Source: Thermoplasmatales archaeon (lineage in GTDB: Archaea > Thermoplasmatota > JASEFT01 > JAUWIS01). Taken from it: a stretch of 32,249 nt of DNA. Below the pieces are notes generated by a model that was not told the origin of the DNA, searched no databases, and was given only the letters and a program-made list of their open reading frames with translations. Positions 1 through 32,249 of the stretch are shown here, one piece after another. The translations under genes and the position numbers were made by a program. Positions within the stretch are counted from its first letter, which is position 1. Each line of letters begins with the position of its first letter. The DNA is taken from NCBI GenBank assembly GCA_030019485.1, contig JASEEW010000002.1:1-32249 (forward strand), in the 5' to 3' direction.

Positions 1-677
1 ATATTATTTTGTAAAATGCTGTTGGGGCAGTCAGCGATGCAGATGCCATCACCAGTGTTATTTTGAACCATACAGTTTGTTATTGTGTTGTCTGAGGAAT
101 ACTCCAGCCGGATGCCATCATCATTGTTATAACAGGCGCAGTTTGTTATTTGGTTGTCTGAGGACTCCCACAGCCAGATGGCCTCATCAGAATGGTTATA
201 ACATTTGCAGTTTGTGATGTTGTTGTTTAAGGAAGAAGATAGATAGATACCACCAGAATTGTCATATGAAGTTACATTATCAATTTTGCCATTTTGAACT
301 GAGTAAAAGTAGATACCATGCTTGTTACTGCTTTTACCATTATGAATCATGCAGTTTCTTATGATGAAATATTTGTCCGTATTTCTTATTTCTATGCCGA
401 TTGCGCTGCTCGCATTTATATCGTAATTTTCTATGATGTAAGGATTATTTATTGTGCCATCACCAGCCCAGCCTTCGCTACTCGCTTGTGATGCGAAATT
501 AGAGTTACCATCTATGCAGATTGGGTCGTGTGAAGTGAGAGATTTTGAGGGGTTTTCAGATTTCGACTCGGAAACCATAGAAACATTAGCGTTTCCTGCA
601 ACCACAACTAGCGTGCTCAGAACTAAAATCAGAGTTAGAATAGAAACGCAAAGAGTTATTGATCCAATTTTTCTCAT
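1..677 (-). CDS. Secreted or membrane-anchored right-handed parallel beta-helix (PbH1/NosD-like) repeat protein. This is the N-terminal 225 codons; the ORF continues past the left window edge.
   Basis: Absent from the ORF track because it is open to the edge. The reverse complement from the ATG at 675-677 reads MRKIGSITLCVSILTLILVLSTLVVVAGNANV (hydrophobic signal/anchor). It continues GDGTINNPYIIENYDINASSAIGIEIRNTDKYFIIRNC. Repeats of about 22 aa follow: NNNITNCKCYNHSDEAIWLWESSDNQITNCACYNNDDGIRLEYSSDNTITNCMVQNN. There is no stop in 225 codons. Confidence 0.8.
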   Translation of the reverse strand, partial: MRKIGSITLCVSILTLILVLSTLVVVAGNANVSMVSESKSENPSKSLTSHDPICIDGNSNFASQASSEGWAGDGTINNPYIIENYDINASSAIGIEIRNTDKYFIIRNCMIHNGKSSNKHGIYFYSVQNGKIDNVTSYDNSGGIYLSSSLNNNITNCKCYNHSDEAIWLWESSDNQITNCACYNNDDGIRLEYSSDNTITNCMVQNNTGDGICIADCPNSILQNN

Positions 678-783
678 ATGAAATAATAAGGTTAACTGCT
701 AATTTAAAACTTCCGACCACTATTACTCAGACGATTCTATCCCTCCTTCCATCAAAATCTTGGTAAAAGAACCCCTGATGACA

Positions 784-808
784 CCATATAATTAGACTTA
801 TTATATGG
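784..808. repeat. Perfect 9-bp inverted repeat CCATATAAT-N7-ATTATATGG between the DUF72 stop and the beta-helix gene start. It could be a terminator hairpin or a TATA-rich promoter element.
   Basis: Read directly: 784-792 CCATATAAT, 800-808 ATTATATGG. Its function is not established. Confidence 0.3.
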
Positions 809-880
809 CTTGTATACAGCTTGATATCCCCATGGAACACCCAGTTTTTCCAAATGCTGCTCCTATTGGAAAGGAATGTT

Positions 881-1600
881 TCATTTTATCATTCCCTTGA
901 ATCTTAATGCATCCTCATACATATAAACATTGTTGAAAAAAACATAATCATTTCCTTTGCATATTTTTTTCAACCTTTCTAACTCACTGTCGGAATACCT
1001 GTACCTGTAACCGCCGATGCCATGGAGTCTGAAATAACCAAAATCACCATAAACCTGTTTGTTTTTAAAAGGATCAACACAATGAACCAATTCTAATTCT
1101 TCACATATCTTTTTAACAGTTTTTTCATCCCATTCCCCCCTGGGCTCCCAGGCAAAAACAAAATCCCTGGGAATGGATGAGAAAAAATTATACATGTTTT
1201 CAATATTATTTTTTTCCTGTTTAAAACTGGGAGGGCACTGGAATAAAATAATCCTTGCTCTCAGTGTTTTTGCTATTTCTTTTGTTTTTTCGTAGGCATC
1301 AAAAACCTCTTCAATGTTTTTGAAGAAACCAGCATGTCCTGGTTTTATCTTTGTTTTTCTGTATGTTGGTGATGAAATGGGATGGGTTATAACCTGGTTC
1401 GCCTTTAATGTGAACTCAAAATTTTTTGGGGCTTTTTCCCTCCATTTCTCAGATGTTTTAATTTCTGGGATTTCATAAAATGTTTTCTGTATTTCAACAG
1501 CATTAAATCTTTCAAAGTATTTTTTCATCCCAACAGGGAAGCCGCAGCATCCTATTTTCACAATACAGGATATGCAATGAATGCTATTATCTTTTTTCAT
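881..1600 (-). CDS. DUF72 (YecE-like) family protein
   Basis: 239-aa ORF. It shows the family pattern FNAVEIQKTFYEIPEIKTSEKWREKAPKNFEFTLKANQVITHP. Its ATG overlaps the stop of the upstream radical-SAM gene as ATGA (1597-1600). Confidence 0.85.
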   Translation of the reverse strand: MKKDNSIHCISCIVKIGCCGFPVGMKKYFERFNAVEIQKTFYEIPEIKTSEKWREKAPKNFEFTLKANQVITHPISSPTYRKTKIKPGHAGFFKNIEEVFDAYEKTKEIAKTLRARIILFQCPPSFKQEKNNIENMYNFFSSIPRDFVFAWEPRGEWDEKTVKKICEELELVHCVDPFKNKQVYGDFGYFRLHGIGGYRYRYSDSELERLKKICKGNDYVFFNNVYMYEDALRFKGMIK

Positions 1601-2634
1601 CTAAGAAGATGAAGGTTTCCAATCCTCACATTTTTCAGATGCTTTTCTGCAATCTCCAAGCATTCATATGCCTGTTTCTTTGATGTTAAAGGCATGTCGT
1701 CCATGTAAAAATGTGGATAAAATCCCAGAAGGCAGTATGGAATTTTATTATCAATTGATGAAATAAATTTTGAGATTGATTCAACCTCTTTTTTATCAAT
1801 ATATCCTGGGACAAGCAGCGTGCTTGCAGTAAGGAGATGATAACCAGCATTTTTATTGTATTCTCCAAGAAACCTGAAGTTTTCAATTGTCTGCCTGTTG
1901 GTAACACCGCATAACGCAATATTTAGCTTCTCATCCCATGCTTTCAAATCAAACTTTATTGTTCCACCAGATTTTTTTGAAATAGCCGCCATTCTTTTTG
2001 CCATGTTTTTGTTCATGCTACCATTCGTCTCCCAGCATATTCTGACATTATCATTTTTTTCAACAACAAGTTCAGATGTTTTCAATGCATGAATAATTTG
2101 TGGTGTTGGGTCACCGCCAAAAAAGCATACGCATCTTGTATTTTCATCAACCATACCTGCAAGTGTCTCAGGGCTCATAACAGGGGATAGATTTTTTAAA
2201 AGGTTTCTGTAATGCCAGTTCTGACAGTAAAGGCAGTTGAAGGAGCAATTGTGACTGAAAATCCCAAAGCCGTGCATAAAGTTGCTGTATGGCGCACTCT
2301 TGGTTTTAACCTCAAAATCGTAAACATCGCCATTATACGGCAAGGATTTAATTGATGTTATTCTTAACACGTGAAGATTACTATTAATAGGTTTGCTAGC
2401 AAACTTTGATAGCTTACCTGAGATATGCTCTCTGCTTAGTCTCAGCTTCCTCCGCCTCTTGATCGTCTGTTTTGCCCATTTTGGTAAATTACTTATATCA
2501 AAGAGGAATATGGGATAGACATCTGATATAGGACTTCTCCCTTTAGAAACGGGTAGTGTTAGATTATTTCGCCTGAGTAGTGAGCCCGTGTAAGTGGCAA
2601 ATCTCTTGAGGCTCTTGTATATACTTTTTACATG

Positions 2635-2830
2635 TACACTACCTATACCGGTAGTGTATCAGGGGTCAACGTTCCTGGCTCTTGAGGCTTAAGTCCTCGT
2701 CGGGGAGCTTGTTGCCCCCTGCCTATACGGCTTACACGGATAGCAAGTTGTGGCAATGTTTGTCCACGTATCACACACAAGTTTGTGTTCCCGTATAGGA
2801 CATTGGGGCTGTTTGACCCCCCTGATACAG
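2635..2830 (+). ncRNA. Candidate structured leader RNA of the IS110 element (bridge-RNA-like). The ends are not determined.
   Basis: TATATA lies at 2618-2623. Nested stems were read by eye. The outer stem is GTATCAGGGGTCAA (2656-2669) pairing with TTGACCCCCCTGATAC (2813-2828, 2-nt bulge). Other stems are CCTATACGG (2722-2730)/CCGTATAGG (2791-2799), GGGGAGC...GCCCCC (2702-2719) and ACACA-AGTT-TGTGT (2775-2788). CTTACACGG (2732-2740) is the exact reverse complement of CCGTGTAAG (2586-2594) at the left junction. Confidence 0.35.
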
Positions 2831-2845
2831 GAGGCGATATAGAGT

Positions 2846-4048
2846 ATGGGAAACATGGTATATGTAGGTATTGATACAGGCAAAGAAACCTTTAGTGCTT
2901 GTGCACTAAATATAGAAGGAACAGAACTAATGACACCAACCAAATATGAGCATGGTAGAGAAGAATACAGAAAGTTTTTAGGGAATGCAAAAGCGATAGC
3001 CAGTGTTACTGGTGGGAGGCTTTTGTTTGGAATAGAGTCAACAGGGATTTACCATGTGCCGTTGTATGACTACCTTACGAAGAGAAACTATCAGGTGCGC
3101 GTGTTCAACGGTCTGGAATTATCCGGTATGCGTAAAAGTAGGATACGTAAGACAAAAACAGACGCTATAGATGCAAGGTTAATCGCAGGGTATCTGTTGA
3201 TGTGTTTTGATAAGGATAAGAGGAGTCCATTACCGCTTGAGTTAAGAAATCTGAGAGAGTTCTGCAGAATAAAGAAAAGGTTAACGAGAAACCTTACAAG
3301 GATAAAGAATCAACTGATAAGAGATTTAGATCTGATATTTCCAGGGTTTACAGGGATATTTTCTGACATGCTTGGTAAATCGTGTTTAGAACTTCTAGAA
3401 GAAGCATGTACGCCTAAAGAAATTATAGGTATGTCGAAAGAAAAATTACGGAAATATGTGTCTGAGAAACATGCAGTGAAACTTAAAATAGCAGCAGCGA
3501 AAACAACGTCAGTGAGTAGTTTTGATGAATCTGTAGTGTTTGAGATAGGTAGTTTGTGTAGGCAAGCAAGATGTTTACTTGATGAGCTGTCCGGGGTGAA
3601 AAAGGAAATAGATAGTGAGTATTCGCAGATAAAAACACCGTTGCAGAGTATTCCTTGTATAGGCCCAGGCACTGGTCCTGTGATACTTGCAGAGATAGGT
3701 GATGTAAAAAACTTTGATCATCCTAAAAGGATAGTGGGTTTTGCAGGGATAGATCCTGTGATAAAAGAATCAGGTAAATCCAGAAAGGAGTGTCGTATAT
3801 CAAAAAGGGGTTCAGCGTCATTGCGGTGTGCGTTGTATCAGGCAGCTTTTGCAGGGATTACTTGTAATCCGGTAATTAAAGCATTTTATAGGAAAAAGCG
3901 TTCTGAGGGGAAAACTCATAGGGATGCTGTTGTTTGTTGTGCAAGGAAGCTCTGTTACATTATCTATTCTGTCTTAAGTAATAACCGGGTGTTCTATGTT
4001 CCATCCCATATTATCGCTTCAAATGCTCAAATGAGCAAGCAGGGTTAG
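2846..4048 (+). CDS. IS110-family (DEDD/RuvC-like plus C-terminal Ser domain) transposase/recombinase
   Basis: 400-aa ORF. Motifs: VYVGIDTGKETF, GIESTGIYH, KTDAIDARLIA, and the C-terminal LQSIPCIGPGTGPVILAEIGDVKNFDHPKRIVGFAGIDPVIKESGKS...RISKRGSASLR. AGGAGG at 2829-2834 lies upstream of the ATG. Confidence 0.92.
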   Translation: MGNMVYVGIDTGKETFSACALNIEGTELMTPTKYEHGREEYRKFLGNAKAIASVTGGRLLFGIESTGIYHVPLYDYLTKRNYQVRVFNGLELSGMRKSRIRKTKTDAIDARLIAGYLLMCFDKDKRSPLPLELRNLREFCRIKKRLTRNLTRIKNQLIRDLDLIFPGFTGIFSDMLGKSCLELLEEACTPKEIIGMSKEKLRKYVSEKHAVKLKIAAAKTTSVSSFDESVVFEIGSLCRQARCLLDELSGVKKEIDSEYSQIKTPLQSIPCIGPGTGPVILAEIGDVKNFDHPKRIVGFAGIDPVIKESGKSRKECRISKRGSASLRCALYQAAFAGITCNPVIKAFYRKKRSEGKTHRDAVVCCARKLCYIIYSVLSNNRVFYVPSHIIASNAQMSKQG

Positions 4049-5939
4049 GGATTTCTTTTTTCTTAATCCAACGTGTAGTGAGTTCTAGAGAAAAAGAATA
4101 AAATTACGCAAAAAATAATAGGAGTAAGGAGTCGTTTTACTCGTCTTTATTTAGCGGATGCTATCTTTCTATCCCTATCGTGAGCCCGCAATAGTAAACT
4201 TTAATAGCAAGCTCCCCGCCATGCAGCCAAAGTTGATAATTTCTCCCTTGTAATATTCTAGGGGTTATACCGAGCCTCGTTAGTAAATATTGAATCCCAT
4301 AAGCAAGCTCTTCGCTAGCAGTTGTACATGAAATTGAGATGCTTTTAAAAACTTTTTTCCTCCCACCAGAATATCTAGCATGACTGTCGCCAACGAAATA
4401 AGAGTCTAATAAGTTCATAATAAACTTCTGTGGCATTGCGTAAACAAAATTAGGAATTCTTTTTTTATAGCAGTTAGAACCTGCGGCTAAAATCTTATTA
4501 AAAAGCAACGATAGAATCTCACTTCTGGCGTACACTCTAATGCAGCTATCTTTCCCAAGATATTTTGATATGCGAGTGTCTGCCGTAACGCCAAATACTA
4601 TTTTTATAAGATGCTTTGTTTGGTTTGCCAACCCCTTTTCCTTTATCCCAAAACAAAATTCAACTATGCCCTTAGATGTATATCCTTCTGATAAGTAGTA
4701 GCCGAGAAGTGTAGCTAATTCTGGGCTAATTTTTATAATAGCATATAGTCTATTTTTCCTGCTGCCATATTTTGCGCCTATTTTTAACTTCTTCTGCCTT
4801 CGCTTGCTGTCTTCTAGTTTTAGATATACCCAAAGAGGTAATGAGTCGGCTCTTCGCCAGTTATCAATTAGATACTCCGGAATTTTAAGTAATTTTGCTA
4901 ACTCAGATCTTGATTGTTTGTATAGGAGCTCTTTAGCATTATACACTGATATTTTTTCAACACCTAACTTTTGAAACTCTTCAATTAAATCGATTTCCTT
5001 AAGTGATTGAAGTTTAGGTCTTGGAATGTTCTTAGCAACTGGGATATAATCTCCTTTTTTCAGATATCTAGCGGGTTTCGTAGTAAAACAACTTTTTTCT
5101 AACACGATCATTGGGTGATCCAAGGTGACATGGATGGCCCTCCCATTCTCAGTTTCTATTTCCAAGATTTTACTGCTACCGCGCCTCCTCATTATTTTGC
5201 TTACGGGAGTATACATAATCCTTAAAGATTTTGGGTCAAAAGACGCAATTTTTATTTCATGTTTAGGTTTTGCCCAAATGATATCTTTAGAATGAATAAT
5301 CATATCAGACTCCTTAAACTCTTTATCTATCAACTCACCAATGGGTTGGATAGAAGGAACACCTCTCACAATAGCAAACATACGCTCAAAAGATGGTAGG
5401 CAGGCACCATAAAAAACAGCAAGATTCCTGTGAGGATAACATAAATCCCTGTTTGAGCAGAAGTTCATTGAAACACAGTTCGTGGGCAAAACGTCATAGT
5501 AGCATTCAACAACAGCATTCTCATCAACCCTGCTTTTGATTTTACCATGAACGTTTGTCCTAATACCACAGTAGCCCACATCATTTTCTGGGATTCTGCA
5601 ATTGTTCACACACAAACCACATGGAACACCATCCATGGGAGGCTTATTACGGAAAATGCCAGAGCATTTTCCTAATATTTCAGGAAAAGCCTCTTGGCTT
5701 TTCCGTGAAATAACAGGGAGAGCAAAACTTTTCCTGGACATGGTATGCGCATTCTCAACAAAAGGCAGAGCCTCATCCCACTTATCCCTGATGCATTCTA
5801 AGCATACCTTCAACGTCTTTGATATTTCCTCAGATTCTTTGTCGCAAATTTTGCATCTGGACATATTTGGTGAAACAGCGGAGTTTTTCTTAAAGTTTGG
5901 CATGAAAACTATTTAAACGCCTAATCATTTTTCATTACA

Positions 5940-7409
5940 ATGAAAAAGTTCCAAGTAGCCATTATCGGCGGCGGTGTTATCGGTTCTTCAATAGCCAGAG
6001 AATTATCAAGGTACGATGTCAGCGTGGTTGTTTTTGAATCTGGAAGCGATGTTGCATCACAGGCCAGCAAGGCAAACAGTGGGGTTATACACAGCGGAAT
6101 AAACTCTCCACCTTACTCACTCAAGGCTCGTTTATGTGTGGAGGGAAACAGGATGTTTCAATCGCTTGCCGGGGAGCTTGGGGTTCCTGTGAAATGGGTC
6201 GGAAAATTTGTTGTGGCAGGGAATGAAGATGAGATTGCTGAACTTGAACATCTCAAGAGAGTTGGAGAAAGCAACGGCGTTCCCGGGCTTGAGATACTGG
6301 ATGAGGCAGGGGTGAAAAAAAAGGAAAAAAACATATCATGCAGGGGTGCGCTCTGGGTGCCAACAGCAGGGATCACATCCCCCTATCAGCTCACGATTGC
6401 ACTGGCTGAAAATGCTGCTGAAAACAATGTGAAATTCCTGCTGGAAACAAAAGTCATTGGTTTAAAAAAACAGGCTCAGAAATTTTTTGTAAACACAACC
6501 AAGGGGGGGTTCCTGGCAGATGTGGTTGTAAATGCGGCAGGGGTGTTCTGCCGCGATATTGTTGCAATGCTGGAGGAGCCGGATTTCAATGTTTACCCGT
6601 GCAGAGGAGAGTATCTGGTTCTGGATAAATCATACAGCTGGCTGGTCAGGTCGATGGTATACCCTGTTCCGCCCAAACATACGGGTGTTCTGGGCATCCA
6701 CATCACACCCACTATTGAGGGTAACATACTGCTGGGTCCAAGTGCTGAATTTATAAATGAGGATGAGGACACTCGGACTACTAGAGAGGCGATGATTTCT
6801 CTGCTGAAGCATGCAAAAGAAATGGTCCCTGTGGTCCCAGATAATGCTGTCATAAATGCTTATTCTGGTATCAGGTCAAAGCTTGCCTCTGCTGAAAACG
6901 GTGGCTGGGCTGATTTCAGAATAGAGGAAAGCAGAAACACACCAGGGCTGATAAACATCCTGGGAATAGAGTCCCCTGGGTTAACTGCAGCGCCGGCAAT
7001 TGCTAAAGAGGCGATAGGGATAATTGCAGGGTTAATAGTGTTGAAAGAGAAAGGCAGTTTCAAATCAAACCGGGCCAGAGTCAATCGTTTTTCCGGGCTG
7101 TTAGAAACTGAGCGGGCAAAAATGATTGAAAAGGATAGTAAATGGGGCAGGGTTGTATGCAGATGTGAGCAGGTAACAGAGCGGGAGGTGACTGATGCTC
7201 TTTCCAACCCATTGGGTGCACGAACACTGTCTTCTGTTAAATACCGCTGCAGGGCAGGCATGGGGCGCTGTCAGGGGGGTTTCTGCACACCGCATATTGT
7301 CAGGATAATGAAAGATAACTTTGGGATGGATGTAATTGATATCAAACTCAAATCCCCAAACTCAACACTTTTTACCGGCAGGGTCAGGGAGGTGCGCGAG
7401 CATGGTTGA
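5940..7409 (+). CDS. FAD-dependent oxidoreductase of the DAO family (GlpA / L-2-hydroxyglutarate-oxidase-like) with a C-terminal BFD-like [2Fe-2S] domain
   Basis: The N-terminus is VAIIGGGVIGSSIARELS...ASKANSGVIHSG. The C-terminus is CRCEQVTEREV...CRAGMGRCQGGFC. 489 aa. Confidence 0.85.
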   Translation: MKKFQVAIIGGGVIGSSIARELSRYDVSVVVFESGSDVASQASKANSGVIHSGINSPPYSLKARLCVEGNRMFQSLAGELGVPVKWVGKFVVAGNEDEIAELEHLKRVGESNGVPGLEILDEAGVKKKEKNISCRGALWVPTAGITSPYQLTIALAENAAENNVKFLLETKVIGLKKQAQKFFVNTTKGGFLADVVVNAAGVFCRDIVAMLEEPDFNVYPCRGEYLVLDKSYSWLVRSMVYPVPPKHTGVLGIHITPTIEGNILLGPSAEFINEDEDTRTTREAMISLLKHAKEMVPVVPDNAVINAYSGIRSKLASAENGGWADFRIEESRNTPGLINILGIESPGLTAAPAIAKEAIGIIAGLIVLKEKGSFKSNRARVNRFSGLLETERAKMIEKDSKWGRVVCRCEQVTEREVTDALSNPLGARTLSSVKYRCRAGMGRCQGGFCTPHIVRIMKDNFGMDVIDIKLKSPNSTLFTGRVREVREHG

Positions 7410-8655
7410 GCATTTAGTGGATGTGGCGGTTATTGGTGGTGGTCCTGCAGGGTTGGCAGCAGCCGTATCTGCTGGAGAACATGGGGCTGAGCAGGTGGTT
7501 GTTATAGAACGAAACAGCTGGCTTGGTGGTATTCTACCGCAGTGCATACATGATGGTTTCGGTGTTGAGGAAACCGGCAAATCTCTAACAGGGCCGGAGT
7601 ACGCAGAGCAGTACATTAATATGGCACTGCAGAAGAATATTCAGATAATGCTGGAAACAATGGTTATTGAACTCAGAGAAAACCGTGAAATTGTAGCAGT
7701 GAACAGCAACGGCTTGCATAACATTAAAGCAAAAAGTGTTGTCCTGGCCATGGGGTGCAGGGAAAGGACAAGATGGGGTGCGATGATTCCTGGGACACGC
7801 CCGAGCGGGATATACACTGCAGGTGTGGCGCAGACATTTATCAACCTCCAAAACATAATGGTTGGGCGGAAGGTGGTTATAGTTGGCTCCGGGGATGTAG
7901 GACTCATAATGGCGAGGCGGTTGAAGCTGGAGGGTGCTGAGGTTGTTGCTGTGGTCGAAATCCTGCCATATCCAAGCGGGCTGTTAAGGAATGTTGTTCA
8001 GTGCCTGGAGGATTATGACATACCACTCCTTCTAAATCATACCGTAACAAATATTGAGGGTAAGGAGAGAGTAGAGGAGGTAACTATCTCGCAGGTGGAT
8101 GGGAACATGAAACCAATCCTTGGTACAGAGAAACAAATCAAATGCGACACACTTCTTCTTTCACTTGGTCTCATACCTGAGAATGAACTGTCCAGAATGG
8201 CCATGGTGGAGATAGATGACAGAACAGGTGGTCCATCAGTAAACCAGGAACTGGAAACAAGTGTCCCCGGGATATTCGCATGCGGCAACTGCCTCCATGT
8301 TCATGACACTGTTGACATGCTTTCTGTTGAAGCAAAGAAAGCTGGAAAAAGTGCGGTAGAATGCATTACAAATACTGGCCGCAAACAATACGAAACTGTT
8401 ATTCACGTGGTACCTGGGGAAGGGGTTAGATATGTTGTTCCACAAAGGATTAATAGGCCTGGAAAGGTGGAGTTGATGTTAAGGGCAAAAAAACCTATGG
8501 AGCCCGTAGTGCTGCAAGTAACTGCTGGTAAAAGAATTATTCTAACAAAAAAGTTGCGGTGTGCGACCCCTTCCAGTATGATTAAAATAGGCATTGTTAT
8601 CCCCCCTAGAGTATTTGCATCCAGGGCTGCATTGGAGGTGAGGCTCATTGGCTGA
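7402..8655 (+). CDS. FAD-dependent pyridine-nucleotide-disulfide-type oxidoreductase, partner of the preceding gene
   Basis: The start is placed at the ATG at 7402 (MVEHLVDVAVIGGGPAGLAAA), preceded by GGGAGGTG at 7386-7393. It overlaps the upstream stop by 8 nt. A second Rossmann motif is VVIVGSGDVGL. Confidence 0.85.
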   Translation: MVEHLVDVAVIGGGPAGLAAAVSAGEHGAEQVVVIERNSWLGGILPQCIHDGFGVEETGKSLTGPEYAEQYINMALQKNIQIMLETMVIELRENREIVAVNSNGLHNIKAKSVVLAMGCRERTRWGAMIPGTRPSGIYTAGVAQTFINLQNIMVGRKVVIVGSGDVGLIMARRLKLEGAEVVAVVEILPYPSGLLRNVVQCLEDYDIPLLLNHTVTNIEGKERVEEVTISQVDGNMKPILGTEKQIKCDTLLLSLGLIPENELSRMAMVEIDDRTGGPSVNQELETSVPGIFACGNCLHVHDTVDMLSVEAKKAGKSAVECITNTGRKQYETVIHVVPGEGVRYVVPQRINRPGKVELMLRAKKPMEPVVLQVTAGKRIILTKKLRCATPSSMIKIGIVIPPRVFASRAALEVRLIG

Positions 8656-9028
8656 GAAAAAGAAAACCATCTGCATCATCTGTCCAATTGGATGCAGGAT
8701 GCAGGTGAAAATGCATGGAAAGCAAATCGAGATTATAGAAGGAAACAAGTGCAAAAAAGGTGCGGAATATGCACAGGAGGAGGTATTAAATCCCAGGCGG
8801 GTGCTGACAAGTTCTGTGCTCATTCTTGGTGGTGAACTGCCAATTGTTAGCGTGAAAACTTTGGCTCCTATCCCAAAGGAAAAAGTATTTGATGCGCTGG
8901 CTGAGATTAAGAGGACCGTGGTCAACGCCCCTGTCAGGTCAGGGGATGTAATAATCAAAAATGTAGCTGATACTGGCATAAACATTGTCGCTACCAAGGC
9001 AGTTCCAAGAAAAAATATGAGTTTATAA
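8648..9028 (+). CDS. DUF1667 domain protein, the third member of the oxidoreductase trio
   Basis: Sequence: TICIICPIGCRMQV...GNKCKKGAEYAQEEVLNPRRVLTSSV. There is an 8-nt overlap with the upstream gene. Confidence 0.8.
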   Translation: MAEKKKTICIICPIGCRMQVKMHGKQIEIIEGNKCKKGAEYAQEEVLNPRRVLTSSVLILGGELPIVSVKTLAPIPKEKVFDALAEIKRTVVNAPVRSGDVIIKNVADTGINIVATKAVPRKNMSL

Positions 9029-10267
9029 AATCCTGGGCACGGTTATACTTCCATCCATTAAAAACAGAACCTTAGCATCAGAGCCTTTTATTTTCAATGC
9101 CTTGTCTACTGCTTCCTGAATATTATGAAAAGGCTTTATAAACACACTATTCATTGTTTCATCTGGCAGGTCTGTTACCCCCCACATCTCAGCCCAGGTT
9201 GCTATCTCTGCCATCCTGGCTGCCTTATGATAACCGAGTTTATAATCCTTATCAATTGTTTCCAGCATCTCTTCAGGGGTTTTATAACTCGAGAGCAGTT
9301 TAAAGAAAACAGGGTCTCCAATACCTGTCCTGCACTTTGAAACCATAATTAGGATACCACCATCCTTTAATGCAAGCTTGCCATTCTCCAGTGCCTTCTG
9401 GGACTGGTATAAATCAACATCCATTGGATAAGGGGCAACTGACACGACTATATCTGCCTTTTCTTTTATCTTCACACAGAACACATCATTTGCCTTGGAT
9501 ATGGCAGCAAGGAACGAATCATGTATATGACCAGCGGTTGCAGCATAGATTCTGCGCTCCCTGTCAAGCACTGTTTGAATGGAGAATATCTCTTTATCCT
9601 TGATGGTTTTCAGGGCATCTATCATATCCTCATGCACCGGGTTTCCCTCCAATGCGAGTGCCCTGGCCTCAGGTCTCAGGGCATACCTATGGTTTTGCTC
9701 TATGGTTTTATAAGAGGCGATTCCTGGGAGAAAAGATTTTCTGCCACCCGTATACCCGGCAAAATAATGTGGCTCAACCGAGCCTACAGGAACAAGTTTA
9801 TGTGCCTCAACCCCCATCTTGTTCACCCACATCTCGGTCCCATTCTTTGAAGTTCCTATATAAACCATATCTTCATTCTTCTTTGAGTTATGTACATAGA
9901 TTCTATCTTTAAATTCCTCGTAATATTTACCAAGTATGAACTGGAACTCCTCCTCTGTCGGGGCTCGATGAACGCCTGTGGCAACTATAAATTTAATATT
10001 TTTATTTTTTATTTTATCATAAACTACATCTATTACCCTTGCAGTTGGTGTCGGGCGCGTAGCATCGTTTACTATAAACAATAAATCTTTTGCGTTCGCT
10101 ATAAATTGATCAAAGGTTTCTGAGTTCACTGGGTGGCTGAGCGCGCGTTGAACTATGTTTTTTTCGTCACCGCTCTCTACTGGGTTGGGATGAACAATTT
10201 GTGATACATTCTTTTCGTCAATGTCCACCGCTATGTGCTCCCTGCCGTACGGCACTTGAATCCGCAT
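9023..10267 (-). CDS. LarA-like (nickel-dependent lactate racemase family, DUF2088) protein
   Basis: Motifs: MRIQVPYGREHIAVDID, NDATRPTPT, HYFAGYTGGRKS. The start is moved to the ATG at 10265-10267, which is preceded by GGAGGG. The track ORF extends to 10354. Confidence 0.8.
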   Translation of the reverse strand: MRIQVPYGREHIAVDIDEKNVSQIVHPNPVESGDEKNIVQRALSHPVNSETFDQFIANAKDLLFIVNDATRPTPTARVIDVVYDKIKNKNIKFIVATGVHRAPTEEEFQFILGKYYEEFKDRIYVHNSKKNEDMVYIGTSKNGTEMWVNKMGVEAHKLVPVGSVEPHYFAGYTGGRKSFLPGIASYKTIEQNHRYALRPEARALALEGNPVHEDMIDALKTIKDKEIFSIQTVLDRERRIYAATAGHIHDSFLAAISKANDVFCVKIKEKADIVVSVAPYPMDVDLYQSQKALENGKLALKDGGILIMVSKCRTGIGDPVFFKLLSSYKTPEEMLETIDKDYKLGYHKAARMAEIATWAEMWGVTDLPDETMNSVFIKPFHNIQEAVDKALKIKGSDAKVLFLMDGSITVPRIL

Positions 10268-10360
10268 TTTTCCCTCCACTATTTTCAACAACTTTGTAAC
10301 CGTATCTACCTGATGATTATTATTTTTTGTTGTATGGAAAGTATGACTTTCCATCCACTC

Positions 10361-10383
10361 AAAAATTTATTTCATAAATTTTT
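10361..10383. promoter_or_regulatory. AT-rich perfect palindrome AAAAATTTAT-TTC-ATAAATTTTT in the divergent intergenic region. It may represent back-to-back TATA elements.
   Basis: Read directly. It lies between the larA-like start and the small ORF at 10425. Confidence 0.25.
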
Positions 10384-10424
10384 TCGCCACAATGTTTATT
10401 AGGAAGAAACACTGATTATGTTGT

Positions 10425-10622
10425 ATGGTTGTCAGAACGTTCAAAACATACTGCCCTAAAAAGGCAAAAGAGGTAACAAGCACTGAATGCAATTCGTGCG
10501 AGGAGAGAATATCATTTGGTGAGCTTCATTCAAATGTGGTGTGCAAGCTTGGAAAGGACCCAAGGGAAATAGATGCCATGGAGATGCTGAGGCAGCTTAA
10601 AAGAAAGAGTGTGTGGGAATAA
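10425..10622 (+). CDS. Small hypothetical 4-Cys protein (65 aa)
   Basis: ATG-initiated ORF with Cys10, Cys22, Cys25 and Cys40. I recognise no family. Confidence 0.4.
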   Translation: MVVRTFKTYCPKKAKEVTSTECNSCEERISFGELHSNVVCKLGKDPREIDAMEMLRQLKRKSVWE

Positions 10623-10653
10623 ATTATTTCTTGGATTTTGACATAAATTTGAG

Positions 10654-11346
10654 TTAATGTTCTCCTATCACTACGCCTATGCTTGACCGTCTCATTCCTT
10701 TATTTCTCATGTCTTTTCCTAAACCCTTAATCTCCTCAATATATTTTTTTGATACACCATAACTATTCATTAATGTAACAATTCCTTCGATGCTCTCGTC
10801 TACTTTCTGGGGTGGTATCCTATTTTTTTCTCTAAATTTTTCACAAACCACAATCCCCAAGCTGCATTTTTCCATCAGTTTTTTCCAATACATAATTTCT
10901 TGATGATCCTCAAATTTACCAATACTATGCATTGCCTTAGACCACACATCATCATATCTTTTGTTAACAGGTTCTTGACCAGGCATTGGCTCAACTATCA
11001 TAACCTTTTTAGAAACCCTGGCCATTTCTGAAACAACATTCAAATGCAATCTTGGATTAATTTCATGAAGAGTGAAAAAAGCAACTGACAAATCAAAAAC
11101 AGAGTTTTTAAAAGGCAAATGGGGTGCATTACACTGAACCAACTTATCAAGATTTTTTTGTTTAATCAAATTATTTAAATCAAAATCTACTGCCACAACC
11201 TTAGCACCTAGTTCAATGAGTTTTCTGGTAGAGAGGCCTTTATCGCCAACGCCTATATCAAGCGCTAATCCTTTTTCTATCTTTGGAAGAGCCCATATTT
11301 TTTGCTCTATCATCTTCTGCTCTTTTTCATATTCAGAAATCTTCAT
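10654..11346 (-). CDS. Class I SAM-dependent methyltransferase
   Basis: Motif I is ALDIGVGDKG, followed by an acidic loop VVAVDFD. 230 aa. Confidence 0.75.
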   Translation of the reverse strand: MKISEYEKEQKMIEQKIWALPKIEKGLALDIGVGDKGLSTRKLIELGAKVVAVDFDLNNLIKQKNLDKLVQCNAPHLPFKNSVFDLSVAFFTLHEINPRLHLNVVSEMARVSKKVMIVEPMPGQEPVNKRYDDVWSKAMHSIGKFEDHQEIMYWKKLMEKCSLGIVVCEKFREKNRIPPQKVDESIEGIVTLMNSYGVSKKYIEEIKGLGKDMRNKGMRRSSIGVVIGEH

Positions 11347-11353
11347 TTTATAA

Positions 11354-12115
11354 TCATCTCATTATTCTTTTAATAATACCCGGAATTTTGTCCAGTCTGT
11401 CAGTGATGAAATCAGGAGAACCCCTTGAGATATCTGTCAAACTCCGCAACATGGAATTTCCTCGTAAAATTCTTACCGAAAAACCTTCGGTTGCGGAGTT
11501 TGTATGACTGTCTGAAAAAAATATTGTTTTCATCCCGACATTTTTTCCTCCTGCAATGTCCCTGTCTATTTTATCACCAACATAAATTGATTCGTTTCCA
11601 GTACATTCTGCTTTCTTTAGCGCTGTGTTGAATATTCTCTTATCAGGCTTCCGATAACCAACCTCTTCAGATGTTGTAATAGAATCAAAAATATTCTTGA
11701 TGTTTAATGCTTTCAGTTGGTTATAAAGGTAATCGCTGTCAATATCAGAAATCATTCCAAGATGAAAACTGTTCTTTTTAACCCATGACAGTACCTCAAC
11801 AGCGCCAGGATAAAGGCGCACATGTTTCCTGTGCATTTTCAGGTACTCATCCCAAAACCATTCGTAATCCGGTTTTTTGTTTTTCAATATTTTCATGAAC
11901 GCATTCATTATATTTTCTCTCCCAAAATTCTTCCTGTACTCCACCGGTGTCGGGTAGGAATGAGTATGTCCCCTGTAGTTCTTTAACAATTTTTCCACAG
12001 GTTCATTCAAACCATATCTGTTTTTCACAGATTCCATTAAATGATAATGCGCTGACTCATCACTTTCAACACTTATTAGCGTTCCGCCGAAATCAAAGAA
12101 AACCGCCTTGAGCAT
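11354..12115 (-). CDS. HAD-superfamily hydrolase (subfamily IA-like)
   Basis: Motifs: MLKAVFFDFGGTL (motif I), MISDID, and YVGDKIDRDIAGGKNVGM (motifs III/IV). The start is set at the ATG at 12113-12115. The track ORF begins at an upstream TTG. Confidence 0.8.
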   Translation of the reverse strand: MLKAVFFDFGGTLISVESDESAHYHLMESVKNRYGLNEPVEKLLKNYRGHTHSYPTPVEYRKNFGRENIMNAFMKILKNKKPDYEWFWDEYLKMHRKHVRLYPGAVEVLSWVKKNSFHLGMISDIDSDYLYNQLKALNIKNIFDSITTSEEVGYRKPDKRIFNTALKKAECTGNESIYVGDKIDRDIAGGKNVGMKTIFFSDSHTNSATEGFSVRILRGNSMLRSLTDISRGSPDFITDRLDKIPGIIKRIMR

Positions 12116-12155
12116 AACAGGAAATTGGCATAGGATGATGATAAAATTTTCCAAG

Positions 12156-14738
12156 CTATAATGTTTTTAACTCTTCCTCCACTTCCTTAATCTTTTCTAT
12201 GTTGTCTAACTGTTTGTATGTTGTTAAAGCATGACCGAAGTATTCTTTTGCCTTATTTCTTTCCCCTTTCGACTTGTGCATTTTCCCATACTCAAAGTAT
12301 ATCTGGGATAAAAACTCGATGTCTTTGTTTTCTTCAGCCATGCTCATAGACCTTTTGAAATGCGATGTTGCCAGCTCCCATTTTTTTCTGTTTCTGTGTA
12401 TTATACCGTAGTTCAAATGGCATTGTGTAAGCATCCTTTTTTCATCAAGGCGTTCAAAAATCTTTAATGCCTTATCTGTGTAATCTATTGCTTTATCCAG
12501 CATCCCTTTCCTTGTATATCCCTCTGCTGCATTGCTCATCCCGTAACCGGTCATTCTCACATCACCAATTTCATTGCTGATTTTTATACATTTCTCATAC
12601 CATTCTATTGACCTGTCAATATCTTTCTTTCCATCATAAACTGCGCCAAGGTTGTTATATATTTTTGCAATTTCATGTTTGTCCCCTGTTTTGTCTGCAG
12701 CGTCAAGCGCTTTCATCATTATTTCAATACCTTTATCATATCCTCCTTTCGACCAGTATGCAACACCCATTGTTCTGTATGTTTTTACCATCAGTGATAT
12801 GTCACCAATCTTCTGGCAGAAGTCAAGGCATAGTTTAAAGTTGTTCATTGCGTCATCAATCTTTCCTTTGCGCAGATGCACGACCCCCATCCCGTAGTAT
12901 GCATCCGCTGCACCGTGAACATCGTTGATTTTCTTTGAAATTTTTAAAGCATGGTTTAGATTTTTTAGCGCTTCATCATATTTCCCCCTTGGAAAACAGA
13001 TTTTTGCTATACCAAGGTATGCCTCAACACTCTCCTTTTCATCACCAGCAGCAAATTCCAGTAATAGTTTGTAATACCTCAATGAGTCATCCCATTTTCC
13101 CATGACCTCAGAGGCTTTTCCTTTAAGGAGCAATATGGGTAAACGCTGTTTTTGAAACTGTTTTTCATCAAGTTCTTTTAATATATGCATAAACCCCTCT
13201 GCATACCCTGATTTTATGATACTAAAACCGTTTTCAACAGCAGTTTCTCCAGCCTTTTCGTTGTTTTCTGCTTTAAGAAGATGGTGCATGTATTCAATTC
13301 TAGCATCTTCACCTTTCTCATTTTCATAGTATTCTGCCGCAATGCCATGATAATATTTTTTATGTTTTAGGTTCAGTCTGCTGTAGCAGAAATCCCTGAG
13401 AATCTCGTGGATGCCATAAATGTTGTCCAGTCTTTGAAGCAATGATTTTTCTGTAAGACTGTCTATTGTGTCATAATCTATGTCCTCGACAAGCAATGCC
13501 CTTGGATAAAAAGGGTACCTGAACACTGATGCAATTTCAAGCACCTTCCTCTCAGGTTCATTTAGTCTTTTAAAGATTTCATCCCTCAAAAACTCCTCAG
13601 CCTCAATTGCTGTTTCTGGTGATATCAGTTCCAGCATAAGTGGATGTCCTTTTGTCAAAGAATAAAGTTTATCCAAATCTTTTTTTATTCCTCTGTGCAT
13701 AAGCAGTTTTTCACTGCTTCTTTTATCAAGCTCCTTTAATTTCATTTCCAATATATTTTTTTTCACAACAGCATCCTTCCTGCCGTAAAATGATGGAATA
13801 CTCCTGCCTATTACAATTGTTTTTGAACCTGTTCCCAGCTCCTTAAACGAGGAGAAGAAATCAACCACTCTTTTGTTTGCATTTTCAAAATTGTCAAACA
13901 CAAGTAGCATGTTTTCATTCATTTCCTCCTCCAAAAGTATCATTATTTCCTCAATTTTAACCTCCCAGATTTCCATGTAACTCCTCAGTTTTTCCTTCCC
14001 AATTTTTGAAAGAAACTTTGACAGCTTTGCAAGCATGCCTTCCAGTGTGCTGAAAGGATAAAACCTGTGCCAGAAAACATTTCCTTTACATCCTTCTAAA
14101 ACCTTTGACACAACAGCAGTCTTGCCAACACCCGCGATGCCTTTGATAACAAGAATCCCTGCCCCTGACTCTATGAAGTTTGATATTTCCTTTAACTCTT
14201 CTTCCCTTCCAACAAAATATTTAACCTCAGGTTTTCTCTCAGAAAAATTAACCTCTTTTTTAATCTCAAGAACATCCTCCAAATCAAGAAAATCATCAGG
14301 CAGAATATGTTTCAACACGTTTGTATGATTTATTTCCATTTTTCCTTTAGATTTTTTTTTCAGATAATCAACTACTTCTCCTATTTTCATCTCTCTAATC
14401 CTGTTTTTCTCCCTAACATTTAAGGTTTTTTTATCAACTTCCTTTTTTAATTCCTTTGCTTTCATAATACCATCGGATGTAAGGAAATAAAAACTTCTGA
14501 ATCTGCCTGTCTCAAGGAGATGAAAACGCTTTTCCTCAATTAATCCCTCTTTTTTAAGAAGTTTTAATCCCTCTGAAACAAGCCTGTGTGAAATATTTCC
14601 CTCCTCCTCCATCCCAGACTGGGAGAAAACAAGCACGGGTTTTGAAGAAAGCTGCTCGTTTATGTGATCATGCAAAAGAATAAGGATTTTCTCCCTGCCA
14701 GAGAGCTTGAGCATAAAAGTAAAACAGCATTTCTGCAT
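12156..14738 (-). CDS. Winged-helix (wHTH) plus STAND/NB-ARC-like NTPase plus TPR-repeat protein (860 aa)
   Basis: The N-terminus is LSGREKILILL...ISHRLVSEGLKLLKKEGLIEEKR...YFLTSDG (wHTH). Further motifs are FVGREEELKEI, Walker A GIAGVGKT, Walker B MLLVFDNF and a GxP motif TKGHPLMLELI. The C-terminal region of about 320 aa consists of TPR-like repeats. Confidence 0.85.
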   Translation of the reverse strand: MQKCCFTFMLKLSGREKILILLHDHINEQLSSKPVLVFSQSGMEEEGNISHRLVSEGLKLLKKEGLIEEKRFHLLETGRFRSFYFLTSDGIMKAKELKKEVDKKTLNVREKNRIREMKIGEVVDYLKKKSKGKMEINHTNVLKHILPDDFLDLEDVLEIKKEVNFSERKPEVKYFVGREEELKEISNFIESGAGILVIKGIAGVGKTAVVSKVLEGCKGNVFWHRFYPFSTLEGMLAKLSKFLSKIGKEKLRSYMEIWEVKIEEIMILLEEEMNENMLLVFDNFENANKRVVDFFSSFKELGTGSKTIVIGRSIPSFYGRKDAVVKKNILEMKLKELDKRSSEKLLMHRGIKKDLDKLYSLTKGHPLMLELISPETAIEAEEFLRDEIFKRLNEPERKVLEIASVFRYPFYPRALLVEDIDYDTIDSLTEKSLLQRLDNIYGIHEILRDFCYSRLNLKHKKYYHGIAAEYYENEKGEDARIEYMHHLLKAENNEKAGETAVENGFSIIKSGYAEGFMHILKELDEKQFQKQRLPILLLKGKASEVMGKWDDSLRYYKLLLEFAAGDEKESVEAYLGIAKICFPRGKYDEALKNLNHALKISKKINDVHGAADAYYGMGVVHLRKGKIDDAMNNFKLCLDFCQKIGDISLMVKTYRTMGVAYWSKGGYDKGIEIMMKALDAADKTGDKHEIAKIYNNLGAVYDGKKDIDRSIEWYEKCIKISNEIGDVRMTGYGMSNAAEGYTRKGMLDKAIDYTDKALKIFERLDEKRMLTQCHLNYGIIHRNRKKWELATSHFKRSMSMAEENKDIEFLSQIYFEYGKMHKSKGERNKAKEYFGHALTTYKQLDNIEKIKEVEEELKTL

Positions 14739-14749
14739 AAAAAGGTTTC

Positions 14750-14801
14750 AGGGTAACATTAGGGTAACATTAGGGTAACATCAGGGTTCATGCTTATATA
14801 A
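14750..14801. repeat. Four tandem 11-bp direct repeats (AGGGTAACATT, AGGGTAACATT, AGGGTAACATC, AGGGTTCATGC) directly abutting a palindromic TATA-like element TTATATAA (14794-14801). This is a likely operator/iteron in the divergent promoter region.
   Basis: Read directly: units start at 14750, 14761, 14772 and 14783. They lie 12-55 bp upstream of the ATG (14736-14738) of the wHTH-STAND gene. Confidence 0.6.
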
Positions 14802-14958
14802 CCCAAATTACAAAGTAGTTTCCGGTGATGAAAATGCAGAACATAAATAAAAAAACGGAACAGGATATTGCCAGAGAGGCTGTTTGGATAGCATCCCTTG
14901 TCTGGGAAATGCAGCACAACACAGACCCCAGAATCCATGTTTATACAGGGGTGATGAT

Positions 14959-16449
14959 ATGAACAGTGAACCTGTTTATGCGCAAATAATGAGGGAAAGA
15001 AAACATCAGAAAACATGGGCCGGTATTGTGGTTTTTTTCGTTGTGCTCTGGGTAGTCATGACACTGGTTGCACTTTACACATGGAGCTCTGGTTTCATGA
15101 CCGCAACTTCTGGTGGTGCGGGTGCGCCAACCTGGTACAAGCAGGAGGTACCTGCTGAGCCTAAAAGCATGGTGATAGGGGCTGTGCTTGACTGCGGGTA
15201 TGTGAGAATAGAGGATAAGCAAGTACCTATATATACCCTGCATTACAATGCCGAATTTATATACAGAAATACAAATACTGAAAAAGCGTATATTCCTCTG
15301 CCCAGCGGCTCTGTTGAAAACCTTGCTGTGAAGCTAAATAATGTTTTAATCCAGCCAAATATTCAGTCACACAAAATAGTGCTGGACCTGCCTGCCGGTG
15401 AGAACACTGTGTATATATCATATACTACAAGAGGCTCATACGAGTATTCCCATTCAGTGCCAAAGGACAGACTCATGGAAAAGTTTTACATGAAACTTGA
15501 AATTAAAAATATAAAATACGATAGAAATTTACCAAGCGAATGCCTAGAGCCTGATAAAGAGTACATATCAGATGGGAATACTGTGTTTGAGTGGGATAAA
15601 AAGGATGCTGTTCTCAGGAAGGAGATAATAGTCGAACTACCTGAATGGAAAAACCCGTTTGACACGTATTTATCACTGCTCCCTTGGATATTCCTCCTGT
15701 TATTCCTCCTTGGTTTGTTCTACTATGAGGCATTCAGGAGAACAAATATGCAGTTGAACATTGAATCCTTTGGATTCCTGATAGTGCCGTTCATACTACT
15801 GATGCTCTCAGTACCTGCCCTTGTTGTTTACATAGATGTGGAATATGCTGTAGGTTTTTCCATAATATTTGCTGTTGCAGCAATGTTTGTGATAAAGAAA
15901 AAGGTTCTCATGGTAACAAAAGCATTCCTTGATATTTTCCTCCTTCCCGCACTTGCATTAATTTCTGTCTGCACGTTTGTTACTGTTTCAGCACCATACG
16001 GCGGAACAATTGGAATAATATGCATTATCTTATCAGTCCTAGTCGGTGTTAAATTCTTCAAGGAGAATAAGGGCCCAAAGGAAAAAATATCCATTGACAG
16101 CATCCTGACAAAAATCCAGTCATTGTCCGATGAAAAAAAACAGGTTGAAACAGTGCTGGAAAATGAGAGAAAGGAAAAGGAGCTCCTGAAAGAAAGAATA
16201 AAGAAAGGCGTGTTCGCAAAAAATTTCTGCCTCTACTGCAAATCCATTGTGAAACCAGATTTTGACTTCTGCCCAAAATGCGGAAAGGAGATAAAGTACA
16301 TAGAAAAATGTGAAAAATGCGGCTCACTTGTTCATTCTGAAATCGGCTTATACTGCCCTAACTGCGGTGAACCTTTAAAGAAAGGGTTAAATGCAGGTAT
16401 GAACCTTGCTTTTATGGAGGGAGACTATGGCAGAGCTGGAGAAATGTAA
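14959..16449 (+). CDS. Multi-pass membrane protein (1 TM, extracytoplasmic domain of about 210 aa, 5 TM) with a cytoplasmic coiled coil and a C-terminal double zinc ribbon
   Basis: The start is set at ATG 14959 (MNSEPVYAQ), preceded by GGTGAT at 14949-14954. Hydrophobic segments are WAGIVVFFVVLWVVMTLVALY, LLPWIFLLLFLLGLFYY, FGFLIVPFILLMLSVPALVVY, AVGFSIIFAVAAMFVI, IFLLPALALISVCTFVTV and IGIICIILSVLVGV. The zinc ribbons are CLYCKS...CPKCG and CEKCGS...CPNCG. Confidence 0.8.
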   Translation: MNSEPVYAQIMRERKHQKTWAGIVVFFVVLWVVMTLVALYTWSSGFMTATSGGAGAPTWYKQEVPAEPKSMVIGAVLDCGYVRIEDKQVPIYTLHYNAEFIYRNTNTEKAYIPLPSGSVENLAVKLNNVLIQPNIQSHKIVLDLPAGENTVYISYTTRGSYEYSHSVPKDRLMEKFYMKLEIKNIKYDRNLPSECLEPDKEYISDGNTVFEWDKKDAVLRKEIIVELPEWKNPFDTYLSLLPWIFLLLFLLGLFYYEAFRRTNMQLNIESFGFLIVPFILLMLSVPALVVYIDVEYAVGFSIIFAVAAMFVIKKKVLMVTKAFLDIFLLPALALISVCTFVTVSAPYGGTIGIICIILSVLVGVKFFKENKGPKEKISIDSILTKIQSLSDEKKQVETVLENERKEKELLKERIKKGVFAKNFCLYCKSIVKPDFDFCPKCGKEIKYIEKCEKCGSLVHSEIGLYCPNCGEPLKKGLNAGMNLAFMEGDYGRAGEM

Positions 16450-19021
16450 GTACAGGGTCATAGGTGTGAAAGGCATATTCTGCTCAGGCGGAAGTACCGA
16501 GAAAGAAATGGTTGATGTGAAAACCTGCTCCACATGCATGATTCCTTCACTGGCAGAAGAAATAAACTGTGTTTTCCTTGATGCAAGAAGAATCATGGAA
16601 AGCACGCTTCCCGGCGTTGTCAGGGAAATGCACAGCTACCATATGACATGTGCGCTCGGCAATGAATTGAAACTCACAAACAAGGGGATTTGCATGAAAT
16701 GCCCTAACAGACGCAAGGCTGTACAGCCTGATATTAGATCAGACTTTGTGGGAAGAGGAAACGAACTTGCGGAACTAAAAAAATATCTGGGGCTCATGCT
16801 CAGCCACAATGGAAACACTGTAATGGTAAGCGGTGAGCTTGGTGCTGGAAAAACAAGGCTTGTTAATGAGCTGAAAAAATATGCTATTATGCGCAATGTA
16901 AGATTTTTGAATGGCAGAGCTCTTTATGCTGAGAAGCTGACACCCTACCTTCCGTTTAAGGAAATACTCAGGGCATATGTTGATGAAATGAAAAAATCTG
17001 GGAGCACCTCAGCAATCAATGATATTCTATCTGCAGGAGAAATATCTGAGCTTTTACCTCTGGGTTTGCCGTCAGGCTCTGCTTTAAAAACAAAGGATGT
17101 TCAAATTGGAAGGGAAAGAATGTTTGAGGCTTTCTACAATGCTATCGTAAAAATGGCTGAGGAAAAACCATTGATACTGTTTGTGGATGACCTGCAGTAT
17201 GCTGATACTGCCTCACTGCATCTTCTTCACTACCTTTCAAGAAACATTAAGAACAGCAGAATCATGCTCATAGGCGCATATCGTCCTGAGGAGATAGTAA
17301 ATGCTGATAACCCGCTTTCTGAGACTCTTGGGAGAATGGATACTGAGCGTTTGTATCATACCATAGAAGTAAAGAGACTCAATGTAGATGATGTGAAGGA
17401 AATGATAGGCTCTATAACTGACAAGGGTGTAGATGATGATTTCATAGATTTCATTTACGATAAAACAAACGGCAACCCTTTGTTTGTTGAGGAAATCATT
17501 AAATCCTCTGATAAAATGCAAAAAACACCTGACACAATAACGGATTTGATTAACAGGAGAATCGAGAGGTTAGGTCAAGAGGTCATAAATGTACTATCAT
17601 ATGCCGCAGTAATAGGTAGCAAATTCTCCTATGATACACTGCGGGATGCATCCAGTATTGATGAGGAAAAAATTGTTGGAATTCTAGAGTCTTTAATAAA
17701 ACTTAGAGTAATATATGAGGAGCCTACCATTCTAGGGCTTTACTATTTTAATCCCCCTATAATAAAAGAGGTTGTGTATACTGGTTTGAGTGAAAAAAGG
17801 GCAGAGCTGCTGCATAAAAGGGTTGGGGGCGCACTTGAATCCTGCAGGGAGAAAAACCTTGGCGTTCTTGCGTACCATTTTTCAAAAGCAAGGGAATATG
17901 GGAAGGCACTGCATTATTCTGAATCTGCTGGGGACAAAGCAGTTTTGTCGTTTGCTCCGAATGAGGCAATGAAGTACTATGAAACAGCATTAAACTCATT
18001 TGAAAAACTTGACGGAAAAACCTCTGAAAAAACAGGACTGCTGAGCAAGCTAGGGCAGGTGTATTTCACGGTTGGGGAATTTGATAAATCAATAGAAACA
18101 TATGAAAAACAGATAGCACTCTGCATAAGCTCGGATGACAAAAAACCTTTGGCAAAAGCATACAGAGCGGTTGGTGAAATCCATGCCATAAGGGAGGAAT
18201 GGAAAAAATCATTGGAGTACTACAGTGCAGGCATGCAGGTCTCTGAAAAAATAAAAGACACACTTGGCATGGCTGAGGCGAAGAGGGGGATAGGGATGGT
18301 TTACTGCAGGGCAGGCAAATACAATGAGGCGCTACTGTGGCTTAAACAGAGCCTGAACAACAATGAGCCCTCGCTTACGGCGCACATCAGGATGGACATT
18401 GGAACGGTTTACTGGTACCTTGGAAGGTATGAGGAGGCTGTTGAAAACTATGAAAGAAGTCTGAAATATTTTGAGGAAAAAAACAACAAGCCCATGGTTT
18501 TGAGGGCTATGATAAACACTGGTGTGGTGTACACAAAAAAGGGTGAGCCAGAAAAGGCAATCGCCTGCTATGAGAAGGCTGCTGGGCTGTCAAAAACAAC
18601 TGGTGAGCTCAGGCTTAATGGTTATGCGCTGTCAAATGCTGCGGAGGAACTTATCAAAACAGGAAATATAGAAAAGGCGCTGGATTATTCTAAAAAATCA
18701 ATGGAAATATTTGAAAAAATAGGCGAGAAGCACATGATTGCAAACACACACATGGTTTACGGCATCGCATACAAATGCAGAAAGGAATGGGGAAAATCAG
18801 AGGAGCATTTCAGAAAAGGAATCCAGACAGCAGAGGAAGCGCATGATTTGGATATGCTCTCCCAGAATTACATGCAGTATGCCCTCATGCATAAAGAAAA
18901 AGGCGACATTAAGAATGCATTAAAATGTTTTCAGAAAACAGTGGAAACATGCAAAAAACTTGGAAGCAGGGAGCTGATGGAAAAAGCAGAAAAGGAAATT
19001 GAAAAACTGGGATGTGAATAA
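16427..19021 (+). CDS. Cys-rich N-terminal domain plus AAA_16-type STAND NTPase plus TPR-repeat protein (about 864 aa)
   Basis: The start is set at ATG 16427 (MAELEKCKY), preceded by GGAGGG. It overlaps the upstream gene by 23 nt. Motifs are FVGRGNELAEL, Walker A GELGAGKT and Walker B LILFVDDLQYAD. The C-terminal TPR module is visibly paralogous to that of the 12156-14738 protein. Confidence 0.85.
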   Translation: MAELEKCKYRVIGVKGIFCSGGSTEKEMVDVKTCSTCMIPSLAEEINCVFLDARRIMESTLPGVVREMHSYHMTCALGNELKLTNKGICMKCPNRRKAVQPDIRSDFVGRGNELAELKKYLGLMLSHNGNTVMVSGELGAGKTRLVNELKKYAIMRNVRFLNGRALYAEKLTPYLPFKEILRAYVDEMKKSGSTSAINDILSAGEISELLPLGLPSGSALKTKDVQIGRERMFEAFYNAIVKMAEEKPLILFVDDLQYADTASLHLLHYLSRNIKNSRIMLIGAYRPEEIVNADNPLSETLGRMDTERLYHTIEVKRLNVDDVKEMIGSITDKGVDDDFIDFIYDKTNGNPLFVEEIIKSSDKMQKTPDTITDLINRRIERLGQEVINVLSYAAVIGSKFSYDTLRDASSIDEEKIVGILESLIKLRVIYEEPTILGLYYFNPPIIKEVVYTGLSEKRAELLHKRVGGALESCREKNLGVLAYHFSKAREYGKALHYSESAGDKAVLSFAPNEAMKYYETALNSFEKLDGKTSEKTGLLSKLGQVYFTVGEFDKSIETYEKQIALCISSDDKKPLAKAYRAVGEIHAIREEWKKSLEYYSAGMQVSEKIKDTLGMAEAKRGIGMVYCRAGKYNEALLWLKQSLNNNEPSLTAHIRMDIGTVYWYLGRYEEAVENYERSLKYFEEKNNKPMVLRAMINTGVVYTKKGEPEKAIACYEKAAGLSKTTGELRLNGYALSNAAEELIKTGNIEKALDYSKKSMEIFEKIGEKHMIANTHMVYGIAYKCRKEWGKSEEHFRKGIQTAEEAHDLDMLSQNYMQYALMHKEKGDIKNALKCFQKTVETCKKLGSRELMEKAEKEIEKLGCE

Positions 19022-19022
19022 C

Positions 19023-19112
19023 ATGAGTAAGAAAAGGAAAATGATGATAGGGGTTGCGGTGGTGGTAGCAGGGATTTTGATAGGGGGTGTTATTTATATC
19101 TGTTGGAAATAA
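19023..19112 (+). CDS. Possible 29-aa single-TM peptide (MSKKRKMMIGVAVVVAGILIGGVIYICWK). Alternatively it is the frameshifted N-terminus of the next ORF.
   Basis: The ATG lies one nt after the STAND-TPR stop. The peptide has a basic N-terminus and then a hydrophobic helix. Confidence 0.4.
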   Translation: MSKKRKMMIGVAVVVAGILIGGVIYICWK

Positions 19113-19485
19113 CACTACCTGGGAAGGGACTCTCACTCTTGCAGAAGATCAGGCTGTGTTTGAGTGGACCATAAAATCTGTCAAAGTTGGAAATTGGTCA
19201 ATGTTCGTAGAAATAGATTGGAACTATACTTGCTCCAAGTTAAACCCAGACGATCCTCGATACACAGGGCACCATTATGAAAAATCTCACGCTCTGGATA
19301 TATCGGTTTCAGAAAACTCTGCATACATAAATGAAACACCCTTCCTATAATATAAACCATCTACACAACAAGAATTCAACGAAACATGCACACCAGCACC
19401 ACAATCACCTATAGTAGTTGTTGTAGTGGCGCTAACCTCAATCATCGGAATAACTATGTTATTAAAGAGAAAAAAGAAGGGATAA
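19087..19485 (+). pseudogene. Small extracytoplasmic-domain protein with a C-terminal TM anchor, interrupted by an in-frame TAA (19348-19350) and out of frame with its likely signal-anchor (19023-19112)
   Basis: The frame reads ...SAYINETPFL*YKPSTQQEFNETCTPAPQSPIVVVVVALTSIIGITMLLKRKKKG*. The N-terminal TM segment lies in a different frame upstream. Confidence 0.4.
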
Positions 19486-19491
19486 AAAAAC

Positions 19492-19869
19492 TTAGTCCAC
19501 TTTCTCAACCCTGACAACACTCCCGGGAACAACATTTTTCAGTATAGAAATATTTCCTGTTATTTTTGCAAAAACATTCACTGGGGAATATGCTTTTGTT
19601 TTTTCATTTGTGCTTGCTGGTGTTTTACCAAAAAATACGCAGATGCACCTGCCCTCAGGCCAGTATGCCACATCACCAATTTCAACCTTTTCCTGCGCAT
19701 TTTCCTCCCCCATTTTCACTGTCGTCCCAAAATATATTTCATCATCCCATGTGTTTATCCTGCTTTGAAGAGGCAGCGCATCCCAGACTGCATTTGCAGT
19801 TTTCGGGTTTTTATCAATGAGCTCAGCAGTTATTTGTTTCCCTTCCATGATGAATCTTATTTTCCTCAT
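19492..19869 (-). CDS. Cyclophilin-like fold protein (TM1367-type, PF04126-like)
   Basis: Sequence: INTWDDEIYFGTTV...VEIGDVAYWPEGRCICVFFGKTP...VNVFAKITG. The start is ambiguous (ATG at 19881, 19869 or 19848). Confidence 0.8.
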   Translation of the reverse strand: MRKIRFIMEGKQITAELIDKNPKTANAVWDALPLQSRINTWDDEIYFGTTVKMGEENAQEKVEIGDVAYWPEGRCICVFFGKTPASTNEKTKAYSPVNVFAKITGNISILKNVVPGSVVRVEKVD

Positions 19870-19965
19870 CCAAAAGAGCATCCACTCAGGTTTTTATGAA
19901 GTTTTGCATTATCCTCAGAGAAATATTTTTAATATGGCATATCTATACCCAGTCTGGTGATTTAA

Positions 19966-20520
19966 ATGAAAGTAGGAAATGCAGCGCCTCTTGGTTTAAT
20001 GGGTTTCGGGATGACAACAGTGTTGTTGAATCTGCATAACGCAGGGTTTTTTGCTCTTGGCAGCATGATTCTTGCCATGGGGATATTCTACGGTGGTCTT
20101 GCGCAGGTTATTGCAGGAATACTGGAATTTAGAAAGGGAAACACTTTTGCCACAACAGCCTTCTGCTCCTATGGTTTGTTCTGGCTGAGCCTTGTAGCGC
20201 TTATCCTCCTACCATATAGAGGTTTAACCACTGCTTCTGAGAAAACTGCGATGGCATCATACTTCTTCATGTGGGGGCTCTTCACATTTGTTATGTTTTT
20301 CGGAACACTGAAAACAAACAGGGCACTTCAGTTTGTATTCATGAGTCTCGCAATACTTTTCTTCCTTCTAACAGGTGCGCAGTTTATTCCTGCCCTCACA
20401 AAAATAGCAGGATACGAAGGAATAATATGCGGTTTTTCTGCGATTTATCTTGCGCTTGCTGAGGTTGTGAATGAGATGCACCAGAAAACTGTGATGCCAA
20501 TCTTTCCTGTTAAACAGTAG
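19966..20520 (+). CDS. GPR1/FUN34/YaaH-family acetate/succinate channel (SatP-like)
   Basis: Sequence: [32 protein letters not shown], six hydrophobic segments, and GGTGAT upstream of the ATG. Confidence 0.88.
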
Positions 20521-20528
20521 GACTGTTA

Positions 20529-20957
20529 ATGAAAATAAAAACACTGACACAGGATGATTACGATATAATTATTGACCTGTGGAAAAGAGCAGGTTTATCA
20601 TACAGACCGAATGGAAGGGATTCCAGAAACGAGGTCTGCAGGCAGATAAAAGAAAGCAATGTTTTGTTCATTGGCGTGTTTGAGAACAATGTTCTGATAG
20701 GTGTTGTGGTAGGAAGCGATGACGGAAGAAAAGGATGGATTAACAGATTAGCAGTTGAGCCAAGGCACAGGAGGAAAGGCGTAGCACAGTTTCTTATTAA
20801 TGCTGTGGAGAATGCGCTCAGAAAAAGGGGAAGGAAAATAATCTGCACGCTCATAGAGGACTGGAATGAAAACTCATTGAAGCTGTTTGAAAAATGCAAC
20901 TATGTTCTGCACAGGGACATATTTTATTTGAGTAAGAGGGAGAATGAGGGGGTGTGA
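20529..20957 (+). CDS. GNAT-family N-acetyltransferase
   Basis: Sequence: GWINRLAVEPRHRRKGVAQFLINAVE (acetyl-CoA-binding motif A). 142 aa. Confidence 0.85.
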   Translation: MKIKTLTQDDYDIIIDLWKRAGLSYRPNGRDSRNEVCRQIKESNVLFIGVFENNVLIGVVVGSDDGRKGWINRLAVEPRHRRKGVAQFLINAVENALRKRGRKIICTLIEDWNENSLKLFEKCNYVLHRDIFYLSKRENEGV

Positions 20958-20968
20958 AATCTATCCTC

Positions 20969-21053
20969 TGAGCCTTCACAACACCGACTTTTCCGTAAGA
21001 TCCTTGGAAAAGCCTTTGGCTTTTCCAGAGGAACCGGGAAGTTTGAAGGCTCA
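20969..21053. terminator. Nested inverted repeats between the convergent GNAT and thrS genes; a candidate bidirectional terminator structure
   Basis: The outer repeat is TGAGCCTTCA (20969-20978)/TGAAGGCTCA (21044-21053). The inner perfect hairpin is TGGAAAAGCC-TTT-GGCTTTTCCA (21005-21027). Confidence 0.35.
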
Positions 21054-22865
21054 CCTGAACCCTATTCTTTTACTCAGCATTCTTGGTAGGGGCATAGGCG
21101 CATAGGGATAATCCTTTAACTCTTTTTCAACTTCTTTTTTCAGTTCATCAAGAGAATAATTTTTTATCTCGCCACTTCTTTTTCTCACAGGGAGTGTTTT
21201 TGATTTTTTTTCTTTTTCACCATAGACAATAATCATGTTTATCCATTCCTTTTCAGCGTCCCTGATTTTCCTTCCAATCTTTTCCTCCCTGTCATCAATG
21301 TCTGTTCTTGCATTCGTCTGGTCTGCTATGTCTTCACAATCCTTAAGAAACTCATCTGAAACAGGTATAATTCTTATCTGTGTCGGCGCAAGCCAGAACG
21401 GAAGATCAGGTTTTCCCCCCTTCTCAATTCTTTTAGCCTGATGCTCCAGTATTGCATACAAACACCTATCTATCCCCCCAGAGATGCTTGCGTGCAGAAT
21501 CAGTGGGTATTTTTTCTCACCGTTTTTATCCACGTATGTGATATCAAACCTTTCAGAGTTTTCAACATCTATCTGAACTGTTGAAAGGGCAGAGCATTTT
21601 TTCTGGGAATCACTGATGTTGAACTCAAACTTTGCGACAAAATAGAAATATTTTTCATCCCACATCTCAACAAGCACTGGTTTGCCAATCTTTTTTGCTA
21701 TCTCTGCTGCTACATCCTTGTTTTCATCATAAAAACTCCTGACAAACCTTAATACTGCCTCATATTTTAGGTTGAGGGATTCCATCCACTCTGTTGAAAG
21801 CAGAAACTGGAACATGAACTCATCCTTTGCCTGGGCCGTGTCAGCGCAGAGTGTGTGCATATCAGGCATCGTGAACGCCCTCAGCCTTTTCAGACCTGTA
21901 AGCTCACCCCTCTGCTCCCTTCTAAATGAGTAGTGTGTGAGCTCATAAAACTTTACTGGCAGTGCCCTGTATGATATTTTTGCGTCATGGGCTATTAGAT
22001 ACTGGCCAAAGCATGCAGCAAATCGTAGAAAGTATTCCTTTTCCTCAGACTTAACAATGTACTGCCTAGCTGGAAATTTTTCAAGATATTTACAAAGTGC
22101 GGGATGCTTGTAATCATACATTATTGGTGTTTCAACCTGCATGGCATTGTGACTTAGGCAGATGTTTGTTACATGCCTCTCCAAAAGTTTTTTTATTAAC
22201 GCACCTTTTGGATACCATCTCAGGTTCCCAGGGTCTGATGCAGGTTCGTAATCCACAAACCCCATTTTCTGCATCAACTCAACATGTTTCGGCTCCTTGG
22301 AAACTGTTCTTGTACCGCCTTTTTCATATTCATAAAGAATTTTTAGCTCCTCATATTTTTTGAAATCAAATTTTTCTGCCTCTGTAAGTTTCCCATCAGG
22401 TGTAAGAACATACAGGTAGGATTTTATTTTCTTCTCAGCAGTTTCTTTTTTTTCCTCTGCTGTAATCTCCCTGGAAAGCTCTGATAAAGGATGACCTTTG
22501 CATGAGAGCTTAAAGGATTTGTACCAGCCGAATGGCGCCCTGACAGCATCATAATCCCTTAATGATTCTTCCATTTCTACTAAAATCTTTTTTGCGTTCT
22601 CAGGTGATGCAAGGGAGGATGACAGATGTGCGTAAGGATAAATCACAATCCTTTTTGTTTTTACTTTATCTGAAACATCTTTTATTTCCCTGACAGCATT
22701 TTTAACAACTGCCTCTGGGTTTTTTTCATCATCCTTCTCAACAGCAGTGAAAACAACAAGGCATTCATCAATTCTATGTTTTTTTTCCTTTACCTCCTCA
22801 GCAAACTTCAGTTTTTCCTTTGCCTCATACTCAATGTAGTCCGAGTGAATGAACAATAGTTTCAT
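21051..22865 (-). CDS. thrS: Threonyl-tRNA synthetase, archaeal type with an N-terminal DTD-like editing domain
   Basis: Sequence: MKLLFIHSDYIEYEAKEK...YPYAHLSSSLASP...APFGWYKSFKLSCKGHPLSELSREI, followed by a class II catalytic core and an anticodon-binding domain. 604 aa. Confidence 0.93.
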   Translation of the reverse strand: MKLLFIHSDYIEYEAKEKLKFAEEVKEKKHRIDECLVVFTAVEKDDEKNPEAVVKNAVREIKDVSDKVKTKRIVIYPYAHLSSSLASPENAKKILVEMEESLRDYDAVRAPFGWYKSFKLSCKGHPLSELSREITAEEKKETAEKKIKSYLYVLTPDGKLTEAEKFDFKKYEELKILYEYEKGGTRTVSKEPKHVELMQKMGFVDYEPASDPGNLRWYPKGALIKKLLERHVTNICLSHNAMQVETPIMYDYKHPALCKYLEKFPARQYIVKSEEKEYFLRFAACFGQYLIAHDAKISYRALPVKFYELTHYSFRREQRGELTGLKRLRAFTMPDMHTLCADTAQAKDEFMFQFLLSTEWMESLNLKYEAVLRFVRSFYDENKDVAAEIAKKIGKPVLVEMWDEKYFYFVAKFEFNISDSQKKCSALSTVQIDVENSERFDITYVDKNGEKKYPLILHASISGGIDRCLYAILEHQAKRIEKGGKPDLPFWLAPTQIRIIPVSDEFLKDCEDIADQTNARTDIDDREEKIGRKIRDAEKEWINMIIVYGEKEKKSKTLPVRKRSGEIKNYSLDELKKEVEKELKDYPYAPMPLPRMLSKRIGFR

Positions 22866-22896
22866 AAATGGTAAAACAGATTACCTGCTCATAAAT

Positions 22897-23415
22897 TTAT
22901 TCATATTTATCATAGCAGACGATTTCACTCAGATTCTTTCTTGGTTTTGCCTCAGGGCTTTCATCAGGAAATCCTACCGGTGTTAGTCCTACAACCCTGA
23001 CATTTTTTGGTATGCCCAGGACTTCTTTGACTTTTTCCTCTTTGAAACTCCCAATCCAGCACGTCCCCAGTCCCTCAGAGGTTGCTGCAAGCATAAGATG
23101 ATCAAATGCTATTCCAAGGTCAACAGGGTAAGAAGACGTGTATCCACCCATGTATGTGTAGCATTCATCCTCAAATGCACACCCGGCAATTATGATTGGC
23201 GCCTCTGCAATGAATTTCTGGTTGTTGCACGCTGGAATAAGTTTCCTTTTGATTTCCTCATCCCTCACAATGACAAACTTCCAGGGCTGCAAATTTTTTG
23301 CCGATGGTGCAAGCCTCATAGCACCCAGTATTTTTTTCAGTTTTTCCTCCGGTATCGGTGTTGATTTATATTTCCTTATACTTTTCCTGTTTTTTATTGC
23401 CTCATACACATCCAT
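22897..23415 (-). CDS. Nitroreductase-family protein
   Basis: Sequence: MDVYEAIKNRKSIRKY...APSAKNLQPWKFVIV...GLGTCWIG. The start is set at the ATG at 23413-23415. Confidence 0.85.
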   Translation of the reverse strand: MDVYEAIKNRKSIRKYKSTPIPEEKLKKILGAMRLAPSAKNLQPWKFVIVRDEEIKRKLIPACNNQKFIAEAPIIIAGCAFEDECYTYMGGYTSSYPVDLGIAFDHLMLAATSEGLGTCWIGSFKEEKVKEVLGIPKNVRVVGLTPVGFPDESPEAKPRKNLSEIVCYDKYE

Positions 23416-23419
23416 GTTA

Positions 23420-24466
23420 TCACTCCAACAATAATTTACTGACAGTAATAAATGCGTTCTCAACATTTTCCCCTGTTTTTGCAGATGTGAAAAGATAAGG
23501 GGCTTTGAACTCTGATGCGACAGCTTTTATTTCTTTTTCATTAAAAACCTTGTTAGGCAGGTCTATTTTGTTCGCAAGGAAAACCAGTGGGATTTCACCT
23601 GTGACCTTAAAAACAGCATCTTTCCAGTTTGGTATGTTTTCAAGTGTTTCCTTCATTGTAACATCGCATACAATAATAGTTGCATCTGCACCCCTATAGT
23701 AGGTTGAATGCACTTTACCAATGCCTTTCTGCCCTTCAATATCCCATATCATCAATGTAAAATTTACATCGTGCGTCGGATAGCTTATATCTATAACCTT
23801 TTTTGTGATTTTTGCACCAATGGTGTAAAGGTATTTATCATCAAACATGTCATAAACATACCTTCTTACCAAACTTGTTTTTCCAACAGCAGGATCGCCA
23901 ACAAGGCATATTTTTTTCATTAACTTTTTCATCTTTTTCACCCTAACCTCCCTTTTTATTTCTTCTATTTTCTGCCTGCATTTTTCCCCCTCATCAAACC
24001 TGCCAAGTGCAAGAAGAACCTCTGCTTTTTTATTGTAGGCATCAATGGATTCAGGATTGATTTCTACGGCTTTATCAAAACATTTTAATGCCTCATCAAA
24101 CCTATGGATGTCTGAGAGCAGAAAACCTTTTGTAACCCATGCCTCCTCATTTTCAGGGTCTATCCCTGTTATGGTATCGCAGCATCTAATTGCCTCATCC
24201 TGCTTGTTTTGCATAAGCAATGCCACCTCTTTTCCTTTCCATGCTGTTATGTATTTCTCATTGATTTTTGTTGCCTTTGTAAAGCAGTTTATTGCCTCAT
24301 CAATTTTCCCAAGAATAAGCAATGCATTCCCTTTTTCATTGTATGCCTCAGCGTATTTTGGGTTGAGTTTTATAGCCTTATCAAAACATTCAAGGGCATT
24401 CCCATATTTTTTTGCCTGCATAAGGAATCTACCTTTAGTCAGGAATGTTATCTCATCCTCTCCCAT
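23420..24466 (-). CDS. Fusion of N-terminal TPR repeats with a C-terminal Ras/Rab-like small GTPase
   Basis: TPR-like units include AEAYNEKGNALLILGKIDEAINCFTKATKIN. The GTPase motifs are G1 GDPAVGKTS, G2 YTIG, G3 WDIEGQ, G4 NKID and G5 SAK. Confidence 0.85.
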   Translation of the reverse strand: MGEDEITFLTKGRFLMQAKKYGNALECFDKAIKLNPKYAEAYNEKGNALLILGKIDEAINCFTKATKINEKYITAWKGKEVALLMQNKQDEAIRCCDTITGIDPENEEAWVTKGFLLSDIHRFDEALKCFDKAVEINPESIDAYNKKAEVLLALGRFDEGEKCRQKIEEIKREVRVKKMKKLMKKICLVGDPAVGKTSLVRRYVYDMFDDKYLYTIGAKITKKVIDISYPTHDVNFTLMIWDIEGQKGIGKVHSTYYRGADATIIVCDVTMKETLENIPNWKDAVFKVTGEIPLVFLANKIDLPNKVFNEKEIKAVASEFKAPYLFTSAKTGENVENAFITVSKLLLE

Positions 24467-24520
24467 TTTCTCCTCTCATATCCCCCTGTTAATTGTTTTT
24501 TGGGTATTTAAAATAATGGG

Positions 24521-25216
24521 TTAAACACCTCTCATCACAGTATTTTTCACATATTTTTTTGCTTTTTCCACCATTTTCTCAAATATGTCTTTTCTATAAG
24601 GTGTAATGTTTCTTAGTTTTTCATCCATAGCATTTTTAGGTATAAACTGCTGCAGCACATATCTTTTTGCCCTTTTCATAGTCTTAGCAATATTTTCAAC
24701 ATCAGATTCATCGGTTATGCCCGGCACAACTGTTGTCCTGAACTCATACCCTATTTTAGAATTCATTATAATATCAATGCTTCTTTTAATTGATTCCATA
24801 TCAACCTTTACACCGCATGCTGTGTCATATTTTTCAAATGGTGCCTTCATGTCCATGGCAATGTAGTCAACGAGTTTTTCATCAATGAGTTTTTTAATCA
24901 TCCCTGGTTTACTTCCGTTTGTATCCAGCTTCACGGTAAAATCCAGTTTTTTAATCTTCTTAATAAAATCTGGTAAATCCTCATAGATTGTTGGCTCACC
25001 TCCTGTTATGCATAGCCCATCAATAAAATCTTTGTGACTTAGCAGAAATTTTTTCATTCTCTCAAAATCTACTTCCTCAAACTTCTCTGGATGCTCAATA
25101 AGTTCCCAGTTCTGACAGTAGGGACATCTGAAATTGCATCCCGGCACAAAAACTGTTGTAACAATTTTTCCATCCCAGTCAAGAAAAGACGCCTCTATCA
25201 TCCCTTTAATCTTCAT
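24521..25216 (-). CDS. nrdG: Anaerobic ribonucleotide reductase activating radical-SAM protein
   Basis: Sequence: MKIKGMIEASFLDWDGKIVTTVFVPGCNFRCPYCQNW...ITGGEPT. The ATG overlaps the stop of the upstream glutaredoxin-like gene as ATGA (25213-25216). Confidence 0.85.
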   Translation of the reverse strand: MKIKGMIEASFLDWDGKIVTTVFVPGCNFRCPYCQNWELIEHPEKFEEVDFERMKKFLLSHKDFIDGLCITGGEPTIYEDLPDFIKKIKKLDFTVKLDTNGSKPGMIKKLIDEKLVDYIAMDMKAPFEKYDTACGVKVDMESIKRSIDIIMNSKIGYEFRTTVVPGITDESDVENIAKTMKRAKRYVLQQFIPKNAMDEKLRNITPYRKDIFEKMVEKAKKYVKNTVMRGV

Positions 25217-25458
25217 TTTATCATTTTTCCTAATTCTTTTTTTGCCATGAGTATGGAGTCCCATTTTTTAATCTCGTTTTCGCTGTCATCAACCAAAACA
25301 ACTGCCGGTGTCCTTGTTACCTGATGAAAACTTGCCTCAGCCATGCCATCGACACTCTCCACATCATACTCCTTAACAGTTAAACCACTGTTTTTACATA
25401 TCTCCTTTGCCATGACACATTTCTGGCATCCATGCTTCCAAAACAGTTTCACAAACAT
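25213..25458 (-). CDS. Glutaredoxin/NrdH-like small thioredoxin-fold protein
   Basis: 81 aa with a CQKC (CxxC) motif near the N-terminus and TPAVVL downstream. Confidence 0.75.
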   Translation of the reverse strand: MFVKLFWKHGCQKCVMAKEICKNSGLTVKEYDVESVDGMAEASFHQVTRTPAVVLVDDSENEIKKWDSILMAKKELGKMIK

Positions 25459-25560
25459 CAGAATAGGTTAATGTGTTATGAATTAATAAGCATTATCGTT
25501 TCCAGCACATACGGTGTTGCCGAAAGTGGCAAATGTCCCGAAGGAAAATGAAGTGGCATT

Positions 25561-26550
25561 TCACTCTTTCTCCCCACACAACGAAAATAGGTCACTCTGT
25601 ATTCCACTTGCTACCATGTGTTTTATTGTTTTTCTCTTCTTATGAGATAAGTAGATTTCTTTCTTTTCCAATTCTAATGGATCCTGTGGGATAACAAATG
25701 CATCTTTGATCTTATCCCAATCTTTGTTTCTTACTGTTATCAGGTCATCCAGAAAAATACTGACATAGCACCCATTTATCATTGTAGGTTCTTCGACATC
25801 TAACTTTTTATTTGTTATTTCCACATACTTCGTGTCAATATCAATACCTACAAATTTCCTTCCTAACCTTTTAGCGGCAAGTGCAGTTGTTCCAGTACCA
25901 ATAAATGGGTCAAGTACAATATCCCCTTCATCGCTACTCATCAGAAGTAATCTTTCAAGAAGATGGATGGGTAATTGGCAAGGATGTTCATCTCTTCTTT
26001 TTTTGTGCCTAATTCTGTGAATATCAGTCCACACATCAGATACAAGCGGCCCAAATTGATGCATCTGACTTTTTTTACCACCGTAATCCTGTAAAATATA
26101 ATGGCAATTCCTGCAACGTTTATGCAACATTCTAATGTCATAAAACTTAAATTCATCAGACTTCACATAATACAAGATTCCATAGTGATTGGGTAGAAGG
26201 GTCTTCCCAAGTGGAGAACCCATTGCATCCCAAGCGATCCAATGACGAAAGATGGCAATTTCATTTAGATAAGAACCAAAATAAATCAACCATTTTGGAA
26301 TATTATGAACAAGGACAGAACCCATTGGTTTGGTGATACGAACCATCTCAGTAAGCCACTTTTCGCACCAAGCGAGATATTCCTCAACCTCGTATTTGTC
26401 ATAGTAGCTATTATATTTCTTTTTTAGATTAAAAGGAGGGTCAGCAAAAGTAACATCAACACTATTGTCTGGAATCTTTTTCATTATTTTCAAACAATCT
26501 CCTTGGACAATGGTATTTATCAAACTCTCAAAATATCGTTTATTTACCAT
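25561..26550 (-). CDS. Beta-class N6-adenine/N4-cytosine DNA methyltransferase (motif IV precedes motif I)
   Basis: Sequence: MVNKRYFESLINTIVQGDC...VDVTFADPPFN (motif IV) and VLDPFIGTGTTALAAKRLGRKFVGIDID (motif I). The ATG at 26548-26550 overlaps the nuclease stop by 11 nt. Confidence 0.88.
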   Translation of the reverse strand: MVNKRYFESLINTIVQGDCLKIMKKIPDNSVDVTFADPPFNLKKKYNSYYDKYEVEEYLAWCEKWLTEMVRITKPMGSVLVHNIPKWLIYFGSYLNEIAIFRHWIAWDAMGSPLGKTLLPNHYGILYYVKSDEFKFYDIRMLHKRCRNCHYILQDYGGKKSQMHQFGPLVSDVWTDIHRIRHKKRRDEHPCQLPIHLLERLLLMSSDEGDIVLDPFIGTGTTALAAKRLGRKFVGIDIDTKYVEITNKKLDVEEPTMINGCYVSIFLDDLITVRNKDWDKIKDAFVIPQDPLELEKKEIYLSHKKRKTIKHMVASGIQSDLFSLCGEKE

Positions 26551-27514
26551 GAAATGTCTCCTGTAGTAACTTTTCAAATCTTTCAAGTTCCTCCTTGCTA
26601 AATGTGAAAACGAAATCATAAGCCTCAACCATACGCCTTAAGTCGCCTCTTCTCACATACCAGCCAATCCCATCTACAAACCCAACAAAAATCACACTCG
26701 GATAATTTTTCTTCAAATAATCAGCAACGGTTTTTTCTGTCTTTGCTTTATCTCCCATTCCTGAAGCGGTGGTTACCGAATATGAACACTCAATTATTAA
26801 CTTTGGCGCTGTCTTGTTGGGAACTATAAAGTCCATTGTCCTCGGAATGTTTCCCGCCTCTGGAATTCTGAACTTTCCTTTCTCAAAGGTCAGTTTATGT
26901 GACCTCAAAACTTGTTCGATTACAACCTCAGGATTTCCTTCTCTGGCGGCTTTATATGAACCCTTTGTCTTGTATCTTATAATTGTATCCACAAGAGATT
27001 CTATTGAGAAACTGAACTTTTTTATATCAAGCTTCTTAAATTCAAAAAGTGGAAGAACTTTTTTTATCACAGGAACTGTAGGTCCTCTGAAGAATAGATT
27101 TACAATTCCCTCTGCAAACTTTTTGTTCGTTTTGATGATTGATTTTATCTTATCCAGACTCCATTCGGTTTTAAAATCTTCACTAGGCCAAGACTCTTTA
27201 TTAACAAGGCTGGATAAAGTTTTATCATCCATAGCCCTAACGAATGTCACTAATCTTTGCAAACTTTCTTTTGAAAAACCTGTTACGGTCAAAATTGCAT
27301 CTATACCATCTTCAATCTCTATAATGTGTTCGAGTAAGACAGACTCTTTTAGCCCCTCTCTGTCTATCCTGTTTTTGAGGAGAAAAATATTCTGGGCGAT
27401 TGAGGAAATATGTCCTTCGTAGTATTCTTCAAATTCTTCGTTGTAGAAATAGAAGGTATTCTTTGAGATTACGGTATTAAACTTCTCATCTAATGCAGGA
27501 TAACGCATAATCAT
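26540..27514 (-). CDS. Type II restriction endonuclease, DpnII/MboI-like by motif resemblance
   Basis: It sits between two methyltransferases with overlapping stop/start codons. The C-terminal pattern is MDFIVPNK...LIIECSYSVTTASGMGDKAKT...FVGFVDGIGWYVRRGDL. This resembles my recollection of R.DpnII (FDFVI...LIEVNFYSGSGSK...WITDGQGWY). Confidence 0.65.
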   Translation of the reverse strand: MIMRYPALDEKFNTVISKNTFYFYNEEFEEYYEGHISSIAQNIFLLKNRIDREGLKESVLLEHIIEIEDGIDAILTVTGFSKESLQRLVTFVRAMDDKTLSSLVNKESWPSEDFKTEWSLDKIKSIIKTNKKFAEGIVNLFFRGPTVPVIKKVLPLFEFKKLDIKKFSFSIESLVDTIIRYKTKGSYKAAREGNPEVVIEQVLRSHKLTFEKGKFRIPEAGNIPRTMDFIVPNKTAPKLIIECSYSVTTASGMGDKAKTEKTVADYLKKNYPSVIFVGFVDGIGWYVRRGDLRRMVEAYDFVFTFSKEELERFEKLLQETFHGK

Positions 27515-28839
27515 TTCACCTTCCTCAAAAATAGTATATACTCATCCTTCATAGTATTTTGTATTCCCTTTATTGGCTTTACCATTTTCTGGTCGAGGAC
27601 AAACGAATGTTTTACTGCCGTTTCTTCAACTTTAGTTTCCAATCTTATCCCACCTGTCTGGATATCATTTGACCCTATTATGATTACTGCATATTTGCCG
27701 ATTTTCAAAACTCGGGACATCTCGGACAAAACCTTGTCCATATCATCAAAATAATTGGCAAGTTTTTCTTTTCTGGTTTTACCTTTCAGACCGATCATTT
27801 CATCTTTGAGTTTAGATACATTGTATCCTAAATACTCTAATTGTGGTCGGTCATTCTCAGCATAATCAATTGCAAAAGAATAAGGCGGGGAGGTAATAAT
27901 AGCATCTATTGAATTGTCCTCTAAGGAAAGATTTCTTGCATCGCCGATTTCAAATCTCGCGTTACCAATCTTAAGGTCGAGTTTATCTCTTGCTTGAATA
28001 AATGAATTAATTTGTACTGTGTACCTTTTTAGTACGGAAGGAAAAAGCATATCTATGCTTTTCGAGCATCTTCTTGCGTAGCCCATTGCATCTAAAAAGG
28101 CGAGTAGGGTTATTGCCTTTTCTGGTTTAAATCCATCATGACAAGAGAAATCCGCATGTAACTTTTTACTGCTTATTAGGGTTTTATAATTTTTATGCAT
28201 ATTGTTCAGTATCGATGACAGGAGAGCCCCATCAACTTTTAATGCTTCATACTTGACCTTACTCATTAACACGCAAAATGGGCTTTTTTCAATTCCTATA
28301 GAATTAATTCCTAAGATACTTGCTTCCACATTCAAAGTGCCACTTCCACACATAGGGTCAAGAACAATATCTTCTGTGCTAATACCTAATATATTTAGCA
28401 GTCCCTTAATAAGCTGTGGATGGAATTTACCCCGATAGGGAAAAAGTCCGTGCGTAGCATAACCTGTAGAAAAGTTACCTTCTTTGAAGTATGATTTAGT
28501 TGTTTCAGATCTTCCCTGCCAGATAAGAGGACTATTATTAGAACAGATAATGTAATGATGAGTGGGCATTCCGTCCACACGTTTAAAAAATGCTCCTCTT
28601 TGAACGACTTCATCTTTAGTAAGAAACTTACATTCATAAAAGGCAAATTCTAATTCAAAAAGTTCAGAAGTGTTTGGTAGCAATTCATATCCATCCGGCA
28701 GTAGAAGTGATGTGATTTTAGGTAAATCTGATAATGAATTAATTTTTGAGATTTCTTCAATCTGCGTATTTAAACCAAAAGTTTCTTTCATGCTTATATT
28801 TGTTCTGGTCATATATTTCTCCTTAAACCACCATTTCAT
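27511..28839 (-). CDS. DNA methyltransferase with a UPF0020/Trm11-like motif I followed by an SPPY motif IV
   Basis: Sequence: VLDPMCGSGTLNVEASILG (motif I) and IDAIITSPPYSFAIDY (motif IV). Its stop overlaps the nuclease start as ATGA (27511-27514). An alternative start is Met10 at 28812. Confidence 0.8.
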   Translation of the reverse strand: MKWWFKEKYMTRTNISMKETFGLNTQIEEISKINSLSDLPKITSLLLPDGYELLPNTSELFELEFAFYECKFLTKDEVVQRGAFFKRVDGMPTHHYIICSNNSPLIWQGRSETTKSYFKEGNFSTGYATHGLFPYRGKFHPQLIKGLLNILGISTEDIVLDPMCGSGTLNVEASILGINSIGIEKSPFCVLMSKVKYEALKVDGALLSSILNNMHKNYKTLISSKKLHADFSCHDGFKPEKAITLLAFLDAMGYARRCSKSIDMLFPSVLKRYTVQINSFIQARDKLDLKIGNARFEIGDARNLSLEDNSIDAIITSPPYSFAIDYAENDRPQLEYLGYNVSKLKDEMIGLKGKTRKEKLANYFDDMDKVLSEMSRVLKIGKYAVIIIGSNDIQTGGIRLETKVEETAVKHSFVLDQKMVKPIKGIQNTMKDEYILFLRKVK

Positions 28840-28903
28840 ATATCTATGCTGTTATGAAACTCTCAATTCCAAACCTCCCAGCCTCAAAGACACCCAAATT
28901 GTT

Positions 28904-31012
28904 TCAACTCGTAAACTGGGAAGTTTGCCTGTGTCTCTCCTTCAGTTCGCCGAGCTTCCCCTTGTTCCAGTTATCTATTTTTGAGAAGAAACCTGTGACC
29001 CTTGTTATGCCCTCAATGTTCATGGAGGAGCAGTATGGGCAGTTATCATAAAGTCCTCTGACAGTTTTACCGCAGCTGAGACATGATGTAAACTCGGGTG
29101 AAAAGGCTATCTGCGAGTTGAGCGTGTTTTTGAACACTTTTCTAACAAAGTTTGCAATGCTGTCAGGGTCAGGCTTTGACTCGCCAAGCCAGACATGACT
29201 CAACGCACCAGCATCAATCATTGGATGGAATAAGCCCTCGTTCTTCACCCTGTCTATGGGGTTTACTGGTGCTGAAACATTCAGGTATGTTGAGTTTGTG
29301 TAATATATCTCACCCGTGCCTTTTATTCCTTTCATCACTGTCGCAGCCTGAAGAGGATAATGCTTCATGTCCAGTTTTGCAAACCTGTATGCTGTTGATT
29401 CCGCAGGTGTCTGCTCAAGAGGCATCCTTATCCCGTACTCGTCACCGATTTCCCTCCCTCTTTTGTTCATGTATGCTATGACCTTCAACCCGAATTTCAA
29501 TGAGTCCTTTGACCCGTGCATTTCCTGCCCGGTATGATACTGGACCATCTCATTCAAACCAAGTGTCCCAAGGAGGAATGTTGCCCTGTTCAGCCTGTAA
29601 TACGGTTCTCCGTCCAGGTTCATTGTTAGAAGTGTGAGAGGACCCCTGTTGCCCATGCCCAGCAGTTTTGTGATAAACTCTTTTTTCTGCACATGCGCCT
29701 TCGCAGCAAGCTCAATCCTTCTGTCCAGTATTTCAAACAGTTTTTTTTCATCCCCTCCAGCCTCATAACCTATTCTCGGCAGGTTTACTGTCACGTTCTG
29801 CATGGCAGAATACCTCATTTTCCAGGGTGTTTTTGCATCATTCAGGTCTTTTTCATCAAGATTAAAGGCAAGCCTGCAGCATTCACTTATCTTGGCAGTA
29901 CCGCCCCTGTCAAATACAAAATATGTGTTGCCTTTCTCTGATGCAATCTCTGAGATTTTATGCAGGAACTCATCATGCCCGTCTGTTGTGAAAAATTTTT
30001 CAGTCATGTGAACATTTGGCTTAGGGAAAAAGAACGGCCTGCCGGCAGCATCACCCTCCAGGTAAACATCAAACAGGGCGCTGACAAAACGCTGAGCTTC
30101 CTTTAGATAATCCTCATAGTTTTTCCCTGTGAAAACGCCTCCGGGGCCTATGGCGGGCACGCCAACAAAATGCTCAGGCACCTCCCAGTAAAGGTTCAGG
30201 TCACTGAAAATGCTCTGCCCTCCCCTTGCAACAGCCTGCTGAGCAAACTCAAACACAAGAATCTGCGCAAGCTGCTTCATTCTCTCATCATCCACGCCTA
30301 CAAGATAGGGTGCAACGAACAGGTTCACGGCATCCCAGCCAATGGCGCCTGCAAACGTTCCCTGCAGTGCTGCTGAAAACTTTATGATTTGCCCTATGAG
30401 AACCTCTGGATGGCGCGCAGGCCTTGCTATTGACAGGGCATTCGGCAGGTTCAGCCCGAATTTTTTCACGTACTCAATGGACTGCCCGCTGCAGTATGGT
30501 CTGTCCACAAACCCAAGGTCATGTATGTGTACATCCCCCCTCATGTGCGCATCAGCAATCTCCTGGGAGAAAACCTCAACCAGTGCGTACTCCTTTTTTA
30601 TCCTCTCAGCTAAACTCAGGTTTGTTGCCTCAGGGCCATGTGGAACATTTGCATTCTCCTTGTTAGGAGAGATGATAATGTTTCTTGCATCATACAATGG
30701 CACACCAAGACGTGTATGCTGCTTCCTGACCCTTTCCAGTCCGTACTCAATGAGTTTTGCATTTGTAAGCTCCCTGATAAGGGGTGCTGTGAGAACATCT
30801 ATCTCAAGGTTTGCAATAAGTTTTTCAACCTCCCTCGCGATGATGTTTGCAGCATCAGGATGAATATCAGTCTCTCTAATTAATGCGTCATAGATTTTCT
30901 TTTTGTCCCATTTGCGTATTTCCTCATCAGATGTTCTGACAAACAATGCGAGTTCTGTGGACTCATCCTCTGTTTTTATCTCGGGTCTGATACCATAGTC
31001 TTTTGCTCTCAT
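28904..31012 (-). CDS. nrdD: Anaerobic (class III) ribonucleoside-triphosphate reductase
   Basis: It has an N-terminal ATP-cone, ISECCRLAFNL, a C-terminal CLSCG...CPYC zinc site and the glycyl-radical motif ITRVTGFF. The start is set at the ATG at 31010-31012, preceded by GGTGA. The track begins at a GTG at 31021. Confidence 0.93.
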   Translation of the reverse strand: MRAKDYGIRPEIKTEDESTELALFVRTSDEEIRKWDKKKIYDALIRETDIHPDAANIIAREVEKLIANLEIDVLTAPLIRELTNAKLIEYGLERVRKQHTRLGVPLYDARNIIISPNKENANVPHGPEATNLSLAERIKKEYALVEVFSQEIADAHMRGDVHIHDLGFVDRPYCSGQSIEYVKKFGLNLPNALSIARPARHPEVLIGQIIKFSAALQGTFAGAIGWDAVNLFVAPYLVGVDDERMKQLAQILVFEFAQQAVARGGQSIFSDLNLYWEVPEHFVGVPAIGPGGVFTGKNYEDYLKEAQRFVSALFDVYLEGDAAGRPFFFPKPNVHMTEKFFTTDGHDEFLHKISEIASEKGNTYFVFDRGGTAKISECCRLAFNLDEKDLNDAKTPWKMRYSAMQNVTVNLPRIGYEAGGDEKKLFEILDRRIELAAKAHVQKKEFITKLLGMGNRGPLTLLTMNLDGEPYYRLNRATFLLGTLGLNEMVQYHTGQEMHGSKDSLKFGLKVIAYMNKRGREIGDEYGIRMPLEQTPAESTAYRFAKLDMKHYPLQAATVMKGIKGTGEIYYTNSTYLNVSAPVNPIDRVKNEGLFHPMIDAGALSHVWLGESKPDPDSIANFVRKVFKNTLNSQIAFSPEFTSCLSCGKTVRGLYDNCPYCSSMNIEGITRVTGFFSKIDNWNKGKLGELKERHRQTSQFTS

Positions 31013-31108
31013 AACTCTCACCAGTAGCCACTCTGTTTATACCTAATAGACTACATGGCTTAAATATATTTATAAAGATTAATAATTCATTAACTCAATC
31101 TACACAGG

Positions 31109-31603
31109 ATGATAAAAATCCTGCCTTTTGGGGATATTGACACTGCTGATATAAAGGCGCTGTGTGATAATTTGCCGTTCAAAACAGAAATAGCTGATAG
31201 AATAGAAATACCGGAAAAAGCATACGATTCTGAAAGAAATCAGTATCTTGCAGAATACTTTATTGAGGAAGCAAAAAGATTTGATGGAAGGGTTCTTGGT
31301 GTTACTGACGTAGATCTTTATACCTATGGTTTAAATTTTATTTTTGGTGAGGCTGAAATGAACGGTAGAATAGCAGTAATATCAATTTTTAGGTTAAGAA
31401 ATGGTAAGAAAACCTTTGTGGAAAGAATGGTTAAAGAAGCAGTGCATGAAATTGGTCACACAATAGGGTTGATACACTGCCAAAACCCTTTGTGTGTTAT
31501 GCATTTCTCAAACTGCCTTACAGATACTGATATAAAAAATGCTTGGTACTGCCCCAAGTGCGAAAGATTAGTAAAGAGTGAAATAGAGGGGTTGATGAAA
31601 TGA
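31109..31603 (+). CDS. amzA: Archaemetzincin-family zinc metalloprotease
   Basis: Sequence: AVHEIGHTIGLIHCQNPLCVMHFSN...YCPKC (HExxHxxGxxH plus a Cys4 site). 164 aa. Confidence 0.88.
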   Translation: MIKILPFGDIDTADIKALCDNLPFKTEIADRIEIPEKAYDSERNQYLAEYFIEEAKRFDGRVLGVTDVDLYTYGLNFIFGEAEMNGRIAVISIFRLRNGKKTFVERMVKEAVHEIGHTIGLIHCQNPLCVMHFSNCLTDTDIKNAWYCPKCERLVKSEIEGLMK

Positions 31604-32115
31604 TGGATGCAATAAGGAAAAGGAGAAGCATAAGAAAATACAAGTCTGGAAAAATAGATGAAAAAGACATAATTGAGATACTTGAAAATGCAATACTTGC
31701 CCCTTCCGCAGGAAATTTGCAGTCTTGGGAGTTTGTTCTCGTGAAAACCATGGAGCAGAAGAAAAAACTTGCTGATGCAGCATTTGGTCAGGATTTTATA
31801 TTAGATGCAGATTTTGTTGTTGTGGTGTGCGCAGACCAGAAAAGATCAAGCATGGTTTATGGTGAAAGAGGATATGAGCTTTATTCTATTCAGGATACAG
31901 CTGCAGCAATAGAAAACATTTTGCTTACAGTAACAGAAAAAGGATTTGGCGCGTGCTGGGTTGGAGCATTTGATGAATCAATGGTTAGGGATATAATAAA
32001 CTGCCCAGCGCATGTTAAGCCTGTCGCAGTAATACCAGTAGGAATTCCAGATGAAAAACCGAATATGCCTGAAAGGATACCTTTAAGAAGGGTTTTGCAT
32101 TGGGAGAGGTTTTGA
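31600..32115 (+). CDS. Nitroreductase-family protein (second paralogue in the window)
   Basis: Sequence: MMDAIRKRRSIRKY...APSAGNLQSWEFVLV...GFGACWVG. There is an ATGA overlap with amzA. Confidence 0.85.
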   Translation: MMDAIRKRRSIRKYKSGKIDEKDIIEILENAILAPSAGNLQSWEFVLVKTMEQKKKLADAAFGQDFILDADFVVVVCADQKRSSMVYGERGYELYSIQDTAAAIENILLTVTEKGFGACWVGAFDESMVRDIINCPAHVKPVAVIPVGIPDEKPNMPERIPLRRVLHWERF

Positions 32116-32249
32116 GAAAGCACAATGTGGTGGCGAACGATGGTGAGGTGACCAAATAAGGTTCAAACCCGAGTTTACGACTTATTGAATTTTTCCGTCG
32201 TTATCCTTGTATTACCCATCTAAAAAAATTAGGTACTTAGAAACCGGCC

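Follow-up and report, generated by a model that had tools for sequence, protein, structure and literature searches.

An archaeal window of 32,249 nucleotides (the whole stretch of DNA analysed here) contains an IS110-family insertion sequence (IS) inside a LAGLIDADG intein, which itself lies inside a radical-SAM gene. In our reading, to which we assign a probability of roughly 0.88, these are the remains of a single 902-residue open reading frame (ORF) into which the IS was guided by its bridge RNA. Each component is a known kind of mobile element, and our searches turned up no publication describing an IS within an intein. The locus is a clean case, from nature, of genetic parasitism three layers deep. 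A preliminary description had proposed this nesting, interpreting the minus-strand ORFs at 4161–5903 and 1597–2370 as two halves of one gene separated by a plus-strand IS110-type transposase gene. All four ORFs that it named are located where it placed them, and its interpretation is borne out by the domain content, by the alignment of the restored ORF with homologues, and by the Pfam matches of the intervening gene at 2846–4048 (DEDD_Tnp_IS110 and Transposase_20).

The radical-SAM gene and its intein

The N-extein, delimited by ORF calling and homologue alignment, occupies positions 5403–5903 of the minus strand (167 residues in the longest ORF). It features a zinc-ribbon-like CxxC...CxxC pattern, a CGLCVNNC motif and the C-terminal end ...NLAVFYGA. 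Since homologues start with MxxCKIC, the true start of the gene is probably the ATG at 5864 (Met14). The C-extein (1597–2247, minus strand; 216 residues and a stop codon; assigned by Pfam and homologue alignment) begins with Cys+1, the first cysteine of CSFNCLYCQNW (CX3CX2C), and comprises the rest of the radical-SAM core. On the minus strand, Pfam detects the N-terminal part of Intein_splicing together with LAGLIDADG_3 in 4161–5903, and the C-terminal part of Intein_splicing (profile positions 114–155) together with Radical_SAM in 1597–2658. The CX3CX2C motif CSFNCLYC is created at the splice junction, and the spliced sequence matches PF04055 with E = 3e-15, identifying the host protein as a radical-SAM enzyme. 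Judged by profile scores, the extein is kin to the AmmeMemoRadiSam and PFL-activating families and lies outside both: it reaches 59.8 bits with TIGR04337 (AmmeMemoRadiSam radical SAM enzyme; curated equivalog cut-off 220) and 42.4 bits with TIGR02493 (PFL-activating enzyme; cut-off 231.75), and its best PDB match, PFL-AE, has an E-value of merely 7e-4. Its own family is large and unnamed, resembles PFL-activating enzymes, carries an N-terminal zinc ribbon and has more than 6,600 intein-free members.

The intein is 519 residues long and directly precedes the cysteine that opens the CX3CX2C cluster motif. Its N-terminal segment (4214–5402, minus strand; residues 1–396 and the first base of codon 397), identified by Pfam, homologue alignment and a match to PI-PkoII, contains Cys1 (CLPSFERMF), block B (VTLDHPM) and the LAGLIDADG motifs LLGYYLSEGY and LLDSYFVGDSH. 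The C-terminal segment (2248–2613, minus strand; residues 398–519; Pfam and homologue alignment) starts with SLKRFATYTG... and contains block F (GDVYDFEV) and block G (FGIFSHN). When reassembled, the two segments form a single Intein_splicing domain (63.8 bits, residues 20–519) with two LAGLIDADG_3 matches (E = 1e-16, two stretches), in which LLGYYLSEG and LLDSYFVGD retain the acidic catalytic residues. The splicing residues C168, VTLDH, SHN and C687 are present and invariant in the alignment with five homologues, and conservation also covers the Thr and His of block B, the acidic residues of both LAGLIDADG motifs, block F, the final HN and Cys+1. The element thus combines in-frame insertion at a conserved host site with the splicing residues and two LAGLIDADG motifs of an intein, and all motifs that had been pointed out before are present (NLAVFYGA/CLPSFERMF, VTLDHPMIV, the two LAGLIDADG motifs, GDVYDFEV and FGIFSHN/CSFNCLYCQNW).

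The insertion point is revealed by an intein-free and IS-free allele, a search for which had been proposed earlier. This allele shows 85% amino acid and 86% nucleotide identity to the exteins and lies in the syntenic order LarA, DUF1667, Pyr_redox, DAO, radical SAM, DUF72. The exteins join on it without a gap, which places the intein precisely before the TGC cysteine codon of CSFNC. In our reading, the radical-SAM gene first gained a LAGLIDADG homing-endonuclease intein of 519 residues at this codon, whose cysteine doubles as the +1 splicing nucleophile, and the IS came later. With the intein placed at the cysteine that serves as the first Fe-S ligand, cluster assembly must await splicing, and the intein sites listed for catalytic motifs now include one in a host protein outside replication.

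In silico removal of positions 2616–4213 yields an ORF of 902 residues. Four homologues, uninterrupted and with an intein at the identical site, align with 98–100% of this ORF. The restored junction, ...LHGGE/SLKRF..., agrees with the GG-x-(S/N)-L of these proteins. Thus, the end-to-end alignment on which the preliminary description had staked its reading was obtained with all four. This particular intein allele is rare, accounting for two or three clusters at 50% identity out of 1.84 billion representatives, and the databases searched hold no uninterrupted copy of it (> 50% identical). Such rarity, and the tendency of IS elements to build up in non-essential DNA, would fit a gene and intein that were already an old, decaying pseudogene when the IS landed in dead DNA. 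We consider this very unlikely, given that 2,709 nt contain no stops (as had been noted for the two halves) and no frameshifts, that splicing and endonuclease residues are conserved, and that dN/dS is 0.19 for the exteins, compared with the intein-free allele, and 0.28 for the downstream DUF72 gene. A recent insertion is plausible on these grounds.

The IS110 element and its likely consequences for the locus

The IS spans 1,596 bp (2616–4211, plus strand), as set by comparing eight related copies that lie in unrelated flanks and have CT at either boundary. Comparison of the flanks places one CT core dinucleotide at the junction of the left target flank and the IS left end (2614–2615) and another at the junction of the IS right end and the right target flank (4212–4213); CT is likewise found on both sides of eight related elements. 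The termini (left, TGTATATAC...; right, ...AACTTTAATAGCAAG) are conserved in nine related copies, each within different flanks. No inverted repeat pairs the two IS ends, and the window holds no second copy of the element. Its gene (2846–4048, plus strand) encodes an intact DEDD/serine recombinase (transposase) of 400 residues, recognised by Pfam and by homology to IS621. PF01548 is matched over positions 1–155 of 155 and PF02371 over 3–87 of 87, and in the alignment with the IS621 recombinase (8WT6; E = 1e-20) the motifs GIDTxKE, IExTG, TDxxDAR and ESG correspond to GIDT, IESTG, TDAIDAR and ESG of the archaeal protein. The element therefore shares with the IS110 family the DEDD (RuvC-like) N-terminal domain, the C-terminal Tnp domain with its catalytic serine, the lack of terminal inverted repeats and a short CT core on each side after insertion.

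These limits replace those given before (2589–4180), which are off by about 27–33 bp at each end and probably came from two occurrences of the 9-bp sequence GTGAGCCCG, at 2580 and 4180. When a 100-nt flank is compared against the whole IS, 132 of 300 shuffles contain a repeat of that length by chance, and we rejected it as a boundary. Deleting 2589–4180 does keep the frame, as predicted, but only because 1592 and 1598 both leave a remainder of 2 when divided by 3; the junction is chimeric, and the true product has 902 rather than 904 residues. It follows from the true limits that the upstream half ends in 16 codons of IS sequence, and that the stretch 2616–2658 of the downstream frame, which is indeed open to 2658, belongs to the IS as well. 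The tail of the upstream ORF (4161–4211, minus strand; 16 codons, LAIKVYYCGLTIGIER, and a stop) is the antisense strand of the IS right end, which is conserved in other IS copies, and not intein sequence; no homologue matches this ORF beyond about residue 564–575. Annotators should be aware that gene "halves" can be lengthened by IS-derived codons and that a chance 9-bp repeat can suggest a false junction.

As a result of the insertion, the precursor would be truncated to the N-extein, intein residues 1–397 and 16 IS-encoded residues, and the C-terminal intein piece with the C-extein lacks its own translation start at the break: from 2658 to 2370 the reading frame contains no ATG, GTG or TTG codon. 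Splicing would thus be impossible, and the radical-SAM gene product has most likely been lost. Alternatively, the IS may have made a working split intein, in which the N-fragment (to 4161) and a C-fragment starting at GTG 2370 trans-splice and the enzyme is still produced. The break falls at the canonical split position, with the endonuclease domain on one side and block F on the other; translation from GTG 2370 would give a 41-residue piece (MLRITSIKSLPYNGDVYDFEV...SHN) similar in size and shape to a natural IntC, joined to the C-extein; and "fractured genes" with a gene between split-intein halves are known (PMC2677866). We nevertheless find this scarcely credible, as GTG 2370, the first in-frame start, is preceded by no Shine–Dalgarno-like sequence or recognisable promoter, the N-fragment retains the whole endonuclease domain plus 16 foreign residues, and all relatives found are contiguous, none having the same arrangement. 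For these reasons, we do not count the locus among naturally split inteins or fractured genes. That a split intein is being born here (IntN and the 41-residue IntC from GTG 2370 acting by trans-splicing), or, in a milder version, that excision at the CT cores serves as a reversible switch, is highly improbable. If true, trans-splicing would keep the radical-SAM enzyme alive, and bridge-RNA-mediated excision at the two CT cores would restore the ORF exactly and act as an on/off switch for the gene.

Loss of the radical-SAM product may not be the only consequence. The DUF72 gene (881–1600, minus strand; assigned by Pfam and its overlap with the radical-SAM gene) has an ATG that overlaps the radical-SAM stop codon by 4 nt (ATGA), as the preliminary description had observed in proposing coupling. 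The same 4-nt overlap is found next to the intein-free allele, whose DUF72 protein is 82% identical. The two genes probably form an operon, in which the IS would break translational coupling to DUF72 and transcription would have to cross 1.6 kb of antisense IS with T-runs (T5 and T6, about 100 nt inside the IS in the minus-strand reading). A polar effect on DUF72 is therefore possible.

The predicted bridge RNA and the landing site

The IS left end (230 nt) encodes a bridge-RNA-like structure, predicted at 2655–2829 (plus strand) from two inverted repeats (I12 and I13), a consensus fold, the MFE z-score and guide–flank matches. The consensus fold comprises two stem-loops with 13 pairs showing compensatory changes, and the z-score is −2.83; no Rfam family recognises this RNA. 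Following the segment names of PMC11208160, the predicted target-binding loop consists of the LTG (CCTGGCTCT, 2674–2682), a cap hairpin (2683–2699) and the RTG (CGGGGAG, 2701–2707) followed by CTTG (2708–2711), and the predicted donor-binding loop of the LDG (ATAGCAAGTT, 2740–2749), a cap hairpin (2750–2767) and the RDG (2768–2781), all on the plus strand.

The guide segments match both the intein flanks and the ends of the element itself. The RTG is the exact complement of CT+CCCCG, and the LTG ends in the same GGCTCT as the left flank, with just 4 of 7 non-core positions matching, where related natural insertions have 3 to 6 of 7. The LDG corresponds to the right end ATAGCAAGCT, and the end of the RDG, ...ACAAG, complements CTTGT; the predicted target of the RNA is TTGAGGCTCTCCCCG. 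Across nine related insertions, the guide segments co-vary with the flanks: each LTG agrees with the left flank of its own element at 5.1 of 7 positions and with those of other elements at 2.2, and the corresponding values for the RTG and the right flank are 4.8 and 1.7 of 5. The matches are thus element-specific, and a structured left-end RNA with putative target- and donor-binding loops complementary to flanks and ends is a further trait of IS110 elements.

These matches explain why the IS landed where it did. According to the model, a bridge RNA from the IS left end guided integration at intein codon 397, which lies where the second LAGLIDADG half-domain ends, shortly ahead of the C-terminal splicing blocks. 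One loop would pair with the target GGCT-CT-CCCCG and the other with the joined ends of the element, ATAGCAAG-CT-TGTAT..., and recombination at the shared CT core would leave a single CT at either end, with nothing else duplicated. The co-varying matches also argue against a metagenomic assembly chimera, i.e. an IS repeat contig stitched between the halves of a gene that is intact in the cell, which is barely plausible even though the window resembles a MAG-type contig and the closest IS relatives lie on contigs of ~1.6 kb, typical of collapsed repeats: each junction coincides exactly with a conserved IS terminus and has a CT core next to it, taking out the IS together with one core brings back the reading frame and the residues shared with homologues, and a chimera would not mimic the signature of guided insertion on both sides. 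The locus represents an archaeal natural insertion whose predicted bridge-RNA guides can be compared directly with the flanking DNA on either side. It supports the bridge-RNA model beyond the bacterial systems studied so far, yields a small co-varying set of nine guide/target pairs, and shows that intein coding sequence is open to attack by an RNA-guided IS110 element.

Comparison with known systems

The intein resembles PI-PkoII (Thermococcus kodakarensis Pol intein 2; PDB 2CW7) in the order of its N-terminal splicing region, two-motif LAGLIDADG endonuclease and C-terminal splicing region. Sequence matches extend over all three segments, including the endonuclease, and the present intein likewise opens with Cys1 and closes with HN before Cys+1; it differs in residing in a radical-SAM enzyme instead of a replication protein and in being interrupted by an IS. 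A curated precedent for an intein within a radical-SAM enzyme is the tetraether lipid synthase Tes (NCBIfam NF045703), whose model matches our intein with E = 6e-27 across its intein portion. The host, however, belongs to a different radical-SAM family (93.8 bits against a cut-off of 1700).

Similar to IS621 and other IS110-family bridge recombinases (Durrant et al, 2024, PMC11208160; Hiraizumi et al, 2024, PMC11208158), the IS features the same two recombinase domains, a non-coding left end of ~230 nt upstream of the gene, two predicted stem-loops with 5′ sides that repeat, and 3′ sides that complement, the target or donor top strand, and a flanking CT core without inverted repeats. In contrast to IS621, it resides in an archaeon and has low sequence identity; its predicted cap hairpins and loop spacing differ, its putative RNA is detected by no Rfam family, and contiguous LTG pairing in this clade covers 6–8 nt including the core.

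Selfish elements placed in the coding region of another element within a host gene are familiar from twintrons, IStrons and homing-endonuclease genes interrupted by group II introns (e.g. PMC4801052). In such nests, RNA-level removal of the inner element usually keeps the outer element functional, whereas the IS described here is not spliced out, which makes the nesting destructive unless the IS excises.

Boundaries of the IS110-family element

The locus comprises two minus-strand ORFs separated by a plus-strand transposase gene. The ORF at 4161-5903 (580 aa) encodes the N-extein and the N-terminal part of an intein, matching the N-terminal part of the Pfam domain Intein_splicing as well as LAGLIDADG_3. 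The downstream half (1597-2370, 257 aa), when extended, carries the C-terminal end of Intein_splicing followed by Radical_SAM, and the 400-aa transposase encoded between them (2846-4048) features two IS110 transposase domains. These ORFs and Pfam domains agree with the nested arrangement proposed in the preliminary description, i.e., an IS110 element within a LAGLIDADG intein within a radical-SAM gene, and the finding is confirmed here with corrected junctions.

We set the ends of the insertion by aligning the window with short contigs that carry the closest transposase relatives (83-84%, 68%, and 55% aa identity). Similarity among the IS copies starts at TGTATATAC (2616) and stops at AACTTTAATAGCAAG (4211), and the dinucleotide CT lies directly outside both ends in every copy with available flanks. 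The element therefore spans 2616-4211 (1,596 bp) between two CT cores (2614-2615 and 4212-4213), and the predicted empty-site sequence is TCTCTTGAGGCTCTCCCCGCCATGC. It follows that the upstream ORF ends in antisense IS sequence (4161-4211), which supplies its final 16 codons and stop; in agreement, an exhaustive HMMER search found that homologue matches to this ORF end by about residue 564-575, with none extending further. Likewise, the frame of the downstream half indeed has no stop as far up as 2658, as described before, but the stretch 2616-2658 belongs to the IS.

The limits suggested previously (2589-4180) were rejected, as the resulting junction (…GGELAIKVYYCGLTGSLL…) is in frame yet fails to align with homologues. 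They probably derived from a 9-bp direct repeat, GTGAGCCCG, located at 2580-2588 in intein DNA and at 4180-4188 inside the IS right end, which imitates a target-site duplication. This repeat is not kept in related IS copies and is not the junction; repeats of this length arose in 132 of 300 shuffles (100-nt flank against the whole IS). A junction at the repeat itself was also rejected, the deletion of 2580-4179 being out of frame (579 aa). Searches of the window revealed neither another IS copy nor an intact cognate target, and a database look-up returned no exact match to the transposase sequence. A transposase gene 84% identical to that of the window (L090, 1501-2670) has no recognizable left or right end around it and could represent a decayed, captured, or rearranged copy.

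The restored gene and its intein-free counterpart

As anticipated, deleting the IS in silico recovered an uninterrupted ORF with intein and LAGLIDADG domains, although the correct cut is 2616-4213 (1,598 nt, comprising the IS and one core copy) and the product has 902 aa. Its intein (519 aa, residues 168-686) contains a single Intein_splicing domain over intein residues 20-519 (63.8 bits) and two LAGLIDADG_3 stretches. The IS interrupts intein codon 397, where the second LAGLIDADG_3 domain (Pfam 328-405) ends; blocks F and G follow downstream. Four uninterrupted proteins of 851-905 aa (P0121-P0124, one of these clusters being labeled Promethearchaeota) share 42-46% identity with the restored ORF and align end to end with 98-100% of its length. 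All combine a Radical_SAM domain with LAGLIDADG_3 and Intein_splicing, the intein being placed as in the window (FYGA|C...HN|CS(F/Y)(N/D)CL(Y/F)CQNW). The mended junction, ...QLWLHGGE|SLKRFATYTG..., aligns with ...IQGG(R/T)(S/N)L... in the homologues. Cys1, the block B histidine, both LAGLIDADG acidic residues, the block F YD.E motif, the terminal HN, and the following cysteine are invariant in the alignment. The closest solved structure by sequence is the LAGLIDADG intein PI-PkoII, which is matched by all three segments.

Alleles with the intein are rare: among 1.84 billion representatives, two to three at the 50%-identity level (P0294, P0406, and the partial P0319) cover N-extein and intein. 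A scan of a genome collection with the restored protein yielded 80 loci, none with an intein. Five longer matches (L026, L034-L037), considered as mini-intein alleles, proved instead to be a tandem AmmeMemoRadiSam-like paralogue beside the family gene. In these bacterial MAGs (Nitrospirota, Deltaproteobacteria, Acidobacteriota), the family gene lies directly downstream of this paralogue (e.g., L034, 6001-7878), which hints that the two may be functionally linked. On the contig of intein-bearing P0121, another gene, for a Top6A/Spo11 protein, likewise matches Intein_splicing and LAGLIDADG_3 (L008, 1-895), and the respective genome appears rich in inteins. P0125 and P0296, members of a different radical-SAM family (Fer2_4 + Radical_SAM), carry a related LAGLIDADG intein with about 35% identity before the third cysteine of CX3CX2C. 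The window intein precedes the first, so that two cysteines of one cluster motif serve as intein +1 residue.

Over 6,600 proteins of about 340-390 aa, mostly archaeal and some bacterial, are intein-free relatives of the spliced extein (383 aa); their labels do not go beyond "radical SAM protein" or "PFL activating enzyme." The extein scores far under the thresholds set by NCBIfam for AmmeMemoRadiSam and PFL-AE and shows only distant likeness to PFL-AE structures. Its closest relative, P0140 on contig L005 (85% aa identity), is the sought-after intein-free allele and reveals the exact insertion site, immediately ahead of the TGC that encodes the first cysteine of the cluster motif. In DNA sequence, the exteins and L005 share 86% identity, and the neighborhood is the same (LarA, DUF1667, Pyr_redox, and a DAO-type oxidoreductase, then the divergent radical-SAM gene and DUF72). 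The gene and its intein might alternatively have been a long-standing pseudogene; the dN/dS values between window and L005 (0.19 for the radical-SAM exteins, 0.28 for DUF72) argue against such a history.

Since the homologues all begin with MxxCKIC, the radical-SAM start is probably Met14 (ATG at 5864) rather than the longest ORF start at 5903. The divergent intergenic region to the DAO-type gene would then measure 75 bp instead of 36 bp, compared with 74 bp in L005. The G+C content is about 0.34-0.42 over DUF72, the radical-SAM gene, intein, and IS (1-5900) and rises to about 0.46-0.51 in the divergent oxidoreductase genes (6000-8000); intein (0.37) and exteins (0.37-0.41) differ little. Elsewhere, the window encodes a ThrRS whose archaea-specific editing domain marks the stretch as archaeal. 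Eukaryote-like signaling domains also occur on this archaeal contig, in two large ATPase-TPR proteins of the STAND type and in a protein that fuses TPR to a Ras/Roc small GTPase (12156-14738, minus; 16406-19021, plus; 23420-24466, minus).

Predicted bridge RNA and probable guided insertion

The recombinase is homologous to that of IS621 (PDB 8WT6, E=1e-20), with DEDD and Ser motifs aligned. The 230-nt left end of the IS folds into two stem-loops that are kept in four relatives, with compensatory changes at 13 pairs and an MFE z-score of -2.83; Rfam gave no match at the gathering threshold or at E≤10. Each stem-loop features a conserved cap hairpin between variable segments, in which guides of a predicted bridge RNA (2655-2829) can be assigned. 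The left target guide (LTG, 2674-2682, CCTGGCTCT) matches the left flank TGAGGCTCT at six contiguous positions including the core, and the right target guide (RTG, 2701-2707, CGGGGAG) complements CT+CCCCG (4212-4218) at every position. The CTTG directly after the RTG complements CAAG, the terminus of the IS right end. The left donor guide (2740-2749, ATAGCAAGTT) differs from a perfect partner of the right end ATAGCAAGCT at a single position that still permits a U·G pair, and the right donor guide (2768-2781, ...ACAAG) complements CT+TGT of the left end. The predicted target is TTGAGGCT-CT-CCCCG, and the predicted RE-LE donor junction …ATAGCAAG-CT-TGTATATAC….

Across nine related insertions with differing guides, LTGs match their own left flanks at 5.1 of 7 non-core positions on average and those of other elements at 2.2 of 7; for RTGs and right flanks, the values are 4.8 and 1.7 of 5, and no cross pair is perfect. 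Guides thus follow flanks, a signature of bridge-RNA-guided insertion, which makes it very unlikely that the IS junctions are an assembly chimera. With 4 of 7 non-core matches, the window LTG is among the lower values observed here. In IS621, half-matched substrates are reported to suffice for recombination and to explain about half of non-target insertions (bioRxiv 10.64898/2026.08.31.748434). The left target flank (2603-2613) also shares an 11-nt identity, CTCTTGAGGCT, with the bridge RNA at 2679-2689 (LTG end and 5' arm of the conserved cap hairpin). This match is off by 9 nt from the core-aligning register, and its length was reached in none of 2,000 flank shuffles; judging from sequence, such shifted pairing might have helped capture of this site. 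A related IS (P0006) is present twice, in both cases within TTCGCG-CT-TTCGCG targets, and one copy (L094, 232-365, compared with L095, 202-439) has lost the whole donor-binding loop of its left-end RNA by internal deletion, providing a natural bridge-RNA deletion variant.

Consequences and relation to known systems

Translation from the radical-SAM start would stop at 4161, yielding a product made of the N-extein, the first 397 residues of the intein, and a foreign tail of 16. For the C-terminal intein piece and C-extein, the first in-frame ATG/GTG/TTG is the GTG at 2370, with no SD-like sequence ahead of it. Because of this truncation and the missing upstream start, cis-splicing would be impossible and the enzyme most probably lost; that the IS turned the intein into a working split intein is highly improbable. 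The ATGA overlap of the radical-SAM stop and the DUF72 start (881-1600, minus strand, 239 aa, Pfam DUF72), pointed out previously, is present, and the overlap in L005 is also 4 nt. In the interrupted gene, this translational coupling would be lost, and transcripts toward DUF72 would cross the IS in antisense, encountering T5 and T6 runs about 100 nt inside it. Spontaneous repair by IS excision is possible in principle and not to be assumed: in IS621, excision is reported to be less efficient than insertion (PMC13626964) and possibly to proceed by copy-out (bioRxiv 10.64898/2026.08.31.748434).

Within the literature searched, coverage of which is incomplete, we found no published IS or transposase interrupting an intein; candidate papers dealing with Thiomargarita, with Nostoc, and with a phage of Campylobacter proved not to be relevant. 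The Tes model NF045703 provides a curated precedent for an intein in a radical-SAM enzyme. The locus is an attractive curiosity that could be resolved well, and it offers a useful natural case of a bridge RNA from an archaeon. All of its layers (LAGLIDADG intein, IS110 bridge-recombinase element, radical-SAM enzyme) belong to kinds described before, and the system as a whole is not of a new kind.

Follow-up and report, generated by a model that had tools for sequence, protein, structure and literature searches.

Much effort is going into bridge RNAs as programmable recombination tools, nearly all of it on bacterial elements. The closest described system to the locus examined here is IS621 of Escherichia coli (Durrant et al. 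2024, PMC11208160; Hiraizumi et al. 2024, PMC11208158; PDB 8wt6). The left end of IS621 encodes the RNA, with the gene for a DEDD/Ser recombinase downstream of it, and this RNA comprises a 5′ hairpin followed by two arms with internal loops. The 5′ side of loop 1 has the sense of the left target and core, its 3′ side is the reverse complement of the core and right target, and loop 2 reads the element's right and left ends in the same manner. The rule given in PMC11208160 is that the bottom strand is paired by the 5′ side, over 8-9 nt, and the top strand by the 3′ side, over 4-7 nt. Further, bases directly 3′ of the right target guide (RTG) complement the left-donor end, a contact known as the handshake (PMC11208158). 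Elements of the IS1111 group share the recombinase family and likewise use an RNA guide (3′ seekRNA or bridge RNA) that reads target and donor. The RNA of these elements sits downstream of the gene, within a long right end, and there are sub-terminal inverted repeats of 7-17 bp (PMC11208160). For archaea, the portions of Vaysset et al. (2024, bioRxiv 10.1101/2024.06.21.599552) drawn on here count 662 homologues of the IS110 recombinase in archaea, interspersed with bacterial clades, and read this scatter as repeated horizontal acquisitions. Those portions deal with the proteins, and leave aside the bridge RNAs, guides and targets of archaeal elements.

We analysed a 32,249-nt stretch of DNA from an uncultured Thermoplasmatota-type archaeon (the window), in which an intact IS110-group element occupies positions 2616-4211, with a CT core at each side (2614-15 and 4212-13; Table 1). 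The leader of this archaeal element very probably encodes a two-loop bridge RNA, a reading of the sequence that we favour because structural covariation and guide-flank covariation are accompanied by conserved catalytic residues. The element is like IS621 in all of the respects described above, as well as in its CT core and in the alignment of its catalytic residues. It differs from IS621 in its archaeal host, such that a TATA/BRE-type promoter must serve in place of the sigma-70 junction promoter of IS621. It also differs in the length of its recombinase (400 aa, against 328 in the solved IS621 chain) and in its guides, the RTG here being a fixed 5 nt plus core and the handshake 4 nt (CTTG). 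A closing stem backed by covariation, P1, links the two-arm core at its 5′ and 3′ ends, and the likeness to IS621 is one of described architecture rather than of aligned RNA. Membership of the IS1111 group was considered and rejected. Unlike in that group, the RNA lies in the left end (2616-2845, 230 nt), the guides precede the gene, the right end is the shorter of the two (4049-4211, 163 nt), and there is no long sub-terminal inverted repeat among the listed pairs.

Table 1. Positions in the window of the element, its target site and the predicted features of its leader RNA.
Feature	Positions	Strand	Sequence, pairing or support
Left target (LT)	2607..2613	+	TGAGGCT, last 7 flank nt before core; in restored intein frame
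Left CT core	2614..2615	+	X-CT-TGTAT(A/G)TAC at left junction in all related elements; frame restoration needs same register
Left end = right donor (RD)	2616..2630	+	TGTATATACTTTTTA; strongly conserved, TATA-like motifs; alignment columns 1-15
5′ stem-loop	2634..2659	+	Stem 2634-2643/2650-2659
P1 closing stem, 5′ strand	2655..2665	+	Perfect 11 bp with 2819-2829; 6/8 pairs changed on both sides, 14 elements
P2 basal stem, target-binding arm	2667..2671	+	CAACG, pairs with 2710-2714; 3/5 pairs compensatory
Left target guide (LTG)	2674..2682	+	CCTGGCT + CT; same sense as LT + core; variable 5′ side of loop 1
P3 apical hairpin, target arm	2684..2698	+	GAGG ... CCTC (2684-2687/2695-2698); 100% of cells paired
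Right target guide (RTG)	2701..2707	+	CGGGG + AG, reverse complement of core CT + CCCCG
Target-loop handshake guide	2708..2711	+	CTTG, complementary to last 4 nt of right end, CAAG (4208-4211)
P5 basal stem, donor-binding arm	2722..2730	+	Pairs with 2791-2799; 7/9 pairs compensatory
P6 strand ACAC	2734..2737	+	Pairs with GTGT 2785-2788; within CTTACACGG (2731..2739)
Left donor guide (LDG)	2740..2749	+	ATAGCAAG (2740-2747) + TT; same-sense copy of right end ATAGCAAG + CT
P7 apical hairpin, donor arm	2750..2767	+	GTGG ... CCAC (2750-2753/2764-2767); length differs among elements
Right donor guide (RDG) region	2768..2781	+	ACAAG (2777-2781), reverse complement of CT + TGT, left end
P1 3′ strand	2819..2829	+	End of structured RNA, directly upstream of GGAGG 2830-2834
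IS110-family DEDD/Ser recombinase	2846..4048	+	400 aa, intact frame
Right end	4049..4211	+	163 nt; terminates in TTTAATAGCAAG; final 8 nt = left donor (LD)
Right CT core	4212..4213	+	Related-element alignment, frame restoration
Right target (RT)	4214..4218	+	CCCCG; reverse complement of 2701-2705

The boundaries of the element are established by comparison with its relatives and by the gene it interrupts. Homology to the related elements L010, L012, L013 and L014 starts with CT-TGTATATAC, only after the left target, and stops with ATAGCAAG-CT. Contigs of relatives from public runs part from the window just before 2612 and behind 4213. The CT is common to all related junctions examined. The window element has no further target duplication at its sides, and its terminal inverted repeat is limited to CT-TG...CA-AG-like. 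Deletion of 2616-4213 (1598 bp), which removes the element and one CT, gives a precise rejoining: 4214-5903 and 1597-2615 then form a single open frame on the minus strand, restoring a 900-codon gene for a radical-SAM enzyme with a LAGLIDADG intein, and this restoration proves the identity of the target. The restored frame reads ...AVFYGA / C-LPSF...intein...SHN / CSFNCLYCQNW, and positions 11-108 and 109-155 of the Intein_splicing profile are split between the two gene halves. The element sits inside the intein of this gene. The alternative register, 2 bp shorter, encounters a stop after 16 codons. A left junction with its core at 2612-13 and a left end beginning CTTG was rejected, as the host frame stays broken and the extra 2 bases occur in no relative. 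The empty site would read ...TTGAGGCT-CT-CCCCGCC..., and the circle junction ...ATAGCAAG-CT-TGTATATAC...; four DNA runs yielded contigs of related elements only, with no empty site or circle junction for the window copy.

A sequence-only reading of this locus had placed the element at about 2589-4179 between copies of GTGAGCCCG, with CTTACACGG reading the left or circle junction and CATTGGGGCT the right flank. The copies of GTGAGCCCG (2580-2588 and 4180-4188) are real, and so is a 9-nt complementarity between CTTACACGG and CCGTGTAAG (2586-2594), although its first arm, 2731-2739, lies one base from where it had been put. However, 9-nt matches are at chance level here, 2 kb containing 5 perfect direct and 12 perfect inverted pairs. 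As a target duplication, GTGAGCCCG is a chance 9-mer with one copy inside the element, in a poorly conserved stretch. Because the ends had been anchored on this repeat, the left one fell 27 nt and the right one 32 nt from its true position. The span over which related elements are homologous is 2614 to 4213, beyond which they differ, and the host gene is restored only by removing 2616-4213. The real junction, at 2614-2616, is about 20 nt rightward of the segment that had been thought to span it. Consequently, the RE-LE circle junction predicted from the misplaced ends is wrong, and a leader put at 257 nt measures 230 nt. The homologue of CTTACACGG is conserved in 11 other insertions, where it matches its own flanks over only 2-6 nt. 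Its ACAC pairs within the RNA, making it a conserved helix strand of the donor arm rather than a donor guide. Similarly, CATTGGGGCT (2801-2810) is a stem strand, and its supposed flanking partner, 4184-4193, is inside the element. We therefore consider this version of the locus scarcely credible in its anatomy. Its general idea of a bispecific bridge RNA is upheld by the structural and guide-flank covariation and by the catalytic residues. It was also right that a donor and a known target are both visible in the window, and that a TATA-like box, TATATA, stands at 2618-2623.

The recombinase carries the Pfam domains PF01548 (DEDD_Tnp_IS110, RuvC-like; 4e-33) and PF02371 (Transposase_20; 3e-26). 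Its best solved relative is the IS621 transposase 8wt6, to which HMMER aligns it in two stretches only (E = 1e-20). In the alignment to 8wt6, residues D10, E64, D106, D109 and S319 fall on catalytic positions, and the catalytic motifs are GIDT / IE.TG / KTD..DAR / SK.G. Across 17 homologues, E64, D106 and S319 never vary, and D10 hardly does. Relatives of the recombinase in genomes of the same phylum are only 31-39% identical.

The structured core of the leader (~2634-2829) lies wholly inside the left end, upstream of the recombinase gene, and its structure is supported by covariation. The leader folds better than shuffled sequences (z = -3.6). Folding with homologous copies, as the sequence-only reading had suggested, gave 42 RNAalifold pairs across 14 elements, 22 of them compensatory (changed on both sides). 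Paired cells amount to 95.2%, compared with 87.0% in shuffles (0/500 reaching the observed value) and 35-55% in slid controls. The shuffle test returned 0/500 on four of five measures, and 37/500 for further pair types. The covariance-model structure leaves out P4, where the alignment is one column out of register. The long-range stem that had been proposed to enclose inner stems is present as P1, a perfect helix with further stems inside it. A single hairpin occupies the place of the 5′ stem-loop in nearly all of 13 related elements, with differing sequences. The exceptions are the L174/L179/L183 group, which has two short hairpins, and L180, in which the hairpin is closer to the left end. 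In L010, a 12-nt insertion lengthens the P7 stem. An Rfam 15 scan of 2300-4500 (E <= 10) produced only noise and no bridge RNA family, and none of the public RNA runs searched contained the sequence. We infer that the RNA is produced, together with its start and its end.

[quoted passage not shown] Cognate LTG/LT identity is 55/77, while non-cognate pairs agree at 2.1/7 positions (about 30%). Cognate RTG/RT complementarity is 43/45 (9 elements), against 1.3/5 (27%) for non-cognate pairs. Neither value was reached in any of 100,000 permutations (0/100,000 on each side), the guide and flank strings having been taken by hand from alignments and the cases being partly dependent, with L014/L178 and L013/L177 close kin. 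This comparison of loops and flanks across copies had also been suggested beforehand, and its outcome is positive on both sides. For example, the RTG/RT pairs are CGGGG/CCCCG in the window, AACGA/TCGTT in L010, CTAAT/ATTAG in L013, GCGAA/TTCGC in L172, CGAAT/ATTCG in L177, TTCGG/CCGAA in L180 and CACGA/TCGTG in L183. L171 and L172 are one element at two different sites, which have the motif TTTCGCG-CT-TTCGC in common. The window LTG equals its flank at GGCTCT (2677-2682), giving 6 contiguous nt including the core and 4/7 LT positions; the matches of L174 (3/7) and L183 (2/7) are poor. The CTTG of the window fits the handshake rule and is the handshake sequence in 12/14 aligned elements, with CGTA in L176 and CATG in L180, the latter going with a right end that finishes ...TATG.

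An 11-nt direct repeat, CTCTTGAGGCT, is present in the target at 2603-2613 and, offset, in the RNA at 2679-2689. It was the one observation of the sequence-only reading to touch a real guide, and that reading offered no interpretation of it. CGGGGAG(CTTG) at 2701-2711, the true guide for the right target, went unnoticed there. The offset identity might represent a second pairing register that helped in the choice of a weakly matched site (LTG 6 nt).

Guides and element ends also covary in the donor-binding loop. The ATAGCAAG of the LDG is identical to 4204-4211, the last 8 nt of the right end, and it changes with the right end to ATAGTAAG in L183 and to AGTATG in L180. On the other side of the loop, GTAT (2768-2771) is the reverse complement of ATAC in the left end. 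The sole invariant part of the RDG is CAAG, the complement of CT+TG, which is found in 14/14 elements; beyond CAAG, RDG pairing is probably discontiguous. The two bases 3′ of the RDG have no complementarity to the left target that would make a donor-loop handshake.

These patterns bear on whether the leader is merely a structured 5′ untranslated region, controlling translation or stability of the recombinase mRNA with no guide function. Such a role would suit the conserved structure, and the position of the P1 3′ strand, which ends at 2829, one base before the GGAGG ribosome-binding site (2830-2834). It would leave unexplained the correlated variation between the two sides of loop 1 and the flanks, left and right, across 13 elements, and the presence in loop 2 of a copy of the right end that varies in step with it. 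The guide loops are the least conserved parts, situated between conserved stems. We consider it very unlikely that the leader has this role alone.

As a bridge RNA, the leader would be organised as a 5′ hairpin first, after which P1 would hold the target-binding arm (loop 1) and the donor-binding arm (loop 2). The DEDD/Ser recombinase would hold the RNA while the circular RE-CT-LE donor junction meets the ...GGCT-CT-CCCCG... target. Strands would then be exchanged at CT, in an order taken from IS621, and the outcome would be an element placed inside the intein of the radical-SAM gene. We speculate, tentatively, that the bridge RNA is switched on only after excision, via a junction promoter, although we think this less likely than not. 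The right-end motif TTTAATAG (4200-4207; TTATATAG in relatives) is conserved and has the look of a TATA box of archaeal type. Once the RE-CT-LE circle has formed, this motif would stand some 26 nt upstream of ~2632, a point immediately preceding the 5′ hairpin; when the element is integrated, host DNA takes its place upstream of the leader. If true, this proposal would give the bacterial junction promoter an archaeal equivalent, in which the same 8 bases serve as promoter element and as target of the donor guide.

The leader is homologous to leaders of both bacterial and archaeal IS110 elements. A covariance model of it, R1, gave 88 matches (E <= 0.01) in 87/163 other IS110 loci. Three of these are cut at a contig end and the remainder span the whole model, and those with a known gene position lie just upstream of the recombinase gene. 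Hosts include Methanoperedens, Thor- and Promethearchaeota, Vagococcus, Lysinibacillus and Planctomycetota. The bacterial matches (Vagococcus, Lysinibacillus, Neobacillus, Paenibacillus, Planctomycetota and others) cover the whole model at E 1e-9 to 1e-4. In matching bacterial elements too, the RNA model fits the picture of scattered acquisition given in the portions of Vaysset et al. (2024) drawn on here.

Within its own phylum, the same model was found in only 2/151 sampled genomes, the host included, and neither a DNA search nor the RNA model revealed another copy in the host assembly (88% complete), making this a single copy. Together with the lack of a matching run among the RNA data searched, this rarity could indicate that the RNA is a genuine bridge RNA in its ancestry, with the window copy now an immobile relic, fixed and no longer transcribed or active. 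Such a relic would not be expected to retain an intact 400-aa frame with all catalytic residues, or guides, ends and both cores that are perfect for RTG, LDG and handshake. Further, the host gene is interrupted yet otherwise undecayed on either side, which points to a recent insertion, and repeats are often collapsed or lost in metagenome bins. On balance, an inactive copy seems unlikely, if appreciably less so than a leader devoid of guide function.

The element, carried by an uncultured archaeon, is an unexceptional representative of a known family and leaves the known mechanism unchanged. As a locus, it provides a fully worked natural archaeal example in which donor ends, both guides, handshake, core and target are all visible. 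The 14 elements of its clade supply guide rules: an LTG of 7 nt plus CT, an RTG of 5 nt plus AG, and a CTTG handshake in 12/14. The presence of the same RNA family in Methanoperedens, Asgard-type archaea and Bacillota bears on the proposed kinship between archaeal C/D-box guides and IS110.

Judging from sequence comparison, the leader and its recombinase very probably make up a bridge RNA system of the canonical IS110-group type, here in an archaeal host. The sequence-only reading that had proposed such an RNA was right in kind and wrong in detail, as regards both the ends of the element and the guides. The best solved relative of the recombinase is the IS621 transposase (8wt6, E = 1e-20), and in that alignment D10, E64, D106, D109 and S319 fall with the catalytic motifs GIDT, IE.TG, KTD..DAR and SK.G. 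The window carries an archaeal-type threonyl-tRNA synthetase (NF003068, 846 bits) and the archaeal editing-domain family, and a recombinase of 53% identity is assigned by NCBI to a Thermoplasmatota archaeon. The available part of one preprint catalogues 662 archaeal IS110 recombinases, reads them as repeated horizontal acquisitions, and does not describe the RNAs and targets of archaeal elements (Vaysset et al., bioRxiv 10.1101/2024.06.21.599552).

The window aligns from about 2614 to 4213 with metagenome contigs whose recombinases are 83-84% (L010, L012) or 55-56% identical (L013, L014), and outside these limits the contigs resemble neither the window nor one another. Relatives' contigs in public runs diverge from the window just 5' of 2612 and 3' of 4213. 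All left junctions read X-CT-TGTAT(A/G)TAC, and all right junctions ...ATAG(C/T)AAG-CT-Y. The decisive boundary test is restoration of the host gene. When 2616-4213, comprising the element and one CT (1598 bp), is removed, frame 4214-5903 runs on into frame 1597-2615 on the minus strand as a single ORF, which reads ...NLAVFYGA, an intein (CLPSFERMF..., LAGLIDADG domain, ...GFGIFSHN) and CSFNCLYCQNW, the radical-SAM cluster motif. Pfam Intein_splicing spans the join: the right-hand fragment carries positions 11-108, and the left-hand one positions 109-155 and then Radical_SAM. The other possible register, a deletion 2 bp longer, reaches a stop codon after 16 codons. Relatives' junctions and the restored gene thus set the limits tabulated below. 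The repeat GTGAGCCCG, on which the ends had earlier been anchored, is a chance match: of its two copies, the right one is internal to the element and falls where the right end is poorly conserved.

Three nested selfish elements occupy 1597-5903 on the minus strand, the IS110 element lying within the LAGLIDADG intein and the intein within the radical-SAM gene. The insertion point separates the endonuclease domain from the C-terminal splicing block, and the intein splits the CxxxCxxC cluster motif of an enzyme whose best NCBIfam match is the AmmeMemoRadiSam-type family, well under that family's cut-off. Near the right end, about 24 nt (4166-4190, including GTGAGCCCG) differ wholly from the otherwise 84%-identical L010/L012 element, between well-conserved TTTAGCGGATGCTATC and AATAGTAAACTTTAATAGCAAG.

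Features of the element and helices of the candidate bridge RNA
Feature	Position	Strand	Remarks
IS110 element	2616-4211	+	Homology limits, junctions, host-frame restoration
CT core copies	2614-2615 and 4212-4213	+	Flank the element on either side
IS110 recombinase frame	2846-4048	+	400 aa; PF01548 (4e-33) and PF02371 (3e-26), both IS110 domains
P1	2655-2665 / 2819-2829		6 of 8 pairs compensatory
P2	2667-2671 / 2710-2714		Target arm base
P3	2684-2687 / 2695-2698		Target arm apical hairpin
P4	2717-2720 / 2805-2808
P5	2722-2730 / 2791-2799		7 of 9 pairs compensatory
P6	2734-2737 / 2785-2788
P7	2750-2753 / 2764-2767		Donor arm apical hairpin

The stretch ahead of the recombinase frame (2596-2845) folds well, at -93 kcal/mol (z = -3.6 against dinucleotide shuffles). 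Further relatives were gathered by exact-protein look-ups, and 14 distinct leaders were aligned (alignment A6). Covariation, proposed earlier as the check on the stems, is evident: RNAalifold predicts 42 pairs across these leaders, 22 of them with compensatory changes. Paired cells reach 95.2%, against 87.0% when shuffled. None of 500 shuffles attained the observed paired cells, two-sided changes (pairs or cells) or covariation score, and 37 of 500 attained the count of further pair types. When the 3' partners are shifted by 1-3 columns, pairing falls to 35-55%. The long-range stem that the sequence-only reading had seen enclosing inner stems is P1, a perfect 11 bp, and the inner stems are likewise present. 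Two internal loops are unpaired, between P2 and P3 (loop 1) and between P6 and P7 (loop 2). Upstream of P1, nearly all elements carry a single hairpin of differing sequence; the exceptions are the L174/L179/L183 group, with two short hairpins, and L180, whose hairpin is closer to the left end.

The TATATA noticed earlier stands at 2618-2623 and is part of TATATAC (2618-2624). This is one of two TATA-like motifs in the left end, the other being CTTTTTA (2624-2630), and a third, TTTAATAG, lies in the right end (4200-4207). Archaeal TATA boxes usually lie about 26 nt from the start, and the starts predicted on this spacing are ~2632 for TTTAATAG (in the circle only), ~2647 for TATATAC and ~2654 for CTTTTTA, of which only ~2632 would take in the conserved 5' hairpin.

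A two-part rule for target reading by loop 1 has been published for IS621 and thousands of IS110 elements (PMC11208160). Here the right target guide (RTG) on the 3' side of loop 1, CGGGG-AG (2701-2707), reverse-complements CT-CCCCG at the right junction (4212-4218) without a mismatch. CTTG follows directly and is complementary to CAAG, the four final bases of the right end; guide and CTTG together give an 11-nt perfect inverted match (I6 in the repeat listing). This extension is the counterpart of the handshake guide, a segment that pairs with the left donor end once strands have been exchanged (PMC11208158). The five variable RTG bases covary with the flank in every element of known right flank. 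On the loop's 5' side, the 7 nt ahead of its own CT are a same-sense copy of the left flank.

Target guides and flanks of the window's element and its relatives (L-numbers, contigs)
Element	RTG	Right flank	Left flank and core match
Window			GGCT-CT
L010	AACGA	TCGTT	GCTCA-CT
L013	CTAAT	ATTAG
L014			CACCCA-CT
L170	one mismatch with flank		TCTGCG-CT
L171, L172	GCGAA	TTCGC	TTCGCG-CT
L173			GCGCT-CT
L176			GACGT(G/A)A-CT
L177	CGAAT	ATTCG
L178	one mismatch with flank
L180	TTCGG	CCGAA	GTAT-CT
L183	CACGA	TCGTG

With one insertion counted per element, cognate guides and flanks agree at 55 of 77 left and 43 of 45 right positions (non-cognate means 2.1/7 and 1.3/5), sums attained in none of 100,000 permutations; the loop-flank covariation also proposed as a check is thus present. 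L171 and L172 are one element at two unrelated sites, both TTTCGCG-CT-TTCGC, and a contig from run X9 has an L010-type right end, then TCGTTC, then sequence unlike L010. Several targets are themselves repeats (tandem CTTCGTGTGG units in L183; TTTCGCG-CT-TTCGCG-like motifs at two different loci in L171/L172), a pattern suggestive of homing by these elements to short dispersed repeats.

The window's own match to its left target guide (LTG) is short, at 6 nt. The 11-nt direct repeat CTCTTGAGGCT reported earlier is present in the left flank (2603-2613) and the RNA (2679-2689), 2 nt off the register of all relatives. Its RNA copy passes through the P3 stem, and the family register leaves the offset identity unexplained. 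Once the RNA's internal GGCT repeat is taken into account, it amounts to some 7 independent nt, with a chance of about 1 in 10 over all offsets; it may be coincidental, or a second pairing register at a weak-LTG site.

On the 5' side of loop 2, the left donor guide (LDG) ATAGCAAG (2740-2747) repeats the right end's last 8 nt (4204-4211). TT follows where the DNA reads CT, the first U being able to wobble with the bottom-strand G. Loop 2 varies in step with the right end (ATAGTAAG in L183, AGTATG in L180), and the L180 handshake is likewise altered, to CATG. On the 3' side, invariant CAAG (2778-2781) is complementary to the core plus the left end's TG. Across a bulge, GTAT (2768-2771) might pair with left-end ATAC, which would echo the discontiguous right donor guide (RDG) pairing of IS621 (PMC11208160).

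The guides proposed earlier do not stand up. CTTACACGG, taken as a donor guide reading the left junction, sits after P5 and before the LDG, and ACAC within it forms the P6 5' strand. The homologous 9 nt are conserved in other elements (TTTACATGG, TTTACACGA, GTTACACCA and so on) and share no more than 2-6 nt with the 60-nt left flank of the element concerned. The 9-nt complementarity does exist (2586-2594 with 2731-2739, its second arm one base from where it had been placed); a single 9-mer match weighs little, since the 2 kb examined here hold 12 inverted and 5 direct perfect 9-nt pairs. CATTGGGGCT, proposed as the right-target guide, contains the P4 3' strand, and the sequence compared with it (4184-4193) lies within the element.

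L171 has lost about 135 nt of the leader present in L172 (L171:300-366), from just past the RTG (GCGAA) to the P1 3' strand; the entire donor-binding arm is absent and the recombinase frame intact. For such a copy to move, RNA would have to be given in trans.

R1, a covariance model built on the two-arm core (163 positions, 34 pairs), scores 150 bits on the window. Among 163 other IS110 loci, chosen for protein similarity, 87 contain matches at E <= 0.01, 88 matches in all. A contig end truncates three of them; the rest cover the entire model, and those with known gene positions lie immediately upstream of the recombinase gene. They include archaea (Methanoperedens, Methanovorans, Thorarchaeota, Promethearchaeota) and bacteria (Vagococcus, Lysinibacillus, Neobacillus, Paenibacillus, Planctomycetota, WOR-3, Coriobacteriia). 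Because R1 matches leaders in both domains, the RNA is, on this evidence, a common leader RNA of IS110-group elements and no lineage-specific invention. An Rfam 15 scan of the leader region gave no match.

Contig L041 holds two full-length R1 matches on one strand about 1.7 kb apart (43-218 and 1723-1896), and may carry two IS110 elements in tandem. In L011 (1501-2699), a gene for a recombinase with 84% identity to the window's has no bridge-RNA leader and is missing its first 9 codons, as well as the last ~140 nt of the right end. Unrelated sequence adjoins it on either side; it is either a truncated relic or a copy taken up into a different context. Stored gene calls at L170:557, L178:187 and L180:1201 begin at ATGs inside the bridge RNA, the true starts by alignment lying 55, 33 and 117 nt downstream, respectively.

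A system of this kind is already known and will not surprise specialists; the locus is useful as a clean natural example of a bridge RNA.

Follow-up and report, generated by a model that had tools for sequence, protein, structure and literature searches.

Two STAND proteins with TPR modules are encoded head to head around a membrane protein in an archaeal chromosome, and the question is whether such a locus serves defence or gene regulation. It occupies positions 12156–19485 of the stretch of DNA analysed here, the first 32,249 nt of contig JASEEW010000002.1 from a Thermoplasmatales archaeon (GCA_030019485.1), hereafter the window. The source archaeon is an uncultured member of the Thermoplasmatota, and all organisms carrying related loci (cited below by L numbers) are uncultured too.

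An earlier interpretation made without database searches, the sequence-only reading, leaned away from a defence system and towards a transcriptional switch that senses a ligand and is coupled to a membrane component. That preference is now backed by a match to the archaeal STAND protein PH0952, a winged-helix family profile, PADLOC searches and stable synteny with housekeeping genes. The material on which we draw consists of domain architectures, homologies, conserved synteny and a conserved cis-element. Taken as a whole, we find it somewhat probable that genes A, S1, B and C form a chromosomal signal-transduction module and not a defence system. The open reading frames of A, B and C, their domains, the B/C overlap and a small downstream ORF all lie where the sequence-only reading had placed them. 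Its plus-strand operon of three genes does contain B, C and the downstream ORF, but the operon begins earlier, with the small gene S1, which was overlooked together with a 3.5-copy repeat in front of it.

Gene A, a predicted transcription factor

Gene A (12156–14714, minus strand) encodes 852 aa from its conserved start. The ORF as called is slightly longer (12156–14738, 860 aa), and 14714 (MLKLSG...) is the most likely start because all orthologues begin there (MLKL...). The protein has a predicted winged-helix DNA-binding (effector) domain (residues 1–95, 14430–14714), a NOD (residues 159–455, 13350–14240) with P-loop GIAGVGKT, Walker B LLVFDNF, a GHPL motif and a winged helix, and a TPR sensor module (residues ~504–852, 12159–13205). 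This is the architecture proposed earlier from its motifs, and those motifs, Pfam and a family profile agree on it. Pfam gives ATPase_2 at 34 bits, AAA_16 at 31.6 bits and strong TPR matches, namely TPR_12 at 1.1e-37 in four stretches, with TPR_2, TPR_8 and TPR_1. A phmmer search of the PDB aligned residues 159–455 with residues 7–301 of PH0952 (6MFV_A, E=4.6e-28).

The N-terminal domain of the window copy, searched singly against Pfam, had no match; HTH_Crp_2 or MarR_2 was matched by 8 of 11 A-family members, and a profile of the 11 N-termini matched PadR, MepR/MarR, ZitR and ArsR structures (E 7e-5 to 1e-2). By these comparisons A is a predicted PH0952-like archaeal STAND transcription factor, with a winged helix, an ATPase core and a TPR sensor. 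A-family members without B also exist (L011, L075, L076).

The promoter region

Between A and the plus-strand operon lies a putative operator (14750–14793, plus strand) composed of 3.5 copies of AGGGTAACATT with a period of 11 bp (TRF score 69, matches 96%), after which comes a fourth, degenerate unit, AGGGTTCATGC. That unit directly abuts TTATATA (14794–14800, plus strand), which is conserved in relatives and is the putative TATA box for S1-B-C. Farther downstream come a conserved AATTACAAA and GGTGA, the ribosome-binding site. On the other side, a TATA-like TTTTTAT (14737–14743, minus strand) about 26 nt upstream of the A start codon may be the promoter of a leaderless A transcript. The CATAAAAA element found here is conserved in an alignment of four loci with a divergent A (the window, L006, L001 and L003a), and we infer a promoter function for TTTTTAT/CATAAAAA.

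The repeat pattern is unique within the window, where 0.16 occurrences are expected. Among 74 fetched loci (about 700 kb) it was found at 13 places in nine loci, always and only in front of transcription units of module genes. GTAAC-N6-GTAAC is invariant across seven promoter copies, and the whole promoter cassette is kept at loci where B identity is only 43–47%. The A orthologues of loci that keep the repeat (the window, L006, L001, L003) hardly vary in their recognition helix and wing. These elements differ in L002, where neither the two short intergenic stretches read nor the pattern scan revealed a GTAAC repeat. The repeats between the two promoters are therefore a likely candidate for the binding site of A, and a role of A as transcription factor for the S1-B-C operon is moderately well supported.

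Alternatively, A, B and C could be independent neighbours, with the repeats serving another regulator. Many STAND-TPR proteins are encoded in these genomes, and in L009 and L010 the operator cassette is present while no A gene is visible on the contigs, which are only 3.8–5.1 kb long. We judge such incidental adjacency quite improbable, since A–B linkage persists at B identities down to 35–62% and in two different gene orientations, the operator always stands beside module genes, and the start–stop overlap of B and C is conserved (about 20–23 nt wherever C is present).

Gene S1

S1 (14828–14962, plus strand; alternative start 14834; about 44 aa) sits directly upstream of B, its stop overlapping the B start codon (ATGA). 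Homologues upstream of B occur in L006, L020–23, L001, L003 (two copies), L009 and L010. We regard it as a real gene because it is conserved and its substitutions, 82, 73 and 160 by codon position, fall mostly at third positions. A fixed motif runs through the family (AREA..A.LVW..HN.NPR.HVY), and S1 has no match in Pfam.

Short peptides and helices are common ligands of TPR domains. S1, a conserved first gene behind the operator, might then be an intracellular TPR ligand that feeds back on its own promoter, loosely in the manner of RRNPP systems, B having a separate envelope role; the duplication of S1 with its promoter cassette in L003 would suit such a switch. RRNPP regulators, however, are expected to come with an exported pro-peptide gene, and the S1 sequences, read for an N-terminal signal peptide, a transmembrane (TM) segment or an export motif, have none, nor are there processing or import genes nearby. 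Moreover, B persists where S1 is decayed (L004, L005) and in L002, which has A and B and lacks both S1 and the repeats. A peptide switch of this kind is thus rather unlikely.

Gene B, a membrane protein

Gene B (14959–16449, plus strand; ORF 14884–16449) encodes 496 aa from a conserved ATG at 14959. In its AF2 model an N-terminal TM helix (about 15013–15081) is followed by an all-beta ectodomain, a beta-sandwich (residues 66–226, 15154–15636; pLDDT 80–90), five TM helices (15655–16065), a long coiled-coil helix (residues 379–415, 16093–16203), a double zinc ribbon (16228–16368) and a C-terminal tail (16369–16446). The ribbons match Pfam DZR (PF12773) at 33.8 bits against a cut-off of 27.3, and their eight cysteines are invariant in an alignment of 13 homologues. 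The model and the DZR match bear out the 1+5 TM topology with cytoplasmic coiled coil and two zinc ribbons that had been proposed from the translation.

The B family comprises 13 clusters, and no full-length B was found among 185,579 GTDB species representatives. A Foldseek search with the ectodomain returned generic beta-sandwich matches only.

Gene C and the disrupted gene behind it

Gene C (16427–19021, plus strand; ORF 16406–19021; ATG 16427, 864 aa) starts 23 nt before the end of B. It encodes a Cys-rich N-domain with eight cysteines (16427–16741), an AAA_16 NOD (about 16745–17836) and a TPR module (about 17966–18991), as described before and now upheld by Pfam (AAA_16 at 87 bits, cut-off 32.6; TPR_MalT at 50.6 bits, cut-off 45), by the motifs GELGAGKT, FVDDLQYAD and GNPL in the translation and by the ORFs. 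By these matches C is an AAA_16-type STAND, of the MalT/LAL-like AAA_16-TPR kind. The ATPase+TPR (C-terminal) part of TIGR03903, a TOMM kinase/cyclase fusion and one of the AAA_16-TPR multidomain proteins, matches residues 110–867 of C at 1e-50. The N-termini of C relatives vary widely (kinase, cyclase, BTAD, hydrolase, methyltransferase, DZR+cyclase), and the nearest relatives, P0015–P0021, have no N-terminal module whatever. C differs from them in its orphan 105-aa module, which falls in a single 50%-identity cluster among 1.84 billion representatives, with no other relatives there, and which has an AF2 pLDDT of 31. The N-terminal 108 aa had no Pfam match and no recognised output domain (LuxR HTH, kinase, cyclase or BTAD).

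A 29-codon TM ORF (19023–19112) begins 1 nt past the C stop. The tiny TM peptide seen there earlier was right in position and in its TM segment, but it is not an independent peptide. Three-frame translation identifies it as the first piece of a disrupted small gene of about 150 codons (19023–19485, plus strand), interrupted by a single frameshift and a single in-frame stop. Its parts are this N-terminal TM anchor, a body in the +1 frame that has many N-glycosylation sequons and contains the in-frame TAA, and a C-terminal TM anchor with a basic tail. The L006 homologue stays in frame beyond the TM segment, and the gene is absent from L020–22.

Relationship of the two STAND proteins

BLASTP aligned A and C at 28% identity over 529 aa (E=2e-54), with the TPR modules at about 32% over 300 aa. 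The alignment is collinear from the GxP motif, through the helical region that follows the NTPase, to the C-terminus, so the likeness goes beyond generic TPR consensus and the homology that had been claimed for the TPR modules is real. Also as claimed, the N-termini are unrelated: neither they nor the P-loop domains align (E>5; the NODs at E=5.9).

To call A and C a paralogous pair is nevertheless an overstatement. Their NTPase cores belong to different families, PH0952/ATPase_2-like in A and AAA_16 in C, and the TPR module of A, 57–58% identical to its L001 and L003 orthologues, is as near to the unlinked P0015 (37%) as to C (32%). Different cores, and a TPR module equally near to unlinked C-type proteins, mean that no local duplication took place. 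The shared module is thus not special to this pair, being of a type common to many Thermoplasmatota STANDs. The likeness to head-to-head paired NLRs fails for a related reason, the NODs differing in family and not aligning.

These results bear on a scheme in which C senses the signal and activates the DNA-binding A through the homologous C-terminal halves, with B as a mere anchor. The extent of the homology, the lack of a recognisable output domain in C and a second, independent adjacency in L076, where an A-type protein without TPR adjoins a C-type AAA_16-TPR protein, speak for it. Mixed rings of A and C are unlikely, however, because the P-loop cores differ in family and do not align. C is also missing from most loci with B and A, C-type proteins occur alone among housekeeping genes (L012), and many unlinked STANDs have the same TPR module. 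We consider a sensor/helper pair unlikely.

Conservation of the locus

In L001, L002, L003, L006 and L020–23, gene A lies next to B or is transcribed divergently from it. The sample is about 10 loci, perhaps 5–6 independent lineages. Synteny of the A-B-C triad is limited to close relatives, whose B proteins are at least 73% identical. Neighbourhood conservation, proposed earlier as a check on the triad, therefore holds for these relatives, while the B family as a whole keeps A and S1 and not C. Judged from the neighbourhoods compared, the conserved core is A, S1 and B, with C confined to close relatives.

The flanking genes encode LarA, a methyltransferase, a HAD hydrolase, a cyclophilin-like protein, YaaH, a GNAT protein and ThrRS, and are syntenic in L020–23. 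Around the core the content varies, some loci having and others lacking a beta-helix gene and the small gene downstream; variable neighbours in related loci include a PGF-CTERM beta-helix protein, DUF2330, and pilin-like and PKD/fn3 proteins. These neighbours suggest that the signal concerns the cell surface.

Variable gene content could also be expected of an antiviral, Avs-like system, in which the TPR modules of A and/or C would sense a viral protein and trigger membrane disruption by B or transcription arrest by the winged helix. Avs families are found among STAND-TPR proteins, where defence and non-defence clades are interspersed (PMC13581612), and the A-family member in L011 adjoins a HEPN gene. 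The beta-sandwich and TM bundle of B weakly match pentameric ligand-gated channels (Foldseek E about 1e-5), but TM-scores of 0.11–0.20 led us to reject a channel fold. PADLOC returned generic TPR matches and weak P-loop-only matches (E about 2e-3), none to a defence system, and profile searches of A, B and C found no nuclease, protease, TIR or SIR2 effector, as the sequence-only reading had reported for enzymatic effector domains. The housekeeping flanks are syntenic in relatives, B has no match in phage or plasmid sequences, and a dedicated, conserved operator before the operon fits gene regulation. An antiviral function is accordingly very improbable, and we retain signal transduction as the preferred reading.

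Comparison with known systems

PH0952 of Pyrococcus horikoshii (6MFV), described as a predicted transcription factor whose ArsR-like effector is N-terminal and whose sensor consists of TPRs (PMC6468293), is built of the same three parts as A, for which the same function is predicted. PH0952 is without a known operator, target or partner, whereas the A locus offers a conserved 11-bp repeat, a divergent operon and a membrane partner. B-linked A orthologues further differ from it in having D-N or D-S in place of D-D/E in Walker B, and DUF835, a signalling output domain that is an inactivated KaiC (PMC5847659), is inserted in those of L001 and L003.

AfsR and the large SARPs of Streptomyces, to which the locus had been likened, also join a DNA-binding winged helix, a NOD and TPRs in one protein. 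The afs box consists of two 11-bp direct repeats bound side by side (PMC10936776), and in both the AfsR target promoter and the S1-B-C promoter direct repeats of 11-bp period lie beside a core promoter element, a functional analogy only. The phased repeats beside the promoter lend the comparison with AfsR support that had not been expected. Neither A nor C matches the OmpR-type winged helix or BTAD of Pfam (PF00486, PF03704), so A is not a SARP, and the NCBIfam AfsR match is limited to the TPRs (66 bits, cut-off 1430). Compared with AfsR, A has a MarR/PadR/ArsR-type winged helix, an archaeal TATA/BRE promoter instead of a sigma-70 one, and a membrane partner gene.

MalT of E. coli is a STAND activator kept inactive by partner proteins (PMC10427625, PMC6468293), its inhibitors being MalK, MalY and Aes, with MalK in a membrane complex. 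C resembles it through the TPR_MalT model. MalT differs in binding DNA by a C-terminal LuxR HTH and maltotriose by a SUPR/TPR-like sensor, and MalK is unrelated to B.

Proposed mechanism

From the features above we infer DNA binding by A, the sign of its regulation, contacts of B or S1 with TPR modules and the kind of physiological signal. In resting A, the ATPase core, with ADP bound, would be held closed by the TPR sensor and arm. On triggering, A would exchange ADP for ATP and multimerise, and its winged helices could then occupy the phased repeats between the back-to-back TATA boxes. From there it would control the divergent S1-B-C operon, most likely as an activator since the sites lie just upstream of BRE/TATA, and probably also its own leaderless promoter.

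B would be the membrane arm and the input, with its extracytoplasmic beta-sandwich, five TM helices and cytoplasmic coiled coil and double zinc ribbon. Its cytoplasmic tail and/or S1 may contact the TPR sensors and so gate the STAND switch, much as membrane-associated MalK restrains MalT; such a link between B and the TPR modules is conjectural. C, translationally coupled to B, would be a lineage-specific addition which, with the same type of TPR module, would read the same input and give these archaea a second output.

Gene content

The locus consists of gene A on the minus strand and a divergent plus-strand operon, S1-B-C. The three long ORFs of the sequence-only reading are all real: A (12156-14738, minus strand) encodes a protein with a winged helix (wHTH), a nucleotide-binding oligomerisation domain (NOD) and TPRs, B (14884-16449, plus strand) a membrane protein with two zinc ribbons, and C (16406-19021, plus strand) an AAA_16-TPR protein. 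Alignment of orthologues places the likely starts at 14714 for A (MLKLSGREK..., 852 aa), 14959 for B (MNSEP..., 496 aa) and 16427 for C (MAELEK..., 864 aa). The 23-nt overlap between the start region of C and the end of B is present as claimed, and so is a hydrophobic 29-codon ORF beginning 1 nt past the C stop codon. That ORF had been read as a tiny transmembrane (TM) peptide; the TM segment is there, but it is the first fragment of a disrupted small gene (19023-19485, plus strand) with an N-terminal TM anchor, a body, and at the C-terminus a second TM anchor followed by a KRKKKG tail. A +1 frameshift after the first anchor leads into the ~90-aa body, which has five N-x-S/T sequons, and an in-frame TAA lies at 19348-19350. 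A pseudogene or an error in the assembly could account for this. The homologue in the related locus L006 keeps its frame, and the gene is missing from L020-22.

S1 (14828/14834-14962, plus strand) had been overlooked. It encodes MKMQNINKKTEQDIAREAVWIASLVWEMQHNTDPRIHVYTGVMI in ~44 codons, and its stop overlaps the ATG of B. Homologues sharing the motif A[RK]EA..[IVL]A.LV[WL]...[HS]N..PR.H[VA][YH] precede B in L006, L020-23, L001, L003 (twice), L009 and L010; most B loci have the gene. Pairwise differences fall 82/73/160 over the three codon positions, the bias expected of a translated gene, which S1 thus probably is. Neither a signal peptide nor a Pfam match was found for it.

A candidate regulator

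Pfam finds ATPase_2/AAA_16 and strong TPR matches in A. The NOD (residues 159-455) matches PH0952 of Pyrococcus horikoshii (PDB 6MFV, E=4.6e-28), a solved archaeal member of the STAND class of ATPase switches. The N-terminal 170 residues of the window copy alone have no Pfam match; a profile built from 11 A-family N-termini matches PadR, MarR/MepR, ZitR and ArsR structures (E ~1e-4), and eight of the 11 individually match winged-helix Pfam families. Because of these NOD and winged-helix matches, we assign A, at the level of sequence, to the PH0952-like class as a new member. PH0952, the structural model of the TPR-sensor class, is itself still only a putative regulator (PMC6468293). A is like AfsR in its logic, but the OmpR/BTAD domain that defines SARPs was not found in it, so A is not a SARP.

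The Walker B motif of A, LLVFDNF (window ~13870-13890), has D-N where more distant A-family members, unlike the B-linked A orthologues, have D-D. D-N also occurs in the L001 and L003 orthologues and in the homologue P0115, and D-S in L006. These substitutions may make ATP hydrolysis by the B-linked A orthologues slow or absent. The orthologues in L001 (3460-6516, minus strand) and L003 (671-3727, minus strand) are 1018 aa long, with DUF835 inserted between wHTH and NOD. DUF835 is classed among the signalling output domains of archaeal response regulators, as an inactivated KaiC (PMC5847659), and its insertion is in keeping with a role of the A family in signalling. Another homologue, P0117 (50% identical; L075 5606-8194), is split in two ORFs, the last TPR module forming an ORF of its own (229 aa). 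Its neighbours are large FG-GAP/CARDB surface proteins, B is not among them, and GTAAC-N5-GTAAA lies upstream.

A candidate operator

Between A and S1 is a direct repeat of AGGGTAACATT (14750-14787; 3.5 copies, 11-bp period, TRF score 69), whose pattern has a single occurrence in the window, where 0.16 would be expected from chance. The repeats are followed by a degenerate unit, TTATATA (14794-14800), a conserved AATTACAAA, GGTGA and the start codon. Even at loci with B proteins merely 43-47% identical, the entire cassette is kept ahead of S1. GTAAC-N6-GTAAC is invariant in all seven aligned cassette copies, and the extended pattern GTAAC-N6-GTAACRT occurs 13 times in nine of the 74 fetched loci, always within the cassette.

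Second copies of the cassette precede accessory transcription units in L003, L009 and L010. The accessory genes (L003 3972-4512, L009 86-615, L010 102-251, L001 6760-6912), not present in the window, encode a 49-50 aa zinc-ribbon protein with four Cys (MCPWC[RK]KPTV...C..CGYY[RK]Y) and a ~120-aa TM protein with a charged helical tail.

The L001 and L003 orthologues, both at loci that retain the repeats, show almost no change in the recognition helix and wing of A (ISHRLVSEGLK ... GRFRSFYFLT). Helix and wing differ in L002, where neither the two short intergenic stretches that were read nor a pattern scan showed a GTAAC repeat. On the opposite strand, TTTTTAT lies 26 nt ahead of the A ATG and is conserved where A is divergent; this points to a back-to-back promoter from which A may be transcribed without a leader. 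The repeat array is flanked by these two TATA-like boxes (window 14737-14800), and the predicted transcription starts are near 14714 (minus strand) and at ~14820 (plus strand). Rfam identified no known RNA element in the window, the conserved intergenic cassette included. A sigma-70 promoter and terminator scan returned chance-level counts from a model that is inapplicable to archaea. One further tandem repeat (window 73-234; 69-nt period, 2.4 copies, 77% matches) has no relation to the STAND locus.

Conservation of the locus

The B family is rare, with 13 clusters at 90% identity among 5.8 billion proteins, and its database name is solely 'zinc ribbon domain-containing protein', from Thermoplasmatota MAGs. 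When GTDB species representatives were scanned with the B alignment, no full-length B turned up, only unrelated zinc-ribbon tails; a JGI metagenome scan added four true B loci.

Synteny of the A, B and C triad, on which the sequence-only reading depended, holds in part. In L020-23, L006 and L007/8, where B is 73-81% identical to that of the window, A, S1, B and C are all present in the same chromosomal neighbourhood (methyltransferase, HAD, ... YaaH, GNAT, ThrRS). In L001 and L003 (B 44% and 61% identical) an A orthologue with the same wHTH, a NOD and TPR 54-61% identical and the inserted DUF835 is divergent from B, but C is missing. In L002 (B 34% identical) a wHTH-NOD-TPR gene lies immediately upstream of B. 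Since A stays beside B in these three loci, and in L001 and L003 does so without C, the A-B linkage is the conserved core and C a recent addition.

A secreted 370-aa beta-helix (NosD-like) protein with a PGF-type C-terminal anchor is encoded between S1 and B in L006 (2782-3894) and L020 (8895-10001). In the window this gene is precisely missing and S1 is joined to B (14950-14962); GGTGATGA occurs twice there, at the S1 start (14824) and shortly before the B ATG (14950). Tandem B paralogues are found in L004 (3-521 and 754-2262) and likewise in L005, the upstream copy stopping just short of the zinc ribbons (...REKRFC*). Between the two copies S1 is decayed, with ATA for ATG, and the repeats are degenerate. 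Variable neighbours in the related loci include the PGF-CTERM beta-helix (between S1 and B in L006 and L020-23) and DUF2330-like, pilin-like, PKD and fn3 proteins; the cell surface as physiological theme is only a lead from these.

The proposed membrane partner

Pfam finds the double zinc ribbon of B. An AF2 model built from 13 homologues (mean pLDDT 66.6) reproduces the 1+5 TM topology of the sequence-only reading, with an N-terminal helix, five TM helices, and a long helix (379-415) followed by the zinc ribbons. The ectodomain (residues 66-226) is modelled confidently as all-beta (pLDDT 80-90). By this prediction B is built like a transmembrane receptor whose cytoplasmic tail would bind proteins.

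Nothing was found for the ectodomain in Pfam, and nothing significant by Foldseek against BFVD. Against the PDB, Foldseek returned pentameric ligand-gated channels (E ~1e-5, TM-scores 0.11-0.20) and the N-domain of M1 aminopeptidases (TM-score ~0.2). We rejected both identities, such scores pointing to generic beta-sandwich or topology matches; in the model the channel matches reflect at best a 'beta-sandwich plus helices' topology.

The N-terminal TM segment of the B homologues P0003-P0006 (AVIGVVLMVLITAVLAAVSYVWVSG, residues ~20-50 of alignment A1) is similar to the class III signal region of archaeal type IV pilins, matching Pilin_N slightly below the cut-off (E=1.9e-4, 22.7 bits). A gene for a Pilin_N protein adjoins B in L002.

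An extra B tail of ~23 residues past the zinc ribbons is found in alignment A1 only in copies with C downstream, and in some AAA_16 proteins of bacteria (P0093-95, P0114) the N-terminus carries a fused DZR. These are two weak hints of a link between the B tail and STAND proteins.

Two NOD families with one TPR type

C has AAA_16 (87 bits) and TPR matches in Pfam. Its P-loop domain is typical of AAA_16 and does not align with that of A. Its relatives are widespread AAA_16-TPR proteins with kinase, adenylate cyclase, SARP/BTAD, hydrolase, methyltransferase or DZR+cyclase N-termini, and it aligns end to end with the ATPase-TPR part of TIGR03903 (1e-50). The nearest relatives outside its own orthologue group, P0015-P0021 (~35% identity), lack any N-terminal module. 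These alignments place C in the AAA_16-TPR assemblage, as a protein whose N-domain is novel. That Cys-rich domain (105 residues, eight Cys) matches nothing in Pfam at E up to 1, and an exhaustive phmmer search of 1.84 billion representatives recovered one cluster, its own, so by sequence it counts as an orphan. Three further phmmer matches were spurious repeat proteins (SpaA repeats, RanBP zinc fingers and a low-complexity repeat), and an AF2 model from a 2-sequence alignment (pLDDT 31) is unusable.

The claim that the TPR modules of A and C are clearly homologous is borne out by BLASTP, with 28% identity over 529 collinear residues (E=2e-54) from the GHPL/GNPL motif through the C-terminus. 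Over the last 300 residues of each protein, A and C are 32% identical, A and P0015 (an unlinked protein with a C-type NOD) 37%, C and P0015 36%, and C and the A orthologues 33-36%; distant TPR-STANDs are far lower, at 20-24%. The signature [IV]R..GY.LSNA.E......G......Y..K...IFE.L.EK recurs in every TPR-STAND compared. The modules are therefore homologous without being exclusive to the pair. We rejected both a local duplication of the module and its gene conversion from one protein to the other, since TPRs of unlinked proteins are no less similar to each module than the two are to one another; the comparison showed no trace of conversion or of a recent duplication. Two different STAND NOD families in Thermoplasmatota thus have one TPR sensor module type in common. 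The likeness to paired NLRs does not stand, because the NODs of A and C belong to different families.

L076 (4531-9961) has a second, independent adjacency of the two STAND types: an A-type wHTH+NOD protein of 540 aa without TPRs and an AAA_16-TPR protein of 900 aa are encoded tail to tail. The latter is 34% identical to C, with a ~150-aa insertion between Walker A and Walker B, and is followed by a TPR-small GTPase fusion.

Model and significance

Large STAND-type transcription factors are widespread across archaea; no target or inducer of one is reported in the literature we found, and neither this module nor B, S1 or the operator is described there. We interpret the locus as a STAND transcription-factor module whose new parts are the operator architecture and the partners.

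At rest, STAND proteins are closed, ADP-bound and autoinhibited by arm and sensor; an inducer opens the protein, ATP binds and the protein multimerises (PMC6468293). An A multimer with several winged helices would fit an array of sites along one DNA face, much as in the afs box, where AfsR protomers sit next to each other on two 11-bp repeats (PMC10936776). Activation of S1-B-C by A is the favoured sign because the sites sit directly upstream of BRE/TATA, and A would probably also regulate itself. By analogy with MalT, restrained by its partners MalK and MalY (PMC10427625, PMC6468293), B and/or S1 may contact the TPR sensors, and C may read the same input as A via the shared module type. An undescribed archaeal transmembrane pathway would result, in which B as receptor and S1 directly gate two STANDs via that module type, A driving transcription from the phased repeats and C using its Cys-rich domain, possibly metal- or redox-binding, as a new kind of output. 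Taken as a whole, this pathway is a tentative proposal that we consider unlikely to hold in full.

A role for the locus in defence is improbable, and we rejected it as the main explanation. The PADLOC check called for by the sequence-only reading gave generic TPR and weak P-loop matches only, and tblastn of B against phage and plasmid sequences found no relatives. Domain searches recognised no toxic effector in A, B or C; the ligand-gated-channel matches of B stay at TM-scores of 0.11-0.20, and the flanking genes are metabolic or housekeeping and syntenic in relatives.

The module is rare and known only from uncultured lineages, which limits its reach. It documents three families or domains without annotation: B, S1 and the Cys-rich domain of C. 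If the transmembrane pathway proved true, no archaeal STAND regulator before A would have had its operator, regulon and input defined. The locus offers a testable set, namely a candidate operator of unusual helically phased repeats by an archaeal TATA box, a target operon, and two candidate inputs in the membrane zinc-ribbon protein and the 44-aa S1 protein, and so makes archaeal STAND regulation testable through the A/S1-B-C module.
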